Shown: positions 1-64,000 of the stretch, in pieces
How the letters are laid out: every line of letters begins with the position of its first letter
How positions within the stretch are numbered: position 1 is the stretch's first letter
IMG/VR virus record: IMGVR_UViG_3300035556_000130
Location: 6,281 to 70,280 of that record
DNA: 64,000 nt
Origin: a virus
Lineage: Duplodnaviria; Caudoviricetes
Strand: one strand, 5' to 3'
Notes under the pieces: generated by a model
The model's database searches: none
What the model was told of the DNA's origin: nothing
Seen by the model: only the letters and a program-made list of their open reading frames with translations
Position numbers and translations under genes: made by a program

Positions 1-2013
1 ACACCAGTCTCTTCTAACGGTTTCAATTCCTTTCGCCTTGATCTCGCCCTTGTCAGCTGACTCGAACCTGTACATTGCATAGTGTTTTTTTGCCAGGATG
101 AGTATTCTTTTGGCATATGCCTCGAATACCAGTTCCATGGGTGGAGGCAGTTTTGATGTAACCATGTCGGCGATTTCAATTCCTATTTTTTTCGCAATAT
201 CAAAGTCAACGTATTCTCCACAGATATTAATAAACGTGGAATCGGTATCCCCGGCGATAACTTTTAATTTATATTGGCTATCATTGATTTCAATGTACTC
301 CTTCTGCTCTATCATGTGTTTTGTTTTTAACAGATTTTCTCGCCCGTAGCTGGTTACTGAATTAGCGATTACCGGGCTATAAAGTCTTGCTCTGGCGTAC
401 CCAGAATATCCGTAAAAGCTGTTCAGCAATATTTTCATAGCATATTGCTTGGCATCCAGACGTCTTTTTTCACCTTCGGAGATTGCCGGATTCTTCATTG
501 CTTTCTTTGCTTTTATGCGTTCGTCCAGCAACTTTTCAAGGACCCTTGGTACGATACCTCTTCTGACATCGGGTGGGACAAATTTCCCGCCACTTGGAGA
601 TGCTATGAGGTTGCAGTCAGGACACTCTTCTCGGATCTCGGTGGTGTAGCATAGATTATGCGCAATCATGGTTGTTGGATATAGCGATTTGAAATCCAAG
701 ATAACCACGTTCTCAGTCAGACCCAGCACAGGGTCCAGGACTATTGCCCCCTCAACCTGGGCTATATCATCATCTTCCAAGGCCGACTTGGTGCCCATCA
801 CATAGCCTTCTCTATTGTATTCCCGGATGAGCTTCGCTTCGATCATGCTGCTTTGCCCGCCGTTGACAACTACTTGCAGGAAGGCTCCGCTTGCTTTGGA
901 CAGGGCAATATATTTTTCCAATACCCCGGTTTTCTTGATAAGTTCCAATACCAGCAATGCATCTCGTCTTGAGTAAGAGATAAAGCGATTGATATCCGGC
1001 CCGGTCCATAGCTCCTTCATTTCACTAGGTTTAACGTCCAGCTTCTCGATACCCAGGATCTCTTTGGCAACGTTTGCCAGGCGGTAGCTTTTTAGCCTGT
1101 ATTTGTCCAGGGCTTTCACGGCGGGAAGCATATCTAAGGAGATCCGCCCGTTTAGCTGCACGGTACTTTTGCCCATATAACTCTTACACCATGCAGATTT
1201 CCCATCTCTTGACATTGAGAGGGGTACCCCGAGTCTCTTGGCTCTATCAGTTATATATGGGATATCGAATCCGTTTGAGTTGTACCCTCCTATGATGGTT
1301 GGGTCGTACTCGTCAAAAATAAACCCAAGCTTGCTGAGCATGGCAGCCTCTCCTTCGGATTGCAGAACATCGCTTCGGGGGCACTTGATGTTTTTTGCTA
1401 CCATAACCACATTTTCATGCCCTCTCCACGGGGGGTCAAATGCCAGGCTAATCAGAACTATGGGATCTTCGTCTGAGGTTGGAAGCCCACCATTATCCTT
1501 TGGAATGGCCTCAATATCTATCGCCATTATTCTTATCGGGGCATTGTCTTGGTCCCCCTGGGGAATTATGTCTTCGTGTCGAATATATTGTTTTTTTGGA
1601 ACAATGCACCAACACATCCCGGACAATTCGTGATCCACCATAAACCGATCCTTAAAAAATATATCACTCTCATATGTTTTGTTTAGATTTTGTTCACAGA
1701 AGTCACGGAGTATTTTTACATCCTTTGGATTGCGGGTGGTAACCTTTATCATTTTTCGAGGCTTAGATTGGAATCCAAGAGGGCCGAAACGATCTACAAC
1801 TTCGGTTTTTATGAGAATGCCTATCGAATCGGTAACACCCCCCAGTTGTTGGTCTATTTCGTCGATATTGCTGGAATCTACATAGAAATATGGAAGAAAC
1901 CCGGTTATGTATTTTATAACGGACTCTCCGGTCTTGGTTAGACCAAAAAGGGTTACGATCGGAAATCCATCCGCATCATAGCCATAGGTAGCATCGATTA
2001 TTTGAAGTTCCGT
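1..2013 (-). CDS. polB: Family B DNA polymerase with 3'-5' exonuclease; C-terminus runs off the window; missing from the ORF track
   Basis: Frame checked codon by codon, open from 2025 to 1. Motifs: Exo I AIDIE, Exo II GYNSNGFDIPYI, Exo III YSRRD, Pol A DFKSLYPT, Pol B KILLNSFYG, Pol C AGDTDS, KKHY, KGIETVRRDWC. Start placed at ACG 2013; first ATG is at 1752. Confidence 0.97.
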
Positions 2014-2258
2014 TCTGATAACCCCCTATACCCTATTTCTGACACGAGTTGTCTTCGTGCTCGCGCGGCCAGCTCTTTACTTGCACTGAGCCAGGAACGT
2101 CTGTGCGGTACTTCTGCGTCAAACATATTGCGCATTCTGTCTGCCACTAGATGCTTTTCTACCACTGTGGCATATTCAAGAAGTTCTAGATATGCATCTA
2201 ACAGCAATCGCATATTTGATCCCAATTGCTCCAGTTGTTCTGTGTCGGTTATGATCAC
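1998..2258 (-). CDS. Hypothetical protein, 86 aa
   Basis: Tightly coupled ORF; C-terminal ARARRQL..E motif resembles ORFs at 37949 and 41081. Confidence 0.7.
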   Translation of the reverse strand: MIITDTEQLEQLGSNMRLLLDAYLELLEYATVVEKHLVADRMRNMFDAEVPHRRSWLSASKELAARARRQLVSEIGYRGLSERNFK

Positions 2259-2575
2259 GTTGAGACCCCCAGATCTCGCTCTCTAACAGTTGTTGATGCT
2301 GCACTCGCTGCAATTTTGTTCGCGTCATATACTGGGTTCGTGGCGAATGGGATGGTGAGTATCCACTGCGTTTTTCCTACCTTCTCAACAATGCCGGCAT
2401 TGGCCAAAATCTTCAACAGCCTCCGAACCGGTTTTGGTTCAAGATTCTGAGTCATCACCAGGTCCCGAATGGTGACGGGAGATTGCTGCAACATGTATTT
2501 TATGATGCCATCCAAATTGTCGGCCTCTTCAGCAATCTGTTTTTTACTTCGGCCTATGTGCAATCGCCTGATCAT
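2255..2575 (-). CDS. Winged helix-turn-helix protein
   Basis: SPVTIRDL..TQNL..KPVRRLLKILANAGIVEK pattern; ATG at 2575 overlaps the upstream stop. Confidence 0.7.
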   Translation of the reverse strand: MIRRLHIGRSKKQIAEEADNLDGIIKYMLQQSPVTIRDLVMTQNLEPKPVRRLLKILANAGIVEKVGKTQWILTIPFATNPVYDANKIAASAASTTVRERDLGVST

Positions 2576-2736
2576 AGCCTGACCACCTCGCACAAGTTTC
2601 CAATTTCGCAGTGGACATCTCCCTCACCATCTTCTACCATGCCTCTTGCTATCTGCTCTGCAATGTTTGCATTCTTGGCATTCACCGTAACCTGAACAGT
2701 GCCATATATTTCGAATGATACATGATACCACGCCAC
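2572..2736 (-). CDS. Small hypothetical protein, 54 aa (below ORF-track cutoff)
   Basis: GTG start overlapping upstream TAG; WYHVSFEIYGTVQVTVNAKNANIAEQIA resembles the repeated unit in the 48795 ORF. Confidence 0.5.
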   Translation of the reverse strand: MAWYHVSFEIYGTVQVTVNAKNANIAEQIARGMVEDGEGDVHCEIGNLCEVVRL

Positions 2737-2882
2737 TATTGATCACCAGAGGCAAGCTTCTCCGCGAGGTTCAAAAGATTTTCCACGGCCATGGACATCG
2801 TATCCCCCATGGACCCGAACTGTTTGATCCGTTCTCGTTGTGCGCGCGTCACCCTGATTACTACCATATCATCTTGTGACAT
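2736..2882 (-). CDS. Small ribbon-helix-helix-like DNA-binding protein, 48 aa
   Basis: MSQDDMVVIRVTRAQRERIKQFGSMGDTMSMAVENLL strand-helix-helix pattern; TATA-like element at about 2905-2912. Confidence 0.5.
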   Translation of the reverse strand: MSQDDMVVIRVTRAQRERIKQFGSMGDTMSMAVENLLNLAEKLASGDQ

Positions 2883-2948
2883 GATGTGACATCATGCTAC
2901 ATTGGTATATATAGGTTTCCGTAGCCAAAAATGATCACAGTAAATCAC

Positions 2949-2985
2949 CAAGGAGGCCCGTCCCCTTCAGGGCGGGGTAGTTGAC
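2949..2985 (+). mobile_element. Solo IS200/IS605-type right-end hairpin remnant
   Basis: CCCGTCCCCTTCAGGGCGGGGTAGTTGAC matches the tnpB element right end (GCCACGTCCTTCAGGGCGTGGTAGTTGAC). Confidence 0.75.
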
Positions 2986-3737
2986 CTCCAGATGCCGTCC
3001 ACCTGAAACATCTTATGGGCAGACTTGCCGAAACGTCTGCCGTTTATCTTGATGTTTTCCAATGTGGATAGGTTGCCGCTGTCTAGGCAAACCTGGGCTT
3101 CCTGTAAAAACTCGGAGACAGAACCATATGTTTTAAGTATGGCCTCGGCTCGTTCCCACCCTATTCCAGGGAGATTACATAACACGTTTATGGCATGCAT
3201 GTTTTTCCTGGGCTTGCTACATAGCGTAATGGGTGGATCACTAGTTATATCATGTATCATATAATTTATTAGCATCCGGAAAGAATCTATGGGATTCCGA
3301 GAAAGAAAAACTGGCAACACTCCTATAGATTTTATGTCTCCGAGTACGGCATATATCATGTTTTCGTCCAGGAGGATTCGTTCTTCGGGTTTTTCAACTA
3401 GATTTCCATCTTCTGTTTTGTAGTAGGGCGGTATAGCTTCAATCAGCTCTGTCATACTGCCCATGATACTAAGATATCCATAATCGCATGATAGGGCTAT
3501 ATCCATGCATTGCCGCCCCAGTCGGCCTCTTGGTGGCATACTGCCGAAGAAGTCATCCAGCTCTTTGATCTCCGCGCCTATCTGTTTGCCGGATTCTTCA
3601 TCTACCAGCAACAAATCAAAGTCCAGGTTTGCAGGTTCCGGTTTATTTATTATTTTTTTATAATAAGTCCAGGCTTCGTCCAAGAAATCGGGCCTCTTGC
3701 CCTGTTTTTCGTTGGTGTCAAAAAAAATAGAATACAT
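2967..3737 (-). CDS. ERCC4/XPF-type structure-specific nuclease with helix-hairpin-helix
   Basis: FDTNE, EIKELDDFFGS..PRGRLGRQ core; LCNLPGIGWERAEAILKTYGSV HhH. Confidence 0.85.
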   Translation of the reverse strand: MYSIFFDTNEKQGKRPDFLDEAWTYYKKIINKPEPANLDFDLLLVDEESGKQIGAEIKELDDFFGSMPPRGRLGRQCMDIALSCDYGYLSIMGSMTELIEAIPPYYKTEDGNLVEKPEERILLDENMIYAVLGDIKSIGVLPVFLSRNPIDSFRMLINYMIHDITSDPPITLCSKPRKNMHAINVLCNLPGIGWERAEAILKTYGSVSEFLQEAQVCLDSGNLSTLENIKINGRRFGKSAHKMFQVDGIWRSTTPP

Positions 3738-3740
3738 GTC

Positions 3741-3968
3741 TCACTCGATTATATATTGTGACGAATTGCGCCATATAATAATCGCAATACCTGACAGCAT
3801 CGTGATGGCTGCGGGCACGGCTGTTTCGATTGTCTGAAACTGGGTTATATCTACTTCAGCCATGCTTATCTGTATTGCGCCAAGGATGGTCACAACGAGT
3901 CCACCCCATGCTATCTTGCTTTTCTTAAGTTTCTTCGTTTTACATGTTGTTTCCGTCAATGTTTTCAC
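3741..3968 (-). CDS. Small two-helix membrane protein (holin-like)
   Basis: Basic KKLKKSK followed by two hydrophobic segments. Confidence 0.55.
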   Translation of the reverse strand: MKTLTETTCKTKKLKKSKIAWGGLVVTILGAIQISMAEVDITQFQTIETAVPAAITMLSGIAIIIWRNSSQYIIE

Positions 3969-4206
3969 CTCCCAGATCTTTTATTATTCTATTGCACTGC
4001 TCACATATATTACCTGCGACTTCCTCCAATGGGCAGTACGTATCCGAGAAGCTATCCTTGCTAATTACCCCCATTGCTCTGAGCGCGTCGAGGCATTCAA
4101 CTACGATGTCCCTTGGTAGCTGCACATTATGCGTTATTTCGTCGGTGGTTTTGCATGATGTCAGGGCCTGGTGGACTATTTTTAAATCTTCAAGTGTGGC
4201 CATCAC
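3940..4206 (-). CDS. HTH protein with C-terminal Cys cluster
   Basis: TTDEITHNVQLPRDIVVECLDALRAMGVI HTH pattern; C..CEQC. Confidence 0.55.
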   Translation of the reverse strand: MMATLEDLKIVHQALTSCKTTDEITHNVQLPRDIVVECLDALRAMGVISKDSFSDTYCPLEEVAGNICEQCNRIIKDLGGENIDGNNM

Positions 4207-4254
4207 ATATCACAGGCTTGAGATAGGTTCCACTCTAGAAATAGATTTCGGTCG

Positions 4255-4270
4255 AAAGAAAAAAAAGGTT
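4255..4270 (-). terminator. Archaeal T-tract terminator
   Basis: T8 run on the minus strand just after the stop at 4271. Confidence 0.5.
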
Positions 4271-5467
4271 TCAGATGCTATTGATGATAGCATCCCAGGA
4301 CAACTTGTTTCCAAAGTCGGATGGCACCGCAAATTTCGCATACAGTGTTTTGGTTTCACCGGGTGCAATGGAGCTGTATTTCTGTGGGTCGCCCATATAC
4401 TGATATGTTTTTTTGGTGTCATTGTCGGTGATCACGACCCCGAGCCAGCCTTTCCAGACATCATCCCCTACATTTTTTACAGTGTATCCGAACCAGGTAT
4501 CTGATCCATCTTTTCTCACCGTGTTGCAGACGGGAGATATGAGGCTAAGTACAGCAGACGGCTTTGTTACCGTTGACGTACATGCAGCAGGATAGGCGTT
4601 AGCAATCCCCCCAACGTATTTTACTGCGGCTTTGGCATCTAAGGATTCTGCCATTGGGTTGTATCCTTTGGCCTTACCGGTTTCCATCATTTTTGTATTT
4701 ATGCTCACGGTGTCATTTATTGGATAATATATCGCCGCTATAAGTCGGCCATATGCATCTTCTCCCTTTATTGCCAACTTGACCACGGTTCCAGGGGGGA
4801 TCTGTTCTGCAAGCCAGGACTTGGCGGTTCGTCCTGCCGGGAAACTCAGTTCGGATGATGATATCCCATGGAGCCGGACATTGAATGGGGTTGTGACACA
4901 GAGCTGACCGGGAAGGCATTGCTGGACTGCTTGTATGGTATCTCCGTCTGTGACTTCCATTACGACAGCCATCATATCGTACCCGGTCATGTCGGTAGTC
5001 TGGCCCAAGTTGTCTATATAACTATTTAACGAGTTGTTGATAACTTCGCTTCCCTTGTTTACGATGTAGTTGTTGCCCATCGGTGTAAGGGTTATTTCAG
5101 ACCCGATTGGCAGGTGCAGCTCCAACCATTCCTTTGCTTCGGCATCGCGTGTTCTTGGAAATACACCATATAATATGACAGTCTTTGGTGTCAGATCGCA
5201 GACCTGGCCCGGCGCGCAGTCCATAAGAACCCTGATTGTTGATCCGTCAACAATCTCGGTCACTTTTCCGGTGACTTCCAGACCTATTTCTGGTGGATTA
5301 TATCTAGTACCCAATGCCGAGAAAATCCATGCAATGTCTGTCGGGCCAACATCCTCGCTGTTGTTGAGATCAGCAAGGATCGCGTCTATTAACCCTTCCG
5401 AGTTTATTGTTCCACCCGAAAAAAAATGGGTTGACAAATAGCTCTTTCTGGCTTCTGTGATTGCCAT
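4271..5467 (-). CDS. Protein with two staphylococcal-nuclease (SNase) domains and a C-terminal Ig/CARDB-like domain
   Basis: Domain 2: VTDGDTI, VRLHGI, EDAYGRLIA, INTKMMETGKA; domain 1 degenerate (IVDGSTI); C-terminal GYTVKNVG...IAPGETKTL; ATG coupled to the stop of the giant gene. Confidence 0.85.
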   Translation of the reverse strand: MAITEARKSYLSTHFFSGGTINSEGLIDAILADLNNSEDVGPTDIAWIFSALGTRYNPPEIGLEVTGKVTEIVDGSTIRVLMDCAPGQVCDLTPKTVILYGVFPRTRDAEAKEWLELHLPIGSEITLTPMGNNYIVNKGSEVINNSLNSYIDNLGQTTDMTGYDMMAVVMEVTDGDTIQAVQQCLPGQLCVTTPFNVRLHGISSSELSFPAGRTAKSWLAEQIPPGTVVKLAIKGEDAYGRLIAAIYYPINDTVSINTKMMETGKAKGYNPMAESLDAKAAVKYVGGIANAYPAACTSTVTKPSAVLSLISPVCNTVRKDGSDTWFGYTVKNVGDDVWKGWLGVVITDNDTKKTYQYMGDPQKYSSIAPGETKTLYAKFAVPSDFGNKLSWDAIINSI

Positions 5468-5468
5468 T

Positions 5469-8400
5469 TTAAGCCTCCCTGTATAGTGCAATTAGTTCTT
5501 TCACATCGTCCGCTACAAAAGCCCAGTTACCGGTTATTTTCGGGGTTGCTTCTGCTTTTGCGGTGGTTGCCAGTTCGGTGTTGCTTCTAGCAATTGCATA
5601 TGCATAGACGATGTGATCCGGAGTAATCGCCTCGATGCCGCCCATGGCATCTACAAATCGTACTGCTCTCGATTTGGTATCGTCTGGAGTGGTGTCCTGA
5701 TATAGGGTAACTGATTTGCGAGCGATGCTGCCGCTATACACTTGCACTGGCAGAGTATATGGTTTGTAGCCATCCTTTTTGATGGTTATCGTATGAATAC
5801 CGGCTTCAACACTGATTATTTCATCGGTTGAGCCGATTCTTTCAGTGCCTTCATACACATCTGCATTCAATCCGGCGGCGTCTATGAAGATGCCAGTTTC
5901 GCCCGTTGACTTGGAATATGTTGATCCGCCACTTCTGCCGCTGGAATACCCTCCGCTTCCACCACCGCCGCCACCACCAGAGGTCTTGCTGCCACTTCCC
6001 CGCCAGGTTTGATTATAATTTTCATCATTGGCAAGGAATGCCTCAATGTCGGTGCTGCCACTGTTGATAAATTCTGCATATTTCCCAGTGTCAATGGTGT
6101 ATTCACTGCCGTCAGACGTCGTTTTCTTCTGATCGATATCATATTGCCCAGTTAGTGGATTCAGCAACTTTCCACTTTGAATTATGCCCGTGGTGTGCGG
6201 GTAACCGGTGTCATCGATCCACGAGACGGTGGTTCCAGTCGCGGTTACTTTAAAGTTTGCTGGGTTGTTTTGTCTGGCGGTAAAGATTGCAGCCTGCTCT
6301 GCTGGCATATATTGTTCTATACGAGCATTGTCGTCAACCAGACCACTTGCCTTATATTCTTTTATTTTGGCAGCAAGAACAACCGGATCAGATATTGCAG
6401 CCAGCTCATTGCTTATCGTTTTGCTTACAGCCTCTTTTTGAAAGATTGCGGTTATTTGGGCGGGCGTCATATCCGGATATGCGGACTCCAATTTTTTCAT
6501 GTTTATACTGCCGTCCGCATTGGTAAAGATAGCTCTCCAGACAATCGCGTCCTGCGGCTGTGATCCGTTATACTGAGCATATCGAGATACTGCATCAATG
6601 CTTGTTGGAGCTACACCCAACACCGCTCTCTGTTGAGGGGTTAACCCATCCATAGTTATTACAGGCGACGTGCTGCCTACGGTGGTTAACGATTTTACTG
6701 TTCCATCAGGCATCATTTGTCCAATGATTGCAGACGGATCTTTTACATCGCTTCCTTTTATTACATGCCCTTGTTGATCGACGTAATAGTTGTCTGGGGT
6801 GATTACTGGTCCTGTTGCAGGTTCGGCTGTAATATTTGCCTTGGCATTCATATATGCCTGGTTAGCAAGTTCTGATTCGGCTCCTCCTTTTACCAGCTGG
6901 TTATATGCACTTGTAAATTCTTTTGTGAGGGTGTCCTTAGCGCCCTGGTTTCCAGCGGCAATCATATGACCAAGACCAACAGCAATAGCCTCATTTGGAT
7001 CGGTGATTCCGAGACCCTTTGCAATCATGTTGTTGGGACCTACGCTACCATCGTCCTGCATATCATATATGCGGCGAACCAGGTCCCCGTTGCAGAATGC
7101 TATTGTTTCTGGATGCAGTGCCCAGTACTGCGGACGCTCTGATTCGGGCCTTATGTGGCCCCAACAACCTTCTCCAACGCTATCGCATCCTTCATCTTTG
7201 ACCCATACCCCTGCTCGTTCAAGTTTACCAAGTTTATCGGCTATCTGACCCAATGCTGCCCAGTCCATGAACCATTTGAAGCCATCTGGTGCAGGAAACA
7301 CATTGCGTGCAAATGGAACATTGTCAAGGAACCAATCGAATGGAGCCAATTTTTCCTTTATTGAATTTATTGCAGGTATGCCTATTGCATTCATCTGCTC
7401 TGCAAACATGTCCTCTGGAACGTTGTATCCGGTCAACTGGATCAACGACTGAACACCTTCTTCTGCGGCAAAGTATATGAAGAGAGCACTGTTTGCAACT
7501 GCCCACCCACCAATTAGGCTCCCAGTTATTTTGAATTTGTTTCTGTAAGCCCATCTAGCAACTGCGCCAGCTGATCCCAGTACTGATCCACGTATAAACT
7601 TGGTGAACTTATCCATCGGCAGAATTTCCCTGATCTGGGCAAGCGTTTCAAGATCGTCCGGCGTTATGATTCTCTTTGAATAAAATGCCTCTATGAATTC
7701 TTTCTGCTTGCCGGACAGAGAATTGTAGTTCGGATGCGCTTTGATGTCAGATATTATCGCATCCTGGCCAGCTCTTTGATATCGCTGCCCCACCACTGGG
7801 TCAACATCGTAGACCTTGTTGAATGCCTCATCTGCAAATGCTTCATCCTTCAATGCGGCTCTAACATCTGGATCTTCCAACAACTTCCGAAGTTCGTCTG
7901 ACTTATTCGCCATGCTGGAATCCAGTATATTGTCAAGCTTCAACCGCCCTAGATCAGCTCCAACCGATACTCCTTCATATGCCTTAGCATTATCTACGAT
8001 TCTGGTGACTTGCTGGTAATCGTTCTGATTGAGTTGCCGGGTCATCGCCTTGCGAATATATTCCTGGTCAGTTGCTGACATTTTGGCTCGGGTAGCGTCG
8101 TCTATGCGGCTTACGGCTCCCTGGTAATGGAATCCCATAATCTTTTCAGCTGCTGATCGATCACTGCCGAGTTTTTCAGAGATTGCCATTGCCAGACTTT
8201 CAGCCTCTTCTCTGGAGGTGTTTCGGAGGTATGCTTTGAGATCATCGCTCTTGGCAAGTGCTTCATCCAGAGCTGCCCTGCCATCCCTGACAGAAAGCCC
8301 ATCTAACTGACGGATGAGATCATCTACGGTGGTTTGACCATTGATTATCTGATTTCCTCGGGCCTGCTGGACATTTCTGGAGTCGTACACCTCTTGATTC

Positions 8401-11400
8401 AGTCGGCGGGCACGATTCTTTAATGCATCCACCTGGGCTTTCAGACCATCGATTTGAGACTTGATACCAGCCTTTTCTCTGGCGGGAGCTGCTTCCAGTT
8501 TGCTGCCAAGCTCCTGTATCTGCCGGCCAAGGTCGGACAGTTCATCCTCAACGGCAATTCTTTCTGCGGTTTTTGCTGCAACTGCGCGCTGAGCTTCCTG
8601 GTATTCTGAGGCAAGACTCTCGGGGGTTATCGCGTCAGGTGCTGTTTCTGGGGTCCGGGTGCTCGGGGTTTCTTCAGGTACTTTGATGCTTGGTGTTTCA
8701 GTTGGTACTACTTCTGGTGTTATTTCTGGGGATTTCCGAACATCATCTACCATCTTGGCTCTGGTTTCATCCAGATACTTGGTGAGGTATTGCAGATCTT
8801 CGTCCGGTATGCCTCGAATGAGCGCTTGCACATTTGGATCATCAACCAGGGCTTTGAAGGTGTCTGCATCCAATCGTTGCAAATCAATGCCAGACATTTC
8901 ACCAATTCGAACAGCATCTTTTTCGACAACTTCAACCGTGCGGCCAATCTGGAAAGCATTGGATTTGTCGGCTTCCCTAACCGTGGACCATAGGATACCA
9001 TCTTCGGTCAGCAAATCGATCTTGACAAAATCTTTGGTCATATCAAAATCGAGTCCACCAGACTCTGTTAATCCTTTCCAGACGGCTTCATCTGCTGCAT
9101 ATGGGTCAGCCTTGCTGATAGCTACTATTTTGCTTCCAGAAGCGTTTTCTGGTACTCGAAAATCAGTTGGAACATTAACTGGTTTCTCCCAGAAGAACAT
9201 CTTAACCGGAGTTGAAGCAACATTCATTGCTTCGTCGGCAGAGAACACGATATCGTTCTTTCGAATGAACTGAAATTCACCCTCTGGGGAGCGTACTGCC
9301 CAACCATCCATTTTTTTGAACTTGTGCGGGGCTGCTTGCCATCCATTGGCACCTGTGATGGCATGTCCATCTTGGAGTGCTTTTTCGAATGCTTTTGCAA
9401 GGGATGCTTTGGTGGGCCCTTTTGTCCCGGTGACTACCAGAATGTCACTATACTTGCTGTTTCCTAGTATAAGCTCTGCCATGCTAAAATCAGCATTTTC
9501 ATCCAACCAGGATGCCGGCATCTGAGAAATTAGTTCTTTGGCTGATTTTAAGGATTCTACGATTTTGTTCCAAGCGAGTGTTGCTTTTGCAGTCCAGGTT
9601 GCCTTTATAGCGTTAAACTTTTCCAGCAAGTTGGGTGTAGTTGTGGGTTCGCCTATGAAGTATCTGATTTCATCCATGATCACATCCTGGTCTGCTTTGG
9701 ACGCCTCCTTGAACTCGTTAAACTGCAAAAAGTCATCCATATTTGCTTCTGCTTTTGCCTGATGAACAATGATCTCTTTTTCAGGCCCGAGATTGGAACT
9801 CTTGATATCTGCGTCACTCAAATTTTTTATACTATCTTTTGATGCGGTGACATGGTTCTGGAACTCCGATAGAGGCATCATATTGATAGGGGCATCTCCA
9901 ACTGCCTCGTCAAATGCTATTCTTGCAGCATCGCTCATTTGGGATCGCAGATATTGAATCCTCGCAATCTCGGTTTCCGTTAGTATCTCGCCATTCTTGG
10001 CTTTGGCCAGGAGGCTTACATCTCCAGATTGTGCAAACTGTCCGAAATCAGCTGTCTGTGTAAATCTGGTCCATGCGTCAGCAACTCCCTCAACTCCTCC
10101 TTCTCTGGCGGCCAACGATGCGATCATATCATTGTACAAAGTAGACAACTCTGACTGAGTTGGGGCGACGTATGATGGAACATATTCAGTCGGCGTCGTG
10201 GTAGTCGGAGTTGTGATAGTCGGCGTAGTGGTGGTTGGTGTAGTTGCCGCAAGCCTGTCTGATAGATACTTGCCGTATTCTTCGGGAGTTTGCCGAACAT
10301 TGGTGTAGGGATTCAGAATTTCAAAGGTTCCATCCTTGTTTCGGAAATAGTAATATCCACCCTCGCTGTTCCAGATTGGAGCCTCCTCTGCTTCCATCAG
10401 TTTATCAAATTGTTCCTTGGAAAGCCAGTTTCCGGTTTGAGGGTCCATGTATTGGACTTCCTGTGTTACGGAATTGGTTCTGGTTCTGGCATTGTTTTTG
10501 GTTTCGTCAATCCCGTAGGTATAGGTTGGATTGTTTCGTGCAATGGCTGCTCTTTCGGCATCTAGATCTGCTTTTGAAACCCAATTACCTGCTGAATCTT
10601 GATAAACTTTTGACCCATCTTTGTTAAGTTTTGTATAGGTGTTAAGCTCAGCATCGTACTTTGGAGACCTATCGGCGGTTCTCTTCAGTACCAGTTCCTC
10701 GTATTCGGTGGTGGATAGAATGTTGCCAGTTTCGGGGTCTTTTACTTGCCAGGTCTTGCCATTATCCAGGGATCGCAGTTCAGTCCCCCAGTTTTGATTA
10801 TATGCCCACTGGCTTACATCTTGGCCCGTGACAATGCTTCCTCCGGTGGCGTCGTCCACGTACCCTCCACCGCCTCCAATTGGACCAGCGTCACCCATTT
10901 CGCCGCCGTATCCATCGGGCCCGCCAAGCATTTCGTCCGAGACGGATGTCGGAGCATGGCTTCCTGTTCCTTGGTATTGTTCGGGCAGTGATTTGAGACG
11001 GGCGTCCCATTCTGTTGCCAGGGCCAACGCATCGTCGTTTGTGGTTATTGGCCGGGTTGTAACAACATCCTGCACATTTCCAAAGTCATCTGTGTAGGTA
11101 ATTTGCCAGGTATCTACTGAGCCTGGTCTGGATACCTTGGTGATGATTGGATTTCCAGATTCATCGACCGTTAGGGCTACTTTTTTAGCAGGAACATAGT
11201 CCTTGTGCACCTGGTAATAGTTGCCTTTGCCATCAATGTCTACCAAGTATTTTCCGTCAGTGGTTTCCATTACCCCGGTTTCACGAACTTTTGCAATGGT
11301 GAACCGGTTACCAACTGGATCAACTACGTCGAACGGTTTGAACCCTTCATCCAGTATTGTGCCTTTTTTCATGTCAAAGAATTTGGTCTCGGTTGCAGCG

Positions 11401-14400
11401 CCAGTCCGAGTTCCTGCAAAGCTGATAGTTTTTTCAGATGAAGCTCCAATGGGCTTCAATCCTTCGTTTCTGGCAGCAAGTGTCTCGGCAGTTATGGGTT
11501 CAGATGTCACCGATCTGGTTAATCCCGTGGTGTCTCGCGCCGTTGCAGCTGCTTTTGCGTCTGTCGGAGTAGCCAGCAATCCACCCTTTACATCTGCGGC
11601 TCGAATGCCAACACCTGGAGCTGTTGGGCTCACAGCTGTCTCAGCTGCCTTTGCAACGGGTATGATGGGTTTACCAGTTACAGTTTCCTTGATAACCGGT
11701 ACCGGGGTCTTGGTAGCCGCGATTTCAACTGCCTGTTTTCCGTCCTTTGAAAGTTCAAATGCTCGACCATCCAGTGTTTCGAGTCGGATTATATCGGGAT
11801 TAGTCGCACCTGCTCCAACTTTGCCGATCAGTTCCGTCCCGCGATATGCATCAACCGTGCCATCAGCAGCCTTAACCAGTTTCAGAGTGTCTATCAGGTC
11901 TCCCCCTTTGGACACAAGACGTATTGGGGACACCCCGATTGTTAATGGTAAAAATATCGCTGCGTTGACACTTTTGTTTGGCGTAAGTGGGCCTAGTACA
12001 GACTCAGCAACGGCCAGTGTCTGGGCCGAGCTATATGGCATGAGTTCATGCCCAGCAGCCGAGGTTGGCAGAAAAGCAAGTGCCGTTCCAAATCCTCTTT
12101 CTTTTTCCATGCCATCGACGTACTTCTTTTCAGCCGGTGTCATGGCTTTGTCGAGAGTTTGCTTATATTCCGTTGATCCTAATTTCGTTTCCAAGACAGG
12201 CTGCATAATGGTATCTGTTGATGCTCCAAGTATCAGTCTTGGATTATTTTTTGCTATTTCTGCAACGGTGTTTTTATCAGCATATGTGAGAGCATTTTTG
12301 AATATTTCATACTGATTTAACCCGCCAACTGTCGGAACGTCTTTAAGGGATGCTCCGGGTTTTGCAAGGTCTTTTGCAATGCTGTTTAATTGGATAAGAC
12401 CCTGTACAGTGGGCTGTACTTGATACCCGTTTTCGTATCCCTCTCCCATCAATTCCATATATGGTTTTTTAGATAACCAATCAGCATATCCCCATGGATC
12501 TTCTGTTTTATCTGGAATTTGTGCTTTGGTGAGTGGTTTCAAGGTGAACATTCCAGAATCGGCTGCTCTCATGTCTGGAACTTGGAAAACAGTTCCGATT
12601 TCGGTCAATATATTGTCTACCCACCCGGTCGATGGTTTTGTGTAGGTGCCGACATCTAAAGTGGCTGCTCTATTTAAAATATCCGTACCAAGATCACCAA
12701 TTTCGTTATCACTGAGTCCTAAATATGCGGTTTTTCGGTACGACCATTCGTTGACTGGGACTGATTGCCCGGTGCTGTCTTTTACAGTTTTGTACGGTTC
12801 CACGGTAAACAAGCCACTGTCGGACATAGCTGCATTGGGTACGGAACTTTGCATTCCGATTTTGACTTTGCCATCGTTTGATGCATATATTCCCATTTTA
12901 CCGCTAGCCAAAGAATCGGCAATCTGTTTATCTAGATATCCAGTGGATTTCAGTGCTTGGTATATAGTCGGGTCCAGGTGTACTACTCTACCCTCGACAG
13001 AACCCTTCACAGCAACTGCTCCGGCTGGCTTTGACACAGATGTTGGGGCAGGTGTAGATGCAACTGGAGCTGGTTTGGTGTACTCCGAATAGCCTCCTTT
13101 AGCAAATTCGGACTTCGTAAGCTTTGATCCGGGTACAATATTTCCAGAGGGTGTTACATATGTCTTGTTGATGTCCAATTCTGAACCCGTTTTGCTGGAA
13201 ACTGTGGTGGTATTTGTAGTTGCAGCCTTTGGCTTGGCTTCGGCAGTTGCCCCTGTTCCAAACAGCTTTTTTACGGCATCATTATAAATACCCGAGAGAC
13301 TCTTGCTAAGCCCAGAGAATATTCCGGTATCCACTTCTTTGGTCTCTGATCTGGCCCCGGCACCGCCGCCGACCTTTGCGGCAGCAGTTGACGGCGTAGC
13401 CCCAACGCTCTGCTTGGTGGTGGCTGATACGGTTTTCGTTTCCGGTGCAGCCGTAGCAGGTTTGGCAGCATATTTTCCAATTCCTCGTCTGGCATCCTCT
13501 GCATCATCTCCAGTGGTTACTTTGCTCCAATCTTCAACCTGAATTGATGGCAGGAGGTCTTGCCGTATTGATGCTAATTTGGTATAATCAACAACCCCGC
13601 CTTTAGTATATGGTTTCAAGGCATCATTGATAGCACCCATGCGCTCGGCAACCGTGGCTGCTGGTGCTTTATCGGGATACAGTTGAGAATATATTGCGCT
13701 TGCGACAGAACTTGCCGATTGCCCAGGCGATATTTTTATAGCGTTGAGCTTGGTTGCTGTTTGAACAGCATTATCAGCCACGACCTTGTTTCCAGTCAGC
13801 ATCTGCTTAATATTGTCGGATATATTCAATTTGGCACGTTGCGCGGCCTGGTCAGCGGCATTTCCTATTTCTAAAATCTTGCTTACACTTTTATCCGAAA
13901 CAGATTTTAGATCAGTCGCCGTTTTTACAGTATTTGCTTTGTTAAATTCGTTGTTGGCTACCCTTAGCAAATTATTCAGTGCTGTATTTGAAAGTGTATA
14001 TAGAGCTGCTTTCTCAGTATCTATTTTCTTAACGGCGGTCTGGGTTGCCTGGTCTGCCACCTTATTAACGGCGTTCAGAATAGTATTGGTCGTCTGTTTA
14101 AGGCTATCAGTGTTACCGGTTTTGAGAGAATTTTTTAATGCAGCCTCGACTTTACTGCTCACATCAATCGATGTTGGAGCCTTGGTTGCAGATGTCAGAG
14201 CCTGATTAAACCTGTTGGTATTTTCCAATAGGCTATTGGCGACGGCAGCTACCTTCGCGGCGGGTGCCGTTTCTATTTCATCAAGTGGGACAGGCTTGAC
14301 ATTTATGGAAGGAGGTGTCACCAGTTCTGTCGCTTGTTTCATAGCTTCTGATATAGCCAGCGTTTCCTGGAGCGAATATCTTGTTGGTGTAAGCGGGGTG

Positions 14401-14903
14401 TAGGTTATGGTTTTTACTGGAGCGGGGGTCGATAATTTATCTACCACCCCTTGAACACCTCCTTTAAGTGTGCCTCCAACTACGCCCACCTTGGAACCCA
14501 ATCCTGCCGCGGGTGCTGGAGCTGACAATGGCTTCAGTCCCACGTTTCGGGAGGCCAGCGTCTCGGGTGATATAGGTACATTTACGCCGCTTGTTAGTGA
14601 CGCCTGTATTGCTTGTGCTGGGGTCACAGTCGTTGTTTTGGGATAAAACTCTAATCGAATTTCTTTTTCGTATGACGGCTGCGACGCAGGTGTAGATTTT
14701 ATAAACTCGGTTATTGATGGCGCGGGAGCTGGGGCTGCTTTTGCCTGCGTTACAGGGGCCATCATTTTTTCCAACGTACTCAGTTTTGCAGCAGCCGATG
14801 ACGAGGAGCTGCTGGACTTGGCCGGTGTTGTGGTAGTCTTTCCGCTGCTCCCGCCAAGGCTCACGGTGGCGGGTTTTGATGAAGAACCTAGTTTAACTGC
14901 CAT
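5469..14903 (-). CDS. Giant protein of about 3,145 aa, probably virion-associated; low-complexity N-terminus, coiled coils, one hydrophobic segment, C-terminal PEGA domain
   Basis: 9.4-kb open frame; PEGA-like VEAGIHTITIKKDGYKPYTLPVQV; hydrophobic ITGSLIGGWAVANSALFIYFAA; start ATG 14903 or GTG 14912. Confidence 0.85.
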   Translation of the reverse strand: MAVKLGSSSKPATVSLGGSSGKTTTTPAKSSSSSSSAAAKLSTLEKMMAPVTQAKAAPAPAPSITEFIKSTPASQPSYEKEIRLEFYPKTTTVTPAQAIQASLTSGVNVPISPETLASRNVGLKPLSAPAPAAGLGSKVGVVGGTLKGGVQGVVDKLSTPAPVKTITYTPLTPTRYSLQETLAISEAMKQATELVTPPSINVKPVPLDEIETAPAAKVAAVANSLLENTNRFNQALTSATKAPTSIDVSSKVEAALKNSLKTGNTDSLKQTTNTILNAVNKVADQATQTAVKKIDTEKAALYTLSNTALNNLLRVANNEFNKANTVKTATDLKSVSDKSVSKILEIGNAADQAAQRAKLNISDNIKQMLTGNKVVADNAVQTATKLNAIKISPGQSASSVASAIYSQLYPDKAPAATVAERMGAINDALKPYTKGGVVDYTKLASIRQDLLPSIQVEDWSKVTTGDDAEDARRGIGKYAAKPATAAPETKTVSATTKQSVGATPSTAAAKVGGGAGARSETKEVDTGIFSGLSKSLSGIYNDAVKKLFGTGATAEAKPKAATTNTTTVSSKTGSELDINKTYVTPSGNIVPGSKLTKSEFAKGGYSEYTKPAPVASTPAPTSVSKPAGAVAVKGSVEGRVVHLDPTIYQALKSTGYLDKQIADSLASGKMGIYASNDGKVKIGMQSSVPNAAMSDSGLFTVEPYKTVKDSTGQSVPVNEWSYRKTAYLGLSDNEIGDLGTDILNRAATLDVGTYTKPSTGWVDNILTEIGTVFQVPDMRAADSGMFTLKPLTKAQIPDKTEDPWGYADWLSKKPYMELMGEGYENGYQVQPTVQGLIQLNSIAKDLAKPGASLKDVPTVGGLNQYEIFKNALTYADKNTVAEIAKNNPRLILGASTDTIMQPVLETKLGSTEYKQTLDKAMTPAEKKYVDGMEKERGFGTALAFLPTSAAGHELMPYSSAQTLAVAESVLGPLTPNKSVNAAIFLPLTIGVSPIRLVSKGGDLIDTLKLVKAADGTVDAYRGTELIGKVGAGATNPDIIRLETLDGRAFELSKDGKQAVEIAATKTPVPVIKETVTGKPIIPVAKAAETAVSPTAPGVGIRAADVKGGLLATPTDAKAAATARDTTGLTRSVTSEPITAETLAARNEGLKPIGASSEKTISFAGTRTGAATETKFFDMKKGTILDEGFKPFDVVDPVGNRFTIAKVRETGVMETTDGKYLVDIDGKGNYYQVHKDYVPAKKVALTVDESGNPIITKVSRPGSVDTWQITYTDDFGNVQDVVTTRPITTNDDALALATEWDARLKSLPEQYQGTGSHAPTSVSDEMLGGPDGYGGEMGDAGPIGGGGGYVDDATGGSIVTGQDVSQWAYNQNWGTELRSLDNGKTWQVKDPETGNILSTTEYEELVLKRTADRSPKYDAELNTYTKLNKDGSKVYQDSAGNWVSKADLDAERAAIARNNPTYTYGIDETKNNARTRTNSVTQEVQYMDPQTGNWLSKEQFDKLMEAEEAPIWNSEGGYYYFRNKDGTFEILNPYTNVRQTPEEYGKYLSDRLAATTPTTTTPTITTPTTTTPTEYVPSYVAPTQSELSTLYNDMIASLAAREGGVEGVADAWTRFTQTADFGQFAQSGDVSLLAKAKNGEILTETEIARIQYLRSQMSDAARIAFDEAVGDAPINMMPLSEFQNHVTASKDSIKNLSDADIKSSNLGPEKEIIVHQAKAEANMDDFLQFNEFKEASKADQDVIMDEIRYFIGEPTTTPNLLEKFNAIKATWTAKATLAWNKIVESLKSAKELISQMPASWLDENADFSMAELILGNSKYSDILVVTGTKGPTKASLAKAFEKALQDGHAITGANGWQAAPHKFKKMDGWAVRSPEGEFQFIRKNDIVFSADEAMNVASTPVKMFFWEKPVNVPTDFRVPENASGSKIVAISKADPYAADEAVWKGLTESGGLDFDMTKDFVKIDLLTEDGILWSTVREADKSNAFQIGRTVEVVEKDAVRIGEMSGIDLQRLDADTFKALVDDPNVQALIRGIPDEDLQYLTKYLDETRAKMVDDVRKSPEITPEVVPTETPSIKVPEETPSTRTPETAPDAITPESLASEYQEAQRAVAAKTAERIAVEDELSDLGRQIQELGSKLEAAPAREKAGIKSQIDGLKAQVDALKNRARRLNQEVYDSRNVQQARGNQIINGQTTVDDLIRQLDGLSVRDGRAALDEALAKSDDLKAYLRNTSREEAESLAMAISEKLGSDRSAAEKIMGFHYQGAVSRIDDATRAKMSATDQEYIRKAMTRQLNQNDYQQVTRIVDNAKAYEGVSVGADLGRLKLDNILDSSMANKSDELRKLLEDPDVRAALKDEAFADEAFNKVYDVDPVVGQRYQRAGQDAIISDIKAHPNYNSLSGKQKEFIEAFYSKRIITPDDLETLAQIREILPMDKFTKFIRGSVLGSAGAVARWAYRNKFKITGSLIGGWAVANSALFIYFAAEEGVQSLIQLTGYNVPEDMFAEQMNAIGIPAINSIKEKLAPFDWFLDNVPFARNVFPAPDGFKWFMDWAALGQIADKLGKLERAGVWVKDEGCDSVGEGCWGHIRPESERPQYWALHPETIAFCNGDLVRRIYDMQDDGSVGPNNMIAKGLGITDPNEAIAVGLGHMIAAGNQGAKDTLTKEFTSAYNQLVKGGAESELANQAYMNAKANITAEPATGPVITPDNYYVDQQGHVIKGSDVKDPSAIIGQMMPDGTVKSLTTVGSTSPVITMDGLTPQQRAVLGVAPTSIDAVSRYAQYNGSQPQDAIVWRAIFTNADGSINMKKLESAYPDMTPAQITAIFQKEAVSKTISNELAAISDPVVLAAKIKEYKASGLVDDNARIEQYMPAEQAAIFTARQNNPANFKVTATGTTVSWIDDTGYPHTTGIIQSGKLLNPLTGQYDIDQKKTTSDGSEYTIDTGKYAEFINSGSTDIEAFLANDENYNQTWRGSGSKTSGGGGGGGSGGYSSGRSGGSTYSKSTGETGIFIDAAGLNADVYEGTERIGSTDEIISVEAGIHTITIKKDGYKPYTLPVQVYSGSIARKSVTLYQDTTPDDTKSRAVRFVDAMGGIEAITPDHIVYAYAIARSNTELATTAKAEATPKITGNWAFVADDVKELIALYREA

Positions 14904-14930
14904 TACTGTCACGACCGCTCCGGGGTGTAG

Positions 14931-15288
14931 GGGTAGCGGAAGCCTCGGCCTTTATGCCGAGGAGGAGCGTGCCCCACCCATTACTTTCGCTGTGCTTTGC
15001 ATACATATTTAACATGTCAAATCCATCTCCTGTATTGTACTTGGGCATCTCAGGCACCCACCGGGTAAACCGCTCGATGCCGATCCTGTACGGCTCTGCC
15101 AGACTCTTGCCCGAAAGGGAACGGCTGAAACACGATTTGAGGCCGTCTCTGGCAGATCTGAGGCCAACGTTCCAGCAAGACTGGAACCTCTGCGATTCGT
15201 CGGCGCATGTAGGCTGGCCTGGAGGTCCGGGCAGATCTCTCTGCTCAGGGCTGCTGAAAGCTCCGGTCTTCGGGCCGGAGTAGCTTAC
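14931..15288 (+). mobile_element. Non-autonomous IS200/IS605-type element, about 358 bp
   Basis: Left-type hairpin CCTCGGC/GCCGAGG+AGGAGCG (14943-14969); right end AAGCTCCGGTCTTCGGGCCGGAGTAGCTTAC (to 15288). Confidence 0.75.
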
Positions 15289-15518
15289 GACCTGCCTTTT
15301 CTACGGCTTTCTTGAACATCTTATCGATGTTTTGTTGGGCTTCTTTAGCTTTTTTCTCCAATTCTTCTTTACTTATCATGCAGACCACAACTATATCATG
15401 GAATGCTCAAGGATTTATATGTTGGGTGCAAAAAGGTTGTCCATGCAAATTAGAGTAAGCTGCGGATTGATAACCGAACTTGATTCGCCGTTGTTAAAGA
15501 TTCCGGGAGGTGACGAAC

Positions 15519-16736
15519 ATGGCAGAGGAAGAAATAGCACTGAATCTGACCCAATCGATGGGTCTGTTAGAAATTGAAAATCCAATTGATGCCAAAGCTC
15601 GTCAGTGGTTGGTTAGGATACAGACAAATTTTTGGCAGTTTGATGCTGCTGTCCGAACCAGGGTTACTTGGTTTAATGACCAGCATTACAACCCATTAAA
15701 GGTATATGAAGGCATTCTGCCGCATTACGAAGCCATGAGAGCAGACCTAGAAGAGTTCAAAAAATATCTAGACGTCAATGGATTTCCTGTGAATTCGGCA
15801 TATTACAAATATTACGATGCCTATATGAAATACTATGATGCATACACTGATGTGGCGAAACCTCCGGCTCTTGTACAGGAGGAACTAGACAAAGGCAAGA
15901 TTGTGGGGATATGTACCAGGGTTGATGATGGAGACACTATTTTCATAGGTGACAAAGAAATCAGGCTTGCTGGAATTGATTCTGCTGAAAAAGGAACATA
16001 TACCGGGTCCGGGCCTGCAACTGCGCGAATGAAAGAACTGGTTCTGGGGAAGGTAATTACGGTATATTTTGATCCCCATTCGCCTATGGAAATGTATCGC
16101 CGGGTTCTGGGCGCGGTATATCTTGGAGATGGAAACGAGGAGGAGTTGTACAAACGAGACGATTGGAAAAAAATATTTGTCAACTATATAATGGTTGATG
16201 AGTGCTTGTCTAGCCCCAACAACAAAGGGCGAAATATGTACATAGATCACGACGAACTTAAAGCAGCATACGAAAAATGCAAGATTGCCGAACTCCCGAA
16301 CTTGGTTCGTGTAGAGTTCAAATCCAAGCCCACCCACGCGATGATCTTTGTGGATGGCCAGGATACTCATCGTATAACTCCTGATCACTGGGATGTATTG
16401 CCAGGGAAACACGACATAGCCCTGGTTGCAGATGGATGTAGCTCTCATCACGAAACCATCAACGTTACCAGAGGCAAGAACGAGATTTATCGGGTATTGC
16501 CGCCAATTCCAACAGCAACTGGGAATATCAACATCTTTACAACTCCCCAAGATTGCGATATCATAATAAATGATATGCCGCAGGGTGTTGCCCCAATAAT
16601 CGGATTGAAAGAAATAGCAAATGAGCTGATAACAGTGACCGCTGTTAAGGAAGGTTATCAGTCCAGGACAGAACAAATAATCCCAATTGCTGGAAGAACT
16701 TTGACGATAACGTTTGATCCACTTGAAAAAATCTAG
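15519..16736 (+). CDS. SNase (thermonuclease) with two C-terminal PEGA domains
   Basis: VDDGDTI, IRLAGIDSAE, MYRRVLGAVY; PEGA-like SKPTHAMIFVDG..PGKHDIALV and TTPQDCDIIIND..ITVTAVKEGY; GGAGGTGA upstream of ATG 15519. Confidence 0.88.
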   Translation: MAEEEIALNLTQSMGLLEIENPIDAKARQWLVRIQTNFWQFDAAVRTRVTWFNDQHYNPLKVYEGILPHYEAMRADLEEFKKYLDVNGFPVNSAYYKYYDAYMKYYDAYTDVAKPPALVQEELDKGKIVGICTRVDDGDTIFIGDKEIRLAGIDSAEKGTYTGSGPATARMKELVLGKVITVYFDPHSPMEMYRRVLGAVYLGDGNEEELYKRDDWKKIFVNYIMVDECLSSPNNKGRNMYIDHDELKAAYEKCKIAELPNLVRVEFKSKPTHAMIFVDGQDTHRITPDHWDVLPGKHDIALVADGCSSHHETINVTRGKNEIYRVLPPIPTATGNINIFTTPQDCDIIINDMPQGVAPIIGLKEIANELITVTAVKEGYQSRTEQIIPIAGRTLTITFDPLEKI

Positions 16737-16777
16737 GTCAGTTACCCGCCCCCTGAAGGAGAGGGGTCCCCTTGCGC
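16737..16777 (-). mobile_element. 41-bp collapsed IS605-type palindrome
   Basis: Minus strand GCGCAAGGGGAC-hairpin(TTCAG loop)-GTAACTGAC combines the left flank of the 36913 element with a right-end terminus. Confidence 0.65.
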
Positions 16778-17155
16778 CTACGATATGGCAAGAGGAAGAA
16801 CCAGATCTTTACCATCTCCTTTTATTACTTTTATCATTTTTCCAAGTTCTGTAAAATCCATTCCAGAATCATTTATTATAAGAAGGCCACCCTTCCCAAT
16901 TATGACATTTTCCGATAATGAATATACTGTTACTTTACGATTTGTATCGTTTTTGGATTGCTTCTTAGCCAGAAATCCATCGGCAACCATCCGGTCCAGG
17001 TGTTTTTTGAAAGCATTAATCTTCCGATGTCGATCTGCATCGGACTCGATGCCGTATATCTCCTGTACCAGCTCAGTCAGGGACCGGGGTTCACCCCTTT
17101 CAAGTATTTCTATGGCCTTTACATCAGCCTCATTCAGAATCCAGTTTCTGCTCAA
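16778..17155 (-). CDS. Winged-helix (ArsR/MarR-like) transcription regulator
   Basis: PRSLTELVQEIY...AFKKHLDRMVADGFL...VTVYSL. Confidence 0.75.
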   Translation of the reverse strand: MSRNWILNEADVKAIEILERGEPRSLTELVQEIYGIESDADRHRKINAFKKHLDRMVADGFLAKKQSKNDTNRKVTVYSLSENVIIGKGGLLIINDSGMDFTELGKMIKVIKGDGKDLVLPLAIS

Positions 17156-17387
17156 TCACTTCCACCCCCGTACCAATCACGCGGACGCGAACACCCGATA
17201 GTCGCAATGCTATCGCATAAGCGCACATCGGGTGGCCGTTGTCACTAAGTATCTGGCAAAGAGAACGTGCTAGTTGAGCTGCATATGGGCTATATCCGCC
17301 CGGATTGTCGAGCATGCATAACATCGCCCGACGTCTTTTTGGCATGTTGTTGACTTCTATGTCCAGCTCAACATCGATCATAGTCAT
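17130..17387 (-). CDS. Hypothetical protein, 85 aa
   Basis: Overlapping start/stop coupling in a minus-strand operon. Confidence 0.6.
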   Translation of the reverse strand: MTMIDVELDIEVNNMPKRRRAMLCMLDNPGGYSPYAAQLARSLCQILSDNGHPMCAYAIALRLSGVRVRVIGTGVEVIEQKLDSE

Positions 17388-17755
17388 CCAAACATGTCAT
17401 GGGTTGGGACCATATTTGATATTTGGTCCATGTATGCCTGTTTTCCATCGTTGGCCATTTCTTCATACTTTTTCTGAACTGTCTTTATATTATCATCATA
17501 CCCAAAATTCATTTTATATTTCTCAATCTGCAAGGTCCATACATATTCTGCCCCATCCTTCTCGGAGTTGTGCATGACGATAAATCCAGTTGCCGGGATG
17601 AAGAAATTTATATGATCACAGTCTACTCTATAACACCCTCTCGTTCCGAACAGAAACTTTAACAGTTTGGACGATATACAATTATCATAATACCATACAG
17701 TCCACTGTTTATTGGCAGGTGGTTCACCAAACAATATTCTTCGTATTCTACTCAT
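17384..17755 (-). CDS. Hypothetical protein, 123 aa
   Basis: Coupled ORF in the operon. Confidence 0.65.
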   Translation of the reverse strand: MSRIRRILFGEPPANKQWTVWYYDNCISSKLLKFLFGTRGCYRVDCDHINFFIPATGFIVMHNSEKDGAEYVWTLQIEKYKMNFGYDDNIKTVQKKYEEMANDGKQAYMDQISNMVPTHDMFG

Positions 17756-18593
17756 TTTTCAACGCCTCCCTTGCTTCTTCTATTGAAGCATGCTCTCCTC
17801 TATAGAGAGATGCTGCAATCTTCATTTTATTCTTTTGGGGCAACCCATCCAGACGAGGATCTGCCATTACTTTTGAACTAAACTCGATCCAAGCGTTTTT
17901 CTTGCCAGGTTTTTCTTCTTCGGCGATTGCGGAGGTGCCCTGTACTTTGTCATAGCCAGCACTGAGGAAGTTTTCATCTATTACGCTCATGGTTCTGGTA
18001 ACCAGTTTTTTTACTTCTTCTTCGCATTCCGAGGAGCCGTGCTTGCACAGTGCTCGAACAAACTCGCCATGCGAGGCTACTATATCTGCATCGCCTTTGC
18101 AGATATCACATTGATTTGTGGCTTCTTCTATTCTGATCTTATCCACGAATTCATCTATGTTGCCGGTTTCTATCAATTTCAGAGCATCTATATAAGTCCC
18201 AGCTGATCTTATAAATGCCTCCTCAACATCTGCCGGTACGTTTCGGGTTTTCTGATATGAAATAGATCCATCGTTTGGTTTTGGCTTGCTTTTCTCAGTT
18301 GATGTTGCAGATGGTGTCGACGGTGTTGCTTCACCCCAGGGGGCCCTATGGTAATGTTTCAAATATGCCCCCGACACATAAAAGGCGCAGCCGCACATTT
18401 GATCAGGCGGTTCCTTTGCTGGGTCATTTATTCTTTTCAGCGCATCCTCACAGGGGCATTGCTCTGCATGTCCGCAAGGGCATCTCCCATCATTCTCGGC
18501 CAAAAGCTGCTCCCATTCTTGAGGAGACGTTCTTCCGTGAATAAAAATGCCGTTATTGTTAGCGAAGTCAATCAGGTCTTTGGCCGTGCTCAT
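17748..18593 (-). CDS. Protein with N-terminal ferredoxin-thioredoxin reductase catalytic-subunit-like domain
   Basis: LLAENDGRCPCG..QCPC...MCGCAFYV resembles the CPC/CPC/CHC pattern of FTR catalytic chains. Confidence 0.55.
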   Translation of the reverse strand: MSTAKDLIDFANNNGIFIHGRTSPQEWEQLLAENDGRCPCGHAEQCPCEDALKRINDPAKEPPDQMCGCAFYVSGAYLKHYHRAPWGEATPSTPSATSTEKSKPKPNDGSISYQKTRNVPADVEEAFIRSAGTYIDALKLIETGNIDEFVDKIRIEEATNQCDICKGDADIVASHGEFVRALCKHGSSECEEEVKKLVTRTMSVIDENFLSAGYDKVQGTSAIAEEEKPGKKNAWIEFSSKVMADPRLDGLPQKNKMKIAASLYRGEHASIEEAREALKNE

Positions 18594-19006
18594 ATCTGGG
18601 ACCCCGACTGAATCCTATAGAATTTTACGATCTTGGCTACATCTTCCGGCAATGTTTTTCCGGCACTTTCCATTTCGTCCGCCCATTTAAGAATTGCTTC
18701 GGTATTAGCTGCGTTGTGTGTCTTGGCAAAGTCTATCTGAGCCTGTATAAAGGCAGACGGATTGCTAGATGATTTTATTGCCATATATATTATTTCTGAG
18801 CCTTTCTTTATGGACTTAACGTCCTTGGCTATTTCCTCCATTTCCTTGCGGCATGCATTGCGCTCCGTTTCGTTGGGAACAAATTCACAGGCTCCCCTGG
18901 CAGAGTTCCAGGCAGTCATGATCTCTGGTACTAGGCACTGCACGCAAGGCTTGTCCTTGGCTTGTTCAGGCGTATCAGCTACATGTGGGTCTACGTTGTC
19001 TGTCAT
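18590..19006 (-). CDS. Hypothetical Cys-containing protein, 138 aa
   Basis: CVQC...C...C; coupled ORF. Confidence 0.65.
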   Translation of the reverse strand: MTDNVDPHVADTPEQAKDKPCVQCLVPEIMTAWNSARGACEFVPNETERNACRKEMEEIAKDVKSIKKGSEIIYMAIKSSSNPSAFIQAQIDFAKTHNAANTEAILKWADEMESAGKTLPEDVAKIVKFYRIQSGSQI

Positions 19007-19016
19007 ACTACCACCT

Positions 19017-19451
19017 TTATCTTTTTATATAATAATTCTTCCTAAGAGGCGGCAATGTCTCCGGCTCAACAAGGATTGCATTGCCATTGTTGATCGCGCT
19101 TATGAGATTAGCCAGTACAGAATCCGGAAACACCACTAATTCCACTTCACCTCTAGATATCAAATCTAACAGCTCTGCAACGATGGCCTCTTGCCGAACG
19201 TTTCCTGGCAGTTCCTGCGGTGCTTCTCCATCCCTGATAATACGATCTGCAATCAGGTGATACCTTGCAGACCAAGCCGCCGCGAAGTCGCCAGTTGCTA
19301 TTAGCATATCATCCACGACTCCATCATCATGAAAAAATCGTCGGTGATTTGGCCCTTCCTTGCTCATTATGTCCATCATCTGGTGGACGTGTGGAAACTT
19401 TCGTCCGATCAATATATCATCGATGTTATAATGGATTTCATGCTGTGGCAT
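19017..19451 (-). CDS. His/Asp-rich putative metal-binding hydrolase
   Basis: HE..H, PHVHQMMD, NHRRFFHD, YHLIAD. Confidence 0.5.
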   Translation of the reverse strand: MPQHEIHYNIDDILIGRKFPHVHQMMDIMSKEGPNHRRFFHDDGVVDDMLIATGDFAAAWSARYHLIADRIIRDGEAPQELPGNVRQEAIVAELLDLISRGEVELVVFPDSVLANLISAINNGNAILVEPETLPPLRKNYYIKR

Positions 19452-19659
19452 CTGAACTCTCCATCTGCTTTTGTAGTTTAAGTAGTTGCTCTGTGGTAAA
19501 CTGAACGCAAAATGAAACGTATGCCCATTCTCCGTCTTTTTTGCTTATCTTGAACTTGGCTGCAAACTCCGAAGCCTTGAAAATATCATCCAAGTTCTCA
19601 ACCGGAGCACCACCTCTCAACATCACCGTATCTGATCGGCGATCTACTTTCTTCCACAT
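19438..19659 (-). CDS. Hypothetical protein, 73 aa
   Basis: ATG at 19659 downstream of a TATA-like TTTATAT at about 19684; the real part of the 355-aa track ORF. Confidence 0.6.
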   Translation of the reverse strand: MWKKVDRRSDTVMLRGGAPVENLDDIFKASEFAAKFKISKKDGEWAYVSFCVQFTTEQLLKLQKQMESSDATA

Positions 19660-19714
19660 TACACGTAAATTGGTAACAAATGATTTATATACTTTTTCAT
19701 ACGTGTAGAATAAT

Positions 19715-20911
19715 ATGCCGAGAAAACCAGGAAGACCATCATCTGACGAGATTTCAACGGAATCCGTAAGGCAGGCAAATGACGCATCAAAGATTGAGGT
19801 ACAGACCGAAGACAATGAAACAGCAAGATTGCTGAAAGAAGCAAATGCTATTTTGACACAATCTGCTAAAACTGATCTGCTGAAAGCAGCAGCAACCAAT
19901 GCAAAGAAGGCTGCTTTAGAAGCAAAAAGAGAAGCGGAAGAAGAATATGCCTCCGTGCGAGGCAAACCATCTGCAACAACAAGCTCTGGATTCAGATCAC
20001 TGCCAGAAGGATTTACTGCGGCTGATGTCCGTGAAATTGCAAGTGCACTGCCAGAAGAACAACGCGAGATGTTTATTAGGCAAGCACTAGGAATGCCAAC
20101 CGGCAATGGGTTGATGAATGCATTTATGCAGAGGACTCCAACTGCACCGCCTACACCAACCGCGCAAACCCAAACACCTCCATCAATGTCATTCCCGGAC
20201 ATGCTGCAAGGTATGATGGGATTGATGACGATGAGCATGCAGCTGGAGCAGAAAAAAGCTGAAGAATGGCGACAGCAGCAGATGTATCTTGAAGAGCAGC
20301 ATCGTCGTCGCGTTGAGGAGCTCCGGGAAGCCCGTGGGGAGATTATAGATAGAGGACCTGACCCAGCAGCAGAGGCATATAAACTCCAGATAGAATTGCT
20401 GAGAGAAGAATTAAAGACCAATCGTGAACTGCTTAAGGAAGCAATGACAAAACGAGAAGGTGGAGATTCATCTCTCGCGTTGCAGCAACAGATACTTGAA
20501 CTCACCCAAAAGAACCTCGATATCCAAAACCAAGCTCAGGAAGCCAAACTCAGGTCAATGGAATCTCAACTGCAACAAACCAGTCGTTTCAATATGAATA
20601 TTAATGACATTATTAAGCAGGCTCATGAAGCCGGAGCAAATCTCAGGGTTGGAGATGCTACGGATCTTCAACTGGCGAATGATCACGAATATAGGATGAA
20701 ACAGCTGGAGTTAGCCAATGAGCGAGATGAAAAGATTGCAATGGCAAAAGTTGAGGAGTTGAAAGCAAAACAAATGCAGGCACAGTCACAACAGGAGCTT
20801 ATAAAGACGATAGCCGTAGCAGTTGGTCAGCAGTTATTAGCCAAGCACGAACCAAAAGAGATAAAAGATTCTAGCGATAATGTGAAACGGTTAGTGGGGG
20901 CCGTCCAATGA
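19715..20911 (+). CDS. Gln/Glu/Met-rich coiled-coil protein (first gene of the structural block)
   Basis: 398-aa ORF with long heptad stretches; coupled to the following genes. Confidence 0.75.
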   Translation: MPRKPGRPSSDEISTESVRQANDASKIEVQTEDNETARLLKEANAILTQSAKTDLLKAAATNAKKAALEAKREAEEEYASVRGKPSATTSSGFRSLPEGFTAADVREIASALPEEQREMFIRQALGMPTGNGLMNAFMQRTPTAPPTPTAQTQTPPSMSFPDMLQGMMGLMTMSMQLEQKKAEEWRQQQMYLEEQHRRRVEELREARGEIIDRGPDPAAEAYKLQIELLREELKTNRELLKEAMTKREGGDSSLALQQQILELTQKNLDIQNQAQEAKLRSMESQLQQTSRFNMNINDIIKQAHEAGANLRVGDATDLQLANDHEYRMKQLELANERDEKIAMAKVEELKAKQMQAQSQQELIKTIAVAVGQQLLAKHEPKEIKDSSDNVKRLVGAVQ

Positions 20912-21267
20912 GTCTAAGCGAATTAGATCAGATTATTGCGGTTCATCTTGGGGCTATCGAAAAGTTCCCGAACGAAACGGAGATAAAAGCCGCTTTCCAA
21001 CAATCGATGGTCATGGGTTCTGACAATACGGTAAAATTTATAAAATCCATGAACATCTGGGAAGTTGCGAAGCCAGTGCTTCAAAATGCTATCAGTGACA
21101 TCCCAACGAGCGCAAATCCTGAAATAGCTGGACGGATATTTAACGTAATGGAAAAGATTTACCCAAAATTCATCGTTTCCATTGCAACGTCCCAGAAAAA
21201 GACGACGCATGCTGGTGAGATCATATCAAAGTTGATTAAGGAGATACGAGATGGCACTGAAAATTAG
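20908..21267 (+). CDS. Hypothetical protein, 119 aa
   Basis: ATGA coupling. Confidence 0.7.
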   Translation: MSLSELDQIIAVHLGAIEKFPNETEIKAAFQQSMVMGSDNTVKFIKSMNIWEVAKPVLQNAISDIPTSANPEIAGRIFNVMEKIYPKFIVSIATSQKKTTHAGEIISKLIKEIRDGTEN

Positions 21268-22072
21268 AAAAATATCGGATGAGAAATATGGGTTGGTTGA
21301 TCGCCCGTTTCGGGTTTATGAAGTACCCGAAGGAATTGGCCTTGATGAATATGCACTAGAGGATTACAGGCAACCTATTTCCTTTGACGGTAACAAGGTT
21401 CCCCTCACATATCTGCAACTGGCAAAAAATCCAGCCACTCGGAAATTCGTGCCGTTTGAAATTCTCTATGACGCCGAGGCATATACAGATGAGGATATAT
21501 TGGCAATCCCTACCCTTGGGCAAGTGGGCCAGACATGCTCATATTGCCAGGCCAGGAACGCAGGGGAAGAACTAATCAGCAAATTGCCCGCTATTCAGGA
21601 GTATCAACGACCAGTTGGAACCCCAAAGAAATTAGATTTGGGTGATGTGATCACGCCAAGCGTGATTCCTACTGCGGTTGACGTGTTCGCAAAAATATTT
21701 TGCCAGCCATTGGGGGAAGCACTCCTGAAAATTGGGGTTTCTGGGTTATCCTCGATAGCGGCTGGCTGGGCAGCAGAAGGCGGTACTCAGGAGGCATGGA
21801 GAAAAATCTCCGAGGATGTTGTCAGTGAATATAAGGTCTGTCCGACGGATATTCCTGCGTTTCAGCAAAACGTCCTGGCAATAAAAGAAGCACTTGATAA
21901 AGACAAGAAAAATATCATAGGTGCCTTGGCGACGGGCACTATAAAGAACTTTGGACAACTCGCAAAGGAGCATGGATTCGAGGTGTCGGGTGCTGCAAAT
22001 GCCCATTTCGCAGGACGAGCCTCAGTTGCTGTTGCTCCTATGCAACGTGGAGGAGGTCGAGCAATCGATTAG
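21251..22072 (+). CDS. Hypothetical protein, 273 aa, possible virion protein
   Basis: GGAG upstream, CSYC motif, moderately hydrophobic segment. Confidence 0.7.
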   Translation: MALKIRKISDEKYGLVDRPFRVYEVPEGIGLDEYALEDYRQPISFDGNKVPLTYLQLAKNPATRKFVPFEILYDAEAYTDEDILAIPTLGQVGQTCSYCQARNAGEELISKLPAIQEYQRPVGTPKKLDLGDVITPSVIPTAVDVFAKIFCQPLGEALLKIGVSGLSSIAAGWAAEGGTQEAWRKISEDVVSEYKVCPTDIPAFQQNVLAIKEALDKDKKNIIGALATGTIKNFGQLAKEHGFEVSGAANAHFAGRASVAVAPMQRGGGRAID

Positions 22073-22078
22073 ATTCGC

Positions 22079-22294
22079 ATGGATCAGACAACTTTGAATC
22101 GGGTAACAAATATACTGCGGAGCCGAAACATAACCGCATCAGATATCAGAGCAGCTAATGAAACAATTGCTGCAAATGGTCTCCGAATCAGTGAATTACA
22201 AACTGCTCTGTACTTCGCGAATAACGGAGACCTTCAGCAAGCTCGGGTTATGGCTGGGAGGGCAGCAGATGTATTAAACAGATTGCATCGTTGA
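22079..22294 (+). CDS. Hypothetical helical protein, 71 aa
   Basis: ORF following 22072, convergent with the RHH gene. Confidence 0.6.
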   Translation: MDQTTLNRVTNILRSRNITASDIRAANETIAANGLRISELQTALYFANNGDLQQARVMAGRAADVLNRLHR

Positions 22295-22459
22295 CTATTC
22301 CAAGGCCAACTTCATTCGTTGTTTGGGCATGCTGGGGTTGGCCTTCAACCAGGCTTCAACCATCGTTCGCAGTTCCTCGCTCATTTTCTTTTTCTTTGCG
22401 ATACATCGCGTATGAAATTCCATACCGGAATCGTCTGGTATTTCGAAAGTTATTCGCAT
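22295..22459 (-). CDS. Ribbon-helix-helix (CopG/ParG-like) regulator
   Basis: MRITFEIPDD..MEFHTRCIAKKKKMSEELRTMVEAWLK. Confidence 0.7.
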   Translation of the reverse strand: MRITFEIPDDSGMEFHTRCIAKKKKMSEELRTMVEAWLKANPSMPKQRMKLALE

Positions 22460-22557
22460 ATTCAGCAATTGGGCTTTTAGAATATATGCTTTTCGGAAAA
22501 TGACAAAAAACACTTATATATAAAAAAAATGTTTTATTTATCGGCCAATCGGCCAGG

Positions 22558-23748
22558 ATGAAAAACATGGTTAAAGGCTTTGGAAGAATGACTTTGAATT
22601 TTAAGTATCCATTCTCAGTAGTGGGTACTACAGCCGGAGCATCCATCCAGTGTGGGGATGACCCTGCATATGTTTGGGAGCACGGCCTGGAAAGATATAG
22701 CAAGCCCTGGGAAGTAGCACCCGACATGGTAGCCGAACTTGAAGGTATTGAGGTTGTCGGCGGAGTGGACGCATTCGGAAGGCGCGTACCAATTAAGCGA
22801 ATAGTACCAGTGATTGCCGGAAACGATATCGGGGAGAACATATCTATAAATGAGCACATGGCTCCTGCCCTGAGAGACGGGCCAAACGATCCCAGCTATC
22901 CATTCAGAGACCGTCTGGCATGCATAAACTTCGGCAAGGCCTTGCTTATGGGCGGCGGCGCAAACACGACTTCGATCAAATTGAGTCCTTCTGACACGCT
23001 CAATTTCAAAATCGAGTTTCCAACCGTCGCGCATGGCGGAGATGCAGTAATAAATTCTGACATCGAAATCAAGGCTCACCTGGCATTCGCGAAGGGCGAA
23101 GATCAGATGCTGAATGCTCTGAGATCATCCCCAGTTGCCGAAGTCGCGACAGCTGCGGCCAACAATCAGATCAGGCAGTACGAAGTCCTTGGCGACCTGG
23201 AAATCTCTGATGTTATTACCCCGCAGGTAATAGATAAGTCCGTTCCTGCAACCATGGATTGGTGGTCCAGTCTGAACATGGGCCTGAATGCAGACGATCC
23301 CCAGATAAAGAGGATTATTACCTACACCAAGAATAACCAGGCAACAACCCCCAATCAGGAGATGGAACTGGTTAGAGATGGTCAGTATGTGCAGGTTCCA
23401 TTCCAGAACTTCCGCTGGGTAGCAACCGACAAGAAGTTTTATCGGTTCACGCATGTAGGAGTTATCCCCCATGCCAACATGTTCCAGGTCAAGTTTGACA
23501 ATGGAAACAGCAGATTCCCCATGATCTTCAACTGCGAGCCCAATGACAATCCCTTTGTCATGCCGCAGCAGAGCCTGGTGGCCGATATCAGACGCGGTGG
23601 GCCTACTGAGCTACCAAGAGCATACACCCTGATGAAGGGCATAGGATCTGTGAAGGTAACCGATAACGGGGTATCAATCCCTGCATGGGCTGCCGGTGTC
23701 AGAGGCTTCGAAATTGCCCTTTGGGGATATGAGTACACTTTGCAGTAG
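22558..23748 (+). CDS. Candidate major capsid protein, double jelly-roll-like
   Basis: 396 aa, beta-rich, AT-rich promoter upstream, heads a run of structural genes; NNQATTPN / THVGV / TDNGVSIPA motifs recalled from euryarchaeal tailless-virus capsid proteins; not verified by search. Confidence 0.5.
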   Translation: MKNMVKGFGRMTLNFKYPFSVVGTTAGASIQCGDDPAYVWEHGLERYSKPWEVAPDMVAELEGIEVVGGVDAFGRRVPIKRIVPVIAGNDIGENISINEHMAPALRDGPNDPSYPFRDRLACINFGKALLMGGGANTTSIKLSPSDTLNFKIEFPTVAHGGDAVINSDIEIKAHLAFAKGEDQMLNALRSSPVAEVATAAANNQIRQYEVLGDLEISDVITPQVIDKSVPATMDWWSSLNMGLNADDPQIKRIITYTKNNQATTPNQEMELVRDGQYVQVPFQNFRWVATDKKFYRFTHVGVIPHANMFQVKFDNGNSRFPMIFNCEPNDNPFVMPQQSLVADIRRGGPTELPRAYTLMKGIGSVKVTDNGVSIPAWAAGVRGFEIALWGYEYTLQ

Positions 23749-23758
23749 GTGATATGAA

Positions 23759-24532
23759 ATGTTCGCATTATTTCCAATAAATTCCGTTGGACTGACAACG
23801 GTACAAGGTATTCCCGCATACTGGGTAAGACTCCCTCCTGGATCTAAGCCCATTCGGGATATATATACGGGTGCCACCCCAGCGGCCACGGATGGAAAAG
23901 GGGTCGTTATGATGGCCCTCGGGGTTCAGGAATCACTCGTAATCGACGACTGTGAAGATGCATGGGATGAGGACGTTCCCGCAAATTATACGGTGTCCCT
24001 GGATGCCACCGATAAGATGGTGGGAACCTCCTCCGTAAAGGTGGATATTACCGCCGCCGGCGCAGCTGGCACCATCCTATGTGAGGTAGTTGCACCAGGC
24101 ACAGCATTGCCAAAATTCACCCATCTGGAATTTTGGATCAAATGTTCCGTGCCTACTACTGCTGGAGATCTCCAGATTCTGCTGGACGATACCGCCAAGT
24201 GCGCCTCCCCGCTGGAAACTCTCAACGTGCCTGCCCTGGTAGCAAATACCTGGACTCATGTCAGAGTTGCACTTGCCACCCCACAGCTTGATTCCGCCAT
24301 CATTTCGTTGGGCCTCAAGTACAACGTGGATATTGGCGCATGCACAATTCATCTGGATGATTTCAGGGCTGTTCGTTTAGCAACCAAGGCCATACCTCTC
24401 CAGGTGTCCCAGTTCGTCCAGGACGATGTATATCTGGCACTGTCCGAGGCTGTAGATACGGCATATAACCAAAATGCTGTCTTGCTGGTATATTATACCA
24501 GCCCGGATGAAGATCCGACTTGCAGCAATTAG
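23759..24532 (+). CDS. Putative vertex/spike protein with carbohydrate-binding-like beta-sandwich
   Basis: VIDDCED..W...FTHLEFWIK...WTHVRVAL...IHLDDFRAV jelly-roll lectin pattern; directly follows the capsid candidate. Confidence 0.55.
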   Translation: MFALFPINSVGLTTVQGIPAYWVRLPPGSKPIRDIYTGATPAATDGKGVVMMALGVQESLVIDDCEDAWDEDVPANYTVSLDATDKMVGTSSVKVDITAAGAAGTILCEVVAPGTALPKFTHLEFWIKCSVPTTAGDLQILLDDTAKCASPLETLNVPALVANTWTHVRVALATPQLDSAIISLGLKYNVDIGACTIHLDDFRAVRLATKAIPLQVSQFVQDDVYLALSEAVDTAYNQNAVLLVYYTSPDEDPTCSN

Positions 24533-24550
24533 AGGGAATATATTCCCTCT

Positions 24551-24775
24551 TTATTTTTTTATAAAATTGAATAATGTTGCTCTAATGTCTCTTGTAAGGC
24601 TATCCACATCCAGATTGCCGTTCATCTTTGGCGGAAACACAATCAGCACCCCATGATCTAGAAGTTGCAGATCATCACCGGCCTTTACATTATGTTGCTT
24701 GGTCCACGCAGCTGGCAAAGTTATCCTTTTCGACCCACCACTTGGGATCGCCTTCACAGTTCTGAACATTGGCAT
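24551..24775 (-). CDS. AbrB/MazE (SpoVT)-type DNA-binding protein
   Basis: GGSKRITLPAAWTKQHNVKAGDDLQL. Confidence 0.8.
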   Translation of the reverse strand: MPMFRTVKAIPSGGSKRITLPAAWTKQHNVKAGDDLQLLDHGVLIVFPPKMNGNLDVDSLTRDIRATLFNFIKK

Positions 24776-24903
24776 AATAATACCACTATGTTCCTATTAT
24801 ATAACATTGTTGAACAAGGCTATTAAATAAAAATAATCCGATTGAACATTGTACTACTTTATCCCTCACTTATTTTTATATTAATCCATTGAAAGTGCTT
24901 GTT

Positions 24904-25977
24904 ATGACAGCATTCGCAAACTTGGCTTACGCCAGGTATCCAACGGAGGTACTGCCTGAAGTATTCAGGATAAACGTACCTGTCGATAGTATGGAAGTTG
25001 CACGATACGAAAACTTTGGAAAGAGACTGATCGAAATTCGGAACATGGTATCCACAAGACCGGCTGCAAACCCAGTGGAGACTCTTGTGGCTACTGACAA
25101 GTCTGACGAAGCTTTGAGATTATATTCAGCCGCTCAGGGTGGAGTTTGGAACGAGGACGCTCCTGCAATCTCCAATAAAACACGGGCTTCAACATATGCT
25201 TACATTCGCCAGCGAAGCATCGGAGGCGCAGAGGCTAATATCATTACCCGCTATCACGTTGTTGCCAGAAATTACAACATGCTAGACCTCTATCGTTGGG
25301 GTGTCAAAGACCCAGAGACTGCTCTGAATCTCATAGAAAGTAGACTGGACGACGACGCCAGAACGAGAATCCTGGAAAAAGCCAACCTTGTTGAAAGGGC
25401 CTTAATAGGCAATCTTCCTATCCACCAGGATCTTTTGAATCCATCTATCGAAGAGCAGTTCGAGGATGTCAAAGAGATATCTCGGCAAATTCCCGGACTT
25501 GCCGCAAATGGCGGATCGCATGTTCTATCCGGGTCCTGGATACGGGTTCCTCCTGGGTACGTAGCAGTTATCCTCGGTGTGGGGGTTGACGCGGCCCAGG
25601 TTAGAAACAACCTTGGTGCAGGTGCGCTTGATCCTTATGACGCCTGTCACATATTCATCAGCAGGGACGACTTGATTAACTATGTCAGAATGGATGCCGC
25701 CGCGATGCCATCTGGAGTTGCAGGGTCACCAGATATTGATATGCGGATGTACATCCCAGCCTGCCAGAAGTTCCAAATAGAAATCAGAAACAACCACGCC
25801 GTCAACGCGATCGCAGCAAATCTTCGGCTACGTGTTCGATATGGCCTGCGAAAAATGAGCATCATAGATCACCAGAAATGGGGCATCCCGTATGCAACAG
25901 ATGTTGAGCAAGCCGCTGCCAACGCGCTGATCGAAAAACATCAACTTAATGATCTGATCTACATCGGCGAGATGTAA
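24904..25977 (+). CDS. Second candidate capsid protein with an internal duplication
   Basis: About 357 aa, beta-rich; two RY..(N/S)(M/I).D..(R/K)WG units; own AT-rich promoter. Confidence 0.45.
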   Translation: MTAFANLAYARYPTEVLPEVFRINVPVDSMEVARYENFGKRLIEIRNMVSTRPAANPVETLVATDKSDEALRLYSAAQGGVWNEDAPAISNKTRASTYAYIRQRSIGGAEANIITRYHVVARNYNMLDLYRWGVKDPETALNLIESRLDDDARTRILEKANLVERALIGNLPIHQDLLNPSIEEQFEDVKEISRQIPGLAANGGSHVLSGSWIRVPPGYVAVILGVGVDAAQVRNNLGAGALDPYDACHIFISRDDLINYVRMDAAAMPSGVAGSPDIDMRMYIPACQKFQIEIRNNHAVNAIAANLRLRVRYGLRKMSIIDHQKWGIPYATDVEQAAANALIEKHQLNDLIYIGEM

Positions 25978-25987
25978 GGAGGAATCC

Positions 25988-26359
25988 ATGCTTCAATATA
26001 GGCATGTACCATTTGCAATATTTCGTCAAGTATGCGGTGGGGTAGGTGAAGCGGGCCTCCGTCGATACGACATAATGAAAGGCGAGGATGGGTTAGCCGG
26101 CCTGGGAGTGCCTGCTAAAGCCATCACCATCATAAACCATGGACCTGGAATCCTGTATTACCAGTTATCCTCGAACGGAAGAGATGTATCCGTGGTTGAT
26201 GGGATCGACTCGGGTCAGGGTAAAGCTTATCCACCTGATGAGGCGGCATATACCGCAATAGTCAGTGTTTATTCTGACAACGCTGCAACCTCTTTCTCGA
26301 TCATGGCTTCACCTGGCGTATGGACCGAAGAGGAATTTATTGAGCTGATGGAGGCATGA
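25988..26359 (+). CDS. Small beta-rich putative structural protein
   Basis: GGAGG upstream; KAITIINHGPGILYYQLS pattern. Confidence 0.6.
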   Translation: MLQYRHVPFAIFRQVCGGVGEAGLRRYDIMKGEDGLAGLGVPAKAITIINHGPGILYYQLSSNGRDVSVVDGIDSGQGKAYPPDEAAYTAIVSVYSDNAATSFSIMASPGVWTEEEFIELMEA

Positions 26360-26360
26360 A

Positions 26361-27395
26361 ATGCCAACCATAATTCAGACAACCATCAGGGCCGACATAG
26401 ACAGTATGTTCCTGAGCAGAGACGCCGGTGGAACTCTATTCGTAGATAAAGAATTCGCAGGAGCTACCGATGACAATGATGGACTCTCGGCAACTTCCCC
26501 CAAACTAACCATAACGGGAGCCATAGCAGCAGCTGGATCTGGGTGGCGCATCAGAGTGGCACCTGGAAGCTATATTGAAAACATTGTAGTTCCAACTGGG
26601 TATGAAGGTCTGATAATTGAAGGCCGAGACAGACTCGGGGCCAATCGAACGACTCTTAGCCCCGCTTCCGGTATTCCAGTCGAAATAAATTCCAACAATG
26701 TTGAAATATACAACATGGAGATCATTGCCGGCCTCCCAGCCCCCGGCGACACTCATAACACCGCGCTCTATCTTACAGGCCTAAACCATAAGATTCATGA
26801 CCTGTCAATCATCGGAAATAGCGCCAATTGCTGGGGCATTTGGATTGATGATGCCGATTTCGCAGACATACATGACTGTTACATAGACGGCAGCTATAAT
26901 GAAAACGGTATCGGCATATTCGTAGGAAACGACTCGATAACCTGCAAAATTTATAAAAACCACATAACTAAGTGGGGTAGCGGAGCAGGTGACGGCGGCA
27001 TTAAAAACGGATACGGTATAGGGCGGCATATAAATGCCCAAAGAACATTGATTATGGAAAACGATATTCTTGACAACTTCGTCGGGATTTACTACTATCC
27101 GCCAACTGGCGAAACCGATATTGAAGGCGACTCCATAGTTCACAATAACTTTGCGGAGAACTCATCATACGACATCTACGACACCCATGATTATCCCAAA
27201 TCTGCAATCAACATTGATAGCAACTTTTATGGGTATTCTACGGGAGGGCTTCTCTGGTACGCCGATAACAATGGAGATAATGTTGCCGATTCGATCATAT
27301 TTTGCGGGACTAACCGAGATAGGCATCCCCTGGCTGGGCCGCATATATGGCGCGGAGTCGTTGGCGGTTTGCCGAGGTTCGGAGGGTTAATATGA
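26361..27395 (+). CDS. Parallel beta-helix (pectin-lyase-like/NosD) adhesin or depolymerase
   Basis: LTITGAIAAA...IRVAPGSYIENIVV entry motif followed by GI.I..N repeats. Confidence 0.8.
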   Translation: MPTIIQTTIRADIDSMFLSRDAGGTLFVDKEFAGATDDNDGLSATSPKLTITGAIAAAGSGWRIRVAPGSYIENIVVPTGYEGLIIEGRDRLGANRTTLSPASGIPVEINSNNVEIYNMEIIAGLPAPGDTHNTALYLTGLNHKIHDLSIIGNSANCWGIWIDDADFADIHDCYIDGSYNENGIGIFVGNDSITCKIYKNHITKWGSGAGDGGIKNGYGIGRHINAQRTLIMENDILDNFVGIYYYPPTGETDIEGDSIVHNNFAENSSYDIYDTHDYPKSAINIDSNFYGYSTGGLLWYADNNGDNVADSIIFCGTNRDRHPLAGPHIWRGVVGGLPRFGGLI

Positions 27396-27485
27396 AGAAA
27401 TTTAAAAACACCGAAAAGGGCAAACCAGGTGAAACTCTGGGTATTTTGAATACCGTTCCAGTGCCAATTAAGATAGAGGAGGAGA

Positions 27486-28946
27486 TTGATGATGATAACG
27501 GGAATTGAACCCTTCAACGTTCTCCCCAGCAAGATTACGGCCAATGATAGCTTCTACAATGACTCTGGGCTTTGGGATGACCCAGAACTACATGGAACCG
27601 GTTTTAATCGGTTTGCGGGTTATATGCAAGCCATCCACAACATCGGCGGAGGAACCGGATTGTCATACCTCCAGGCAACCCAGAGATTCGGTGCCCAGAT
27701 GACATTCGAGGTTGCAATGAGCTTGCCTTCTTTCGATCCAGCAAGCAACGATCAAATATCTGGTATCCGACTCTGGGTAAATGATAACAACTGGTTCATA
27801 CTGGGGGCCGAGATCAACGCTGGAAACCAGTCCGCAGCCATGCTTAGATACAAGATTGCGGGAACTGAAAATGTAGCCCATTTTCCGACCCATGCTGAAG
27901 ATGCAGTTCGTAGCAATCTGGACACACTACGTCGAAAATACAGAATCGATGTACTAAGCGATCACTTGGTTATATATGTCAACGGAATCAAGAGGTTCGA
28001 CATAAAAACAGATGCGTCCGTGCCCATGCTGAACTACTATTTCGAATTGGTAGCCGGCACGACCGACAATACCAAGGCATTCGAAGTACATTTCCGAGAC
28101 GTGGTGTTCAGGAACGAAATCATTTCGCCGGATAGTTACCCTGCCAGAATAAGCGGGTCAATTACGCTAAACAACACGACCCCCGTCGAAATGATTTTTG
28201 AGGATAAAATATCTGGAGACGTATATGAAGTAGTACTGCGAGCCGACTTGGACGAGGCTTATATGCCTGCGGCACATCGACTAGATTCCCCAGACTCATA
28301 TACGAACATTACAGCAGAATGTAACGATCTGACAACTGGAATGGCCGTTTTGTTACCGGGCATTCCGGCATCAGGCGACGCAGTGATATTTGGCGCGCCA
28401 GAGAAATTTGACCACATCGATGTCTATATGGATGGAGGAGCCTCCAATATAGACAATGAATTCAATGTGCTATATTGGAACGGTACAATCTGGGCAGCGC
28501 TTGCGGTCACTGATGGTACAAATGGGGGGATTGCTGGAAGAACATTTTATGAAAATGGCAGGATATCGTTTGTACCGCCAGCTGATTGGGCCCAGGTTGC
28601 TGTAAATGGGGTCACCTGTTATTACGTATCGGTCAGGGTGACAACTGCCGGGGCCAGCGTCCCAGTAGCCACACATATCCAACTAGGATTAGTTAATCAC
28701 AGTGGGTTTGATCATGCTGCGGCTTTCTTAAGCACATTGGAAATAAAAATGTTTAAAGGATTTACTGGCATTGGCTATACCCGATTTTATATGGATGCAA
28801 TGTCATACCGGCAATGTGTTGGTGAGCGTAATCCTGAAATCAATGGGTGGAGGTGTGACGGGAATGCGAAAGTAACATTCCAGTTATCGAAAAACCCGAC
28901 AAAACCAGTCGTTGTTCCGTATTACGCTTTTACCAGGAGGCTATGA
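27486..28946 (+). CDS. Putative adhesin with concanavalin-like beta-sandwich domains
   Basis: Aromatic beta-rich; FNVLYWNGTIWAALAVTDGT...GRISFVPPADW...YYVSVR. Confidence 0.6.
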   Translation: MMMITGIEPFNVLPSKITANDSFYNDSGLWDDPELHGTGFNRFAGYMQAIHNIGGGTGLSYLQATQRFGAQMTFEVAMSLPSFDPASNDQISGIRLWVNDNNWFILGAEINAGNQSAAMLRYKIAGTENVAHFPTHAEDAVRSNLDTLRRKYRIDVLSDHLVIYVNGIKRFDIKTDASVPMLNYYFELVAGTTDNTKAFEVHFRDVVFRNEIISPDSYPARISGSITLNNTTPVEMIFEDKISGDVYEVVLRADLDEAYMPAAHRLDSPDSYTNITAECNDLTTGMAVLLPGIPASGDAVIFGAPEKFDHIDVYMDGGASNIDNEFNVLYWNGTIWAALAVTDGTNGGIAGRTFYENGRISFVPPADWAQVAVNGVTCYYVSVRVTTAGASVPVATHIQLGLVNHSGFDHAAAFLSTLEIKMFKGFTGIGYTRFYMDAMSYRQCVGERNPEINGWRCDGNAKVTFQLSKNPTKPVVVPYYAFTRRL

Positions 28947-30679
28947 TGGGTGTAGTTTCTTCAAGAAGCGCTGGAAAAGTAGACAAATTGTCTACTCGAC
29001 GAATTGATGAAACCCTTTATATCGGCAATGTTAGTGGGCTGGTTAATAACCAGACCATTAATATTCATCCGATAACACTCTTGGAAAAAAACCCGGCCCA
29101 ACTCATGGCAACAATAATGTCTGATCCAGTCGGCCAGATGATTGGCAAATGGGTTGAAAAAGAAGTTGGTGCAAAGGGGCTTCAAATCTGGTCCAAGCTA
29201 AGCGGCATAACCTCTTCGATAAGTAGCCGGGATATTACACTGTTCGAAAGTTCAAAGGATTTTCGAAAAATACGGGATCTAGGGGTGATGACACTGCCAG
29301 CCCAGATTACCAACGAGGATACTAAAATAGCAGTCACCGGGTTGGGAACACAATCCATAAATCTTGTTTCCAATATCAAGTTTGGTGATGGGCTATATGC
29401 AGGATATGCATTATATCCTCCCTCTGGAAAACATATCTACATTTCACCAGAAGGACGAATATGCCTATTCATGGCATTTGATTATGGCGGACTACATAAT
29501 CCAGTTGAGTTGTTCATATATTCCGATGACGGCGGAAAAACATGGACTTGGCAGCGTATCGATTCGTCCAATGATCATTTCCAAGATCAGGGATCGTTCT
29601 GTGCTGATTATTATGGCAATATACATTTCGTATGGAGAGAAGCCATCACAGCCGATGACAAAAGAATCAAATATCGAAAATGGAATGCCAAAACACAAAG
29701 TTTTGGTAACGTAATTACGGTCAGCAGCGCGACCGGGGTTATAGCCATTTGTCCAACGGTTCAGCCGACTCCGATTGGAAACACGGTAGAAATATTATGG
29801 GCAAGCGAAGGATATGCAAACGATCCAAATTATTACCAGCTACTGATCAGGGAAGTCAAAGCCGACGAGACATTGGGAACACTTTATCAACTGACTTCTG
29901 ATGGCGCACTGACTCATCGATATCTTTATTATACATTTGACTACGATTCCCAAGGTTACCGGCACATAGTTGCAATCGCCAAAAATCACACCACTAACCC
30001 AGACCCAGGAAATATATGGTATATTCGGCAAGCTCCTAGTGGATGGCAGCCAAAGGTGCAGATAAATACCGAAGCAGGAGACGCAAATCTGGCGCACTAC
30101 GTGTCGAATTTGGTAATCAATAGGCACGATGATATATATATCGCATATGATATAGGAACATTTGACGTAACTGCTAAAAATCCTTTATACATTAAACGAA
30201 TAAGAGATGGAATTATCAGTTCTAGGGTATTGGTTGAGGCTGGCAATCCAGGAGCCGGGGGAACCGTTCCTCTAATTCAAGTTGATAGCATCGACCGGAT
30301 ATGCGTCGTATATGCCAGCAATACAGCTCCAGATTCGTATTCGATACGAACAGTAAGTAGAATGTTGACCGAAATAAGTAGCCGGCAGATCATACACATT
30401 CTTGCAGCTGATCAAGAAATGTCATATATTCAGATACCGTGGAGCATCCCTCCTAATATTCAAGGGGTGAACCCAAATGTTCCGATGCAAGGTATGATTA
30501 TGATGATCGCAAAATATGCAACAGGTATTCCCGGAATAGCAGATGTGCAGATTCATTACAGCGGAAACAGCGTTTTCGGAGCAGCTGCAACCCCTACCAA
30601 ATTGCTGACCAGATCATATAATATACGAGGCATAGCCAATCGAACAAAATTCAACGCAGGGTTTAACCCGGTGATATGA
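28943..30679 (+). CDS. BNR/Asp-box beta-propeller (sialidase-like) protein
   Basis: YSDDGGKTW Asp-box; repeated D..G..H(I/F)V(W/A) blades. Confidence 0.75.
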   Translation: MMGVVSSRSAGKVDKLSTRRIDETLYIGNVSGLVNNQTINIHPITLLEKNPAQLMATIMSDPVGQMIGKWVEKEVGAKGLQIWSKLSGITSSISSRDITLFESSKDFRKIRDLGVMTLPAQITNEDTKIAVTGLGTQSINLVSNIKFGDGLYAGYALYPPSGKHIYISPEGRICLFMAFDYGGLHNPVELFIYSDDGGKTWTWQRIDSSNDHFQDQGSFCADYYGNIHFVWREAITADDKRIKYRKWNAKTQSFGNVITVSSATGVIAICPTVQPTPIGNTVEILWASEGYANDPNYYQLLIREVKADETLGTLYQLTSDGALTHRYLYYTFDYDSQGYRHIVAIAKNHTTNPDPGNIWYIRQAPSGWQPKVQINTEAGDANLAHYVSNLVINRHDDIYIAYDIGTFDVTAKNPLYIKRIRDGIISSRVLVEAGNPGAGGTVPLIQVDSIDRICVVYASNTAPDSYSIRTVSRMLTEISSRQIIHILAADQEMSYIQIPWSIPPNIQGVNPNVPMQGMIMMIAKYATGIPGIADVQIHYSGNSVFGAAATPTKLLTRSYNIRGIANRTKFNAGFNPVI

Positions 30680-31062
30680 TGGTCATTGATAACGAACGTC
30701 GGCTGGCAACACTCAGGGAGATACTAGACAGCATATACCTAGATGCATCACAATCGCATTCCGATGGGACTACGCCATGCGACCTAACCATCATATTTAC
30801 AGCATTGGCAACTCTTACGGTGAGTTATGAAGATGTAAAAGAGGATGTAGGATCACTAAAAGATGACATTGGGTCACTAAAAAACAGCATAGAAAAAGTA
30901 CAGACCGAGCTGCATGACCTAGCCACTACAATCAAAGTATGCGATGCTGCTAATCAGGGAAAAAAAGCAGTCTGGATGGCGGTGATCGCCTTTTTTTCAG
31001 GTGGCCTAGGATTGGCACTGATCAAATGGGTGTTCGATACATATTTGAAGGTTGCAGTATAA
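30676..31062 (+). CDS. Coiled-coil protein with C-terminal membrane helix (holin/XhlA-like)
   Basis: Heptads then AVWMAVIAFFSGGLGLALIKW. Confidence 0.6.
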   Translation: MMVIDNERRLATLREILDSIYLDASQSHSDGTTPCDLTIIFTALATLTVSYEDVKEDVGSLKDDIGSLKNSIEKVQTELHDLATTIKVCDAANQGKKAVWMAVIAFFSGGLGLALIKWVFDTYLKVAV

Positions 31063-31065
31063 AAA

Positions 31066-33228
31066 ATGATGGAGACGATCTATATGGATAGACCAACAAA
31101 AAGAAAAATAGACTGGCGATGGCAGGAACGAATCGGTATTGCAGATAAAAAAACAATGGACGGAGATCAATCTGTCTATTTTAACCGGCTTATGGATCTT
31201 GGAGATCCAATTGAAGATTACGATGCTGTTAACAAAAAATACGTAGATAACACATTTGGCGATGGCGAAGTGATAGTTGTAATTGGAACTGTTGAAGATC
31301 TTGAGGATATGGATTTCGATCCAGCTGATTTTACGGGATCAGATGCAGATGCTGTGATGGCAGTACATTTGGCCACTTATAACCACACTGATATTCATCC
31401 CAGCGACATCATAGCCGGGGACGTCGTAGACGTTACTGGAAAAAATATTAATGATGTCCTCGCATGGAATGGTTTAAAGTGGGTTCCTTCTATCGGTGCT
31501 GTAGGTCCTATCGGTCCACCTGGCCCAACCGGTGCAACAGGACCAGCCGGTGCAACAGGACCAGCCGGTGCAACAGGACCAGCCGGTGCTATAGGTCCTA
31601 CCGGACCAACTGGCCCAGCCGGTGCAAATGGCATGTCTGACGTGGTTGCCGTATATCAAAAAGAGGGATTGGTTATTGCCAAGTCTATTGATGGTACTAC
31701 AATCTTTTCCGGCAATGTCGGTATTGATGACCTAGCTGCTCTGCATGCTGCGCGAGATTATTGCCACACGTATTATCCAGATGGTGCGACTATTGCCGTT
31801 CTCAATGGTAATTATACCATAACCACATTCGAATTTCTGTATAGCAATCTCACGTTGTACCTGAAGAAAGGTGTCGTTATACAGGGCAATACCACTTTAG
31901 CATCTTATCCTGTTCATGTGTACGGATTTTATTCGTACACTGAGAATTATGTCAATCGGTCAATGTTTTGGGCCCAAGATGTATCTAATATTGGCATAGT
32001 CGGTGAGGGTGAGATAGATGGCAATGGTGAACATCCCAATTTTAATGTGCCTGATTTACTTGTTCGCCCGTTCATCATCCGTTTTTGCAATGTCAGCAAT
32101 TTCACTGTTGGTGGTGTCGATGGACATCTACAGTTATATAATGCTGCTATGTGGACAGAGCATTATTTGCATTGCTCAGATGGTCTAATATCCAAGCAAA
32201 TTATAAATACCAACAAATACGGCCCAGGTACTGGCGATCGCAACGCAAATCTCGATGGCATAGATGTTGATTGCTGTACGAATGTTGTTGTGTCTCATAT
32301 TAATGCAATCACCGGTGATGATGCCATATGCCTCAAGGCGTCCGGTCCTGCTGATTGCGTTAACATATCAGTTTCTGATTGTGAATTGTCATCCGCTAAA
32401 ACTGGTTTCAAGCTTGGTACTGAAACCAATGGCGGATTCCAGAATATATCAGTGTCCAATCTCAATATATGGTGGTCCACTACTGGGGTCGGTGTATCAA
32501 CTGTTGACGGTGGTAATACATTCAATGTTAATATACATGATATCAATATGTATAATGTTGGCACGCCGTTCTATGTCCGACTTGGTATTAGAAATCGATC
32601 ATATGGGCATGGTTCAACTGTTACTACTGTTTCCAAGATGCGGAACATCAGTATTCATGATATTTCCGTTGTCGGGCAATTAAATCGGTATCATACGTCG
32701 TATATTAGTGGATATGACGCTTCAGCAGATGGTAGACTATTTGGAGTGTCCGTATCGAATTTCAAGATAATGGACGCACCCGGCGGGGGAACCGAAGCCG
32801 AAGCCTATATCATTCCATTGGAACTTGCAGATTCCAATCCAAATGAATATATGTTTGGGACACTCCCAGCACATGGTCTATATGTTCGACATGTCCATGA
32901 CTCCAATTTCCACAATCTTGTGTTAAATCGCGTTCTCACTAATGATGATCGACCTGGTTTGGTGATGTCGGACGTAGGAACTTCTACTCTCCGTGGTGTT
33001 AATACTCAACGTGGAACTAATAATCCTGGTAGGGTGTACTTATCCGATTGTAGTCGCGTCAGTGTATCAAAGGTATCCGGTTCGTCTGGTTATATGTTTC
33101 GTATCACTGGCGTCAACACTAATGACCTTTTACTACTTGGAAATGATTGTTCCGGTAGTTGTACTCTTACAGTACTTGGTGATGAGGTCACCCCTGCTGA
33201 AGTACGAGCAGCACATAACCCTGATTAA
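31066..33228 (+). CDS. Fibre/spike protein: collagen-like linker plus GH28-like beta-helix
   Basis: About 14 Gly-X-Y triplets; [24 protein letters not shown] are glycoside hydrolase 28 motifs. Confidence 0.85.
31529..31589 (+). repeat. 18-bp tandem repeat (CCGGTGCAACAGGACCAG x3 plus 7 nt) encoding collagen triplets
   Basis: Three perfect copies at 31529, 31547 and 31565. Confidence 0.95.
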
Positions 33229-33268
33229 CCAAAAATTAGAATGAGAGCTGATTTATCCAGCTCTCAGG

Positions 33269-33499
33269 TTACTTTTTCGGTGGCAGGCATTTTAGCTCAA
33301 ACTCTTCACCCAGCCCAAGGGTGTCCAATATTTCTTCGGCCAGTTCCTCATCAGGGCCCGTTATTGTCAGAGTTGCCTTATATTTGCCCTGACTTCCTTC
33401 GTATACGCCCTGACACTTGACCTCAAAAGTTCTTTTTGTTTCGCCTGATGACAGTAACTTCAAAGGCTTGGGGCCGGCAACCATGGTTTTTATCCTCAT
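33269..33499 (-). CDS. Hypothetical protein, 76 aa
   Basis: Last ORF of the long minus-strand operon. Confidence 0.65.
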   Translation of the reverse strand: MRIKTMVAGPKPLKLLSSGETKRTFEVKCQGVYEGSQGKYKATLTITGPDEELAEEILDTLGLGEEFELKCLPPKK

Positions 33500-33502
33500 G
33501 AT

Positions 33503-33934
33503 CTATACCCCGAGGTACTTTATCAGATTGGTTTCATGAATTGGGACCCAGTAACTGCCCATCTTTTCAGCTATCGGGAAGGATACCGGATCATTCATCC
33601 ACTCTGGATCAGCCTTGGTCTTGGATCTGGTTGCGCGGTCACCCTTGAAATAATGCAGTTTGACATGGACGACTCGTTCATTCCTCTTGACGATAACCTT
33701 TCTTCTACCAGCTTCCCGGAGGATAATGTCTTTGATACCTCTGTTTGCAGCCTTCAGAGCAGCCTGCCGGGGTGCCCTCCCGGTGTATCGTCCGACATCA
33801 TTTCCATCCATGCTCATCAATATAAAGTTTCTCTTCTCGACTCCCTCTATAGGCTTCTTTGCCACGGGTGCCTTCTTTACCGGCTGCTTCTTGGCAGCCG
33901 CCTTCTTTGCGCTCTTAATTTTTTTCATTTTCAA
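33503..33934 (-). CDS. mc1: MC1-family chromosomal protein with Lys/Ala/Pro-rich N-terminal extension
   Basis: KRNFIL..DGNDVGRYTGRAPRQAALKAANRG..DIILRE.G...DPEWM matches the MC1 signature. Confidence 0.9.
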   Translation of the reverse strand: MKMKKIKSAKKAAAKKQPVKKAPVAKKPIEGVEKRNFILMSMDGNDVGRYTGRAPRQAALKAANRGIKDIILREAGRRKVIVKRNERVVHVKLHYFKGDRATRSKTKADPEWMNDPVSFPIAEKMGSYWVPIHETNLIKYLGV

Positions 33935-35406
33935 ACCTCGTTCAACCAGTTTTTGATCATCGCCCCATGCTCGGGGGTGATTTTGATATTTGGGCTATCC
34001 TCAAAAACCATTGTTCGGTCTTTGGTAACCCGCGCCACGTGGGTATCTGCATCAACTTCTAATGCAATTGATACCTCATATTCGATACCCTCCCTAAAGA
34101 TTGGCCCCATGCCCATCTTTTTGGGAGTCATTCCTCGCTCCCCATGGACCAGCTCATACTGGGTCTTGGCCCGCGTGGTTAAGATCACATGCATGTTGCA
34201 GGCCAGGATTTTTTCGATCAGCTTGGCGTGCAAGGGTGTTATGTCTTTCCAGGCGGTATAGGAGTTGCCGGTCCTGCTCGCAGCTGTGGCAGCAGCGTGC
34301 ATATCCAGCAATCCGCCTTCAGCAGTCCAGGCATGCGTCAAAGAGTCCAGAATCAAAACCTTCGCGCCAGCTTTTTCAGCCAGGTCTATGGCCTCCAAGT
34401 ACCTCTTTGGCGAATACGGCGCATCGAGAACGATGGTTTTATATTGCCCTATTTTTATTTTGTCAACCTTTCGGCCAACATACAGCGATCCAGATCGGTG
34501 CTCCGTGTCCACGATAAAAATCTTGGACCAGTCTGGTTCTAGACCATATCCTAGCAGGAGAGCTCCCAGTGTCTTGCCAGCCCCAGCCGGAGCAGATATG
34601 AGAATCTTGATAAATGCCATCTGACGACTGGCGTCCTCAATCTTCAGCTCACTGGAGACTGGCACTTTTTTAACAGGGGCCGCGACCGGAGGTTTGGTGA
34701 TTGGAACAGTTGCCGAAGGTTGTTTGGCTGACTCCCCGTTGAGGATGCGTATATAACCCGTCACGTCGGAAATTATTGTCCCGTTGGCAAGAACCTCCAC
34801 GGTGCCAAATTCCCCGCTCATGACTAAATGCTCAAGGTTCTCTTCGATCACTTCAAGACCACGCTTCTTTCCCCGAAGCTTCATTAGCTTGTAGCATTCC
34901 GGAAGAACCTTGCCGGTTTTATCGCATTCTGGCCGGATATCCGGCAATTCTTCCTCTTCAGGGGGGGCCGGCTCGATAGGCGCGTCGGGCGGATCATTGG
35001 ACTGTGCCTTCTTCGCGCGTTCGGCATCCTCTGCCGCTTTTGTGCCCCTGGGAGCTCTTCTGGGTTCTGTGGCTTCCTTTTCAACCGGCAATTCGGTCTT
35101 TTCTGTTTTTGCCGGGCGACCTGGTTTCTTCTTAGGTGGCTCTGGTTCTTCCTTGTTGGCCTCTTCCAAAGCAGCCCTAAGATAGCCGGAAAAGTGTCGG
35201 CGGATCTTGGAAAGCCTCATTATCTGGTCATCGTCGGTCTCATCGAGAGGTTCTACTCTCCTGAGATTTGCTATTCCATCCTCTGATTCTTCGAGGACTA
35301 TTGTGCCGTCATCGGTTACGAACGTTGCAGAGGTATCCGTGAACTCTACTGCAATTTCGAATTCCGCCCCGTATTTTCGCACAATGTCAACTAACGTATC
35401 TCTCAT
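33931..35406 (-). CDS. AAA_24 / Sak4-like recombination ATPase with a long N-terminal extension
   Basis: APAGAGKT Walker A, IFIVDTEHRS, LILDSLTHAW..EGG, HVILTTRAK..Y, GIEYE. Confidence 0.85.
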   Translation of the reverse strand: MRDTLVDIVRKYGAEFEIAVEFTDTSATFVTDDGTIVLEESEDGIANLRRVEPLDETDDDQIMRLSKIRRHFSGYLRAALEEANKEEPEPPKKKPGRPAKTEKTELPVEKEATEPRRAPRGTKAAEDAERAKKAQSNDPPDAPIEPAPPEEEELPDIRPECDKTGKVLPECYKLMKLRGKKRGLEVIEENLEHLVMSGEFGTVEVLANGTIISDVTGYIRILNGESAKQPSATVPITKPPVAAPVKKVPVSSELKIEDASRQMAFIKILISAPAGAGKTLGALLLGYGLEPDWSKIFIVDTEHRSGSLYVGRKVDKIKIGQYKTIVLDAPYSPKRYLEAIDLAEKAGAKVLILDSLTHAWTAEGGLLDMHAAATAASRTGNSYTAWKDITPLHAKLIEKILACNMHVILTTRAKTQYELVHGERGMTPKKMGMGPIFREGIEYEVSIALEVDADTHVARVTKDRTMVFEDSPNIKITPEHGAMIKNWLNEV

Positions 35407-35436
35407 AGTCCCTCACCAATTGCTTAAAAATGAAAC

Positions 35437-35817
35437 TTATAAAGTTTTCGGCCAAACCACTGAAACTGACCGTGGCCTGAAATTCGGACATTCCCCTGGT
35501 TGTTTGCACGGCTTGCCTTCAGTACACCAGAAAACCCCATCGCGTGCAACCTGTTTTTTGCAGGCTTTGATGATCTGCGATTTTTCGAGTCGTATATACG
35601 GATCGATTTTCTGCGCGACGACATCCCCGACTTCGGACTGGAGTTCACGCATAACCGTGACCGCCGCTGAATGTTTGCCCGCTCTGATCCCAAGAGCAAG
35701 AGCTTCCTGTTCACGGTCATTCAATCCGTTGCAGAGAACGTTTGAAACGGATTGGAGAGATCCGTCACATTTGACGAATCTCCTCATTCGATCCTCAATA
35801 TCTATTCGATTGTCCAT
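35437..35817 (-). CDS. Hypothetical protein with C-terminal Cys cluster
   Basis: C..Q..WC..KPCKQPGECP. Confidence 0.6.
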   Translation of the reverse strand: MDNRIDIEDRMRRFVKCDGSLQSVSNVLCNGLNDREQEALALGIRAGKHSAAVTVMRELQSEVGDVVAQKIDPYIRLEKSQIIKACKKQVARDGVFWCTEGKPCKQPGECPNFRPRSVSVVWPKTL

Positions 35818-36365
35818 TGCCGCAGCCACTCCGAACTCGTCCTGCAATACTTTGCTATGCTGTCAATACTTTTGGTCGCATTGCCGACGATATTGGCCAT
35901 AATACCCCGTTGAATAAAGATGCCTCGCACAATTCCAAAACGAACCTCGGGCGACAATTCTTGCCAACTTTTTAAGATGCCTCCGAATTCTCTGGTTTCG
36001 GTAATGATGCTTACGTATTCACGTTTTATCTCATCAAACTCCTGCCTTGAAATCCCCAGGCATCTGATAATGGTGTTGTCCATGTTGAAGAAGTCCGCTG
36101 CAAATTCCTTAAACTCTGGAAACACCTTGCCGGGGGTAACCTGTGGCCCGTCTATGTTTAAAATATCGGCCATCCTGAGAATTTCAAGCGTTGACTGTGC
36201 ATCCTCGACGAGTTGGGCCTGTTCTTCTGGAATGTTGGAGGTGCCCTTCATCAACATCGATATAATGGCATTCGTGGTCGATACTGACATTTCATCAAGC
36301 CTGAGTAGGTTGGCAACGGGCACCCCATCATCAACCAGGGCTATTATTAATTTTTCAAAATCCAT
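35802..36365 (-). CDS. Hypothetical protein, 187 aa
   Basis: GAGGG upstream; operon context. Confidence 0.65.
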   Translation of the reverse strand: MDFEKLIIALVDDGVPVANLLRLDEMSVSTTNAIISMLMKGTSNIPEEQAQLVEDAQSTLEILRMADILNIDGPQVTPGKVFPEFKEFAADFFNMDNTIIRCLGISRQEFDEIKREYVSIITETREFGGILKSWQELSPEVRFGIVRGIFIQRGIMANIVGNATKSIDSIAKYCRTSSEWLRQWTIE

Positions 36366-36395
36366 GTTGTTCCCTCAAAAAATGAATGATTTTGT

Positions 36396-36680
36396 CTATT
36401 TGGTTATACCGGATATTATTCGATCCAGCGCAGATTTTAGAGCCTCCAGCTGGATTCTATCTGCACCTGCATATACACCCCGGACCATATCGTCTATTTC
36501 CTCTGGCGAGAGCTTCCTGTCGGCTAGTATATCGGCCATGTCTCGCAGGGTTCCCCCGGTCTCGTATAGGAGTTCAATCATGTCCTTGTACTGCTGATCG
36601 TCGATGTTTGCTGTTGCCATTTGAAGGCCACGATTGATGGCCCTCCCCGATAGTTCCTCGACTATTCCCATGTTGATCAC
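36396..36680 (-). CDS. Hypothetical protein, 94 aa
   Basis: Operon context. Confidence 0.6.
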   Translation of the reverse strand: MINMGIVEELSGRAINRGLQMATANIDDQQYKDMIELLYETGGTLRDMADILADRKLSPEEIDDMVRGVYAGADRIQLEALKSALDRIISGITK

Positions 36681-36713
36681 TTATTCCAACGTTGCACTAG
36701 GTTAAATACCTTT

Positions 36714-36905
36714 CTACCCGAGGTCGAAAACCTCTTCGTCCTCCAATCTCTCAACCACGATGGCGTATTCACCAGGGTAGTTGTTTTTGTCCTGTACCGT
36801 CTTCTCAGCCTTCTTATATCCCAGATGGAAATTAGCTTCATCGAAGTCGCCCACCTTAAAAGCCTTGAAAGGCGGGCATCGTTGACGAATTATTATTTTA
36901 TCCAT
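36714..36905 (-). CDS. Hypothetical protein, 63 aa
   Basis: Starts beside the left end of the 222-bp element. Confidence 0.55.
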   Translation of the reverse strand: MDKIIIRQRCPPFKAFKVGDFDEANFHLGYKKAEKTVQDKNNYPGEYAIVVERLEDEEVFDLG

Positions 36906-36912
36906 ATATATG

Positions 36913-37134
36913 GCGCGAGGGAACTCCGGTCTTCAGGCCGGAGAGGAATTGCGCACTTCACCTCCACTAATTCGCAAATTATTTATTCTCATAGCTGTAT
37001 CTCCTCCTTGGAGAAACTGTTTCCAAGGCACTCTTAATTTACTGCATTACGATGCAGTGGGTATCAGTCAGTATGCCCCGAAGCCTCGATATAACCAGGA
37101 GGCAAGCTCCGGTCTTCAGGCCGGAGAAGCTGAC
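36913..37134 (+). mobile_element. 222-bp tnpB deletion derivative (MITE-like)
   Basis: Identical 20-bp hairpin CTCCGGTCTTCAGGCCGGAG at 36924 and 37107; ends in AGCTGAC; retains a tnpB-like tail reading VSVSMP...QAPVFRPE.LT. Confidence 0.85.
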
Positions 37135-37389
37135 GAAAAAGTCTCCCGATCTTTCGGGATTTCTGCCAGCGGGCAAAGGAGGGTCGGCTGAATCATACCG
37201 AAAAATCCCGCTGTTAACAGTCTCGAAAGATCTCTTCCAAGCATGCATGCAGTACGTCATATACTTTTCGTGCTGTTGGGTCACCATACAATACCAATTG
37301 CTGGGCAGCCAGCTCTTGGATAGAAAACAAAATAAATATCCAAAATTCCCGGTAGACCTGGCGAAATTCGTTGGCGCTATCTGGATGCG

Positions 37390-37788
37390 TTATTTAGCCT
37401 CCAGTTCAGCAATACGGGTTTCTAATTCCTGGATCTCTTCGTCTCGGTCGCCTATATCAGTTACATATTCGGCTTCTCTTGCGGCATACTCGTGGATCTG
37501 ATCTTCCAGATCCTTGATCTTGGCTTCATTTTCCGCAAGAAGGAATCGGTATCCGGCAATCTTGCTGCAATTTTGATGCACGCTGATAAGTATTCTTTCT
37601 GTTTCTTCTTCGAGCCATTTGATTTCGGCATCCTTTTCTCTATTCTCGGACCACAGCATCCCGATTTCGTCTATGAGATCTGGCATTTGTTCGGCACATA
37701 CACATGCCCAGTAATCGTGATCAATACTTGGGTCCTTGGATGCATATGAATTGGCTGCCTCTAGTACCTTTTCCAGATCAACGGTCAT
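37390..37788 (-). CDS. Coiled-coil phage-type protein (Ea22-like segment)
   Basis: AEQMPDLIDEI; C-terminal AAREAE...ELETRIAELE shared with the 49300 ORF. Confidence 0.65.
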   Translation of the reverse strand: MTVDLEKVLEAANSYASKDPSIDHDYWACVCAEQMPDLIDEIGMLWSENREKDAEIKWLEEETERILISVHQNCSKIAGYRFLLAENEAKIKDLEDQIHEYAAREAEYVTDIGDRDEEIQELETRIAELEAK

Positions 37789-37955
37789 ACATCGGTCTCC
37801 AGCATAGATTCCAACGCCGCTATTTTCCGTCTCATTTCTTTTAATTTATTCAACAATGTGATTTTGTCCCTTTCATCTACTGCGGTTATTGCCATGACGC
37901 GGATATAATGTATATCGGCCAACATTCTGCGAATCCCAAGTATGTTCTTCACCAT
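37785..37955 (-). CDS. Small hypothetical protein
   Basis: GGAGGT upstream of ATG 37955, overlapping the upstream stop. Confidence 0.5.
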   Translation of the reverse strand: MVKNILGIRRMLADIHYIRVMAITAVDERDKITLLNKLKEMRRKIAALESMLETDV

Positions 37956-38248
37956 TCCACCTCCGGCATTTCGATCCGGAGCTGGCGCCTGGCCCGGCGC
38001 ACAGCCGATTCGCGACATTCGCAGAGTTGCATGTTGCTTTCGTATGCAAATCTGGCCGCGACTTCCCCCACCAGCTTTTCCTTCAGGATCTTGTTTTGAT
38101 CCTCGGCCTTCTGCGCTCTGGTCCGGAGGGCGTTACAGTTTGCCAGGAGGTCATCAACCAGATTTGAATCTCTGAAATCAAGCTCTACTAGGGTCATTTT
38201 CGATGCCTCCACAATTGGTACTGTTGGATATCCATAGGACGAAGTCAT
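37949..38248 (-). CDS. Hypothetical protein, paralogue of the 41081 ORF
   Basis: LANCNALRTRAQKAEDQNKILKEKL vs LENCNNLRRRAQKAERENTLLKEKL. Confidence 0.7.
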   Translation of the reverse strand: MTSSYGYPTVPIVEASKMTLVELDFRDSNLVDDLLANCNALRTRAQKAEDQNKILKEKLVGEVAARFAYESNMQLCECRESAVRRARRQLRIEMPEVEW

Positions 38249-38430
38249 CGCTGGGCCTCCTCAAGATCGATAGCATTCAACGTATCTGCCAGCTTCTTGA
38301 TTGCGTCCTTTCCACCACGGGCCCGGATGCAGAAGTCCGCCCCGCCAAGATCCTTTCGCATCTTCAGTTCGGCGCGTGACTCCGGCTCTTCGTGTGATTG
38401 TTCAACAAAATCGGTGATCGGGTCTCTCAT
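38245..38430 (-). CDS. Hypothetical protein, 61 aa
   Basis: ATGA coupling. Confidence 0.55.
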   Translation of the reverse strand: MRDPITDFVEQSHEEPESRAELKMRKDLGGADFCIRARGGKDAIKKLADTLNAIDLEEAQR

Positions 38431-38777
38431 GGATGGGGCTCCTCCAAGTAATGATCTTTATATGCACAATTAGCGCAATCAATCGCGCCGCACCGGATGC
38501 ATTCGGGCCCCTCATCGTCTGGACTTGGGCCGAACGCGCCTGTCTTAAGCCCCTCCTGGACGGTGAGCCTGTGTCCCTCTGGTTTCCCGGTTACATGCAC
38601 CATCCGAGCATCCTTGATCCACCGGGCCGAGATATCGGTCCATTCCCCCGAGAAGTCGGTGAAGGTGCAATTCCAGGCGAAACGTTTCGCGTCTTTGGCG
38701 GTGTATGCCAGGAAAGCCTCGCCGCCTTCTTCATCCCCCACGAAATAGACTCGGAGGACGTTGTTTTTTTGTCTCAT
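38427..38777 (-). CDS. Hypothetical protein with C-terminal Zn-finger-like Cys motif
   Basis: CIRCGAIDCANC; ATG 38777 coupled to the upstream stop. Confidence 0.65.
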   Translation of the reverse strand: MRQKNNVLRVYFVGDEEGGEAFLAYTAKDAKRFAWNCTFTDFSGEWTDISARWIKDARMVHVTGKPEGHRLTVQEGLKTGAFGPSPDDEGPECIRCGAIDCANCAYKDHYLEEPHP

Positions 38778-39130
38778 TCCCGCTTCGCCTCCATCTTGCG
38801 GGCAGCTTCGGCCAGGCGGCGCAATACTGTGCCACATTCGGTCGATATCCGGGAATGCTCGCCTTCGTGTATTCGGGCCAGAAAAATCAGGACCTCCGCA
38901 TCCCCTTCCTGAAAAGCCCCCAGGACATCCAGGAGAACCGGAGCGGCATTGCGGAGTGCGACAACCAGATCTATCTCCGGTGCGTTGGCGTTGATGCCAT
39001 AAGGCGTCATGAGCGGGTACCTATTAGGGGATTTCACACAATAGATACTTCCACAGTCACCTTTGGACCATTCGGGCTCTGCTGCCTCCTCCAGCTCCTT
39101 GAGCTGAGCCACGTCCTCGATTAATGTCAT
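38774..39130 (-). CDS. Ea22-like phage protein
   Basis: LKELEEAA..EW...DLVVALRNAAPVLLD; GGAGG upstream of ATG 39130. Confidence 0.6.
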   Translation of the reverse strand: MTLIEDVAQLKELEEAAEPEWSKGDCGSIYCVKSPNRYPLMTPYGINANAPEIDLVVALRNAAPVLLDVLGAFQEGDAEVLIFLARIHEGEHSRISTECGTVLRRLAEAARKMEAKRE

Positions 39131-39510
39131 CTCGTTTCCTCCTTTGGCCGGAAATGTTCGCAGTGGTGACAAGGCGTGTTGATTTCCACGAAAATTCCGT
39201 GCCAATAGCACATATACAATTGGAGTCCGCCATGCGCGCCCCCCTCTTCCGCTTCCTTGCACAGCCACGGCAGCTGGCGCTCAGGTTTCAGATTGGCGGG
39301 GTCGAAGGTCATCTCGCTTCCTCCTCCATTTCCATCATCGTTTGTGCGAACGCTTTCCAGATTGAACTCTTGTGTCTCTATCATGTCTGCCGTTTGCCTT
39401 AGCAGACCCGCCAACTCTTGTCGAATCACCGGACTTTCATCTACTATTCCCGGTGATTGCAAAAGATGTGCCATGCCCTCACCGGTGAGGATAATTCTTT
39501 GATCAATCAT
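39127..39510 (-). CDS. Hypothetical protein; N-terminal part paralogous to the 41320 ORF
   Basis: GMAHLLQSPGI..ESPVIRQELAGLLRQTADMIETQEF; GGAGGT upstream of ATG 39510. Confidence 0.6.
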   Translation of the reverse strand: MIDQRIILTGEGMAHLLQSPGIVDESPVIRQELAGLLRQTADMIETQEFNLESVRTNDDGNGGGSEMTFDPANLKPERQLPWLCKEAEEGGAHGGLQLYMCYWHGIFVEINTPCHHCEHFRPKEETR

Positions 39511-39619
39511 ACCGAACCTCCACAAAATCGTCGCACCCCGCTTCCAGTTCGCACAAATCCCGGTGCTCACGACCGTCCGCCCAAGGAAGCCCAGGGATAA
39601 ATCCCTGGGCGCGCATTGT

Positions 39620-40951
39620 TTATACCAATTTTTTAAATATACATTCGGTATCATGAGAACAAATCCCAATGTCATCCGCGAGTTGTTCATGTGGACAACC
39701 ACAAGCATTCCATATCGTCTTAACCATATCCCAAGCACTGCATCGATATTGATTGTTCGTCGTTGGGGGCTGATAAGCTTCCGGGCATACGCTCGCAAAA
39801 TCTGGCATAACCTTCGGCACATCAACAATCCAAATGAAATTATGTTCTGGATATTGAAGAACGCCACCAATTGAAACATTCCAGTTAATCAGTCCCCATC
39901 CTTTCGCATATGTAGTAATTTCGCTGAGCACGATATTACCATTTGTATCCAGATGATCGAATGTTAATTGTATTGAATCTCGAATTCCGACCGATCCACC
40001 CCAGTCACAAGTAAATTTTTTAAGAAGTTCGCGCGTGAATCCGGGACCACACCAAGGATAACATGGAGTTTTATTGTTGTGCCATGATGTACCCTCTGAA
40101 TTGGAACAATCCAGTATTTCACCAACGGTCCAGAACCGTTTCATCCATTTGGCCGGTTTATGTGTATCAGATTCCCGCATTGAAAATCGGCATGCTTCAC
40201 CGCAATCTACGTTTGGTTGTGAATCCTCACAATCGTAAACATGTCGTACCAATTGCTCGGATGCAACATATTTCGAAAATTCGAAATTCCATGATAATCC
40301 CCATTTAACCACGAAACAATCAATGTCACCATTGGCGTGATGGTAAAACCAATAGCAATGTTCACCATTGGTCTGATTTTGTGACACACATTTTTCAACA
40401 GTATCATCACAAAGTATGTATTCCAATATATCAACGGTTTCTGGCATTGTAACGATTGCTTGTTGATACTCTGGAAGTCCATCTGGCCGACTAAGTTCAG
40501 GCCAAAATACTCCGGGACCAATGCCATCGTTACAGTATGCCCATACATAATATTTATTATCTGAGTGATGATGAAAACAAAATTGCCCTCCCCATCCGCC
40601 CGGAGGGTAATATGCCGTTATGTACTGGCCGACCAGGTTGGGAGCATCTAACCCATGCACTCCATCCGGACACCATATCAGATATGAATTATTTCCTGGT
40701 ATCCACTGGAAAGCAAATTTTTCATTCGGGCCTACGGTGAGCGAATTAAATAATATCGTGGAGCCACCACCGTTAGTAGCACTCATAAATTTTCCGTTGG
40801 GTGCTCGTAACGCAAACACGTTACCGCCCTGTGGATACAATTTTATCATATCCATGTCGTTTGGCCAGGATTCATAAGGCTTAATTTGAATCCCATCTCC
40901 ATTTCTTAAAGTTAGAAATGGTCCCCATGCGTTTCTAACAAGTTCTGTCAT
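39620..40951 (-). CDS. Protein with N-terminal fascin-like beta-trefoil domain
   Basis: FALRAPNGKFMSATNGGGSTI..NSLTVGPNEKFAF. Confidence 0.7.
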   Translation of the reverse strand: MTELVRNAWGPFLTLRNGDGIQIKPYESWPNDMDMIKLYPQGGNVFALRAPNGKFMSATNGGGSTILFNSLTVGPNEKFAFQWIPGNNSYLIWCPDGVHGLDAPNLVGQYITAYYPPGGWGGQFCFHHHSDNKYYVWAYCNDGIGPGVFWPELSRPDGLPEYQQAIVTMPETVDILEYILCDDTVEKCVSQNQTNGEHCYWFYHHANGDIDCFVVKWGLSWNFEFSKYVASEQLVRHVYDCEDSQPNVDCGEACRFSMRESDTHKPAKWMKRFWTVGEILDCSNSEGTSWHNNKTPCYPWCGPGFTRELLKKFTCDWGGSVGIRDSIQLTFDHLDTNGNIVLSEITTYAKGWGLINWNVSIGGVLQYPEHNFIWIVDVPKVMPDFASVCPEAYQPPTTNNQYRCSAWDMVKTIWNACGCPHEQLADDIGICSHDTECIFKKLV

Positions 40952-41080
40952 TTTCTTAATCCTCCAACATTTTAGAATAACATATCACCATTTTAATGCA
41001 TTCAGCTCGTCCATTGTCGAATGGATCAATCTTGTGAATGGCGACGGACAAGTCCACGAGTTCTTTTTCAGAATAGATGA

Positions 41081-41323
41081 TCATTCGAATACCTCTGGCA
41101 ATTCGCCCCGAAGCTGTTCGCGGGCTTGTTCCATACCATCTTTCAGATGACTGAACAGCCGCCAATACCGCTCGGTGATCAGCTTCTCCTTCAGGAGAGT
41201 GTTCTCTCGTTCTGCCTTTTGCGCCCTGCGCCGAAGATTGTTGCAATTCTCCAATACAGAATCAAAGAGGTCGGTGGCCTCTGACCGTGGCCTCCGGCAG
41301 CAGCAATATTTAGCAAGTCTCAT
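41081..41323 (-). CDS. Hypothetical protein, paralogue of the 37949 ORF
   Basis: Shared NCN.LR.RAQKAE..N..LKEKL and AR.QLR.E.PEV. Confidence 0.7.
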   Translation of the reverse strand: MRLAKYCCCRRPRSEATDLFDSVLENCNNLRRRAQKAERENTLLKEKLITERYWRLFSHLKDGMEQAREQLRGELPEVFE

Positions 41324-41583
41324 TGCTTCACCTTTACCTTATCGGCAACCCCTCTCTCTCTCACGCTGTACATCTCCCTCAGGGTTTCCGCGAATGCTTT
41401 TCCGCGTACTGCTATTTCATCGTCGAATTGCTGTGTTTCCAGCATTGTTGCCGCCAACCTCAATATGTATGCAAGTTCTCGTCTGACAATTGGTTCCTCT
41501 GATTCGATCCCTGGGACGGATAATAAGCATACCATCCCTTTCAATGCTTGACTCATTGCATATAATTCTTCGTTTTTCGTCAA
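41320..41583 (-). CDS. Hypothetical protein, paralogue of the 39127 ORF
   Basis: GMVCLLSVPGIESEEPIVRRELAYILRLAATMLETQQF; TTG 41583 overlaps the upstream stop. Confidence 0.65.
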   Translation of the reverse strand: MTKNEELYAMSQALKGMVCLLSVPGIESEEPIVRRELAYILRLAATMLETQQFDDEIAVRGKAFAETLREMYSVRERGVADKVKVKQ

Positions 41584-42392
41584 TCTACATTCCCCACGGC
41601 GTTGAAAGATTTTACTGCTCGATTGCAATAGACCTCATGCCATATCTTGCCCAGCCGTATTGTTTTGTGCTCGGGGTGGCGTACGGTTCCTCTGGCATAA
41701 TATTTGCCATCGATTTGCCGTAGTTCTGTGGCGGTATGCGCATGCCCGGTTCCAGCTCCTGGGAAATGTTTTGTCAGGTCATTTTGATCCTTTGGAACTG
41801 GTGTTAGGTTTTTGGTCGCCATGTCCGTGGGAACAAAGAAAAACTCCCCCTGCCGGATATATGGGAGACTCTTATCCAGCCCAACCGGAAACAACAAATC
41901 AAACGCTTCGTCAACCGTGGATGCCGGCTCGGGAAGCTCCACCAGGAAATATCCTCTGTATCCTTTTGCTCCGGTGTCGATGGAGCTGAGATAATGTTTG
42001 CCGTCGTGCTCAAATACAGCTGACCCAAGTCGATGTTCTGTATATTTCACCATTTCACCGGTTGTTGGATCTTTTCGCATTCTGTCGATGTATTGATCAT
42101 CATTGCGATCAATTACATTGATTTGTCTGACATCCTCTGCTACTTGTCTTAGAGCTGAGAATGGGATTATCACATTCGGTTTTAATGTCCGTATACAGAT
42201 TGAAGTATGTGTTGATGTTGATGAGCTATAGGTGTCCCCATTTATTAGATACGTACCACTTGCTAGCCTCACCGCTAAAATAAAATGGTGGCCATAGCTG
42301 TATAACCTGTTGTAATCATCATGGAATATGTGCCTGCTGCTGCCATTCATTCCATTCCTGAATGCTCTTACTGCGTCCTCATTTGATAACAT
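41580..42392 (-). CDS. Conserved phage-type hypothetical protein, 270 aa
   Basis: LYSYGHHF..AV, YSSSTSTH, RQGEFFFVP, GTVRHPEH motifs typical of phage accessory proteins. Confidence 0.7.
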   Translation of the reverse strand: MLSNEDAVRAFRNGMNGSSRHIFHDDYNRLYSYGHHFILAVRLASGTYLINGDTYSSSTSTHTSICIRTLKPNVIIPFSALRQVAEDVRQINVIDRNDDQYIDRMRKDPTTGEMVKYTEHRLGSAVFEHDGKHYLSSIDTGAKGYRGYFLVELPEPASTVDEAFDLLFPVGLDKSLPYIRQGEFFFVPTDMATKNLTPVPKDQNDLTKHFPGAGTGHAHTATELRQIDGKYYARGTVRHPEHKTIRLGKIWHEVYCNRAVKSFNAVGNVD

Positions 42393-42584
42393 TTACCTCA
42401 CCTTCCAGTTCATAAGATAGTTTTCCATCTCTTTCCAGGCATTTTCTACAGACATTGCCTGCAATCTCTCTGCAAATTGTGTTGATATTGGAAATCGATC
42501 TGGTTTTAAGTGTTCACGACCGTAGGGATTTATCCCTGGGAGGAATTGGGCTCTCCCGTAATTGTCCATTCCAGTTTCTGTCAT
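42393..42584 (-). CDS. Hypothetical protein, 63 aa
   Basis: Coupled ORF. Confidence 0.55.
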   Translation of the reverse strand: MTETGMDNYGRAQFLPGINPYGREHLKPDRFPISTQFAERLQAMSVENAWKEMENYLMNWKVR

Positions 42585-42763
42585 TGCGTTACCTCCTCAA
42601 GATCTTTTGACCATTCGGCAATACTTATTCTTGCAGAAGTGTGCTGTAAGAATTTCAAAATAAAGTCTCGATTGCCGGCGTTGAGTGACTGGGCCATTTT
42701 CTGCCCGGTTCGCTCATCGACATAATCCAGGTCAAAAGAAATAGTGAATCTTGTGCATCTCAT
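42581..42763 (-). CDS. Hypothetical protein, 60 aa
   Basis: Coupled ORF. Confidence 0.5.
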   Translation of the reverse strand: MRCTRFTISFDLDYVDERTGQKMAQSLNAGNRDFILKFLQHTSARISIAEWSKDLEEVTQ

Positions 42764-42792
42764 GGTTCTATTAGTCCAGCGATTTTACATCT

Positions 42793-43029
42793 TTATCTGA
42801 AGCACACTCTTGCATATTTTGCAGTGGTTCCATCGCTATGCTTCACGGCGACTCCCGTCTTGTCTGAGGACACTATTTTTCCTCCGTTATATGGCTCTCC
42901 GACAAGATACACTTTCTCGTGATCACATTCTTCAAACGGGCCACAAAAAAATGGGCACCAATTGCCGCAAGGTTCGCTACAATAACACTCGTCTATTATG
43001 TACTTGTCACTAAATTCTTTCTTGTCCAT
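42793..43029 (-). CDS. Cys-rich hypothetical protein, 78 aa
   Basis: GAGGT upstream; five Cys in the N-terminal half plus a His. Confidence 0.55.
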   Translation of the reverse strand: MDKKEFSDKYIIDECYCSEPCGNWCPFFCGPFEECDHEKVYLVGEPYNGGKIVSSDKTGVAVKHSDGTTAKYARVCFR

Positions 43030-43095
43030 AAAATTACCTCATGGCCGCTCCAGGATTGTGGTTCCCTTTCAGCCTATCCTTTTGGGAGGGGTAGC

Positions 43096-43416
43096 TTACT
43101 GTTCATCGGGTACTTGAAACACCATTTGCTTTTCGTAGTCAATCGATTTTACCCACTCCCTTACAGTTTTGATCCTATCCTGCAATCTTTTTATGAACTC
43201 ATCGCTTCCAAACTCGCCAAGTGGTTCAAATGTAAACTCTTGATGTATGTCTCCTTTCCAAAATTTAGCGTGTTGCTGGAATATCCCTAGCCCAGCTTCG
43301 CTAGTTGTGTTCGTCAAGAGTCTCGATGCCATATGATACGGATATTCTATCCCGTTAAGATAGATTTTTTCGTATGCATGCCCGTCTTTTACTCCTCTCA
43401 CCATCTTTATTTCCAT
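43096..43416 (-). CDS. Hypothetical protein, 106 aa
   Basis: GAGGTGA upstream. Confidence 0.65.
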   Translation of the reverse strand: MEIKMVRGVKDGHAYEKIYLNGIEYPYHMASRLLTNTTSEAGLGIFQQHAKFWKGDIHQEFTFEPLGEFGSDEFIKRLQDRIKTVREWVKSIDYEKQMVFQVPDEQ

Positions 43417-43553
43417 TTTTATTCACCTCGTCTTATCTACAACAGATCCTTGATTTGCTGTTCCAATATTCTCGCCAAGTTGTTCCGGTATTCGTTCTCA
43501 TGCTTTTCCAGCAGCCAATAATGGCGATATCGTTTCCATTTCCATGATACCAG

Positions 43554-44030
43554 TTAACACGCCCCGGTAATTTTTTTATTTTCATCAATTACCCCTCGAT
43601 AGTTGTATGGTCCTCGACGGCCTTCGGAAATGCTTTTATCATAGTTTGCCAATTCGTCCGGGTCGTCAAAAACTCGATAATATGTGAAAGTTGTTAAGAT
43701 AGCTCCGATATTTTTGGTGAGGTTTGCCCCCATTCTTATCGAGGTATCCAGGCCAACGACCCGGCCATCTCCAACTGGAATGATTATGTAGCAATGGTCA
43801 CCAGGGTCAGGGGTCGTGCGGACTACGATCTTGGGGTTATATCCGCGATCTTCGAAGAATTGCCAGTTGGCACTTGCCATGTCCGCACAATCAAAGACGT
43901 CCTCCTCCCAAGCCCAATTGAAATGATGGGAATTGACCAGATCTTCAACTTCTGCCAGATCCCCACTTGCTGGAATCAAAACTATCAGCAATATCGTCAA
44001 TATTTTTAACATGCGATTGCCTATCGACAT
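43554..44030 (-). CDS. Secreted transglutaminase/papain-like protein
   Basis: Signal-like N-terminus; FDCADMA (Cys) and GDHCYII (His); related to the 59561 ORF. Confidence 0.65.
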   Translation of the reverse strand: MSIGNRMLKILTILLIVLIPASGDLAEVEDLVNSHHFNWAWEEDVFDCADMASANWQFFEDRGYNPKIVVRTTPDPGDHCYIIIPVGDGRVVGLDTSIRMGANLTKNIGAILTTFTYYRVFDDPDELANYDKSISEGRRGPYNYRGVIDENKKITGAC

Positions 44031-44461
44031 TAATTTTCCTCCTCCGCATCTATTGCTTTTTCAACACAACGAAGCGAGCAAAAGTTGCCCGCATCTGGAT
44101 CATTCGCGATAGTGTATGTGTCATTTTCGTCTAATAAATCTCCACACATATCGCATTTTGGCAATCCGTTGTAGAACTTTTCAACCTCGGTCCTGAGATT
44201 TTCAATTTCTTCTGGTTCACCTTCGATCATGTCAAAGTGGCCGAAGGATATCCCAATCGATTTGTCAGGGCAATCTGTTTTCCAGGCGTTTTGAACAGCA
44301 ATTGCCGCGTCCAAGGCTTCCCTTGGATCGTCGTATTCCCCCTCCTCTGGATACTTGGACATCAACATATCTGATCCTGAATAGTCGATACTTGGATATG
44401 CTATTTCTACTATGTACTCTCCGGAGTAGAAATAGTGCTGCCTGCTCACGATAAATTTCAT
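44030..44461 (-). CDS. Hypothetical protein with C-terminal Zn finger
   Basis: KCDMCG...FCSLRC. Confidence 0.65.
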   Translation of the reverse strand: MKFIVSRQHYFYSGEYIVEIAYPSIDYSGSDMLMSKYPEEGEYDDPREALDAAIAVQNAWKTDCPDKSIGISFGHFDMIEGEPEEIENLRTEVEKFYNGLPKCDMCGDLLDENDTYTIANDPDAGNFCSLRCVEKAIDAEEEN

Positions 44462-44463
44462 TT

Positions 44464-44865
44464 CTAGGCCACCACCTTTGCGCTCGGGAAGGCGGCAACT
44501 ATGGCCTCATCATATTCGCCGGCCCAGAAAGGCTGATTGCCGGGAAGGGGGTTTATGGGAGCGTTGACGTAGAAGCGGAGTTTGCGCTCCTCTTTCAGGG
44601 CCCTGAGTTTGGCGAGAATGGCCTCATCAGGTTTGCCGCCGACGACCTGGACGGCAATCATGGGTTTGCCTTTGTGCTCGTAGCGAACGATGAGGAGCTT
44701 ATCGGAGACCTTATCGGTTGGTGTTTTGACCTTTTTGCGTTCCTTGATTATTGGCTGGCGATTAGCGGTGCTGGCAAAAACTAGCATGGAGCTAAGGACT
44801 GCCTCATCATTGATCTGTTCAATCATCTCTACAAGTTTTTTCCTAAGGATCTCTATTTTGGTCAT
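44464..44865 (-). CDS. Hypothetical protein, 133 aa (first gene of the operon)
   Basis: GGAG upstream; TATA-like element near 44995-45000. Confidence 0.65.
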   Translation of the reverse strand: MTKIEILRKKLVEMIEQINDEAVLSSMLVFASTANRQPIIKERKKVKTPTDKVSDKLLIVRYEHKGKPMIAVQVVGGKPDEAILAKLRALKEERKLRFYVNAPINPLPGNQPFWAGEYDEAIVAAFPSAKVVA

Positions 44866-45009
44866 TGAAGTCCACTCCTTTGTTACTTTTCAGTGGGTCA
44901 TCTATGGCGGTGGCCCATCTGAGTAATTAGGGGGTCTGGCAAGGGGAGTATGTCTTGCCAGGTTTCCTCTTGGGAGGAAACTATTATTGGAAAAATATAA
45001 TTTCAACCG

Positions 45010-45800
45010 GAGCCCTGGCCTCCCCTAGGCAAGAGCTCTTCGTCAACATCGTTCCGGCGCCCGTATCAGGCCCTTTCGCTGTCGGCTACTTGGGCATACG
45101 GGCTAGATCGGTAGTAAGGGCATTTGGGGTCTTTGGCGATTACCCTATGGTTCGGCCAGATTTTTGGTGAGATGGCGTCTCTTGATCTGGTTTACACTAA
45201 TCGCCGCATCAGGGCCAGTCAAATCCCTGAATCGATCAGCCTGGCCGGATCAGAGTTTGATCAATCAGTTTGGCGGGAGAATATCTTTTTCGTCGGCACC
45301 ATCTAGGGGAGATGGTCGTGATCATTTTTCTCTCCCTCGGCTCGTCACTCTGGACTGGTCCATTTCCCTGATTGACTCTGAAGAGTTGAGCTGATCTTTG
45401 TGCTTTGGGCTTTTGGGTGGAGCCATTGCCGTTTTTCGGAGTTCCGCTCCGACGTTGAGCCTAATCTACGGAATGAATACCGATTGGCGATTAGGACGGC
45501 GAACCATTGGATTGTGGTATTGGCTGCTTTTGGCTCTTGGGGGCTTATGGGAAAATCGGGAAAAGGTTTGCCATCTGATGCCTTTTCCGTATTCCCTGCT
45601 CCGAAGTTGCTCTCAATCACCTCTTTGGGGTTTTGTGGTCACGCTGGCGATACATTGTGATTCTGAATTCCAAACCGCCCGGCAACAGGGATCTCATTTC
45701 CAGGGAGTTCCTAGAGATCGCCGGTTTTGGCCTGCCTGCTCTATTTGGAAGTTGGTGTTTTGTGCTCCGGTGGTTGGATTTTCACCTTCGCACAATACCT
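45010..45800 (-). ncRNA. Candidate long structured non-coding transcript
   Basis: TATA-like TTTATATC at 45823-45816 on the minus strand, no convincing ORF, several inverted repeats. Confidence 0.25.
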
Positions 45801-45859
45801 CTCTTAGGCCTTGAGGATATAAAGTTAACTGAACAACTATGCTCAACGGTGATCGATAA

Positions 45860-47030
45860 TGCGATGTTTTGAGGGATGATGTACATATGTGTACATTGGG
45901 AGGTTGGGCGAGGGATGCCTTTATGGCGGCTGATATGGGTTTTACGTGGCGATATGTGGGCGAATTCGATGGCAGGCGGCGATGGAATATACGTACGCGC
46001 GCGTATATCTATATATAGTGTGATGGATGGTGATTTTGTGGGATATATGGGGTCAATGTGGGCGACGGATAGCTGTTTTGAGATGGATATGGGATATATA
46101 TGGGATAGATGAGGGATGAACGAAATTAAATAAAAATGAATGAAATTGAACGAAAATTTTAAAAATGAAATTAATTATGTTTACTATTATAGGCCATATT
46201 CGGATATAAAACAATATAGTGGGCTGCCCTTTCCCAATGCCCACAAGCAGCCATTGGCGCATTGAGCCCGGCAACGGTGCTTGAAGATAAGCATTGGGGG
46301 GTTGGCAGGTGCATTGATGTACAAATGCGTACATTGGTTCAAGGCCAGGAACATAGCCCTAGAACCGTCCCAACAGGTCCATGCCACTATTAATGCGCCA
46401 ATACCCAGATTAGTCCATATAGGGTTATATGCGGGCTGCCCGGCCCAGATCTGAGGATGGTTGAAGGTCCACGTCTCGGCATGATCCGGTCTAGCCCAAT
46501 ATCGAGCAATCGGCGTATATCGAGTTCATATGAGACTCATATCATCACTAGTGACCGAATCTGTGCATCGATGAGCACGAGCCGGCAAGGATGGACATTT
46601 TTGGGCATTGATGCCCGCCTGTTTTATGGAGTGTTCTTTCAGATACATGGATGTTCACATCTATACAATATAAGAGAGAGAGGACCGAATAGGTCAGCGT
46701 TAGCTGACCATTCCCCTCCGGCGGAGGGGATTGAGGGGAGGGACCAGAAAGTTCCTACGAAACTTTCGGGTTGGGACAAACCATTGTCACCAACTCACGG
46801 ACTACAGCATAACCTAACCACAACCCAACCACTAACCAAATAGCATCGCGGCATATACACCAACAACCAGGACCCACAACCCACATAAAACAATCTAACC
46901 CCAGCAACACCACTACAAATAATATACTTACAGCCTCAACCCTATAATAAAAAATTGGATTATTTTCGAAAAATTTCAAAAATTTTCGCAGTTGTCGATT
47001 TCAAAAAATAAATATCCGTTGACGTAATGT
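45860..47030. other. Non-coding control region with mirrored base skew, repeats and hairpins
   Basis: G-rich top strand on the left, C/A-rich on the right; 11-bp inverted repeat 46253/46392; GGGCTGCCC x2; three hairpins at 46692-46770. Confidence 0.6.
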
Positions 47031-47264
47031 CTACAGTAATCGATTTCTCATAGATCGCCATCCGTAGCGTAGTTTTCTCAATAACCAACAACCGGTGGAC
47101 CCATTTTCGTGCTTGACAGCGAGGCTTTCCCAAAAAAGGTTTGTCTCAGCAACTGCTTTAATCCTCCATTCCGCATACTCTTCCGGGGTGAGGTCATCCG
47201 GTCTGAACACAAGGACCCCATTAATTACCTCGGAAGTCACTTTAGAAATTGTCCATCCCTCCAT
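47031..47264 (-). CDS. Hypothetical protein, 77 aa
   Basis: GGAGG upstream. Confidence 0.55.
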   Translation of the reverse strand: MEGWTISKVTSEVINGVLVFRPDDLTPEEYAEWRIKAVAETNLFWESLAVKHENGSTGCWLLRKLRYGWRSMRNRLL

Positions 47265-47686
47265 GCCCCGATATACCTCAAATAATCCTCAACCTCGCAT
47301 ATTCTCAAGTTCAGAACCTTAGCCAATTTAATAACTACGTCCTGGTCATCCATCTCCGGCAATTCGCCCGTTGATGTATCACAGTAAATCGTCGGCCCGG
47401 CTAAATAAGGATACATCCGACAAATCATAGGTCTGCTCTGATATATCCGACATCCATCCTTATAAAACTCACATGGGGCGACATTCTTCAACATCCACCT
47501 ATCGTCTCCACTATTGTGAACCGAAAAATAGCGTTTCGCAGCCAGTTCTAACGGAATCCTAAACCTCTTCGCAATCCGCATAGCATCCCTGGGATAAATG
47601 TCAATTGTTGTCGATTTAGTACAACAATCACCACATTTCCTGCAATTGCTCATTATCTGTCTGATAGCACGCTCTTTCCACTTCAT
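47237..47686 (-). CDS. YkgJ/UPF0153-family Cys-cluster (Fe-S or Zn) protein
   Basis: CRKCGDCC...PCEFYKDGCRIYQSRPMICRMYP. Confidence 0.85.
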   Translation of the reverse strand: MKWKERAIRQIMSNCRKCGDCCTKSTTIDIYPRDAMRIAKRFRIPLELAAKRYFSVHNSGDDRWMLKNVAPCEFYKDGCRIYQSRPMICRMYPYLAGPTIYCDTSTGELPEMDDQDVVIKLAKVLNLRICEVEDYLRYIGAWRDGQFLK

Positions 47687-47843
47687 TTACCAATCTCCTT
47701 GCCACAAAAAGGACAATAAACCAACTGATAATAAGTCATATCATGCCCTATAAACAGAACCCCGTTCCTGCTCCGTATCACCATGGCATGAATAGACGAC
47801 CTCATAGTATCACAGCAAATGCACATGACTCGCGGCAATGTGG

Positions 47844-48227
47844 TCATAGCTTAAAAAACATATCCTCGTCATCGTACTTCGGTTCCTTGATTGCAAAATA
47901 CTCAGACATAAATGAACTAACCATCGGCTCTGTATATCCTTTTCTGGCCTTCTCCCTATCGCAGATAGTCATATTAATAACCCATATACCGCTCCCTCGA
48001 ACCCGGCGTTCCTGTCCAGCAACCACATGAGTTTTTAGACCCTGAGAAACAGCTACCTTACCCACAAGGTGCTCCATATAATCAGGTAATATCGTGTTCT
48101 CATTGTAGTCCCTGGCAAGGATGGAGTTGCCGACAATCTGCCCTCCATCCCCCGTCTTGGCCGGAGTACTGCTCTGCAAGTTTACCATGCTCATCTTCAA
48201 CATCATTTCTCGTCCCACCTCAGACAA
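47844..48227 (-). CDS. Hypothetical protein, 127 aa
   Basis: Coupled ORF. Confidence 0.55.
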   Translation of the reverse strand: MSEVGREMMLKMSMVNLQSSTPAKTGDGGQIVGNSILARDYNENTILPDYMEHLVGKVAVSQGLKTHVVAGQERRVRGSGIWVINMTICDREKARKGYTEPMVSSFMSEYFAIKEPKYDDEDMFFKL

Positions 48228-48567
48228 TTCCCTGAACTATGTTATTGATCACCACATAATCGGGCGATATGATCAACATTGCCACGTCTACCATTTTTAA
48301 CAAAAGCACAATCAAGATAGCCGCCACGATAAGCGTGACTATGAATGCACCCTCAAATGTAAGCCTATGGTATTTATCATGCACACAGCCCACGGTGTAG
48401 AACGCAACCAGGGTCACCAGTAAAATCCATACCATTGCTGCAATTAAGTGGAGGATTCCAGACATAACCGTGCCCTGCACCAGGACTTCATAGGAATATC
48501 CCGCTGACTGATTGATCTGCAAAACAACGTCTTGTAGAACAGCTAATTCGCTACCGGTCAGACTCAA
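48220..48567 (-). CDS. Membrane protein with two hydrophobic helices
   Basis: ILHLIAAMVWILLVTLVAFY and AFIVTLIVAAILIVLLL. Confidence 0.7.
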   Translation of the reverse strand: MSLTGSELAVLQDVVLQINQSAGYSYEVLVQGTVMSGILHLIAAMVWILLVTLVAFYTVGCVHDKYHRLTFEGAFIVTLIVAAILIVLLLKMVDVAMLIISPDYVVINNIVQGIV

Positions 48568-48790
48568 TTATATCACCGTCTTCCTCAAATAGCTTTTTCA
48601 GTTGTCGTACCTTATCACGAACACAATCTATCCTGCGTATGTAAAATAAATGATGTCCATGGTTGGGGTCATCCGCAACAATCTTGTCCATTTTATCTAG
48701 CCTGGCGTTAATTTCTTTTATCTCATCCACTAGCTCCAACGCAGTGCCCCCCATAATATATTGGCTACCCTTGTACAGAATTTGTTTCAT
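48551..48790 (-). CDS. Hypothetical protein, about 79 aa
   Basis: ATG 48790 with a G-rich RBS. Confidence 0.55.
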   Translation of the reverse strand: MKQILYKGSQYIMGGTALELVDEIKEINARLDKMDKIVADDPNHGHHLFYIRRIDCVRDKVRQLKKLFEEDGDIIESDR

Positions 48791-48794
48791 TTTA

Positions 48795-49319
48795 TCATCC
48801 CCAAAAATGACAGCAATATGAATGACTGTCTGCCATTTTTCTCTCAATATCTTCCTTTCCAAGAGCCTTAAATTCAAGCATGTTGTATTCCTTGACCTGG
48901 TAATCGCTATTTAAGGCATCCTCAGACTTTTTTATCGCATCCTCCCAAGTGTTGGCAAAAACATCCATCTCAATTGTAACGTTATATGATAATCGATAAA
49001 TAGGCATATCATTTCCACATCTTGTTCGTGGCCTTGCTTTGGATAGTGCATCCTTCAGAGCCTCAATTTCGAGTTCAAGATCTTTAATCCGTGATTTCAA
49101 GCGGTCTATTTCTCTGGATTCACGATGGCAGGGCGGTATGAACTCACCATATTTACCAAGCAAATCAACGCTGCAATACTCGAATTCGTTGTTCGTTAGA
49201 TTGCTCATTTTCTCGATTGCAATCTCCCTGGCCTGTGCAGCATTGTCGGCAATTACCTCGATGCTGCTTGGTGAGGTTACCATGAAACGCGCTACGTATT
49301 TATTTTGCATGCGACTCAT
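48795..49319 (-). CDS. Hypothetical protein with a duplicated small domain around a coiled coil
   Basis: Y.ARF...IEVIADNAAQAREIA and YRLSY...MDVFANTWEDAIKKS. Confidence 0.6.
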   Translation of the reverse strand: MSRMQNKYVARFMVTSPSSIEVIADNAAQAREIAIEKMSNLTNNEFEYCSVDLLGKYGEFIPPCHRESREIDRLKSRIKDLELEIEALKDALSKARPRTRCGNDMPIYRLSYNVTIEMDVFANTWEDAIKKSEDALNSDYQVKEYNMLEFKALGKEDIERKMADSHSYCCHFWG

Positions 49320-49962
49320 CCTCAAGTTCTGCAATCCTATTTTCAAGACTGATTATCTCTTCTTCCAGGTTGCCAATTTCTGTGATCTGTTCTGCTTCGC
49401 GTGCTGCTGATTCAGCTAACAGAACCTGGTTAATTGCATCTATCGATTTCAAGTGGTTTATTCTTATCTCTAACTCTTTTATCGTGGCCTTGAGGTCGTC
49501 ATTCTCGGTCGTCTTCTCTACGAGATCCCGGAGCAGCTTGTCGTTGTCTATCGTCAGTAGTTCTCCCGTTTTATCTGGCACATACGTTGGGCATGGCTTT
49601 ATACCATCTCCACCGAAATTGTCAAAGGTTACCTCCGTGACGATGCCAACGGCATTTAAATTTTCAGTACGACGTTGCATGGTAGTTTTGTAGTTATTTA
49701 GTATAGACATCACCGTCTTTCGAAAGTGGGCCGGATTGTCGCCAAGTGCATTGCCTTCTTCAATGGATGTTTTGTATTCTTTGTCTACGATAACTAGGAC
49801 ATTGTGGCAATCCTTAGTAATCATATATACGTAGCTGTCGAGTCGGAATGGTTCGATTTCTTCCTTGGTTGGAAATCCTTCGATTTTTACAACGGTGTAT
49901 TGGAATGAGTTGAACCCAACCTGATCATATCGCAAGAATATCTTTTCCATTTTGGTCACCAT
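49300..49962 (-). CDS. Hypothetical protein with C-terminal coiled coil
   Basis: C-terminus paralogous to the 37390 ORF. Confidence 0.65.
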   Translation of the reverse strand: MVTKMEKIFLRYDQVGFNSFQYTVVKIEGFPTKEEIEPFRLDSYVYMITKDCHNVLVIVDKEYKTSIEEGNALGDNPAHFRKTVMSILNNYKTTMQRRTENLNAVGIVTEVTFDNFGGDGIKPCPTYVPDKTGELLTIDNDKLLRDLVEKTTENDDLKATIKELEIRINHLKSIDAINQVLLAESAAREAEQITEIGNLEEEIISLENRIAELEDESHAK

Positions 49963-50228
49963 TCTCCAGACGCTGATTTTATCTGCTCTGCAACGCGAAT
50001 ATCATTGGTTATTGCCTGAGTTCGAAGATTCTCTTTCAGCAATTCCTCTTCAAACATGTCTAGGAGCCATCGCTTGGCTTCCTCAAATGTGTCAAATATT
50101 GAACCAGAATCGGTTACCTTTTTCACTCGCTGGCCGCCTGGTCTGATAACGTAGTGCTCTGTCTCTGATACGGTCTGCACGGTGCGTATTTGTCTTGCAC
50201 CAACCCAGGCGAAATATTTTATCGTCAT
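49956..50228 (-). CDS. Hypothetical protein, 90 aa
   Basis: TGATG coupling. Confidence 0.6.
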   Translation of the reverse strand: MTIKYFAWVGARQIRTVQTVSETEHYVIRPGGQRVKKVTDSGSIFDTFEEAKRWLLDMFEEELLKENLRTQAITNDIRVAEQIKSASGEW

Positions 50229-50641
50229 CAAATACCACCAAACAAGTCGCACCAGGCCATCATAAAGGGTCTGAACTTGCCGGGATGTAAAGATGTGTAC
50301 TTGACAACGGCATCTTCGAATACCGCATCTTCAAGTTCGTCACTATCAATCAACCACCGTCTGGCATGCCGCACATCTTCGCAAAGGTCCACATCAGATG
50401 AAGTACATCTGCAATCACTGCATTTATCTGGAACGGAATCTTCATCTGGTTGGTCAACCATGAGTGGAGAATAGTTAGCTTCAAACTTGGCAAGGCGTTT
50501 TGCCTGATAATCGATGTACTCAAGCATATTTGGGACCTGGCTGGCAAGCCATGTGATGGTTCTGACGTCAACTTTCTGGTTCACAATGTCAGATATGGAG
50601 TGCTTGTTGCAGCAATCCCGTATAAGATCTATTTGTTGCAC
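50228..50641 (-). CDS. Ea22-like phage protein
   Basis: WLASQVPNMLEYID; C..C.C motif. Confidence 0.55.
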   Translation of the reverse strand: MQQIDLIRDCCNKHSISDIVNQKVDVRTITWLASQVPNMLEYIDYQAKRLAKFEANYSPLMVDQPDEDSVPDKCSDCRCTSSDVDLCEDVRHARRWLIDSDELEDAVFEDAVVKYTSLHPGKFRPFMMAWCDLFGGI

Positions 50642-51270
50642 AGTATATCACCTTTGACAATAAGATTTAGTTCTGATATGATTGAGCTCTTGCACTTATC
50701 GAAATATTCTTGACTGGTATGGTCGCCTTTCAGCAATCGGATGGAAAATCCGAGTTCAGAGACATAATCAAAAGGACTGGAGGAAATCATGTCGCCCTCG
50801 TGGATTACATAACGGATCTCAGTAACTCTTGGATCGAGGCGATCAAGGTTCTGGATTACATTATCATATGACTTGTTATCTTGGGTGTATGAGTTATATA
50901 TCCAGGGTTCCAGCGATGTTTTGAGGTCAAGAAAGATCCTGTCAAAGCCCTCGGGGATGGGCCGGCAACCTGAGGTCTCGATGGCTACTTTCAGGCCAAG
51001 GGCATGGCCCCAGATCAGCAATTCACGGCATGCTTCTGGTTGCATGACGGGCTCGCCGCCAGAGATGACCAGGGCCGAGATATAACGACGGCAGGCTAGG
51101 ATTTCCTGGGCTATGACGTCAAGGGTTACGAAACGGTCTCCTGTGCGAATTTTATGGTTATGGCAGTGCGGGCAACGCATGGGGCAGCCTCTGAGAAACA
51201 CTACGTAGGCTGCGTGACCAGGCCAATCCACGGTTGATAACTCGTGACGGCCCGCATAGTTTATTTTCAT
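50629..51270 (-). CDS. nrdG: Radical SAM anaerobic ribonucleotide reductase activase (NrdG-like)
   Basis: LSTVDWPGH..YVVFLRGCPMRCPHCHN, ISGGEPVMQ, KVAIETSG, DLKT. Confidence 0.85.
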   Translation of the reverse strand: MKINYAGRHELSTVDWPGHAAYVVFLRGCPMRCPHCHNHKIRTGDRFVTLDVIAQEILACRRYISALVISGGEPVMQPEACRELLIWGHALGLKVAIETSGCRPIPEGFDRIFLDLKTSLEPWIYNSYTQDNKSYDNVIQNLDRLDPRVTEIRYVIHEGDMISSSPFDYVSELGFSIRLLKGDHTSQEYFDKCKSSIISELNLIVKGDILCNK

Positions 51271-51533
51271 GGGAATATCCCTGGGATGAATATCATGGTT
51301 TTGCATTTTGGATAGGGCGAGGCCTCGGCAATCAGGGTAATGTTCTTGAGCTCTCGGTCGTCGGTAAAGCATAGATCGTTTTTATCGAGATAGTCAAATA
51401 CCATGTCGTATGCAGCAGTTGGATTATCGGCAATTACGTAGATTTCATTGTAGTTGGTAGATACTGAACTGTAGCCGCCTCTGATTCTAACCAGATATAG
51501 CTTAACAGGGTTTACAGCTCCGATTAGAGACAT
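51267..51533 (-). CDS. Hypothetical protein, 88 aa
   Basis: GGAGG upstream; LYLV...IYVIADNPTAA pattern. Confidence 0.6.
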   Translation of the reverse strand: MSLIGAVNPVKLYLVRIRGGYSSVSTNYNEIYVIADNPTAAYDMVFDYLDKNDLCFTDDRELKNITLIAEASPYPKCKTMIFIPGIFP

Positions 51534-51729
51534 TTATTCCTCCTCACCTAGTTGGATGTTATTCGGAGAGACTTTGCCGCAAGAGAGCAGGTACGATAAA
51601 ACGACTGGCGGTATGATCTCTCCTTCAACAAACGGCACTTCAATCCTCTTAGTGACTTTTGCGCATAGTGGCATACCAGGATGTTGATATGCATCTTATT
51701 TAAGGTTTTTGATAGGATACAGAAATGTT

Positions 51730-52443
51730 ATGTACTTGGAACATGTACCAAGGTTTATGCAAGATCCAATAGTAATCGATATTGAGACGGTGCCCGGAAC
51801 TTTGGAACAGATTAAGACGTATAAGGAGATCAAATGCAAGAGATGCGATCATAATCCGAGAGATCATCCAAAACAGAAGAAGGAATATTGCGCGGAGTGT
51901 GATGAGCAGGCCGCGCTGAGGTGGCATACTTCACAGACTATTTGTATCACGGTTAAGCCGGTTGATATGGAAGCAAGGTGCTTTTGCGATACGAGCGAGG
52001 CCAAGGTGTTGGAAGAAGCATATGAGTACCTGAATGAGATTAGACCATCAAAATGGATTGGCTTCAATATCAAGGACTTCGATTTGATTCATTTGAGGAT
52101 GAGAGGAATCGTTAATGATATACCGTTTATTAATATATTGCCGGTTGGAAAATATGATAAGAGATTGATCGATGTTTATGATATTCTGGTGGAAGGAAAG
52201 TGGAATAAGCAGCAATCTGCTACTCTGGAGATGTTTGCGGCAATGCTCGGGTTCAAGGATTTGATGTATGGAAGTGGTCGGGATGTTCCTGGGTGGTTCG
52301 CGGAAGGAAAGTTGGATGATATCAGGAGACATAATATAGGGGATGTATTGGCCACGGAGCAGCTGTATCTAAGGATTTGTGATGCGGATACGAGGTATAA
52401 GAACAGGAAAAAAATAGATGATGATGAGATATTTAGGATCTAA
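51730..52443 (+). CDS. Stand-alone DnaQ/PolB-like 3'-5' exonuclease
   Basis: VIDIETVP, GFNIKDFDL, HNIGDV (DEDD motifs). Confidence 0.85.
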   Translation: MYLEHVPRFMQDPIVIDIETVPGTLEQIKTYKEIKCKRCDHNPRDHPKQKKEYCAECDEQAALRWHTSQTICITVKPVDMEARCFCDTSEAKVLEEAYEYLNEIRPSKWIGFNIKDFDLIHLRMRGIVNDIPFINILPVGKYDKRLIDVYDILVEGKWNKQQSATLEMFAAMLGFKDLMYGSGRDVPGWFAEGKLDDIRRHNIGDVLATEQLYLRICDADTRYKNRKKIDDDEIFRI

Positions 52444-52976
52444 TACTTTTTTACTGTTTTAGTTATGGCTTTGCCGGGAGTGATTGAAACGCCGGATGAG
52501 CTGCCCAGTGTTTTCTTGCTGTCGATGTTGTCATATATGGCTGTGCGGGGTTTGTTTTGGCTGTTCACAGAAATACCTCCAAGGGTTATCTTTTCTCTGA
52601 TTGCTTTTATGGTGTCCTCGGACATGGTTTTGTTAGGATTGGCGGTATTTGGAGTGCTGCTTTCTTCAATTTTGGAAGATCCCAGTGTCACTGTTTTTGT
52701 AGCTCCGATGGTCACCGTGGTTGGAGTGGATTGCTTGACGGCGGCAGATGATGGTTTTTTGGTACCAACAACCACGGTGGGTGATGAAAACGATGGCACG
52801 GTTGTTGCAGTGGGACGTATTTGAAGATTGGTTGCAGTTTCTATTTTGGCTGAAGGTTTAGATTGGGAAACACATTTACCGGCAACCGGGGTTGATCCGG
52901 GGGGGCATGATAGGCCTTCGGATGCTATTTTGGATAGGAAGCTGTAAAAAGGAGTGTGCCGGGCCATGTGGCTCAC
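52440..52976 (-). CDS. Ser/Thr/Lys/Pro-rich low-complexity protein
   Basis: CPPGSTPVAGKC motif; TLGSS repeated twice. Confidence 0.6.
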   Translation of the reverse strand: MSHMARHTPFYSFLSKIASEGLSCPPGSTPVAGKCVSQSKPSAKIETATNLQIRPTATTVPSFSSPTVVVGTKKPSSAAVKQSTPTTVTIGATKTVTLGSSKIEESSTPNTANPNKTMSEDTIKAIREKITLGGISVNSQNKPRTAIYDNIDSKKTLGSSSGVSITPGKAITKTVKKY

Positions 52977-53392
52977 TCCGGTGGTGTGAGAACCTTGACA
53001 TCGAGTTCGCTCTGCTCAAAGTTCTTGATGCTGGCCTTGCCTATGATACCGGACATCTCAGCGTCCTGGTTCATTACGAAGTCCTCACCGACAAGAGTGG
53101 CTATATCGGCAACCAGATCCTGCTTTATGCCATCGAGGTCCTGGAGAGTGTCTCGTAGGATTGGTTTCGTGAGGCGATAGGCATATTTCTTGGCTTCGTT
53201 GGCCTGGAACCCGGAACCGACACGGTTGGACATGCCTTCCTTGATTTCGACGTCAAGATCTTCAACCTCTTCGAAAAATCTTGATACTTCACGATCCATG
53301 CTCTCCTTGAAGGCGAGCTTGATGTCAACTAGCCGGCGACGGACCTTGTTGACATCTGTGTTATCTTTAACTATGTCTACCATGATGAGCAA
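52973..53392 (-). CDS. Helical hypothetical protein, 139 aa
   Basis: Coupled ORF. Confidence 0.65.
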   Translation of the reverse strand: MLIMVDIVKDNTDVNKVRRRLVDIKLAFKESMDREVSRFFEEVEDLDVEIKEGMSNRVGSGFQANEAKKYAYRLTKPILRDTLQDLDGIKQDLVADIATLVGEDFVMNQDAEMSGIIGKASIKNFEQSELDVKVLTPPE

Positions 53393-53419
53393 CTTGTACC
53401 TGGCTGTTAATAAAGGTTT

Positions 53420-53668
53420 TCATATTTCAACGAAATCCTTTTTAAGACCCTGGATGTTGCCTACCCGCAATTCGATCCCGTGGTGGGATAGTAGGTTACG
53501 GGAATTGTTGCTTAGGCTGTTATTGGCAGCGTGGTTGATCTGGATGACTTTAATACCACTAGCAACGAGCTTGAGGATATCATCGAAACTAGGACGAAAT
53601 GAGATTACGACGGCCTTGGTTTTGATACCGGCAATCTCGTCAATATTAGATATGATGGTGGCTTTCAT
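53420..53668 (-). CDS. DUF1699-family protein (Methanosarcinales-type)
   Basis: VISFRPSFDDILKL...VIQI...SLS..SRNLL...IEL..GNIQG.KKD. Confidence 0.7.
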   Translation of the reverse strand: MKATIISNIDEIAGIKTKAVVISFRPSFDDILKLVASGIKVIQINHAANNSLSNNSRNLLSHHGIELRVGNIQGLKKDFVEI

Positions 53669-53777
53669 GGTATCATAAGAAGAGATTTAACCTATTTAAG
53701 TTTTGAGGTGAGAGAGGGGCCTGGAAGAACGATAGACCAGACCCGGCTATCTGCCAAAACAGCCAAGGATAGGTGGG

Positions 53778-55096
53778 GTCAACTACCACGCCCTGAAGGA
53801 CGTGGCTTGCGACTACGTAAAAAGTCGTGTCGCGTCTGGCGGGCTGACATTACCACCCTGAGACTCAAGGATATACCTTAAGTCTCGTGTTCGGTGCTCG
53901 ATATTCATTGCACCAACTCTATCAGCATGGGTCTCATAACTGCATTTTTCGCATCGAAATGCTATGCCATTTCGGTTATTTCGGCTGATGTGGTTACATC
54001 TTGGGCAGGTTTGGGAAGTAAATTCAGGATTCACGTAGACTACGGTTATCCCGGCTTCTTTGGCTTTGTATTCCACAAAACCTTGTAGTTGCCTGAATGC
54101 CCAACTACTATGCTCATACCTGAACTCTTTGGAGATTTTGTTTTCCGTTCTCTTCCTGATGCCCGTCAAATCTTCCATGCCGATTACCGAAACGCCGTTA
54201 TCTATAGCAAATTCTATGAGATCCTTGGATACCTTATGGTTGATGGCGGTCATGAACCGTGTCTCTCGACCCGCGAGATTCCTAAGAAGTCTCATACTGG
54301 ATTGAGTGCCCAAATATCGACCGCCTGCCTTCTGTAATCTCTGGCGTTCTTTAGATCGAATGTTTCGGTAATTCTTGATTTCACCGCCTGCAAAGAATTT
54401 GCATTGCTTGTCTGTGGTGGATGCAACGGCTAGACAATTAATACCGACATCAACACCCATGAAATTGGATGCATCAACCATATCCTTGTCTGGAATATCC
54501 TTCTCGCAGGCCAAATGGAAATAATAAGCTCCGTCTTTGTGTAAACAGAGATTGGATGCCAGATATTTCCAAGACCCGTCTAAGTATCTCTGAGCATATT
54601 GGTAATTCAAGAATTTGTATCTCTTGCGCCCCGCCAATGTAGTTATGCTCAAGGTGTCTCCAGATATACCAAAATCGCGTCCAAACGAAAATGTAGCGGA
54701 GGTTGGATCGAAATCAAGGAGTTGCCATTCCGATTCTTTCTTGTCAATCTGACTCTGAAGTGTTTTGTAAACTCCAGAAACCCGGCGAGCTACATTACAA
54801 GCCATCTGAGATTTCAGGTTAAGACTGTTCCGTAGATGCTTGTATGTGGCTTTTTGGATCTGTCCGCTTCCAATCGGCTTGCCGATGTCAAACACGATTT
54901 GCGAGGCATAATTCATGCCTTGGGAAAATGCTTTCAGCAGCTCTGCTAGGTCATTATCCGGTGTATCCAATTTCAGGATAATGGTCTTTGTGAGCTGCAT
55001 GATTAAGTATATTCACCCACTGCTATATAAGGTTATCGTCGGTGAAGATGTTTGTACGCGCTCCTCCCCACCGTGAACGATGGGGACTCCGCGCTT
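53778..55096 (-). mobile_element. IS200/IS605-family element carrying only tnpB (IS1341-like)
   Basis: Left hairpin CCCCATCG/CGGTGGGG+AGGAGCG near 55059-55085; right end GCAAGCCACGTCCTTCAGGGCGTGGTAGTTGAC ending at 53778; no tnpA. Confidence 0.85.
53813..55000 (-). CDS. tnpB: TnpB RNA-guided nuclease
   Basis: RuvC I MGVDVG, RuvC II IGMEDL, YTSQ-like FTSQTCPRC, Zn finger CEKC, RuvC III HADRVGAMNI; catalytic residues intact. Confidence 0.95.
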   Translation of the reverse strand: MQLTKTIILKLDTPDNDLAELLKAFSQGMNYASQIVFDIGKPIGSGQIQKATYKHLRNSLNLKSQMACNVARRVSGVYKTLQSQIDKKESEWQLLDFDPTSATFSFGRDFGISGDTLSITTLAGRKRYKFLNYQYAQRYLDGSWKYLASNLCLHKDGAYYFHLACEKDIPDKDMVDASNFMGVDVGINCLAVASTTDKQCKFFAGGEIKNYRNIRSKERQRLQKAGGRYLGTQSSMRLLRNLAGRETRFMTAINHKVSKDLIEFAIDNGVSVIGMEDLTGIRKRTENKISKEFRYEHSSWAFRQLQGFVEYKAKEAGITVVYVNPEFTSQTCPRCNHISRNNRNGIAFRCEKCSYETHADRVGAMNIEHRTRDLRYILESQGGNVSPPDATRLFT

Positions 55097-55259
55097 CTAC
55101 GGAGTTGAAAAGTATTTAAGGATTTTGCTTAGCATTTGGGTGTATTTTTGTGATACTTGGTTGCACGAAATTGACAAAATCTGCAATCATGAGGTTGAAA
55201 AATGTGATGAACCATGATAGATTTTTTTGGGTGGTTTGGGGAAACGTGCCCGAAAAGTG

Positions 55260-55585
55260 GCATTTCGTGAAACATATATGTAACACGTTTTCAATGTCTG
55301 TGGAGACATGTTTCACATGTTTCCCTGTTTCACTCAACAATACACAGAAAGACAATACACACAATTTCGTGTAGAAACATGATAGATTATTGAATAGTAT
55401 ATAATCAGTATTATACACCTGACTTTATTTTTGGTCTATCTTTGAGAGAGATAGGAAGTATAGTGTGTCTACTGTGTTACACACATATATATATATGTAT
55501 ATGTAAGTGAAACACGTGTAACAGGTGAAACAGTACTCTCTATCTATCGATTTCTTTGTTGCACCTTTGTTTCACTGTTACTCAT
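55260..55585. repeat. Iteron-like array, candidate replication origin
   Basis: GTGAAACA/TGTTTCAC at 55267, 55309, 55326, 55507, 55525, 55568; GTAACA/TGTTAC at 55280, 55475, 55518, 55576; (AT)n tract near 55484-55502. Confidence 0.65.
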
Positions 55586-55696
55586 CATTTGATTTTGATA
55601 AAAATAGTAAGAGGCTCTGAGAGAGGCCAATGATAACGAAAATGTAATCGGATGCAGGCGAAGGTGTAAAAATAGAAGGAAAAAAGAGGTGCCTGC

Positions 55697-58426
55697 CTAA
55701 GACACCTTGGTTGCCTGATATATCTTTTTCTCAAGTGCACTTGCAGTGTTCTCGGGGGTTGGCTTGTTCAGGTCAATCATGCCATAAACAGTATCATCCA
55801 GCAATACTCCCTCATTAAACACGAGGACTCGGAGGGTCTTATTTCCGCGACGCTTCATTTTTACCCGTTTGCCATCATTGCCGGGAGTAATGTATCCGCC
55901 CTCATGGAGCTGTCTATATAACGACGAGGCAGAGATTGTCTGTGCCTGCGGACCTAAGACCCGTCTGACTGCATCCCTGGCTAGGATTGGTAAAATAGCT
56001 ACCTTTCCTACATCTGAGTCATTGTCTCCAAGTCTCCATCCTATGATGTCAAGGCCGGATTCATTCTGGACAGGACGATCTAAAATAACGCACTTGCCGG
56101 AAGATATCAGCTCTCGCAGCGTCTCGACGAACTGAACGGCTTCGGTTGCATTATCAGTAGCGGCTGATGTTTCTGAGAGCATATGACGTAGACCGTTTTC
56201 AAAATCTGCGTTGTATTTCTTGATAACACCATTTAGCGGAGATTGCAGCAACATCTGCCAGACATTCTTTAGAATAGATATCGTCGTACCTACCCGACCA
56301 GGATTGACGCACCCAGATTCTGTAGCCAAAGACACAAATACAGATCGATCATCGATCCACTGGTCTATATTTATATCAACTTTTGATATGTAATTACACC
56401 AGATCCGCCCAACTGCCGGTAGGTGTTTATTTATTTCCTGCAATTTAGTTAGATTATCCAGATTTGGCGTGGTAGACCATTCTATGGGAATAATCCTGGC
56501 AATGGTTGAAGCTTCTTCTGGCAAGTCCTCGCCAGTTATGATAAGCGTTGTGGCATATTCCTTAGTATCTTGTAACTTGGCATTTCGGTTTGCCCGTTCG
56601 CGTTCCCTGCCTTCAAGGATCACGTGCACCAAGGACACTAGTTTAGCTGGGCCGTCTTTGTGCGTTCCCTTATAATTATCGATACCAGTTGGTAGGCAAC
56701 CACATGCAGAAGCCACCAGTTGTATTGCTGTTACAGTTGCTCCTTCACCCCATTTTAGAAGATATTTTTCACGAGCGAACCCCGCCCCATAGATGGCTAG
56801 TGCATGTTTCATAGCTTCAGTTTTTAGCCCTCTGCCAGTGGTTCCAACCAGGGCTATTCCAAAACGATCTTCCTGGAGCCATCTGGCGCACAGTGGCGAC
56901 GCGAAAGATGTCGTGAGAAGGAGTGCCGCCTTATCAGGAGGCCATGTCTTGAATATTAAGTCCAATGCACTGAGGCCTAGTTTTTCGTCTCCTTGAGAGA
57001 GATCAGCTGGGACCCTGCGCGATATGCTGAACTTAAAACCGTCATCATCTAACCCCGGTATCGCTAGTTTGTCATCAACCCACATGGGTGCGTCTATTGA
57101 TATCATTTTCTTGACGTCTAGCGTCAGGTCCTGGATCATTTCGGCGCACATATCGCGTATTTTATTTCTGGCACCAAAATGAGACATTAAAATACCGCGT
57201 AGTTTTCTTTTATCCGCAAAATCCCTCCCGGATACGGTACATTTGAATTTATGCAGGTCATTACTTCCAACTCCCTCAAGGGTGAAAGTAGCCTCTCCAC
57301 TTTCGTCCCTGGTTTCTTCGGTAATGACGCAATAACCATCACATACTACTGCTTTTACTGTTTTGTCCTCTTTACCTTTTTTGAGGACTTTCTGGTAGGT
57401 TCTTAGATCAATATCTACTCCAGGCATTCCAAAATGTAAATCATCAGACCATCTACGGACGTTCTCTGGTAGATCTAGTGTATCATTATTATCGCCCATG
57501 GTTTTCACAACTGCCGTTTCTTGTTTATCTGGTATATCGAAACCCCGTTCTTTCGCGATGCCGATTACCTGCGCGAGTTGCTGATTGTTTAAGCATCCCT
57601 GTCCAGCTTCTTTGCAGGATATAATTCCTTCTTCAATTGCGAGCCATTCCAGGGGTCCTCCACCGCTCTTGTGCCGAAAACAAAACCAGCAGTTCTTTGA
57701 GGTGTTGACTGAGAAATTTTTTCCGTATTTGGAACCATGCCGTGGATGCGTTCCGAATGTTTCTGAGCCCTTCCTTTCCTTGACGTTTAGCGGCCACACC
57801 ACTTGGTCTATCGGGATGAGATCCCCAATTGAAGATCCTCCAGAATGTGTTTTGCATTTGTGAGATGTTGCAGGTTCTTCTTTTTTGGCAAATGGTTCTA
57901 CTAGCTTTATGAGGAAGTCCTTTTCAACAGTAGCTATCGGAACATTTTTTACTACTTTATAGTAATTGCCATTTGGGTGCAGCGATCCCGGACCAACCAC
58001 CTGTTCTCCAAGTGCCTGTATTTCCCCCAAATGTATGGGATCTCCATCGGCATCCATCAACTCAGGATCTTCGAGAACGATCTTGTTTTTGAAACCTTTG
58101 CATAGCAGGTAGAAATGCTTTCCACCGCGCCCGGTTTCAACCGTAAAAGTCTCGGGTATTTGTGTAATTATATTTAGTTGTTCTAATCTAGGAAGATCAT
58201 CTACATCAAAGACAACAAGGCCCCCCACCCCGGTCAGAACACCGTAATTATGGCCCTCGGCAAGGTACCCTGCAATCACTGGGCTCCTATAATTATAATT
58301 AGTATCAGTGGTCCATTTAAACCCGATGGGCTTCTTGGTGCCGCTTAGTATTGGAACGAATCTAAAACTATCGTTCCGTAGCTGTGGGGGTATTTTATTT
58401 AACGCTCTTTCAAATGCTGGGTCTAT
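55697..58426 (-). CDS. Bifunctional primase-polymerase fused to a helicase-like ATPase domain
   Basis: NYGVLTG..GLVVFDVDD, TVETGRGGKHFY (PrimPol); HGSK..KNFSV..WFCFRH Zn-like; GTTGRGLKT Walker-A variant, IDNYK; frame extends 49 codons above the track start to ATA 58426. Confidence 0.88.
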   Translation of the reverse strand: MDPAFERALNKIPPQLRNDSFRFVPILSGTKKPIGFKWTTDTNYNYRSPVIAGYLAEGHNYGVLTGVGGLVVFDVDDLPRLEQLNIITQIPETFTVETGRGGKHFYLLCKGFKNKIVLEDPELMDADGDPIHLGEIQALGEQVVGPGSLHPNGNYYKVVKNVPIATVEKDFLIKLVEPFAKKEEPATSHKCKTHSGGSSIGDLIPIDQVVWPLNVKERKGSETFGTHPRHGSKYGKNFSVNTSKNCWFCFRHKSGGGPLEWLAIEEGIISCKEAGQGCLNNQQLAQVIGIAKERGFDIPDKQETAVVKTMGDNNDTLDLPENVRRWSDDLHFGMPGVDIDLRTYQKVLKKGKEDKTVKAVVCDGYCVITEETRDESGEATFTLEGVGSNDLHKFKCTVSGRDFADKRKLRGILMSHFGARNKIRDMCAEMIQDLTLDVKKMISIDAPMWVDDKLAIPGLDDDGFKFSISRRVPADLSQGDEKLGLSALDLIFKTWPPDKAALLLTTSFASPLCARWLQEDRFGIALVGTTGRGLKTEAMKHALAIYGAGFAREKYLLKWGEGATVTAIQLVASACGCLPTGIDNYKGTHKDGPAKLVSLVHVILEGRERERANRNAKLQDTKEYATTLIITGEDLPEEASTIARIIPIEWSTTPNLDNLTKLQEINKHLPAVGRIWCNYISKVDINIDQWIDDRSVFVSLATESGCVNPGRVGTTISILKNVWQMLLQSPLNGVIKKYNADFENGLRHMLSETSAATDNATEAVQFVETLRELISSGKCVILDRPVQNESGLDIIGWRLGDNDSDVGKVAILPILARDAVRRVLGPQAQTISASSLYRQLHEGGYITPGNDGKRVKMKRRGNKTLRVLVFNEGVLLDDTVYGMIDLNKPTPENTASALEKKIYQATKVS

Positions 58427-58477
58427 TTAGATTCCCCCGAAATGTTTATAAACGATCTCTGTAATCTTCATGAGCGA

Positions 58478-58678
58478 TCACTTTGGGCCGGAGTTCATTG
58501 CCTGACTTCGGCTTACTCTCCTTGATACCCGTCGATTATGAGCACGGATACCATCGATGAGCAGCTTGCGGATTACTTCGCCGGCTGGTTTGTCTTCGGC
58601 CAGCGCGATATCTTGTATCACGCGATGGGTTTCACGGTCGCACCTGACACATATGGTGTTTTCTAGTTTTTTGCGCAT
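58478..58678 (-). CDS. Ribbon-helix-helix regulator
   Basis: NTICVRCDRETHRVIQDIALAEDKPAGEVIRKLL. Confidence 0.7.
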   Translation of the reverse strand: MRKKLENTICVRCDRETHRVIQDIALAEDKPAGEVIRKLLIDGIRAHNRRVSRRVSRSQAMNSGPK

Positions 58679-58791
58679 AACCGATGGATAGTATTTTTGG
58701 GTATATTAAGTTTGCGCATGTAATACATCTTTGCCGTGCGCAACGCTTATATAGTATGCAATATTTGTAAGATGATATTGGAGACAGAGGT

Positions 58792-59193
58792 GTGCCATAT
58801 ATGCAAGAGAAAAAGATAAAGATGTTTGATGCCGAAGATGATGATTTTGTAGCGTGCCTGCAAGCGATTGGTGTTGAAAAGAAGCAGGCCAAGGTCCTGG
58901 CATTTTTCAGGGTTGAAAAAGCAGGTACTTCACGTGACCTGGAACAGATAACTAATCTACGCCAGCCAGAAGTAAGCCTTGCGGTAACCTCCCTGAGGAA
59001 ACGCGGCTTTATTAACGCCGAACAAATCTCGCCAAAGACCAAGCGGGGCCAATACCCCAACAAGTACTCTCTAAACATACCCTTGGAGGATATCATAAAA
59101 TACTTCTGGGACGATGCATTAAAAGAATGGGGTAAGAAGATGGACATGTACAAGAAGTTGCTGAAATATGAAATTCGTCCTTTCTCCGATTAA
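58792..59193 (+). CDS. COG4738-type archaeal HTH transcription regulator
   Basis: TSRDLEQITNLRQPEVSLAV..LRKRGFI. Confidence 0.8.
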   Translation: MPYMQEKKIKMFDAEDDDFVACLQAIGVEKKQAKVLAFFRVEKAGTSRDLEQITNLRQPEVSLAVTSLRKRGFINAEQISPKTKRGQYPNKYSLNIPLEDIIKYFWDDALKEWGKKMDMYKKLLKYEIRPFSD

Positions 59194-59443
59194 AAAGCCA
59201 AACTGCAACTATTTGGTAAAACAAACCAAGGGGGCCGTGTTGTTGGTGCTGATGGACGGCGGGGAACAAGTTCCATATTGGGTCCCAAAGTCCCAGGCCA
59301 AACTTGGCAAACGAGATGTGATTAGAATTATAAAAGGAAAACCGGAAGTTGTTGACCAGGTTCACGAGGTAACCATCACAGATTGGTGGTGGTCGAGAAG
59401 AGAACCTGCAAAACCCATGGGAACCGGGAGGTGGTCGAAATAA
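59168..59443 (+). CDS. Hypothetical protein, 91 aa
   Basis: TKGAVLL...YWVPKSQ pattern seen in phage proteins. Confidence 0.6.
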   Translation: MKFVLSPIKKPNCNYLVKQTKGAVLLVLMDGGEQVPYWVPKSQAKLGKRDVIRIIKGKPEVVDQVHEVTITDWWWSRREPAKPMGTGRWSK

Positions 59444-59560
59444 AGTACATGCTCAAGCTTGTAATTGAAGGAGATTTCCCAGGATCGCCAGATCAGGAAT
59501 CTATGGAGATATCTGAAGCTGAATATAACCAAGTGTGGAACGAATTTTTCAGGAAGGACA

Positions 59561-59935
59561 ATGAATAGACTATTTTTTATTCTGTTCCTACTGACAAGTT
59601 TGTCTTGTGGGTCACTTGAATCGGATATTGCGAACATATATATGCCGCCATATATCAGTGGTGTTTGGGATTGCAGTGAGATGTCGTTTTATCTTCAACA
59701 CAAGCTTGAAGAGCTTGGATATAACGCTCAGGTGGCCCAGACGATCGGCGATCCAGGGCATTCATGGGTGATGGTGATCACGGACACCAAAGTAATAACA
59801 GTTGAGGCCACATTGATGAAAATCATGCCTTTCCGAAGTGACTGGGATAAGCTTTTTAGGAATGCCACTGATGCTATGAATCATTGCGTACCAGAATCAG
59901 AAGTGGATTGGTGGAATTATGACGCGATCAAGTGA
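59561..59935 (+). CDS. Secreted or lipoprotein transglutaminase/papain-like protein
   Basis: Signal/lipobox-like LTSLSC; WDCSEMS and GHSWVMV. Confidence 0.65.
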   Translation: MNRLFFILFLLTSLSCGSLESDIANIYMPPYISGVWDCSEMSFYLQHKLEELGYNAQVAQTIGDPGHSWVMVITDTKVITVEATLMKIMPFRSDWDKLFRNATDAMNHCVPESEVDWWNYDAIK

Positions 59936-60110
59936 ATACGAAAAGCCGCCCAATATTACAAAGGAGATGTCAGATGAGATTGATAAGAATACCAAAAAAC
60001 CCGGTAAGGAGTATAAAAATATGCTCAAAGCTCCTATATTGAACAAACCGGCAAAGACAAAGCTTAAATCCGAGGACATATTTATAGAACAACAGAGGTT
60101 GAAGAAATGA
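59919..60110 (+). CDS. Small basic hypothetical protein
   Basis: Overlaps both neighbours. Confidence 0.4.
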   Translation: MTRSSEYEKPPNITKEMSDEIDKNTKKPGKEYKNMLKAPILNKPAKTKLKSEDIFIEQQRLKK

Positions 60111-60844
60111 GAAAATACATTTTGATGTTGATGGCGATCTTTCTTGTCGCGGGAATGGCAAATGCTGCGAACTATATGTATGAGAAGTCGTCCATGAAAG
60201 GAGTCGGCATGCTTGAACAGGTCAAAGTTGTTTCAACGCAGCCTGGTTTCGCTGGCCAGAAACTGGTGGAAAGAGTTGCCGGATCTGGTAACGTGGTTGT
60301 CCTTGATGCTGAACTTGAGGCTGAGAGGCAGATGGACAGCGCTGGAAATGCATTTAATTGCACTTTTCCCAACAACTGCGTGATGGATTATATCAATTAC
60401 ACCAAGGAAGCTGAGTTCGAGTACATGCCGGTCTCTTACCAGACTGGACAGTATGACGCAAAGTGGGTAGACAAGCTCTGTGTCCAGAATTACAAGATTG
60501 GCGCGGTGATGACCGAAATGTATGCTCATTCCGAGCATCTGGTTAGGGATACCGAGGTCAAGACCAGAGGATACGGCAGCTGCGTGACGGATTGTTGCAC
60601 TGGAGTCCTTGAGGCCAATATCAACAGCAATGTCATAGGGGCCGCGCATATTGGATGGATGTCTAGAGACCCTGTTGGAAGCGATGCTCTCAAGGGGAGA
60701 CATGCCGAATACGGGAGGTCAGTTGATGATATGACCGGGGTGTTCTCAATAAATAAGTTTATACAGCTCTGGGGCAATAGTTCGTGCAGCTCAATCTCGG
60801 TCGATTGGCTTCCATGCCTCGCTGCATTGCGATTAATTGGTTAG
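60107..60844 (+). CDS. Secreted protein resembling a Methanothrix exported-protein family
   Basis: Signal peptide MRKYILMLMAIFLVAGMANA; C-terminal EYGRSV.D.TGVFSI.KFIQLW..S....I..DWLPC recalled from Methanothrix proteins. Confidence 0.6.
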   Translation: MRKYILMLMAIFLVAGMANAANYMYEKSSMKGVGMLEQVKVVSTQPGFAGQKLVERVAGSGNVVVLDAELEAERQMDSAGNAFNCTFPNNCVMDYINYTKEAEFEYMPVSYQTGQYDAKWVDKLCVQNYKIGAVMTEMYAHSEHLVRDTEVKTRGYGSCVTDCCTGVLEANINSNVIGAAHIGWMSRDPVGSDALKGRHAEYGRSVDDMTGVFSINKFIQLWGNSSCSSISVDWLPCLAALRLIG

Positions 60845-60897
60845 AACAAACAGTTTTGGGGCAAAAGGTTTTTATGTTTTGACCCCAATAATCTTTT

Positions 60898-61647
60898 ATG
60901 CAAGACGGAACAAAAGTGTGTGCAGACTGTGGAAAACGACTTCCTATCGATGATTTCTACAAAAGCAAAAACTGCAAAGACGGTCATGCGTATATCTGTA
61001 AAACGGACGCAAAGAGGCGTGAAGAAGAACGACGAAGAAAGAGAGGAGTCCCGATAAAGAATCCAAATCGCATAAGTGCTGATATGAAAAAATGCGCAAA
61101 ATGTGGCATGGTAAAACCAATATCAGATTTCTATAAAAGAAAAGATAGACAAGATTGTTACAAGTCGGTATGTATAACATGCGCAAGAAACAGAGCTGAA
61201 CAAAAAAGAAGAGAAAATGGTGTACCATCTTATACCGAAAACACACGATGCACGGCATATCTTGGAATCCATGTAGCAGAACGAATATTATCACGCATAT
61301 TTAAAAATGTGATAAGGATGCAAATGGGAAACAAAGGATACGATTTCATATGTAGTAGGGGATACAAGATAGACGTAAAATCTTCAACAATAAACACAAA
61401 CGGAAGATGGCAATTTGACATAGGAAACAATAAAATGGCAGACTTTTTCTTGTGTCTGGCATTTGATAACAGAGATAATCTAAACCCGGAGCATCTATGG
61501 TTGATACCAGGGAATGCGATAAATGATAAAAAATACATAACGACGTGTAGAAGTACAGCAAACAAATGGTCCCAATGGGAGAGACCAATCGAGGAAGTAG
61601 TTTCGTGTTGTAACGCGATGAAACAAACCAACAACAATATAACCTAA
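60898..61647 (+). CDS. Putative homing-type endonuclease: two Zn ribbons plus PD-(D/E)xK domain
   Basis: K.C..CG...PI.DFYK x2; GYDF...KIDVKSS. Confidence 0.7.
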   Translation: MQDGTKVCADCGKRLPIDDFYKSKNCKDGHAYICKTDAKRREEERRRKRGVPIKNPNRISADMKKCAKCGMVKPISDFYKRKDRQDCYKSVCITCARNRAEQKRRENGVPSYTENTRCTAYLGIHVAERILSRIFKNVIRMQMGNKGYDFICSRGYKIDVKSSTINTNGRWQFDIGNNKMADFFLCLAFDNRDNLNPEHLWLIPGNAINDKKYITTCRSTANKWSQWERPIEEVVSCCNAMKQTNNNIT

Positions 61648-61665
61648 GAACGTAAGGAATAAATC

Positions 61666-62127
61666 ATGCCCGAAGAAACAATTGTTGAAGAAGTTGCCGA
61701 AGAGGATTTCCTCGAAGGAATATGCCAGTTTCCCGCAGAAGTAAACCGCAAACCCAGCAGGATTCAGATTGCGTCGCCCTTTATAAGCTTCGGCGATCTG
61801 ATAAAATCCCTGATTGTTGCTACCCCAGATGGACCAAAGGAGATTCCCTACATACCCGGTGCACAGGAGAAGGTTATCGGCTTTATAAAGGACCAGTTGA
61901 CCATAGACTTTCTCCAGTCAACCTATGGTGATCGTGGTATCCTGGTAGCGTCTCCAGCAGACCCAGTAACGCCCATGACTATCAAGGAATGGGAAGCTCA
62001 GTATGGAACAGATCCGATAGCTCTGGTCCTCATGATGAGGCTCTGGTGGAATGTAAGTGGCGGCGTAAAAACTACAAAACCTGCTACATCTGGCGATATC
62101 GTATATAAAAAGCTCAGCCGCTACTGA
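61666..62127 (+). CDS. Hypothetical protein, 153 aa
   Basis: AAGGA upstream; T-tract downstream. Confidence 0.7.
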   Translation: MPEETIVEEVAEEDFLEGICQFPAEVNRKPSRIQIASPFISFGDLIKSLIVATPDGPKEIPYIPGAQEKVIGFIKDQLTIDFLQSTYGDRGILVASPADPVTPMTIKEWEAQYGTDPIALVLMMRLWWNVSGGVKTTKPATSGDIVYKKLSRY

Positions 62128-62143
62128 GCACCTTTTTTTTGGA

Positions 62144-62413
62144 GTGATTTTCATGACCTACAGAGTCTATTCCACCAAATCCTGCCCCAAATGCGAGCAG
62201 CTCAAAGCAGCTCTTGTCAAGGCGGGCATCGCTTTTGAGAACATCGATATGGGCACTCCCGAGGCTCTCACCGAGCTGCGCATAAACGGGGTGTTTGCAT
62301 TGTCTGCTCCTGTTCTTCAGATAGACGATAATTTTTATACTATTGATGACCTTTTTAACAGCCAAGGTGATTTAAACGAGAATCATATTGTACCCGGTAA
62401 ACCTGGCAACTGA
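62144..62413 (+). CDS. Glutaredoxin/NrdH-like protein
   Basis: YSTKSCPKCEQLK...APVLQID. Confidence 0.85.
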   Translation: MIFMTYRVYSTKSCPKCEQLKAALVKAGIAFENIDMGTPEALTELRINGVFALSAPVLQIDDNFYTIDDLFNSQGDLNENHIVPGKPGN

Positions 62414-62518
62414 GTCAACTCTTGGTGATATCAAAACCACGATTGAGACGTTGCAATCGGACAATGCGGCCATGAAAGCAGACATTGCAGCTATCAAAGC
62501 CATTCTGGAGAGCTGAGT

Positions 62519-63670
62519 ATGGGATTTTTGAATCGATTACCGGCAAGGCAAGATGCATATTATAGCCGGAACAGAATGTGGAAAAATCGTGGTAATTCCA
62601 CAGCAGCCGACAGGAGAACTCTGGTCAGCCCATCACATCTACTAGTAAACATTGGCGGGGCTGGTCCGCACGCGTATGAGCTTGAAGCCGCTGTAGAAAT
62701 GGATCTGAATGTGTCAGCTAATTGGGATACGTTGACACCAGATTACACAGTTGCGGCAAATCGAGCCGGCAAGGACTTCTATGTCTATGCCTGCGTCCCT
62801 GTGAGCGGTTATGCACCCGACCTGATCCTTTCTGCCGCGACAACGTTTCCAGCTGGCTATACGGCAGACAACTCAAGAAAGATCGGCGGGTTCCACTGTG
62901 AATGTGCGGATGTGGGCACAATCTCCGGTCATCCTCTCACCGGCTACCTGGCGGGAGATATCATTCCCAGGTCTTGCTGGGACCTTTCCCATAGGTCAGC
63001 CGGCGCACAGGCCGGGATGGTTTGGGCTGGAAAGACAGATTTCGACAGCCTAGCAGGACCTAAGATTTGGGTCGCCCTCTACCTGGCATCTGGCACCGGA
63101 TCGAGCACGGTTTCCGCCAACGGAGCTCCGATCTCAGATAATCGCAATTGGATGGATTTCGCGGACGACTTCGCCGCGATCGGTTGCAGGATGCTTGAAG
63201 ACGACGAGTTCCAGGCTATAGCCGCTGGCAGCAACGAAGAAACCAACATTGCCGGATCTGTCGATCTCGGTATCACTGGTGGCCATATCGACACGGCTGG
63301 CAGGCGAATGATCAGCAACATTGGCTGCGAGGACTGCTGTGGTGTAATGTGGCAGTGGCTCAGGACTCAAAGCTATCGGTTCGACGGAGCAACGAACCAT
63401 ACTCACCAGGTAGCGGTGTCCGGCGATCCGGAAACCGTGACCTCGGGCAACCCCTCTAACGATGTCGCTCAGGTATTCGCATACTACGATCTGCCAGGCG
63501 CGAAGGGCAGCATCTACAAGCAAGGAACCTACGGCGATATCAAGCTGCTCGCGGGCGGTTCTTGGACGACTGCTACGTATTCGGGTTCCCGGTCGCGGTC
63601 TGCGATTTACGGCTATCGCTGGCGCATTATTTCGTATATCGGCGGCCGCTCTTGCGCGGAGCTTGCGTAG
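62519..63670 (+). CDS. mtd: DGR target protein, Mtd-like receptor-binding protein (C-type lectin fold)
   Basis: Colinear with Bordetella phage Mtd motifs: KDFYVYAC, PAGYTADNSRKIGGFH, SCWDL, EFQAIAAGSNE, GVMWQW, LLAGGSW...SGSR; variable region at the C-terminus. Confidence 0.9.
   Translation: MGFLNRLPARQDAYYSRNRMWKNRGNSTAADRRTLVSPSHLLVNIGGAGPHAYELEAAVEMDLNVSANWDTLTPDYTVAANRAGKDFYVYACVPVSGYAPDLILSAATTFPAGYTADNSRKIGGFHCECADVGTISGHPLTGYLAGDIIPRSCWDLSHRSAGAQAGMVWAGKTDFDSLAGPKIWVALYLASGTGSSTVSANGAPISDNRNWMDFADDFAAIGCRMLEDDEFQAIAAGSNEETNIAGSVDLGITGGHIDTAGRRMISNIGCEDCCGVMWQWLRTQSYRFDGATNHTHQVAVSGDPETVTSGNPSNDVAQVFAYYDLPGAKGSIYKQGTYGDIKLLAGGSWTTATYSGSRSRSAIYGYRWRIISYIGGRSCAELA
63544..63660 (+). repeat. 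DGR variable repeat (VR)
   Basis: 117-bp gapless match to 63732-63848 with 23 mismatches, all opposite TR adenines. Confidence 0.97.
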
Positions 63671-63731
63671 TCGGAGGTCGGAAGTCGAGAATTATGGTAA
63701 CAACATCTGTTACGGGTTGGGTGGGTCTTAC

Positions 63732-63848
63732 GCTGCTCGCGGGCAGTAATTGGACGAATGCTACGAATTCAGGTTCCCAGTCACGGAATGCGAATAACAG
63801 CTATCACTGGAACATTAATTCGAATATCAGCAGCCGCACTTGCACAGA
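63732..63848 (+). ncRNA. DGR template repeat (TR)
   Basis: 35 adenines, rich in AAT/AAC codons; invariant non-A positions relative to VR. Confidence 0.95.
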
Positions 63849-63975
63849 TCCAGGAAAATGCGGAGAGCAACTCCTGGCTGGACTCGCTAACCTTGTCTTA
63901 GAACAGGCAAAACACACAACGGAGGAGATGGGCAGCTAGTACCTGGCGGGAACGTTGCCTATCTCAAAAATCAAC

Positions 63976-64000
63976 ATGAAACGTCACGGCTGCCTTTTCG
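63976..64000 (+). CDS. Start of the DGR reverse transcriptase (truncated by the window)
   Basis: ATG AAA CGT CAC GGC TGC CTT TTC = MKRHGCLF, like the MKRxGNL(F/Y) N-terminus of DGR RTs, 127 nt after TR. Confidence 0.65.

Follow-up and report, generated by a model that had tools for sequence, protein, structure and literature searches.

A double jelly-roll protein in the predicted morphogenesis module of a complete 70-kb virus most likely infecting Methanothrix

[quoted passage not shown] The bacterial viruses of the Tectiviridae and Corticoviridae (PRD1 with P3, PR772, and PM2 with P2) have genomes of 10–15 kb that replicate by protein priming or as rolling circles, and they encode an FtsK/HerA-type ATPase along with numerous small membrane proteins. 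Among the archaeal viruses, STIV of the Turriviridae, with the major capsid protein (MCP) B345 and the penton/turret protein A223, encodes the packaging ATPase B204, and Sulfolobus polyhedral virus 1 (SPV1, Portogloboviridae) has single jelly-roll capsid proteins, a genome of about 20 kb and no packaging ATPase, its DNA being wrapped in protein. The genomes of the Turriviridae are 16–17 kbp (PMC11316562). The double jelly-roll (DJR) viruses of ANME-1 (Coyopavirales, comprising Chaacviridae and Ixchelviridae) have methane-cycle euryarchaeal hosts; AlphaFold2 modelling alone revealed the DJR fold of their MCPs, which sequence comparison does not recognise, and the Chaacviridae uniformly have linear genomes of 10–11 kb and a protein-primed PolB (PMC9894754). 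[quoted passage not shown] No published description was found for a large DJR-capsid virus of Methanothrix.

The DNA studied here comes from a contig of 70,280 bp, of which the window, i.e. the whole stretch of 64,000 nucleotides that was analysed, covers bases 6281–70280, preceded by a 6.3-kb flank. The genome is complete at about 70.16 kb (~70.2 kb), and circular or terminally redundant, because the first 119 bp of the contig are identical to the last 119 bp; IMG/VR classes it as DTR, with a CheckV completeness of 100%. Its relatives of 69–77 kb are also classed as complete, and direct terminal repeats occur in two of these three. The genes of the structural block and others needed below are as follows (positions in the window; L and G numbers denote relatives).

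17748..19451, minus strand: three genes (281, 138 and 144 aa) divergent from the block; kept in distant relatives, with BLASTP matches to ORFs at the same relative position in L015, L013 and L011; no Pfam or PHROG match
19715..20911, plus strand: 398-aa protein, reads as coiled-coil-rich with a disordered N-terminus, heads putative unit 1; candidate scaffold or internal protein
20908..21267, plus strand: 119-aa protein, weak match to its L013 counterpart
21251..22072, plus strand: 273-aa conserved core protein encoded directly ahead of the capsid gene; L011, L013 and L015 give phmmer/BLASTP matches; no P-loop, and no family match in profile scans
22558..23748, plus strand: 396-aa predicted capsid protein (MCP), DJR in its AlphaFold2 model, heads putative unit 2
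23759..24532, plus strand: 257-aa accessory protein after the capsid gene, no family match, hairpin plus T-run downstream; candidate decoration or binding protein
24551..24775, minus strand: 74-aa small regulator between units 2 and 3, reads as AbrB/MazE-like
24904..25977, plus strand: 357-aa protein with two jelly-roll-like beta-sandwich domains in its AlphaFold2 model, heads putative unit 3
25988..26359, plus strand: 123-aa conserved small protein, its gene following the 357-aa one in L011 and L015 as well, no family match; candidate of penton size
26361..27395, plus strand: 344-aa right-handed beta-helix spike (Pfam DUF1565, 2.7e-5; PHROG tail fibre, 1.4e-6)
27486..28946, plus strand: 486-aa protein conserved in L015, no family match
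28943..30679, plus strand: 578-aa protein with an Asp-box motif (S-x-D-x-G-x-T-W) read from the sequence
30676..31062, plus strand: 128-aa protein with one C-terminal transmembrane helix (hydropathy scan)
31066..33228, plus strand: 720-aa fibre with collagen triple-helix repeats and a GH28/pectate-lyase-type beta-helix (Pfam Collagen, 2.7e-7; Glyco_hydro_28, 1.4e-12)
33503..33934, minus strand: viral MC1 chromatin protein extended by a basic N-terminus (Pfam MC1, 7.1e-19; one of 44 small ORFs)
33931..35406, minus strand: 491-aa protein with an AAA_24/Sak4-type RecA-like ATPase as its C-terminal half (Pfam AAA_24, 2.8e-17; phrog_1366, 2e-71; Sak4-like, 3e-9)
53778..55110, minus strand: TnpB (IS605 OrfB-type) element (Pfam OrfB_IS605 and Cas12f1-like_TNB)

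Three TATA-led transcription units in 19715–33228 are plausible, because the genes at 19715, 22558 and 24904 each follow a long intergenic region in which a TATA-like box lies about 25–45 nt before the start, the internal genes have GGAGG-type ribosome-binding sites, and terminator-like motifs (a hairpin plus T-run) lie after 24532 and after 33228. The gene order of ~400 aa, ~120 aa, ~275 aa, MCP, two-sandwich protein, small protein and beta-helix spike is kept in relatives with only 29–32% MCP identity, namely contigs of 42.6 and 84 kb and a 10.8-kb fragment. L015, L011 and L013 each have a gene that agrees with the 398-aa gene in size and position, and only the close relative L005 gives a sequence match to it. 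The 257-aa gene is variable, being absent in L015, shortened to 124–127 aa in L013 and present as a tandem duplicate in L005/G001. Pfam MazE_antitoxin matches one of the 44 small ORFs, assigned to 24551..24775 by reading the sequence, and L011 has a MazE-annotated counterpart at that position. Moreover, the counterpart of the 344-aa spike in L015 is annotated as a Pel9A-like beta-helix, and the many PHROG tail-fibre matches of the 720-aa fibre all run via its collagen segment. The 578-aa protein has neither a family match nor a PDB sequence match, and it is possibly a beta-propeller spike for glycan binding or hydrolysis. The initial annotation had described two beta-rich proteins (22558–23748 and 24904–25977), each heading a transcription unit followed by spike or adhesin genes, in a genome exceeding 64 kb with PolB, a primase-helicase, recombination genes and a DGR. 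These points agree with the present data: the upstream TATA-like boxes and long intergenic regions fit such units, the downstream genes encode the DUF1565 beta-helix, the Asp-box protein and the collagen and GH28 fibre, and the rest of the gene set includes PolB, a PrimPol-helicase, the AAA_24/Sak4-like protein, an Mtd-like target and a reverse transcriptase.

Both beta-rich proteins are predominantly beta in their AlphaFold2 models. The 396-aa product has a full-length double jelly-roll fold in its model (pLDDT 93.2, pTM 0.92), whose best structural matches are PRD1 P3, the STIV MCP, PM2 P2, the PBCV-1 MCP and cellular GH172/DUF2961 relatives, followed by capsid or scaffold proteins of poxvirus (scaffold), PBCV-1, PM2, phiCjT23, faustovirus and FLiP together with a few non-viral tandem-barrel enzymes. 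Residues 6–396 are aligned to the capsid proteins at an rmsd of 4.3–4.7 A, and Foldseek gives probabilities of 0.97–0.99 against PM2, PRD1 and PR772. In addition, the BFVD matches include a tectivirus capsid protein, and a protein-atlas feature search returned clusters with PRD1 P3 Pfam domains in a minority of their members, which is taken as a lead only. The model thus shows the two vertical jelly-roll barrels in one chain that characterise the Bamfordvirae, and from this fold and the gene context we infer that the protein is the major capsid protein. The 357-aa protein has two domains (about residues 1–125 and 184–318) in a weaker model (pLDDT 66). It was rejected as a canonical DJR protein, since these are two separate sandwiches and no DJR capsid protein spans both in structural comparison. 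Its matches fall in the range common among unrelated beta-sandwiches, and this, with the middling confidence of the model, counts against the DJR-capsid reading. Judging from the model, it may be a vertex or minor capsid protein.

Genes of tailed viruses and of a packaging motor were sought in all 12 ORFs of 19715–33228, the larger ORFs elsewhere, 44 more small ORFs and the ORFs of the 6.3-kb flank, with Pfam for all ORFs scanned, PHROGs for most of the larger ones and NCBIfam for ten proteins. The flank encodes the DGR reverse transcriptase, an XPD-like helicase and the N-terminus of PolB, as well as three ORFs that match no family, two of them small and the third, of 487 aa, reading as beta-helix-like. 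There was no match to terminase, portal, HK97 capsid, tail tube, sheath or tape measure in these ORFs, nor to an FtsK/A32 ATPase in the window or the flank. Six-frame searches with Terminase_6N, Phage_capsid, FtsK_SpoIIIE and Pox_A32 were likewise empty in this genome and three complete relatives, the sole exception being an 11-bit P-loop match in the AAA_24 gene of one relative. In a scan of all ORFs, Walker A-type motifs were found in the XPD-like helicase, in the RecA-like AAA_24 protein, in degenerate form in the PrimPol-helicase, and incidentally in a few non-ATPase proteins. The 491-aa AAA_24 protein has the only strict Walker A with a plausible ATPase context and is the sole classical P-loop protein outside the helicases; a profile built from its stand-alone homologues matches RecA, not FtsK, HerA or terminases. 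The initial annotation had noted the lack of both tailed-virus genes and a packaging ATPase in 64 kb, and at the sensitivity of profile HMMs and motif scans both statements now appear to hold for the whole genome, flank included. The lack of an FtsK-HerA ATPase in four complete genomes, whose remaining non-helicase P-loop is RecA-like, departs from most DJR viruses and counts against a PRD1-like assembly.

The host is most likely the methane-producing archaeon Methanothrix. The TnpB element has 82–90% amino acid and 84–89% nucleotide identity to multicopy elements in Methanothrix/Methanotrichaceae MAGs and links the virus to this genus, which narrows the methanogen host suggested at the outset. 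Furthermore, MC1 is a euryarchaeal protein, for which a control search matched Methanosarcina and Haloferax, and one distant MCP-like ORF occurs in a Methanotrichaceae MAG.

Compared with the described systems, the fold of the predicted capsid protein is like that in the small tailless viruses PRD1 and STIV, but the genome is larger by a factor of four to seven. The Turriviridae share an archaeal host, whereas the virus here has ~70 kb, a mesophilic methanogen instead of a thermoacidophile as host, no sequence similarity and no detected B204-like ATPase. In contrast to the bacterial Tectiviridae and Corticoviridae, it encodes a replicative PolB and a PrimPol-helicase, has no such ATPase in 70 kb and contains few predicted membrane proteins. 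The route by which the Coyopavirales MCPs were identified is the same as that for the 396-aa protein, but the genomes of ~70–84 kb, the terminal direct repeats and the replicative-type PolB set the present viruses apart from the description of the Chaacviridae. The protein-wrapped DNA of SPV1 resembles the MC1-based condensation proposed below, while both barrels are fused in one chain here.

We consider it probable that 19715–33228 is the morphogenesis module of a complete ~70.2-kb dsDNA virus of Methanothrix with a DJR capsid, its tailless form being deduced from the fold and the gene context. The 396-aa protein would assemble into trimers that serve as the pseudo-hexagonal capsomers of a tailless icosahedral shell, as in PRD1, STIV and PM2. 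With less certainty, the five-fold vertices and the host-binding or glycan-degrading spikes would be made from the conserved downstream genes, i.e. those of the 357-aa two-sandwich, 123-aa and Asp-box proteins, the beta-helix and the collagen/GH28 fibre, and the block would be driven by the three TATA-led units read from motifs. As for DNA entry, our best guess is that the viral MC1, a candidate genome-condensing protein whose gene also adjoins the AAA_24 gene in G001–G003, condenses the genome, and that the shell assembles around or alongside it; alternatively, a motor could be host-supplied or unrecognisable. Convincing transmembrane helices occur in four ORFs only (hydropathy scan), and this paucity of small membrane proteins, which are many in PRD1-like viruses, counts against the scheme. 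The unusually large tailless jelly-roll archaeal virus envisaged by the initial annotation is largely supported in fold, size and host, with the 357-aa protein kept as a vertex or minor capsid candidate and not taken as a second major capsid protein. Of the two outcomes that would have overturned that proposal, no jelly-roll fold in either protein or terminase, portal or HK97 genes in the flank, neither was obtained.

An unlikely alternative is that the virion is of another or novel type (spindle-shaped, pleomorphic or built from other proteins) and that the 396-aa protein binds or hydrolyses glycans at the surface as a relative of GH172/DUF2961, with which it has the fold in common. The carbohydrate-active folds in the block (DUF1565, GH28, Asp-box) and the undetected packaging ATPase would suit it, as would a 75-aa protein (3741–3968) with two hydrophobic helices that resembles spindle-virus capsid proteins in size and hydropathy, but this protein lies outside the conserved module and has no PHROG match. 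None of the 48 members of the 396-aa protein family matches Pfam DUF2961 or any glycosidase family, and capsid proteins fit the model over more residues and at lower rmsd than glycosidases (5.4–6.0 A). The gene gives one of the strongest matches between distant relatives and heads its own putative unit at a fixed position next to other jelly-roll proteins, within a set of viral structural genes and not in a carbohydrate-utilisation locus.

It is quite improbable that the virus is a head-tailed member of the archaeal Caudoviricetes whose HK97 capsid, portal and terminase have diverged past profile-HMM detection, the jelly-rolls being tail, baseplate or decoration proteins. The 70-kb size, the DGR with its Mtd-like target and the collagen and beta-helix fibres are typical of tailed viruses, the replicative PolB is closest to those of tailed haloarchaeal viruses (27–28% identity), some weaker BFVD matches of the 396-aa model are "minor tail proteins", and the atlas look-alike clusters are labelled Uroviricota. 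However, a large terminase requires a P-loop, and the motifs are confined to the proteins named above; the head and tail hallmarks, including maturation protease, gave no match in the scanned ORFs and six frames of four complete genomes, tape-measure, tube and sheath genes are absent, and the full-length matches of the 396-aa model are DJR proteins, not tail proteins. A non-viral, plasmid-like or other extrachromosomal element of Methanothrix with surface-protein genes seems very improbable. Its own replication genes (PolB, PrimPol-helicase, helicase), the mobile TnpB element aboard and the undetected packaging enzyme would be compatible with such an element, but the DJR protein belongs to a conserved module that also encodes fibres and spikes, the genome has a DGR with an Mtd-like target, IMG/VR relatives have direct terminal repeats and 100% CheckV completeness, and conjugation or partition genes were not detected in Pfam scans. 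Moreover, five Methanothrix genomes contain no integrated copy of the close capsid-protein family (90%-identity clusters), which occurs in only one of 105 Methanotrichaceae genomes.

Going beyond the DJR-capsid reading, we tentatively suggest, while thinking it doubtful, that a Methanothrix DJR lineage has grown to 70–84 kb after losing, or without ever having had, the FtsK-HerA motor, its MC1-condensed genome being enclosed by shell assembly. If so, its packaging route would differ from those of both PRD1-like and tailed viruses, and the lineage, several times the size of any described prokaryotic DJR virus, would be a prokaryotic counterpart to the genome expansion of the eukaryotic DJR viruses.

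The window spans bases 6281-70280 of a single 70,280-bp record, the first and last 119 bp of which are identical, so the genome is complete at about 70.16 kb and is either circular or terminally redundant. It is classed in IMG/VR under direct terminal repeats with a CheckV completeness of 100%, and its close relatives (78–96% identity in the candidate major capsid protein, MCP) are complete genomes of 69,328, 75,893 and 77,180 bp. The 6.3-kb flank outside the window carries the following features:
reverse transcriptase (RVT_1)
two small ORFs without family match
XPD-like helicase (Helicase_C_2; PHROG DNA helicase, 3.5e-75)
4099-5562 (bases of this genome's own contig, L001), minus strand, 487-aa protein without family match, its sequence resembling a right-handed beta-helix
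N-terminus of PolB
The 487-aa protein is located between the helicase and PolB, distant from the structural block. That block (19715-33228) contains twelve plus-strand genes, and its matches in Pfam, PHROGs and NCBIfam are of three kinds only, namely PHROG 'tail fibre', obtained via the beta-helix N-terminus or the collagen repeats, and two others:
26361-27395, plus strand, DUF1565 beta-helix
31066-33228, plus strand, collagen and GH28 beta-helix
Outside the block, the larger ORFs and 44 small ORFs gave PolB, Prim-Pol, AAA_24, SNase, PEGA, TnpB, radical SAM, Mtd, MC1, glutaredoxin, PolB-like exonuclease, MazE-like and HTH domains. In these scans Pfam was applied to all ORFs, PHROGs to most of the larger ORFs and NCBIfam to ten proteins, and no terminase, portal, HK97 capsid, protease, tail tube, sheath or tape measure was matched among the ORFs of the genome. 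Moreover, Terminase_6N, Phage_capsid, FtsK_SpoIIIE and Pox_A32 gave no six-frame match in this genome or in the three complete relatives, except for an 11-bit Walker-A match within the AAA_24 gene of one relative. The statement of the initial annotation that the window lacks terminase, portal, HK97 and tail genes is thus confirmed, and no terminase, portal or HK97 capsid gene lies in the flank either. The long intergenic regions that precede 19715, 22558 and 24904 each have TATA-like boxes 25–45 nt upstream of the starts, GGAGG sites are found at block-internal genes, and hairpins with T-runs lie 3' of 24532 and 33228; judged from the sequence, a layout of three transcription units is plausible.

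The AlphaFold2 model of the 396-aa product of 22558-23748, built on a 48-sequence alignment (pLDDT 93.2, pTM 0.92), has two eight-stranded barrels (residues ~8–180 and ~204–394) with helices between them. Its top Foldseek matches in the PDB are PM2 P2, PRD1 P3, PR772 and the iridovirus and PBCV-1 capsid proteins (probability 0.93–0.99, TM 0.3–0.39), which is the pattern expected of a double jelly-roll (DJR) protein, so that the jelly-roll proposed earlier for this gene is upheld as a predicted DJR. A word-based homology search recovered a tight family only (57–95% identity), and a full HMMER scan of the family profile against 1.84 billion representatives found 58, with identity down to ~20%. 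At sequence level this is a new family: none of the 48 members matches any Pfam model and the profile matched no solved structure among the PDB sequences. It is common in metagenomes, where two of its 90%-identity clusters have 224 and 267 member sequences; two distant MCPs used as queries in IMG/VR found nothing.

The second protein that had been proposed as a jelly-roll capsid protein, the 357-aa product of 24904-25977, was not established as a second MCP. Its weaker model, built on 20 homologues of 56–89% identity (pLDDT 65.9, 75–91 in the C-terminal domain), has two beta-sandwich domains (residues 1–125 and 184–318) with helices between them. The Foldseek matches are two-sandwich proteins, namely vicilins, CUB-EGF-CUB and Cry protoxin, and their global TM is poor; the profile-profile comparison with the 396-aa family gave no relationship, and the profile had no match among PDB sequences. 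Based on the two-sandwich model, the poor TM and the negative comparison, we regard it as a candidate vertex or minor capsid protein of the jelly-roll type.

All ORFs were scanned for Walker A under strict and relaxed patterns. P-loops are present in the XPD-like helicase and in the AAA_24 protein (33931-35406), and proteins that are not ATPases gave a few incidental matches. The Walker A of the PrimPol-helicase (55697-58279, minus strand) is degenerate and reads G-T-T-G-R-G-L-K-T. Stand-alone homologues of the AAA_24 domain (235–268 aa) are abundant, and their profile matches RecA but no structure of FtsK, HerA or a terminase. By family, the protein is a Sak4/RecA-type recombination protein; as a packaging ATPase it is ruled out, since this domain commonly occurs as a protein of its own in phages and its profile matches RecA. 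Most DJR viruses have a packaging ATPase (PMC10848233), whereas no packaging motor is recognisable here from the Walker-A and ORF scans and the six-frame FtsK_SpoIIIE and Pox_A32 searches; its absence, remarked earlier for the window, extends to the whole genome. The AAA_24 protein has an N-terminal low-complexity extension of roughly 250 aa, and directly downstream of its gene is one for a viral MC1 chromatin protein, the pair being kept in all three complete relatives. The pair adjoins the end of the structural block (33503-35406, minus strand; 60881-62820 in the 77-kb relative G001; 24828-26653 in another, G003). We propose, with low confidence, a role for MC1 in condensing the genome before it is encapsidated. 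The SPV1 capsid protein is among the best single-barrel structural matches here, and SPV1 is not known to have a packaging ATPase either.

Taken together, we consider it probable that this is a large tailless DJR virus of Methanothrix. The doubt that remains comes from the missing ATPase and from the tie with cellular DJR enzymes; among cellular proteins, GH172/DUF2961 are recognised as related to the DJR capsid proteins (PMC8812541). Another type of virion, in which the DJR protein would be a surface or enzyme protein, we regard as unlikely. A cryptic tailed virus seems less likely still, given the empty searches for tailed-virus hallmarks. That the record is a non-viral element is very improbable. 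In tblastn against 50,697 phage records, PolB reached only ~27% identity, to haloarchaeal tailed viruses, and no match was obtained for the PrimPol-helicase, the 396-aa or the 357-aa protein.

More distant relatives, at 29–32% MCP identity, were found on two contigs of 84,188 bp (L015) and 42,604 bp (L013) and on a fragment of 10.8 kb (L011). Pooled over the three loci, none of which has all elements, the shared order begins with a giant protein (3,590 aa in L015 and 3,147 aa in this genome) and an SNase-PEGA protein, continues with three small genes on the minus strand and genes of ~400, ~120 and ~275 aa, and ends with MCP, the two-sandwich protein, a small protein and a beta-helix spike. Even at ~30% MCP identity the giant gene and the divergent SNase-PEGA gene (5469-16736; L015 1-3963) adjoin the morphogenesis module; the 3147-aa protein had no match in PHROG and PDB sequence searches. 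The 257-aa gene 3' of MCP varies: L015 has none, L013 a short version and G001 a tandem duplicate (locus L005, 11195-12790). Such variation is expected for an accessory protein with a decoration or binding role, and the product looks like a fast-evolving one. A still more distant MCP-like protein occurs on a 46.8-kb virus-like contig, with no tailed-virus hallmarks in the 21 kb read. The conserved module and this contig indicate a broad lineage whose members consistently have large genomes and lack Caudoviricetes markers. In addition, a small AbrB/MazE-like gene, which lies immediately 5' of the two-sandwich operon and is encoded on the other strand (24551-24775, minus strand; L011 8657-8890), may be a conserved late-gene regulator. 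In L013 (11977-14600), radical SAM/SPASM, methyltransferase and WbmS-like genes come after the MCP gene, and a parallel locus, L014 (5427-8045), has sugar-nucleotide genes further along (epimerase and DegT-like aminotransferase); some members may modify glycans.

The host assignment draws on this element:
about 53778-55110, minus strand, TnpB element, 82–90% protein and 84–89% DNA identity to multicopy elements in Methanothrix/Methanotrichaceae MAGs
The next best archaea have 29–42% identity for TnpB, and among the matches listed at least 10 loci lie on one 3.6-Mb Methanothrix/Methanotrichaceae chromosome. The element represents a recent virus-host exchange and marks the host directly. MC1 is consistent with a host from the same part of the Euryarchaeota as Methanothrix. 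The virus is probably not a common provirus, since MCP was not found in five Methanothrix genomes and had one distant match (29% over 127 residues, one contig) among 105 Methanotrichaceae genomes.

Large genomes in the DJR capsid lineage have been regarded as a eukaryotic development. Prokaryotic DJR viruses are described as small (PMC10848233), with genomes of 16–17 kb in Turriviridae (PMC11316562) and 10–11 kb in ANME-1 chaacviruses (PMC9894754). No published description of this lineage was found in full-text literature searches covering sources other than the 2023 methanogen-virus compendium, where an earlier description is possible. If the reading is true, an archaeal lineage of 70–84 kb, with its own set of PolB, primase-helicase, recombinase, chromatin protein and DGR, would show that the same shell type can carry a large genome in prokaryotes too, and how DNA enters without the usual motor would become a question. 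In digesters, wetlands and rice paddies, Methanothrix ranks among the most important acetoclastic methanogens; no virus of it is known to have been isolated. The lineage would then be the first molecular handle on Methanothrix viruses and, as the capsid family is common in metagenomes, these viruses may matter for methane production.

Follow-up and report, generated by a model that had tools for sequence, protein, structure and literature searches.

The window analysed here is a 64,000-nucleotide stretch of a Caudoviricetes (Duplodnaviria) virus, IMG/VR record IMGVR_UViG_3300035556_000130, positions 6,281 to 70,280. Its minus strand carries an RHH-like gene, a short leader ORF, and a primase-helicase gene, all in one frame. 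The leader ORF starts 6 nucleotides past the stop of the RHH-like gene, and its own stop directly adjoins an ATA. Read on the minus strand, the junction runs GGGGGA, ATCTAA (TAA at 58429-58427), ATA (58426-58424), and GAC CCA GCA TTT. The reading frame that begins with the ATA runs through 909 codons to the stop at 55699-55697. The earliest in-frame ATG, GTG, or TTG is the GTG at 58279 (codon 50), within the PrimPol domain. The TAA-ATA junction 6 nucleotides past GGGGGA and the 49 codons free of canonical starts had both been described in an earlier note, and both are present as described. A run of 49 such codons has a chance of about 0.1 and hence is not rare alone. The coordinates of the features are given in Table 1.

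Table 1. Features at the starts of the two replication genes in the window.
Feature	Position	Strand	Description	Basis
TATA-like box TTAATATA	58702..58709	minus	centre ~27 nt upstream of RHH-like ATG	also in relatives
RHH-like gene	58478..58678	minus	66 codons; ATG 58678, stop TGA 58480-58478	conserved in relatives
Leader ORF	58427..58471	minus	ATG + 13 codons (MKITEIVYKHFGGI) + TAA	conserved in relatives
Shine-Dalgarno site GGGGGA	58438-58433	minus	6 nt before ATA (7 nt from G5 core)	direct reading
Proposed primase-helicase start codon ATA	58424..58426	minus	family's initiation position	alignment of homologues
GTG, first canonical in-frame start	58279..58281	minus	codon 50; rejected as start	alignment, domain truncation
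PrimPol-helicase gene	55697..58426	minus	909 codons + stop	PF09250, phrog_8841, ORF904 matches
PolB start region	2011..2026	minus	G5 2026-2022, 7 nt (T then ATCAGA), ACG 2013-2011	family-start alignment

Entry into the primase-helicase frame by frameshifting was rejected on inspection, as each of the other two frames is interrupted close to the site and lacks an ATG. An alternative genetic code was also rejected; the long ORFs are normal under table 11, and TAA and TGA are both used at the site. No virus tRNA gene or aIF1/SUI1 homologue able to alter start selection was found in the 70-kb genome.

The N-terminal domain of the primase-helicase is of the PrimPol type. Residues 20-165 align with positions 8-153 of the 158 positions of the Pfam Prim-Pol profile (PF09250, E = 3e-14), and residues 20-112 align with residues 15-114 of ORF904 of pRN1 (1RNI). 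The ORF904 chains 1RNI and 1RO0 were matched over residues 19-112, and the DNA primase family phrog_1156 was matched as well. The earlier note had placed a PrimPol N-terminal motif in the 49 codons upstream of GTG 58279. The acidic catalytic motif (DxD) is found in FDVDD, where D74, D76, and D77 are invariant in a 32-sequence alignment. A DnaG-type zinc-binding region is located at residues 214-270. Residues 495-866 match phrog_8841, ‘DNA primase/helicase’ (E = 1.3e-15); no Pfam helicase domain was detected at E ≤ 0.01, and the relatives bear PF08706 or PF19263.

Selection on the N-terminus resembles that on the rest of the gene. The pN/pS of codons 2-49 is 0.04-0.18, similar to codons 50-300 (0.12-0.15), and by this comparison codons 2-49 are coding. 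Codons 2-9 show 0 nonsynonymous and 2-4 synonymous changes across three lineages. Purifying selection on these codons means that translation must start at or before codon 2. Public proteins of the ATA clade begin at codons 9, 16, 50, or 64 and are 847-900 residues long, compared with 909 from the ATA. The public gene calls seen for this clade are all N-terminally short, so that annotation pipelines miss part of the PrimPol domain.

The ATA column of the homologue alignment is the initiator M (MDPAFERAL) of about 30 related lineages. Start codons of homologues, which the earlier note had named as a check, are thus M/ATG in about 30 lineages, with ATA, GTA, and GTG variants. In relatives with an ATG start the motif is GGAGG or GGGGGG, most often 6-7 nucleotides (up to 10) before the ATG. 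Relatives have GGAGGG, GGGGGG, or GGGGGC in place of GGGGGA, and the spacing from the G5 or GGAGG core to the ATA is 7 nucleotides, as in most ATG relatives. Independent assemblies with the ATA number more than 20 and supply at least 9 different sequences. The window and the L118, L119/L120, L004/L005, and L002-type lineages retain the ATA, the Shine-Dalgarno site, and the abutting stop at a synonymous-site difference of 56-84%. Across the four deep lineages, the two Gly codons that form the Shine-Dalgarno site end in purines, and none has lost the fifth G (GGC in L118/L119). The alignments place the start at the ATA and demonstrate conservation of the ATA, the Shine-Dalgarno site, and the leader ORF. 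A near-cognate codon occupies the start position of the relatives, and no canonical alternative is conserved. The claim that the gene is without a usable canonical start holds, as the G-rich Shine-Dalgarno site with the ATA is the only conserved start signal.

The start codon varies within the clade, which is linked to Methanothrix methanogens. Lineage L039 has GTA at the start position and TTG at codon 9. Relative L111 has a GTG start and is the sole clade member lacking an abutting leader ORF. A contig from an oil-facility metagenome, ~97% identical to the window (12 differences in 451 nucleotides), has ATG in place of ATA. The same change is seen in a low-depth contig of a wastewater run, 4 nucleotides from the contig end. 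Comparison with the ATG allele and with the GTG relative L111 shows that a weak start codon is not obligatory. Each of the non-canonical starts (ATA; GTA in L039; ACG in L050) abuts a stop, an association that comes from 2-3 independent events only and is not statistically significant; about 40% of the ATG-bearing lineages likewise abut a stop.

Two explanations would remove the ATA start altogether. The protein could begin at a canonical codon further downstream (GTG 58279 here; in other viruses, a TTG at codon 9 or codon 16), with the earlier codons untranslated. Gene callers picked such starts in the public proteins, and an AGGAG lies 4 nucleotides before GTG 58279 in the window. This explanation is very unlikely, given that codons 2-49 are selected like the rest of the gene. 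The candidate codons also differ in place by lineage, Val-50 varies among GTG, GTC, and GTA, and the AGGAG before GTG 58279 is restricted to the window’s own sublineage. A start at codon 50 would lose the PrimPol part aligned to ORF904 residues 15-45; the first part of the fold would be cut because the PF09250 and 1RNI alignments begin before that codon. The other explanation, that the gene is defective or silent through loss of its start codon or that the A is an assembly error, is scarcely credible. In its favor is the ATG of the close strain, but the ATA is present in the more than 20 assemblies, across deeply diverged lineages whose 909-codon frames are all unbroken and evolve under purifying selection. 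The window sequence agrees exactly with contigs of its probable source runs. The earlier note had named read support at 58424 as a check; at the contig level the window’s base is confirmed, and ATG is read in the ~97% identical strain and in the low-depth wastewater contig.

The leader ORF occurs in 6 distinct lineages with the same start (ATG; GTG in L039), the same 14-codon length, and the same stop (TAA or TGA). The distance from its stop to the start codon is 0 in every ATA and GTA lineage. Its nucleotide divergence is 0.18-0.33, compared with 0.56-0.84 at synonymous sites. The variable columns of the leader (6/6/7 by codon position) lack codon periodicity, as is expected if the act of translation, and not the peptide, matters. 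In lineage L034 a foreign insertion lies right before the leader ATG, and the leader and the ATA are still kept, so the upstream RHH context appears dispensable. In distant relatives small genes abut the ATG, and a comparison of their 3’ ends with the leader ORF gave no convincing homology.

The RHH-like protein has Pfam DUF6290 as its best family match, which is weak (E = 0.086), and no match in PHROG. Its AlphaFold monomer has a short N-terminal segment followed by two helices, with a low-confidence pLDDT of 65. The TATA-like box is likely the promoter of an operon of the RHH-like gene, leader ORF, and primase-helicase, judging by its position, with the first gene leaderless or near-leaderless. 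A scan for sigma-70-type promoters and terminators was uninformative, as the system is archaeal. No known RNA family in Rfam matched the locus. Pairing of the G5 with a C5 in codons 13-14, a predicted RNA structure that would hide the Shine-Dalgarno site, is not significant; L002 shows the one compensatory change (GGAGG with CCTCC), and the pairing is weaker in L118 and L119. No RNA records of the locus were listed among the public runs. One ‘RNA-Seq’ run yielded a single low-depth contig of 260 nucleotides, which may be DNA. A search of the literature on Methanothrix viruses returned no description of these viruses.

The arrangement suggests that the ATA is most likely the start of the primase-helicase gene, coupled to the leader and weak by design. 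Coupling or reinitiation is likely part of the mechanism because the stop before the ATA ends a conserved leader ORF that follows the RHH-like gene. The three genes would form a small operon, with the RHH-like gene proximal to the promoter, the leader ORF next, and the primase-helicase as the last cistron. The strong Shine-Dalgarno site in the final codons of the leader would set the small ribosomal subunit with the ATA in the P site, where the initiator Met-tRNA would read the near-cognate codon at 58426. Ribosomes that end the leader ORF could reinitiate at the ATA, because the leader stop abuts it. In archaea, termination-reinitiation works where genes overlap or lie very close together, and no more of the upstream gene is needed than its last 15 nucleotides (PMC10666635). 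Initiation at AUA in E. coli reaches only 0.02-3% of that at AUG. The weak codon would hold primase-helicase output low and tie it to translation of the upstream cistrons, as repA is tied to tap. This proposal as a whole, in which a Shine-Dalgarno-positioned, Met-tRNAi-decoded ATA is coupled to the leader by termination-reinitiation and keeps primase output low, stands at about even weight for and against. The E. coli measurements suggest reduced translation of the primase from the ATA. We further infer that Met-tRNAi decodes the ATA, that initiation there is inefficient and depends on translation of the leader, and that the arrangement may serve regulation. The translational ‘brake’ on replication that the earlier note had proposed is plausible; its example of a carrier or proviral state is speculative. 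Such a brake, if real, would be adjustable, since the clade varies at this codon. The GTA of L039 has, by its sequence, two mismatches to the initiator anticodon and is hard to square with ordinary start-codon selection.

Two further explanations differ from this proposal in how the ATA is read or reached. In one, ribosomes begin at the leader ATG (58471) and get past the TAA through readthrough or a short hop from ATC to ATA, which would give the protein a 15-residue N-terminal extension and make the ATA an ordinary Ile codon. The leader and the primase share a frame in every lineage, the ATA-to-GTA change in L039 is a conservative Ile-to-Val replacement, as for a sense codon, and in most lineages the stop lies between Ile codons. 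The ATC-stop-ATA arrangement may resemble known hop sites. Even so, this explanation is unlikely. The stop varies between TAA and TGA, TAA is the least leaky stop, and an exactly spaced Shine-Dalgarno site at the nucleotide level would be needless. The codons of take-off and landing differ in L119 (GTC/ATA) and L039 (ATC/GTA), and the downstream structure is neither significant nor conserved (single-sequence fold z = 0.42, one compensatory pair). With a stop of TAA or TGA, a next codon of ATA or GTA, and no supported 3’ structure, the site lacks the features of programmed readthrough. Relatives and the ATG strain begin the protein at the ATA position, and the 70-kb genome is without a tRNA gene. 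The other explanation accepts the ATA as the start but has the Shine-Dalgarno site alone direct de novo initiation, the leader ORF being incidental or a vestigial spacer kept only for that site and other nucleotide-level signals. It is a less likely alternative. The Shine-Dalgarno spacing matches that of ATG relatives, several of which lack an abutting upstream ORF. The leader peptide is without codon-position periodicity, and L034 keeps the leader and the ATA despite the insertion upstream of the leader ATG. Against it, the start, exact length, and stop of the leader are retained despite near-saturated synonymous divergence. The leader stop switches between TAA and TGA and is never lost, and the only clade member without an abutting ORF (L111) has a canonical GTG.

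The PolB gene of the window presents a companion case to the coupled ATA start proposed for the primase-helicase. Its frame upstream of the ACG is closed by a TAG at 2028-2026. The ACG is at the M position of the family and recurs in four related viral genomes, all with the ATA primase as well, and sister PolB lineages have TTG, a weak start, at this position. No other long ORF in the window has a strong Shine-Dalgarno site with a near-cognate codon before its first canonical start. The statement of the earlier note that both replication genes pair a G5 with a near-cognate start is borne out, the ACG of PolB lying 7 nucleotides past its G5.

A broader reading is that both replication genes have been shifted to near-cognate starts (ATA and ACG), each preceded by a strong Shine-Dalgarno site, so that replication would be set by the start-codon permissiveness of the host (aIF1/aIF2) or by reinitiation tolerant of non-AUG codons. 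This reading is rather doubtful. If true, it would amount to a translational switch of replication, which is undescribed for archaea or archaeal viruses. The drift among ATA, GTA, and ATG at the stop-start junction would then mean that archaeal reinitiation is largely indifferent to the identity of the start codon. To our knowledge, reports of natural initiation at ATA or ACG in archaea are scarce. The putative ATA and ACG starts described here are conserved and belong to two replication genes that are both essential and lie in the same viruses. Natural controls are present as ATG, GTG, and GTA alleles and as relatives with and without the leader ORF. Together these make the locus a test case for archaeal start-codon stringency and termination-reinitiation. 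The case also bears on how archaeal viruses limit their replication proteins.

Initiation at the ATA would be a variant of known principles, namely near-cognate starts and coupling. In the R1 copB-tap-repA and pMV158 copG-repB systems, the replication initiator shares its transcript with a small repressor gene, and in R1 the tap leader frame must be translated for coupled translation of repA (PMC5717011). The gene order here is similar, and the likeness would extend to low, controlled synthesis of a rate-limiting replication protein. The present case differs in that it concerns an archaeal virus, a PrimPol-helicase, and ATA as the proposed coupled start. Coupling here is a sequence-based proposal, and the RHH identity of the putative upstream repressor is weakly supported. 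In termination-reinitiation in Haloferax volcanii and E. coli, a short upstream ORF is enough and, as here, its stop can lie at distance 0 and a Shine-Dalgarno site in its end (PMC6728339, PMC10666635). The restart codons described there are ATG or GTG, whereas here the codon would be ATA (GTA in one lineage), and the upstream ORF is 14 codons long, apparently without a protein function.

Near-cognate initiation has been measured for all 64 codons (bioRxiv 10.1101/063800). A conserved near-cognate codon at a well-placed Shine-Dalgarno site is shared with the AUU type of E. coli infC, and as in that type, expression is expected to be low and sensitive to start-codon stringency. Unlike in infC, start selection in archaea is by aIF1, aIF1A, and aIF2 and not by IF3, and no autoregulatory loop is evident. 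In the T4 rIIB AUG-to-AUA mutant, the AUA behind a good ribosome-binding site reportedly still initiates at a reduced level. That codon is a laboratory mutant, whereas the ATA described here is natural and maintained across a clade.

Behind GGGGGA and an in-frame TAA, the primase-helicase reading frame opens at ATA with no ATG, GTG or TTG before codon 50, as an earlier sequence-only note had accurately described. Counted from ATA, the frame has 909 open codons, and its earliest ATG, GTG or TTG is GTG 58279 (codon 50). Residues 20-165 match positions 8-153 of 158 in the Pfam Prim-Pol profile, and residues 20-112 align with residues 15-114 of the pRN1 ORF904 primase structure. PHROG matches are to a primase family at the N-terminal part and a primase/helicase family at the C-terminal part. 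By these matches the product is a PrimPol protein with a probable helicase part, a PrimPol-helicase. Because the Prim-Pol and ORF904 alignments begin at residue 20, a start at codon 50 would cut into the PrimPol fold. The virus record is 70,280 bp with direct terminal repeats (IMG/VR). Some 700 nt past the stop of the primase-helicase is a TnpB-like ORF (OrfB_IS605 and a Cas12f1-like TNB domain; 53813-55000, minus strand).

Features around the two replication gene starts (window coordinates)
Feature	Position	Strand	Remark
TATA-like box TTAATATA	58709-58702	minus	centre ~27 nt upstream of first ATG
66-codon gene, RHH-like sequence pattern	58678-58478	minus	TGA 58480-58478
Leader ORF MKITEIVYKHFGGI	58471-58427	minus	ATG start, TAA stop
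GGGGGA, Shine-Dalgarno	58438-58433	minus	then ATC, TAA, ATA
TAA	58429-58427	minus	leader ORF stop, directly before ATA
ATA	58426-58424	minus	then GAC CCA GCA TTT
TAG, closes PolB frame upstream	2028-2026	minus	its G opens G5
G5 run	2026-2022	minus	7 nt before ACG
PolB ACG	2013-2011	minus	frame reads T-E-L-Q-I-I-D-A-T-Y

The TAA is the end of an ATG-started 14-codon leader ORF and not merely a frame-closing stop. The leader starts 6 nt past the TGA of the RHH-like gene, and both share one frame with the primase-helicase. The TATA-like box and the order of the three ORFs make promoter, RHH-like gene, leader ORF and primase-helicase a likely transcription unit. Support for the RHH assignment is weak: DUF6290 matches at E=0.086, and the structure model has low confidence.

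A protein search returned 78 homologues. The DNA comparison covers >100 related loci, taken from collections of viruses, metagenomes and genomes and by protein look-ups. Most homologues begin MD(P/A)AFERAL, and their initiator M aligns exactly with ATA, a check that the note had proposed. Lineages of 52-65% identity have ATG at this position with three exceptions, namely one codon-displaced GTG, GTG in locus L111 and ACG in locus L050. In these relatives GGAGG or G6 mostly precedes the ATG by 6-7 nt (10 at most), and the ATG often follows directly on the stop of a small gene. In L050 (880-920, Ga0116172_10053383; 60% identity), ACG stands directly behind the TGA of a 77-codon gene, 8 nt past GGAGG; the nearest relative of L050 has ATG.

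The clade tabulated for start codon comprises 12 rows and is well supported (100/99). ATA is present in the window sublineage (window/L112, L118, L119/L120), in L004/L005 and in the L002-type group, which has many identical copies in independent metagenomes. L039 has GTA. All of these abut a leader ORF; L111, with GTG, does not. In every ATA or GTA lineage the 14-codon leader persists (start ATG, GTG in L039), its stop (TAA or TGA) abuts the start position, and a G-rich Shine-Dalgarno site is kept too. Upstream of the leader, L039 (1782-2050, WOYI011371357.1) carries a different small RHH-like gene sharing only the C-terminal ...MNSGQE end. Related primases lie on contigs of Methanothrix and Methanotrichaceae, including a 196 kb contig, and support a putative Methanothrix-type host. 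Some ATA-clade contigs sit in bacterial MAGs (Synergistaceae, Clostridia, Omnitrophota), a binning that is probably wrong.

Divergence at synonymous sites reaches 56-84% between the four deep lineages. The pN/pS of codons 2-49 is 0.04-0.18, the same as in codons 50-300 (0.12-0.15), and codons 2-9 of three lineages show zero amino-acid changes against 2-4 synonymous changes. Over the first 70 codons, each lineage has its canonical in-frame starts in different places. This purifying selection and the scattered downstream starts imply that translation must begin no later than codon 2. The Shine-Dalgarno site with ATA is the only conserved candidate start signal. A start at GTG 58279 is very unlikely given the selection on codons 2-49 and the unconserved Val-50 codon (GTG, GTC or GTA); the AGGAG ahead of it is confined to the window's own sublineage. 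All public gene calls in the ATA clade (P0001, P0004, P0012, P0015 and clusters) have non-homologous downstream starts at codons 9, 16, 50 and 64, giving 847-900 residues versus 909.

Logan contigs were aligned to the start region. Those from two studies, possible sources of the window, are identical to it. A co-occurring lineage of 86% identity also has ATA. A 4.9 kb oil-facility metagenome contig (12 differences in 451 nt) has the third A changed to G, giving ATG, with the same leader and TAA as the window; a low-depth wastewater contig has this change close to its end. Since ATG contigs, GTG (L111) and GTA (L039) exist, the start codon can change with the gene intact. The putative weak start codon is long-lived but not obligatory.

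Relatives of PolB start M-(K/E)-(I/L)-Q-(I/V)-(I/L)-D, and ACG aligns with that M. The PolB comparison covers the window, L114-L117 and L134-L136. Four IMG/VR genomes with an ATA primase also keep G5, 7 nt and ACG, and their upstream in-frame ATGs lie at varying places in unconserved sequence. Gene callers pick those ATGs as PolB starts. Sister lineages have TTG, 7 nt past GGAGG (behind CTGGAGGC). The pairing of G5 with a near-cognate start in both replication genes is supported as an observation. Elsewhere in the window, no long ORF joins a strong Shine-Dalgarno site to a near-cognate codon lying ahead of its earliest canonical start.

Nucleotide divergence of the leader ORF is 0.18-0.33, well under that of synonymous sites. 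Its variable columns are even across codon positions (6/6/7), which argues against selection on the peptide, yet its start, length and stop persist. The pattern would fit a frame whose translation, rather than product, matters, and also a spacer under nucleotide-level constraint. This ambiguity separates the best explanation, termination-reinitiation at ATA, from its first rival.

GTGATC (58474-58479), complementary to the 3' tail of archaeal 16S rRNA, overlaps the RHH stop and stands, conserved, 4 nt ahead of the leader ATG throughout the clade. Distant ATG relatives carry it too, on the upstream side of their Shine-Dalgarno site. It may serve the leader as ribosome-binding site, or act as an operator. 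In L034 (1401-2000, Ga0209719_1007393), foreign DNA, perhaps from one end of a mobile element, is inserted right before the leader ATG in place of the RHH gene junction. The leader, its stop and ATA stay intact. The Shine-Dalgarno G5 (58434-58438, minus) can pair with CCCCC of codons 13-14 (about 58387-58391). This pairing is not significant, with one compensatory change in L002 (GGAGG with CCTCC) and weakening in L118 and L119.

Ordinary start selection hardly accommodates the GTA of L039, a locus with a further TTG at codon 9. This GTA keeps alive both start-codon-tolerant reinitiation, which would occur at ATA or GTA after the leader ORF, and readthrough or a hop from the leader into the primase-helicase. 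The latter is less likely, since codons on either side of the stop mismatch in L119 and L039. Readthrough is further opposed by the alternation of TAA and TGA, by the absence of a supported downstream structure, by a Shine-Dalgarno site kept at the nucleotide level, and by the virus genome, in which no tRNA gene was found.

Termination-reinitiation is an established mechanism in both archaea and bacteria. It requires ORFs that overlap or lie very close together, and the final 15 nt of the upstream gene suffice (PMC10666635). The 0-nt and 6-nt ORF distances here would match this requirement. Archaea select start codons with aIF1, aIF1A and aIF2; no SUI1/aIF1 homologue was found in the virus genome. 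Near-cognate codons in E. coli initiate at 0.02-3% of AUG (bioRxiv 10.1101/063800), and no such measurements in methanogens were found in the literature.

Sequence comparison confirms a clade-conserved, predicted non-AUG (ATA) start that adjoins a conserved leader ORF within the replication operon of an archaeal virus. The ATA observation is strengthened, and its interpretation as a shared translational brake is partly supported; nothing found bears on the note's example of a carrier or proviral state. Low, coupled synthesis of the primase-helicase would be the most economical reading. Near-cognate starts and leader-ORF coupling are known principles that the ATA case varies, and the system is readily testable. 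The layout of RHH-like gene, leader ORF and primase parallels copB-tap-repA of plasmid R1, and also copG-repB of pMV158 (PMC5717011).

Follow-up and report, generated by a model that had tools for sequence, protein, structure and literature searches.

Among viruses, diversity-generating retroelements (DGRs) have been viewed as tail-fibre devices that belong to tailed phages. A global census describes their viral targets as tail proteins (PMC8144416), and in an IMG/VR survey 74,665 of 74,729 viruses encoding a reverse transcriptase (RT) were Caudoviricetes, with the few RTs of Varidnaviria being placed outside the DGR clade, in a non-DGR cluster (PMC13681634). In the DGR of Bordetella phage BPP-1 the order is mtd-VR, avd, TR, Sp and brt. 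The primer is supplied by Sp, an RNA located between TR and brt, of which the stem-loop adjoining brt is bound by bRT and cannot be dispensed with (bioRxiv 10.1101/2023.10.23.563531). The first DGR of an archaeal virus was that of ANMV-1 (Paul et al. 2015, PMC4372165), for which a gene for the terminase large subunit (terL), an Avd ORF and flanking genes for tail fibres were described. For PRD1, STIV, and the Chaacviridae and Ixchelviridae (double jelly-roll, DJR, viruses of ANME-1 with genomes of ~10 kb; PMC9894754), no DGR is reported in the literature examined. Nor was a description of a DGR in any other DJR virus found there, the scope being the literature apart from the methanogen-virus compendium.

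The locus considered here lies at the end of a record (G000) which is a 70,280-bp genome with a 119-bp direct terminal repeat and a CheckV completeness of 100%; the genome is complete, and circular or circularly permuted. The window is the whole stretch of 64,000 nts that was analysed (G000:C1:6281-70280), and positions below are those of the window unless they carry the prefix of the record. Taken together, the evidence argues with good confidence for a genuine DGR in a virus of Methanothrix which has a DJR capsid candidate, the RT of this particular genome being slightly more likely than not crippled while sister genomes diversify.

Target gene, repeats and spacer RNA

The target of the element is the gene at 62519–63670 (plus strand; 383 aa), the product of which was initially annotated as Mtd-like. 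It matches the Pfam family PF21916, mtd_2nd (E 3.4e-18; 66.4 bits, the curated cut-off being 24.6), and phrog_11262, ‘tail protein’ (E 9e-46). In a phmmer search of PDB its residues 70–294 match the BPP-1 Mtd structures 1yu0–1yu4 (E ~1e-8, the best being 9e-9), and a second stretch, residues 321–361, which is weak (E 74 when taken alone), reaches the Mtd variable region. The product is accordingly, at the level of sequence, a homolog of Bordetella phage Mtd and a putative receptor-binding protein. [The JGI gene call starts the target at M20, which gives 364 aa.]

VR occupies 63544–63660 (plus strand) in frame at the 3′ end of this ORF, where it makes up codons 343–381, and it matches TR, which is at 63732–63848 on the same strand and begins after a gap of 71 nts, over 117 nts without an insertion or deletion. 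Of the 117 positions 23 are mismatched and all 23 are at TR adenines, with no difference at any other nucleotide (P = 5.9e-16 for such a distribution by chance, hypergeometric). The changes from TR to VR comprise 11 A>G, 8 A>T and 4 A>C, and affect 23 of the 35 TR adenines; the alignment, these counts and the in-frame position of VR reproduce exactly what had been read initially from the letters. The substitutions in VR are mostly at codon positions 1 and 2. TR has nine AAY codons in the frame of VR, and computation from TR gives 24 variable codons and ~2.6e18 possible peptides. No further VR was found elsewhere in the genome. TR/VR mismatches confined to adenines are also present in the same cassette across dozens of IMG/VR contigs. 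The element is a genuine DGR, and the DGR itself is of a known kind; this identification, made at the outset, is borne out by the A-only differences, the Mtd-like target and the DGR-type RT considered below.

The 3′ boundary of VR is GC-rich and IMH-like (63645–63668, plus strand; ...GCGCGGAGC...), and it is distinct from the end of TR, which is ...GCACAGATCCAGGAAAA. Each of the two motifs is kept in 12 relatives: the VRs of relatives all end ...GCGCGGAGCC(C/G)GC and their TRs end ...GCACAGATCCAGGAAAA. By analogy with the IMH and IMH* of BPP-1, they would constitute an IMH/IMH*-like pair with the role of a directional boundary. The final two A>G differences, at 63656 and 63658, are G in the VRs of all 12 relatives examined, and probably belong to the fixed IMH-like boundary rather than to mutagenesis. 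This would leave ~21 mutagenic changes in VR.

Two RNA features flank TR. The one on its 5′ side is a potential hairpin (GTAACA-N5-TGTTAC; 63697–63713, plus strand) between the target stop codon and TR. Close relatives have it too, and in two of them (L018 and L023) compensatory variants lend it weak support; across more distant relatives RNAalifold gave no consensus structure for the VR-TR gap. The one on the 3′ side is the 127-nt spacer between TR and the RT start (63849–63975, plus strand), the sequence of which is strongly conserved among relatives. Its helices are at 63851–63876 and 63893–63910, followed by a long stem at 63925–63965. RNAalifold analysis of 13 relatives yields 23 spacer pairs, 14 of them with compensatory changes, and 94.8% of cells are paired, in comparison with 35–52% in slid controls; none of 500 shuffles equalled what was observed. 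The spacer is a conserved structured RNA backed by covariation. The long stem sits where the Sp of BPP-1 has its bRT-binding stem-loop, an analogy that suggests the spacer RNA supports priming as Sp does. No Rfam family was found in the cassette.

The reverse transcriptase and its deletion

Only the first 25 nts of the RT gene are within the window (63976–64000, plus strand). The ORF starts with the ATG at 63976, passes in frame through the 119-bp terminal repeat and continues at G000:C1:95-982, for a total of 295 aa. After this extension beyond the window, what had been annotated as an RT-like start matches RVT_1, and its best PDB match is BPP-1 bRT (8ub7, E 4.8e-46). It carries IGNYTSQ as motif 4 ([ILV]GxxxSQ) and YCDD as its YxDD motif. 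By these matches the ORF encodes a DGR-type RT, with bRT of BPP-1 as its closest counterpart.

Avd is needed in BPP-1. Here, no Avd (PF05635-like four-helix bundle) was found among the ORFs or in a six-frame search, and there is no room for one between VR and TR. The element is for this reason kept apart from BPP-1-type cassettes in the strict sense. What does accompany the RT is an ORF of 95 aa, which overlaps the RT stop codon by 2–20 nts in each of the 15 relatives looked at, with identities as low as 42%, and is followed in most relatives by one of 87 aa. Neither has a Pfam or PDB match. In one related genome (G001) both are deleted together with the RT. The 95-aa protein, with its conserved position, is a candidate accessory factor. 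An architecture without Avd, and with a conserved 95-aa partner, bears on the issue of which DGR parts are essential.

The RT of G000 is without 37 residues between motifs 3 and 4, due to an in-frame deletion (...KFYPS to IGNYTSQ) with its junction at a CGAT microhomology. The missing segment is the equivalent of bRT residues ~148–180, and all 14 aligned relatives (40–84% identity), as well as bRT, have 33–37 more residues there. An RT core without gaps from motif 3 to motif 4, as would be expected of a currently active DGR, is not what G000 encodes. At least 13 contigs of JGI and ENA origin carry the deletion allele, which for that reason is real rather than an assembly error; the exact 295-aa RT is on 8 JGI contigs, with single-substitution variants on other JGI and ENA contigs.

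The RT with this deletion may no longer work, and on balance it is judged slightly more likely than not that the G000 enzyme is crippled, its VR being a frozen trace of activity in the past. The segment concerned is retained without exception in the relatives aligned, and loss of the RT has been repeated within the family: G005 has an intact element, G001 a 61-nt RT remnant and G003 the target only, while G002 and G004 have nothing. The opposite reading, that the DGR of G000 is still fully active, either since the 295-aa RT tolerates the deletion or since co-infecting relatives with a full-length RT complement it, is given somewhat less than an even chance. The deleted frame is nevertheless open, and the catalytic and template-contacting residues D139, I147/G148, Q153 and D181/D182 (D138, I181/G182, Q187 and D215/D216 of bRT) are kept. 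The allele is also widespread, persisting across many assemblies with only scattered point changes, and complementation would have a potential source in that L009, a relative with a full-length RT, and L129, which has the deletion, are from the same sample (3300035488).

Comparison of L129 with L127 bears on both readings. Both have the deleted RT and an identical spacer, and their backbones are 99.9% identical (3 differences in 3.3 kb), yet their VRs differ at 21 positions, each VR having been written from its own TR; 17 of the 21 are at TR adenines and 3 mirror differences between the TRs themselves. This is what a deleted RT that works, or is complemented in trans, would give. However, the divergence of the TRs is 3.5% whereas that of the backbones is 0.09%, which points to recombination of cassettes. 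Such recombination is needed in any case, and so the pair decides nothing on the activity of the RT; the two explanations are equally good.

At least 12 contigs of the G000 lineage have one and the same target sequence, VR included, at the level of assembled consensus; at that level this goes part of the way towards the lack of population variation in VR that the initial annotation had named as evidence against its reading. On one contig a substitution lies in another part of the target gene with VR unchanged, and VR thus remained invariant while change did arise in the rest of the gene. At one stage the identical VRs were taken as proof of a dead DGR. This was withdrawn, as the deleted RT also occurs together with other TR/VR cassettes, the background being mosaic. 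The reading of a crippled RT in G000 does not extend to its sisters. L008 and L009 have a full-length RT, with both TR and RT identical between them, and their VRs differ at 18 positions, all 18 of which are TR adenines. The lineage is by this measure clearly active. The initial description of the element as recently active is in doubt for G000, given a 37-aa deletion that is absent from 14 relatives and the invariant VR of its lineage. The family constitutes a natural series of DGR decay, with intact, RT-deleted, RT-remnant and target-only members.

Capsid candidate, virion type and host

The best candidate for the major capsid protein is a 396-aa protein encoded at 22558–23748 (plus strand), for which a DJR fold is predicted. 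A profile search found 60 relatives of it, but the family has no Pfam match and no PDB match by sequence. [Early on, a resemblance to Atlas clusters with PRD1 P3 domains served as a lead only.] The AlphaFold2 model made from a 47-sequence alignment has a pLDDT of 93.3 and a pTM of 0.92; an earlier model from a 12-sequence alignment, with a pLDDT of 45, was discarded. The top Foldseek matches in PDB are DJR capsid proteins, those of SGIV, PM2 (P2), PRD1 (P3), PBCV-1 and STIV, with E values of 4e-5 to 6e-4 and TM ~0.3. VIA-align gives Z 10.0 for PRD1 P3 (248 aa, rmsd 4.5), 9.5 for the STIV major capsid protein (240 aa, rmsd 4.2), 7.8 for PBCV-1, 7.6 for PM2 and ~7–8 for Faustovirus, phiCjT23 and FLiP. 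Among relatives the gene is the most conserved one, with 92–96% identity where the target has ~76%. The model suggests that the protein forms the capsid. No paralogy was found with the neighbouring proteins of 362 aa and 257 aa, and no penton protein was recognised in the genome.

Searches of the ~90 ORFs with Pfam and PHROGs found no terminase, portal, HK97 capsid or tail family, at a sensitivity which divergent versions could escape, and matches to ‘tail fibre’ trace to collagen repeats and beta-helix domains. The genomic contexts of distant members of the capsid family were likewise found to have no tailed-virus hallmarks, and the 64-kb contig of one such member has the same layout as G000. 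A tailless DJR virus is therefore considered highly probable, from one predicted fold and these negative searches. The initial guess of a jelly-roll and apparently tailless virus has in this way been strengthened, by a confident model and by the failure to find a tailed-virus hallmark.

It is unlikely, though worth weighing, that the virus is really a tailed one of the Caudoviricetes, with an HK97 capsid, portal and terminase too divergent for recognition and with the DJR protein being, for instance, a carbohydrate-active enzyme or a decoration protein. The family of the target, phrog_11262, is annotated as a tail protein, the genome does have collagen-like and beta-helix fibre or spike genes, and the Atlas taxon labels of the look-alike clusters are Uroviricota. 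Three DUF2961-type enzymes or proteins align with the same full-length span of the model at Z 9.7–10.4, the best of all the VIA matches being a cellular enzyme of this type (Z 10.4), tied with PRD1 P3. In addition, the packaging ATPase of tailless-virus type was not found: no FtsK/HerA A32-type protein (Walker-A) was matched with Pfam or PHROGs, and the only P-loop genes are those for an XPD-like helicase and an AAA_24 protein. Against this, tailless-virus capsid proteins that match along the full length of the model predominate in both the Foldseek and the VIA list, the conservation of the protein exceeds that of every other gene among relatives, and the hallmarks of tailed viruses were not found in the contexts of distant family members or in G000.

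A further way to account for a DGR beside a DJR gene would be an assembly chimera, in which the cassette of a different, tailed virus was mis-joined to G000. In its favour, the DGR is 30 kb from the structural block and adjoins the terminal repeat, but independent assembly gave the identical arrangement on a 70,320-bp contig and on several more, and the RT ORF is in frame through the repeat. Moreover, G005 (75.9 kb) shares the capsid gene and has a DGR that is intact, so that, with G000, there are two genomes in which DGR and DJR gene are on one molecule. A chimera is exceedingly improbable.

A TnpB/IS605 OrfB element (53813–55000, minus strand; Pfam match) ties the virus to Methanothrix: it has 82–90% identity with multi-copy elements that were found in Methanothrix/Methanotrichaceae genomes and nowhere else, and the next matches are at most 42% identical. 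G000 also encodes two signatures of the Methanosarcinia, MC1 and DUF1699. On these sequence relationships the host is Methanothrix, and the methanogen host suggested initially is upheld and, because of the identity of the TnpB, narrowed to that genus. Methanothrix is a major acetoclastic methane producer and has a resistant protein sheath. To our knowledge, no cultured virus of Methanothrix is known. With a sheath of this nature and no such virus at hand, the target protein offers a concrete starting point for understanding viral recognition of the Methanothrix sheath. Viruses of sheathed archaea have been reported as head-tailed or icosahedral (PMC11576556).

Proposed mechanism and comparison with known systems

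The order of the cassette is target with its VR, short gap with the hairpin, TR, structured spacer RNA, RT and a translationally coupled 95-aa ORF. On the BPP-1 paradigm, reverse transcription of the TR-spacer RNA would misincorporate nucleotides at template adenines, and VR would be replaced by the resulting cDNA. The result would be recoding of the 24 codons, in the C-terminal and presumptive ligand-binding part of the Mtd-like protein, with the variants possible numbering ~2.6e18, and hence a change in the host surface structure that the virion binds. The DJR fold of the best capsid candidate implies that the Mtd-like protein is probably on a vertex or spike structure, not on a tail. With moderate confidence, no DGR had been documented before in a virus with a DJR capsid, and a DGR-diversified, Mtd-type receptor-binding module of tailed phages has here crossed realms, to be used on the vertices of an unusually large (70-kb) tailless virus against sheathed Methanothrix, with the 95-aa protein as a helper replacing Avd. 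If this is true, a DGR cassette and Mtd-type binding module can move between viral realms, and programmed hypervariation for host recognition is also used by tailless virions.

Likeness to the BPP-1 element is extensive. The target is an Mtd homolog of nearly equal length (383 as against 381 aa) with its VR in the last ~40 codons, the differences between TR and VR are A-specific, and the VR has a GC-rich 3′ end that is distinct from that of TR. The RT is closest to bRT, with IGxxxSQ and YxDD, and a structured spacer of ~127 nts with a long stem adjoining the RT start separates TR from it. The differences are that here there is no avd and a VR-TR gap of only 71 nts, a conserved 95-aa ORF, non-helical in appearance, overlaps the RT stop codon, and the RT of G000 is without the equivalent of bRT residues ~148–180. 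The setting also differs, in having an archaeal host, a DJR capsid candidate and no tail genes found.

With ANMV-1 the present virus shares an archaeal and methane-cycling host, a target with similarity to Mtd or C-type lectins, VR and TR of 114–117 nts with A-specific differences, and an IMH-like site. Unlike in ANMV-1, terL, tail-fibre genes and Avd were not found, there is a DJR candidate, and Methanothrix, not ANME, is the host. The predicted DJR protein aligned full length with the capsid proteins of PRD1 and STIV (Z 10.0 and 9.5). However, an A32-type ATPase like that of tailless DJR viruses was not recognised, and in contrast to the ~10-kb DJR viruses of ANME-1 the genome is of 70 kb and encodes PolB, PrimPol, a helicase and a 3,147-aa protein. 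What sets this DGR apart from those described is its setting in a large Methanothrix virus of tailless type, its architecture without Avd, and the circulation of an RT-deletion allele.

Mosaicism and decay of the cassette

When positions 1–1300 of L129, a related contig, were compared with 63075–63980 of the window, identity to the Methanothrix virus genome (G000) was 97.7–100% from the 3′ end of the template repeat (TR) onward. The TR and variable repeat (VR) of L129 are unlike those of G000, and its target gene is just 79% identical to its G000 counterpart. Because the identity of L129 to G000 switches there, the TR/spacer junction is a recombination boundary. In a related complete genome, G003, the corresponding locus (G003:C1:52589–56780) retains the Mtd-like gene and its VR, and both TR and reverse transcriptase (RT) are absent. 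In another relative, G001, the target is reduced to half and the RT fragment is 61 nt. Together the two loci form a natural series of diversity-generating retroelement (DGR) decay.

Sequences bordering the target gene

Just upstream of the target, at 62144–62516, is a glutaredoxin-like 89-aa ORF followed, in a different frame, by a 42-aa coiled-coil ORF which directly adjoins the target on its 5′ side. The matching coiled coil in relatives is the C-terminus of proteins of 128–230 aa encoded upstream of the Mtd-like gene, and in G000 it may represent an adaptor or fibre protein that has been truncated or frameshifted. Directly 3′ of the target stop codon, GTCGGAR is present as three tandem copies (63671–63691), with 2 or 3 copies kept in close relatives; possible roles for the repeats include that of a terminator or of an element marking the target site.

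Genes elsewhere in the genome

A 3,147-aa ORF on the minus strand (5469–14912), with a PEGA domain at its end and SNase/PEGA genes on its flanks, is without family assignment. The capsid block of L136, a distant 64-kb relative, is likewise flanked by a PEGA-bearing gene. [The L136 capsid gene is also adjoined by a sugar-nucleotide modification cluster (L136:11775–16113) of epimerase, DegT aminotransferase, hexapeptide transferase and glycosyltransferase.] Besides the helicase, the only P-loop gene in G000 encodes a 491-aa protein (33931–35406, minus strand) whose AAA_24/Sak4-like ATPase domain is C-terminal.

ORFs downstream of the RT

Just beyond the window end, a 95-aa ORF (G000:C1:975–1262) overlaps the RT stop codon and is followed by an 87-aa ORF (G000:C1:1259–1522). 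No known family was found for either. Their RT-adjacent position is kept in 43 and 28 related loci, respectively, and in G001 both have been lost together with the RT. The 95-aa ORF is a candidate substitute for Avd, the accessory protein of the BPP-1 DGR.
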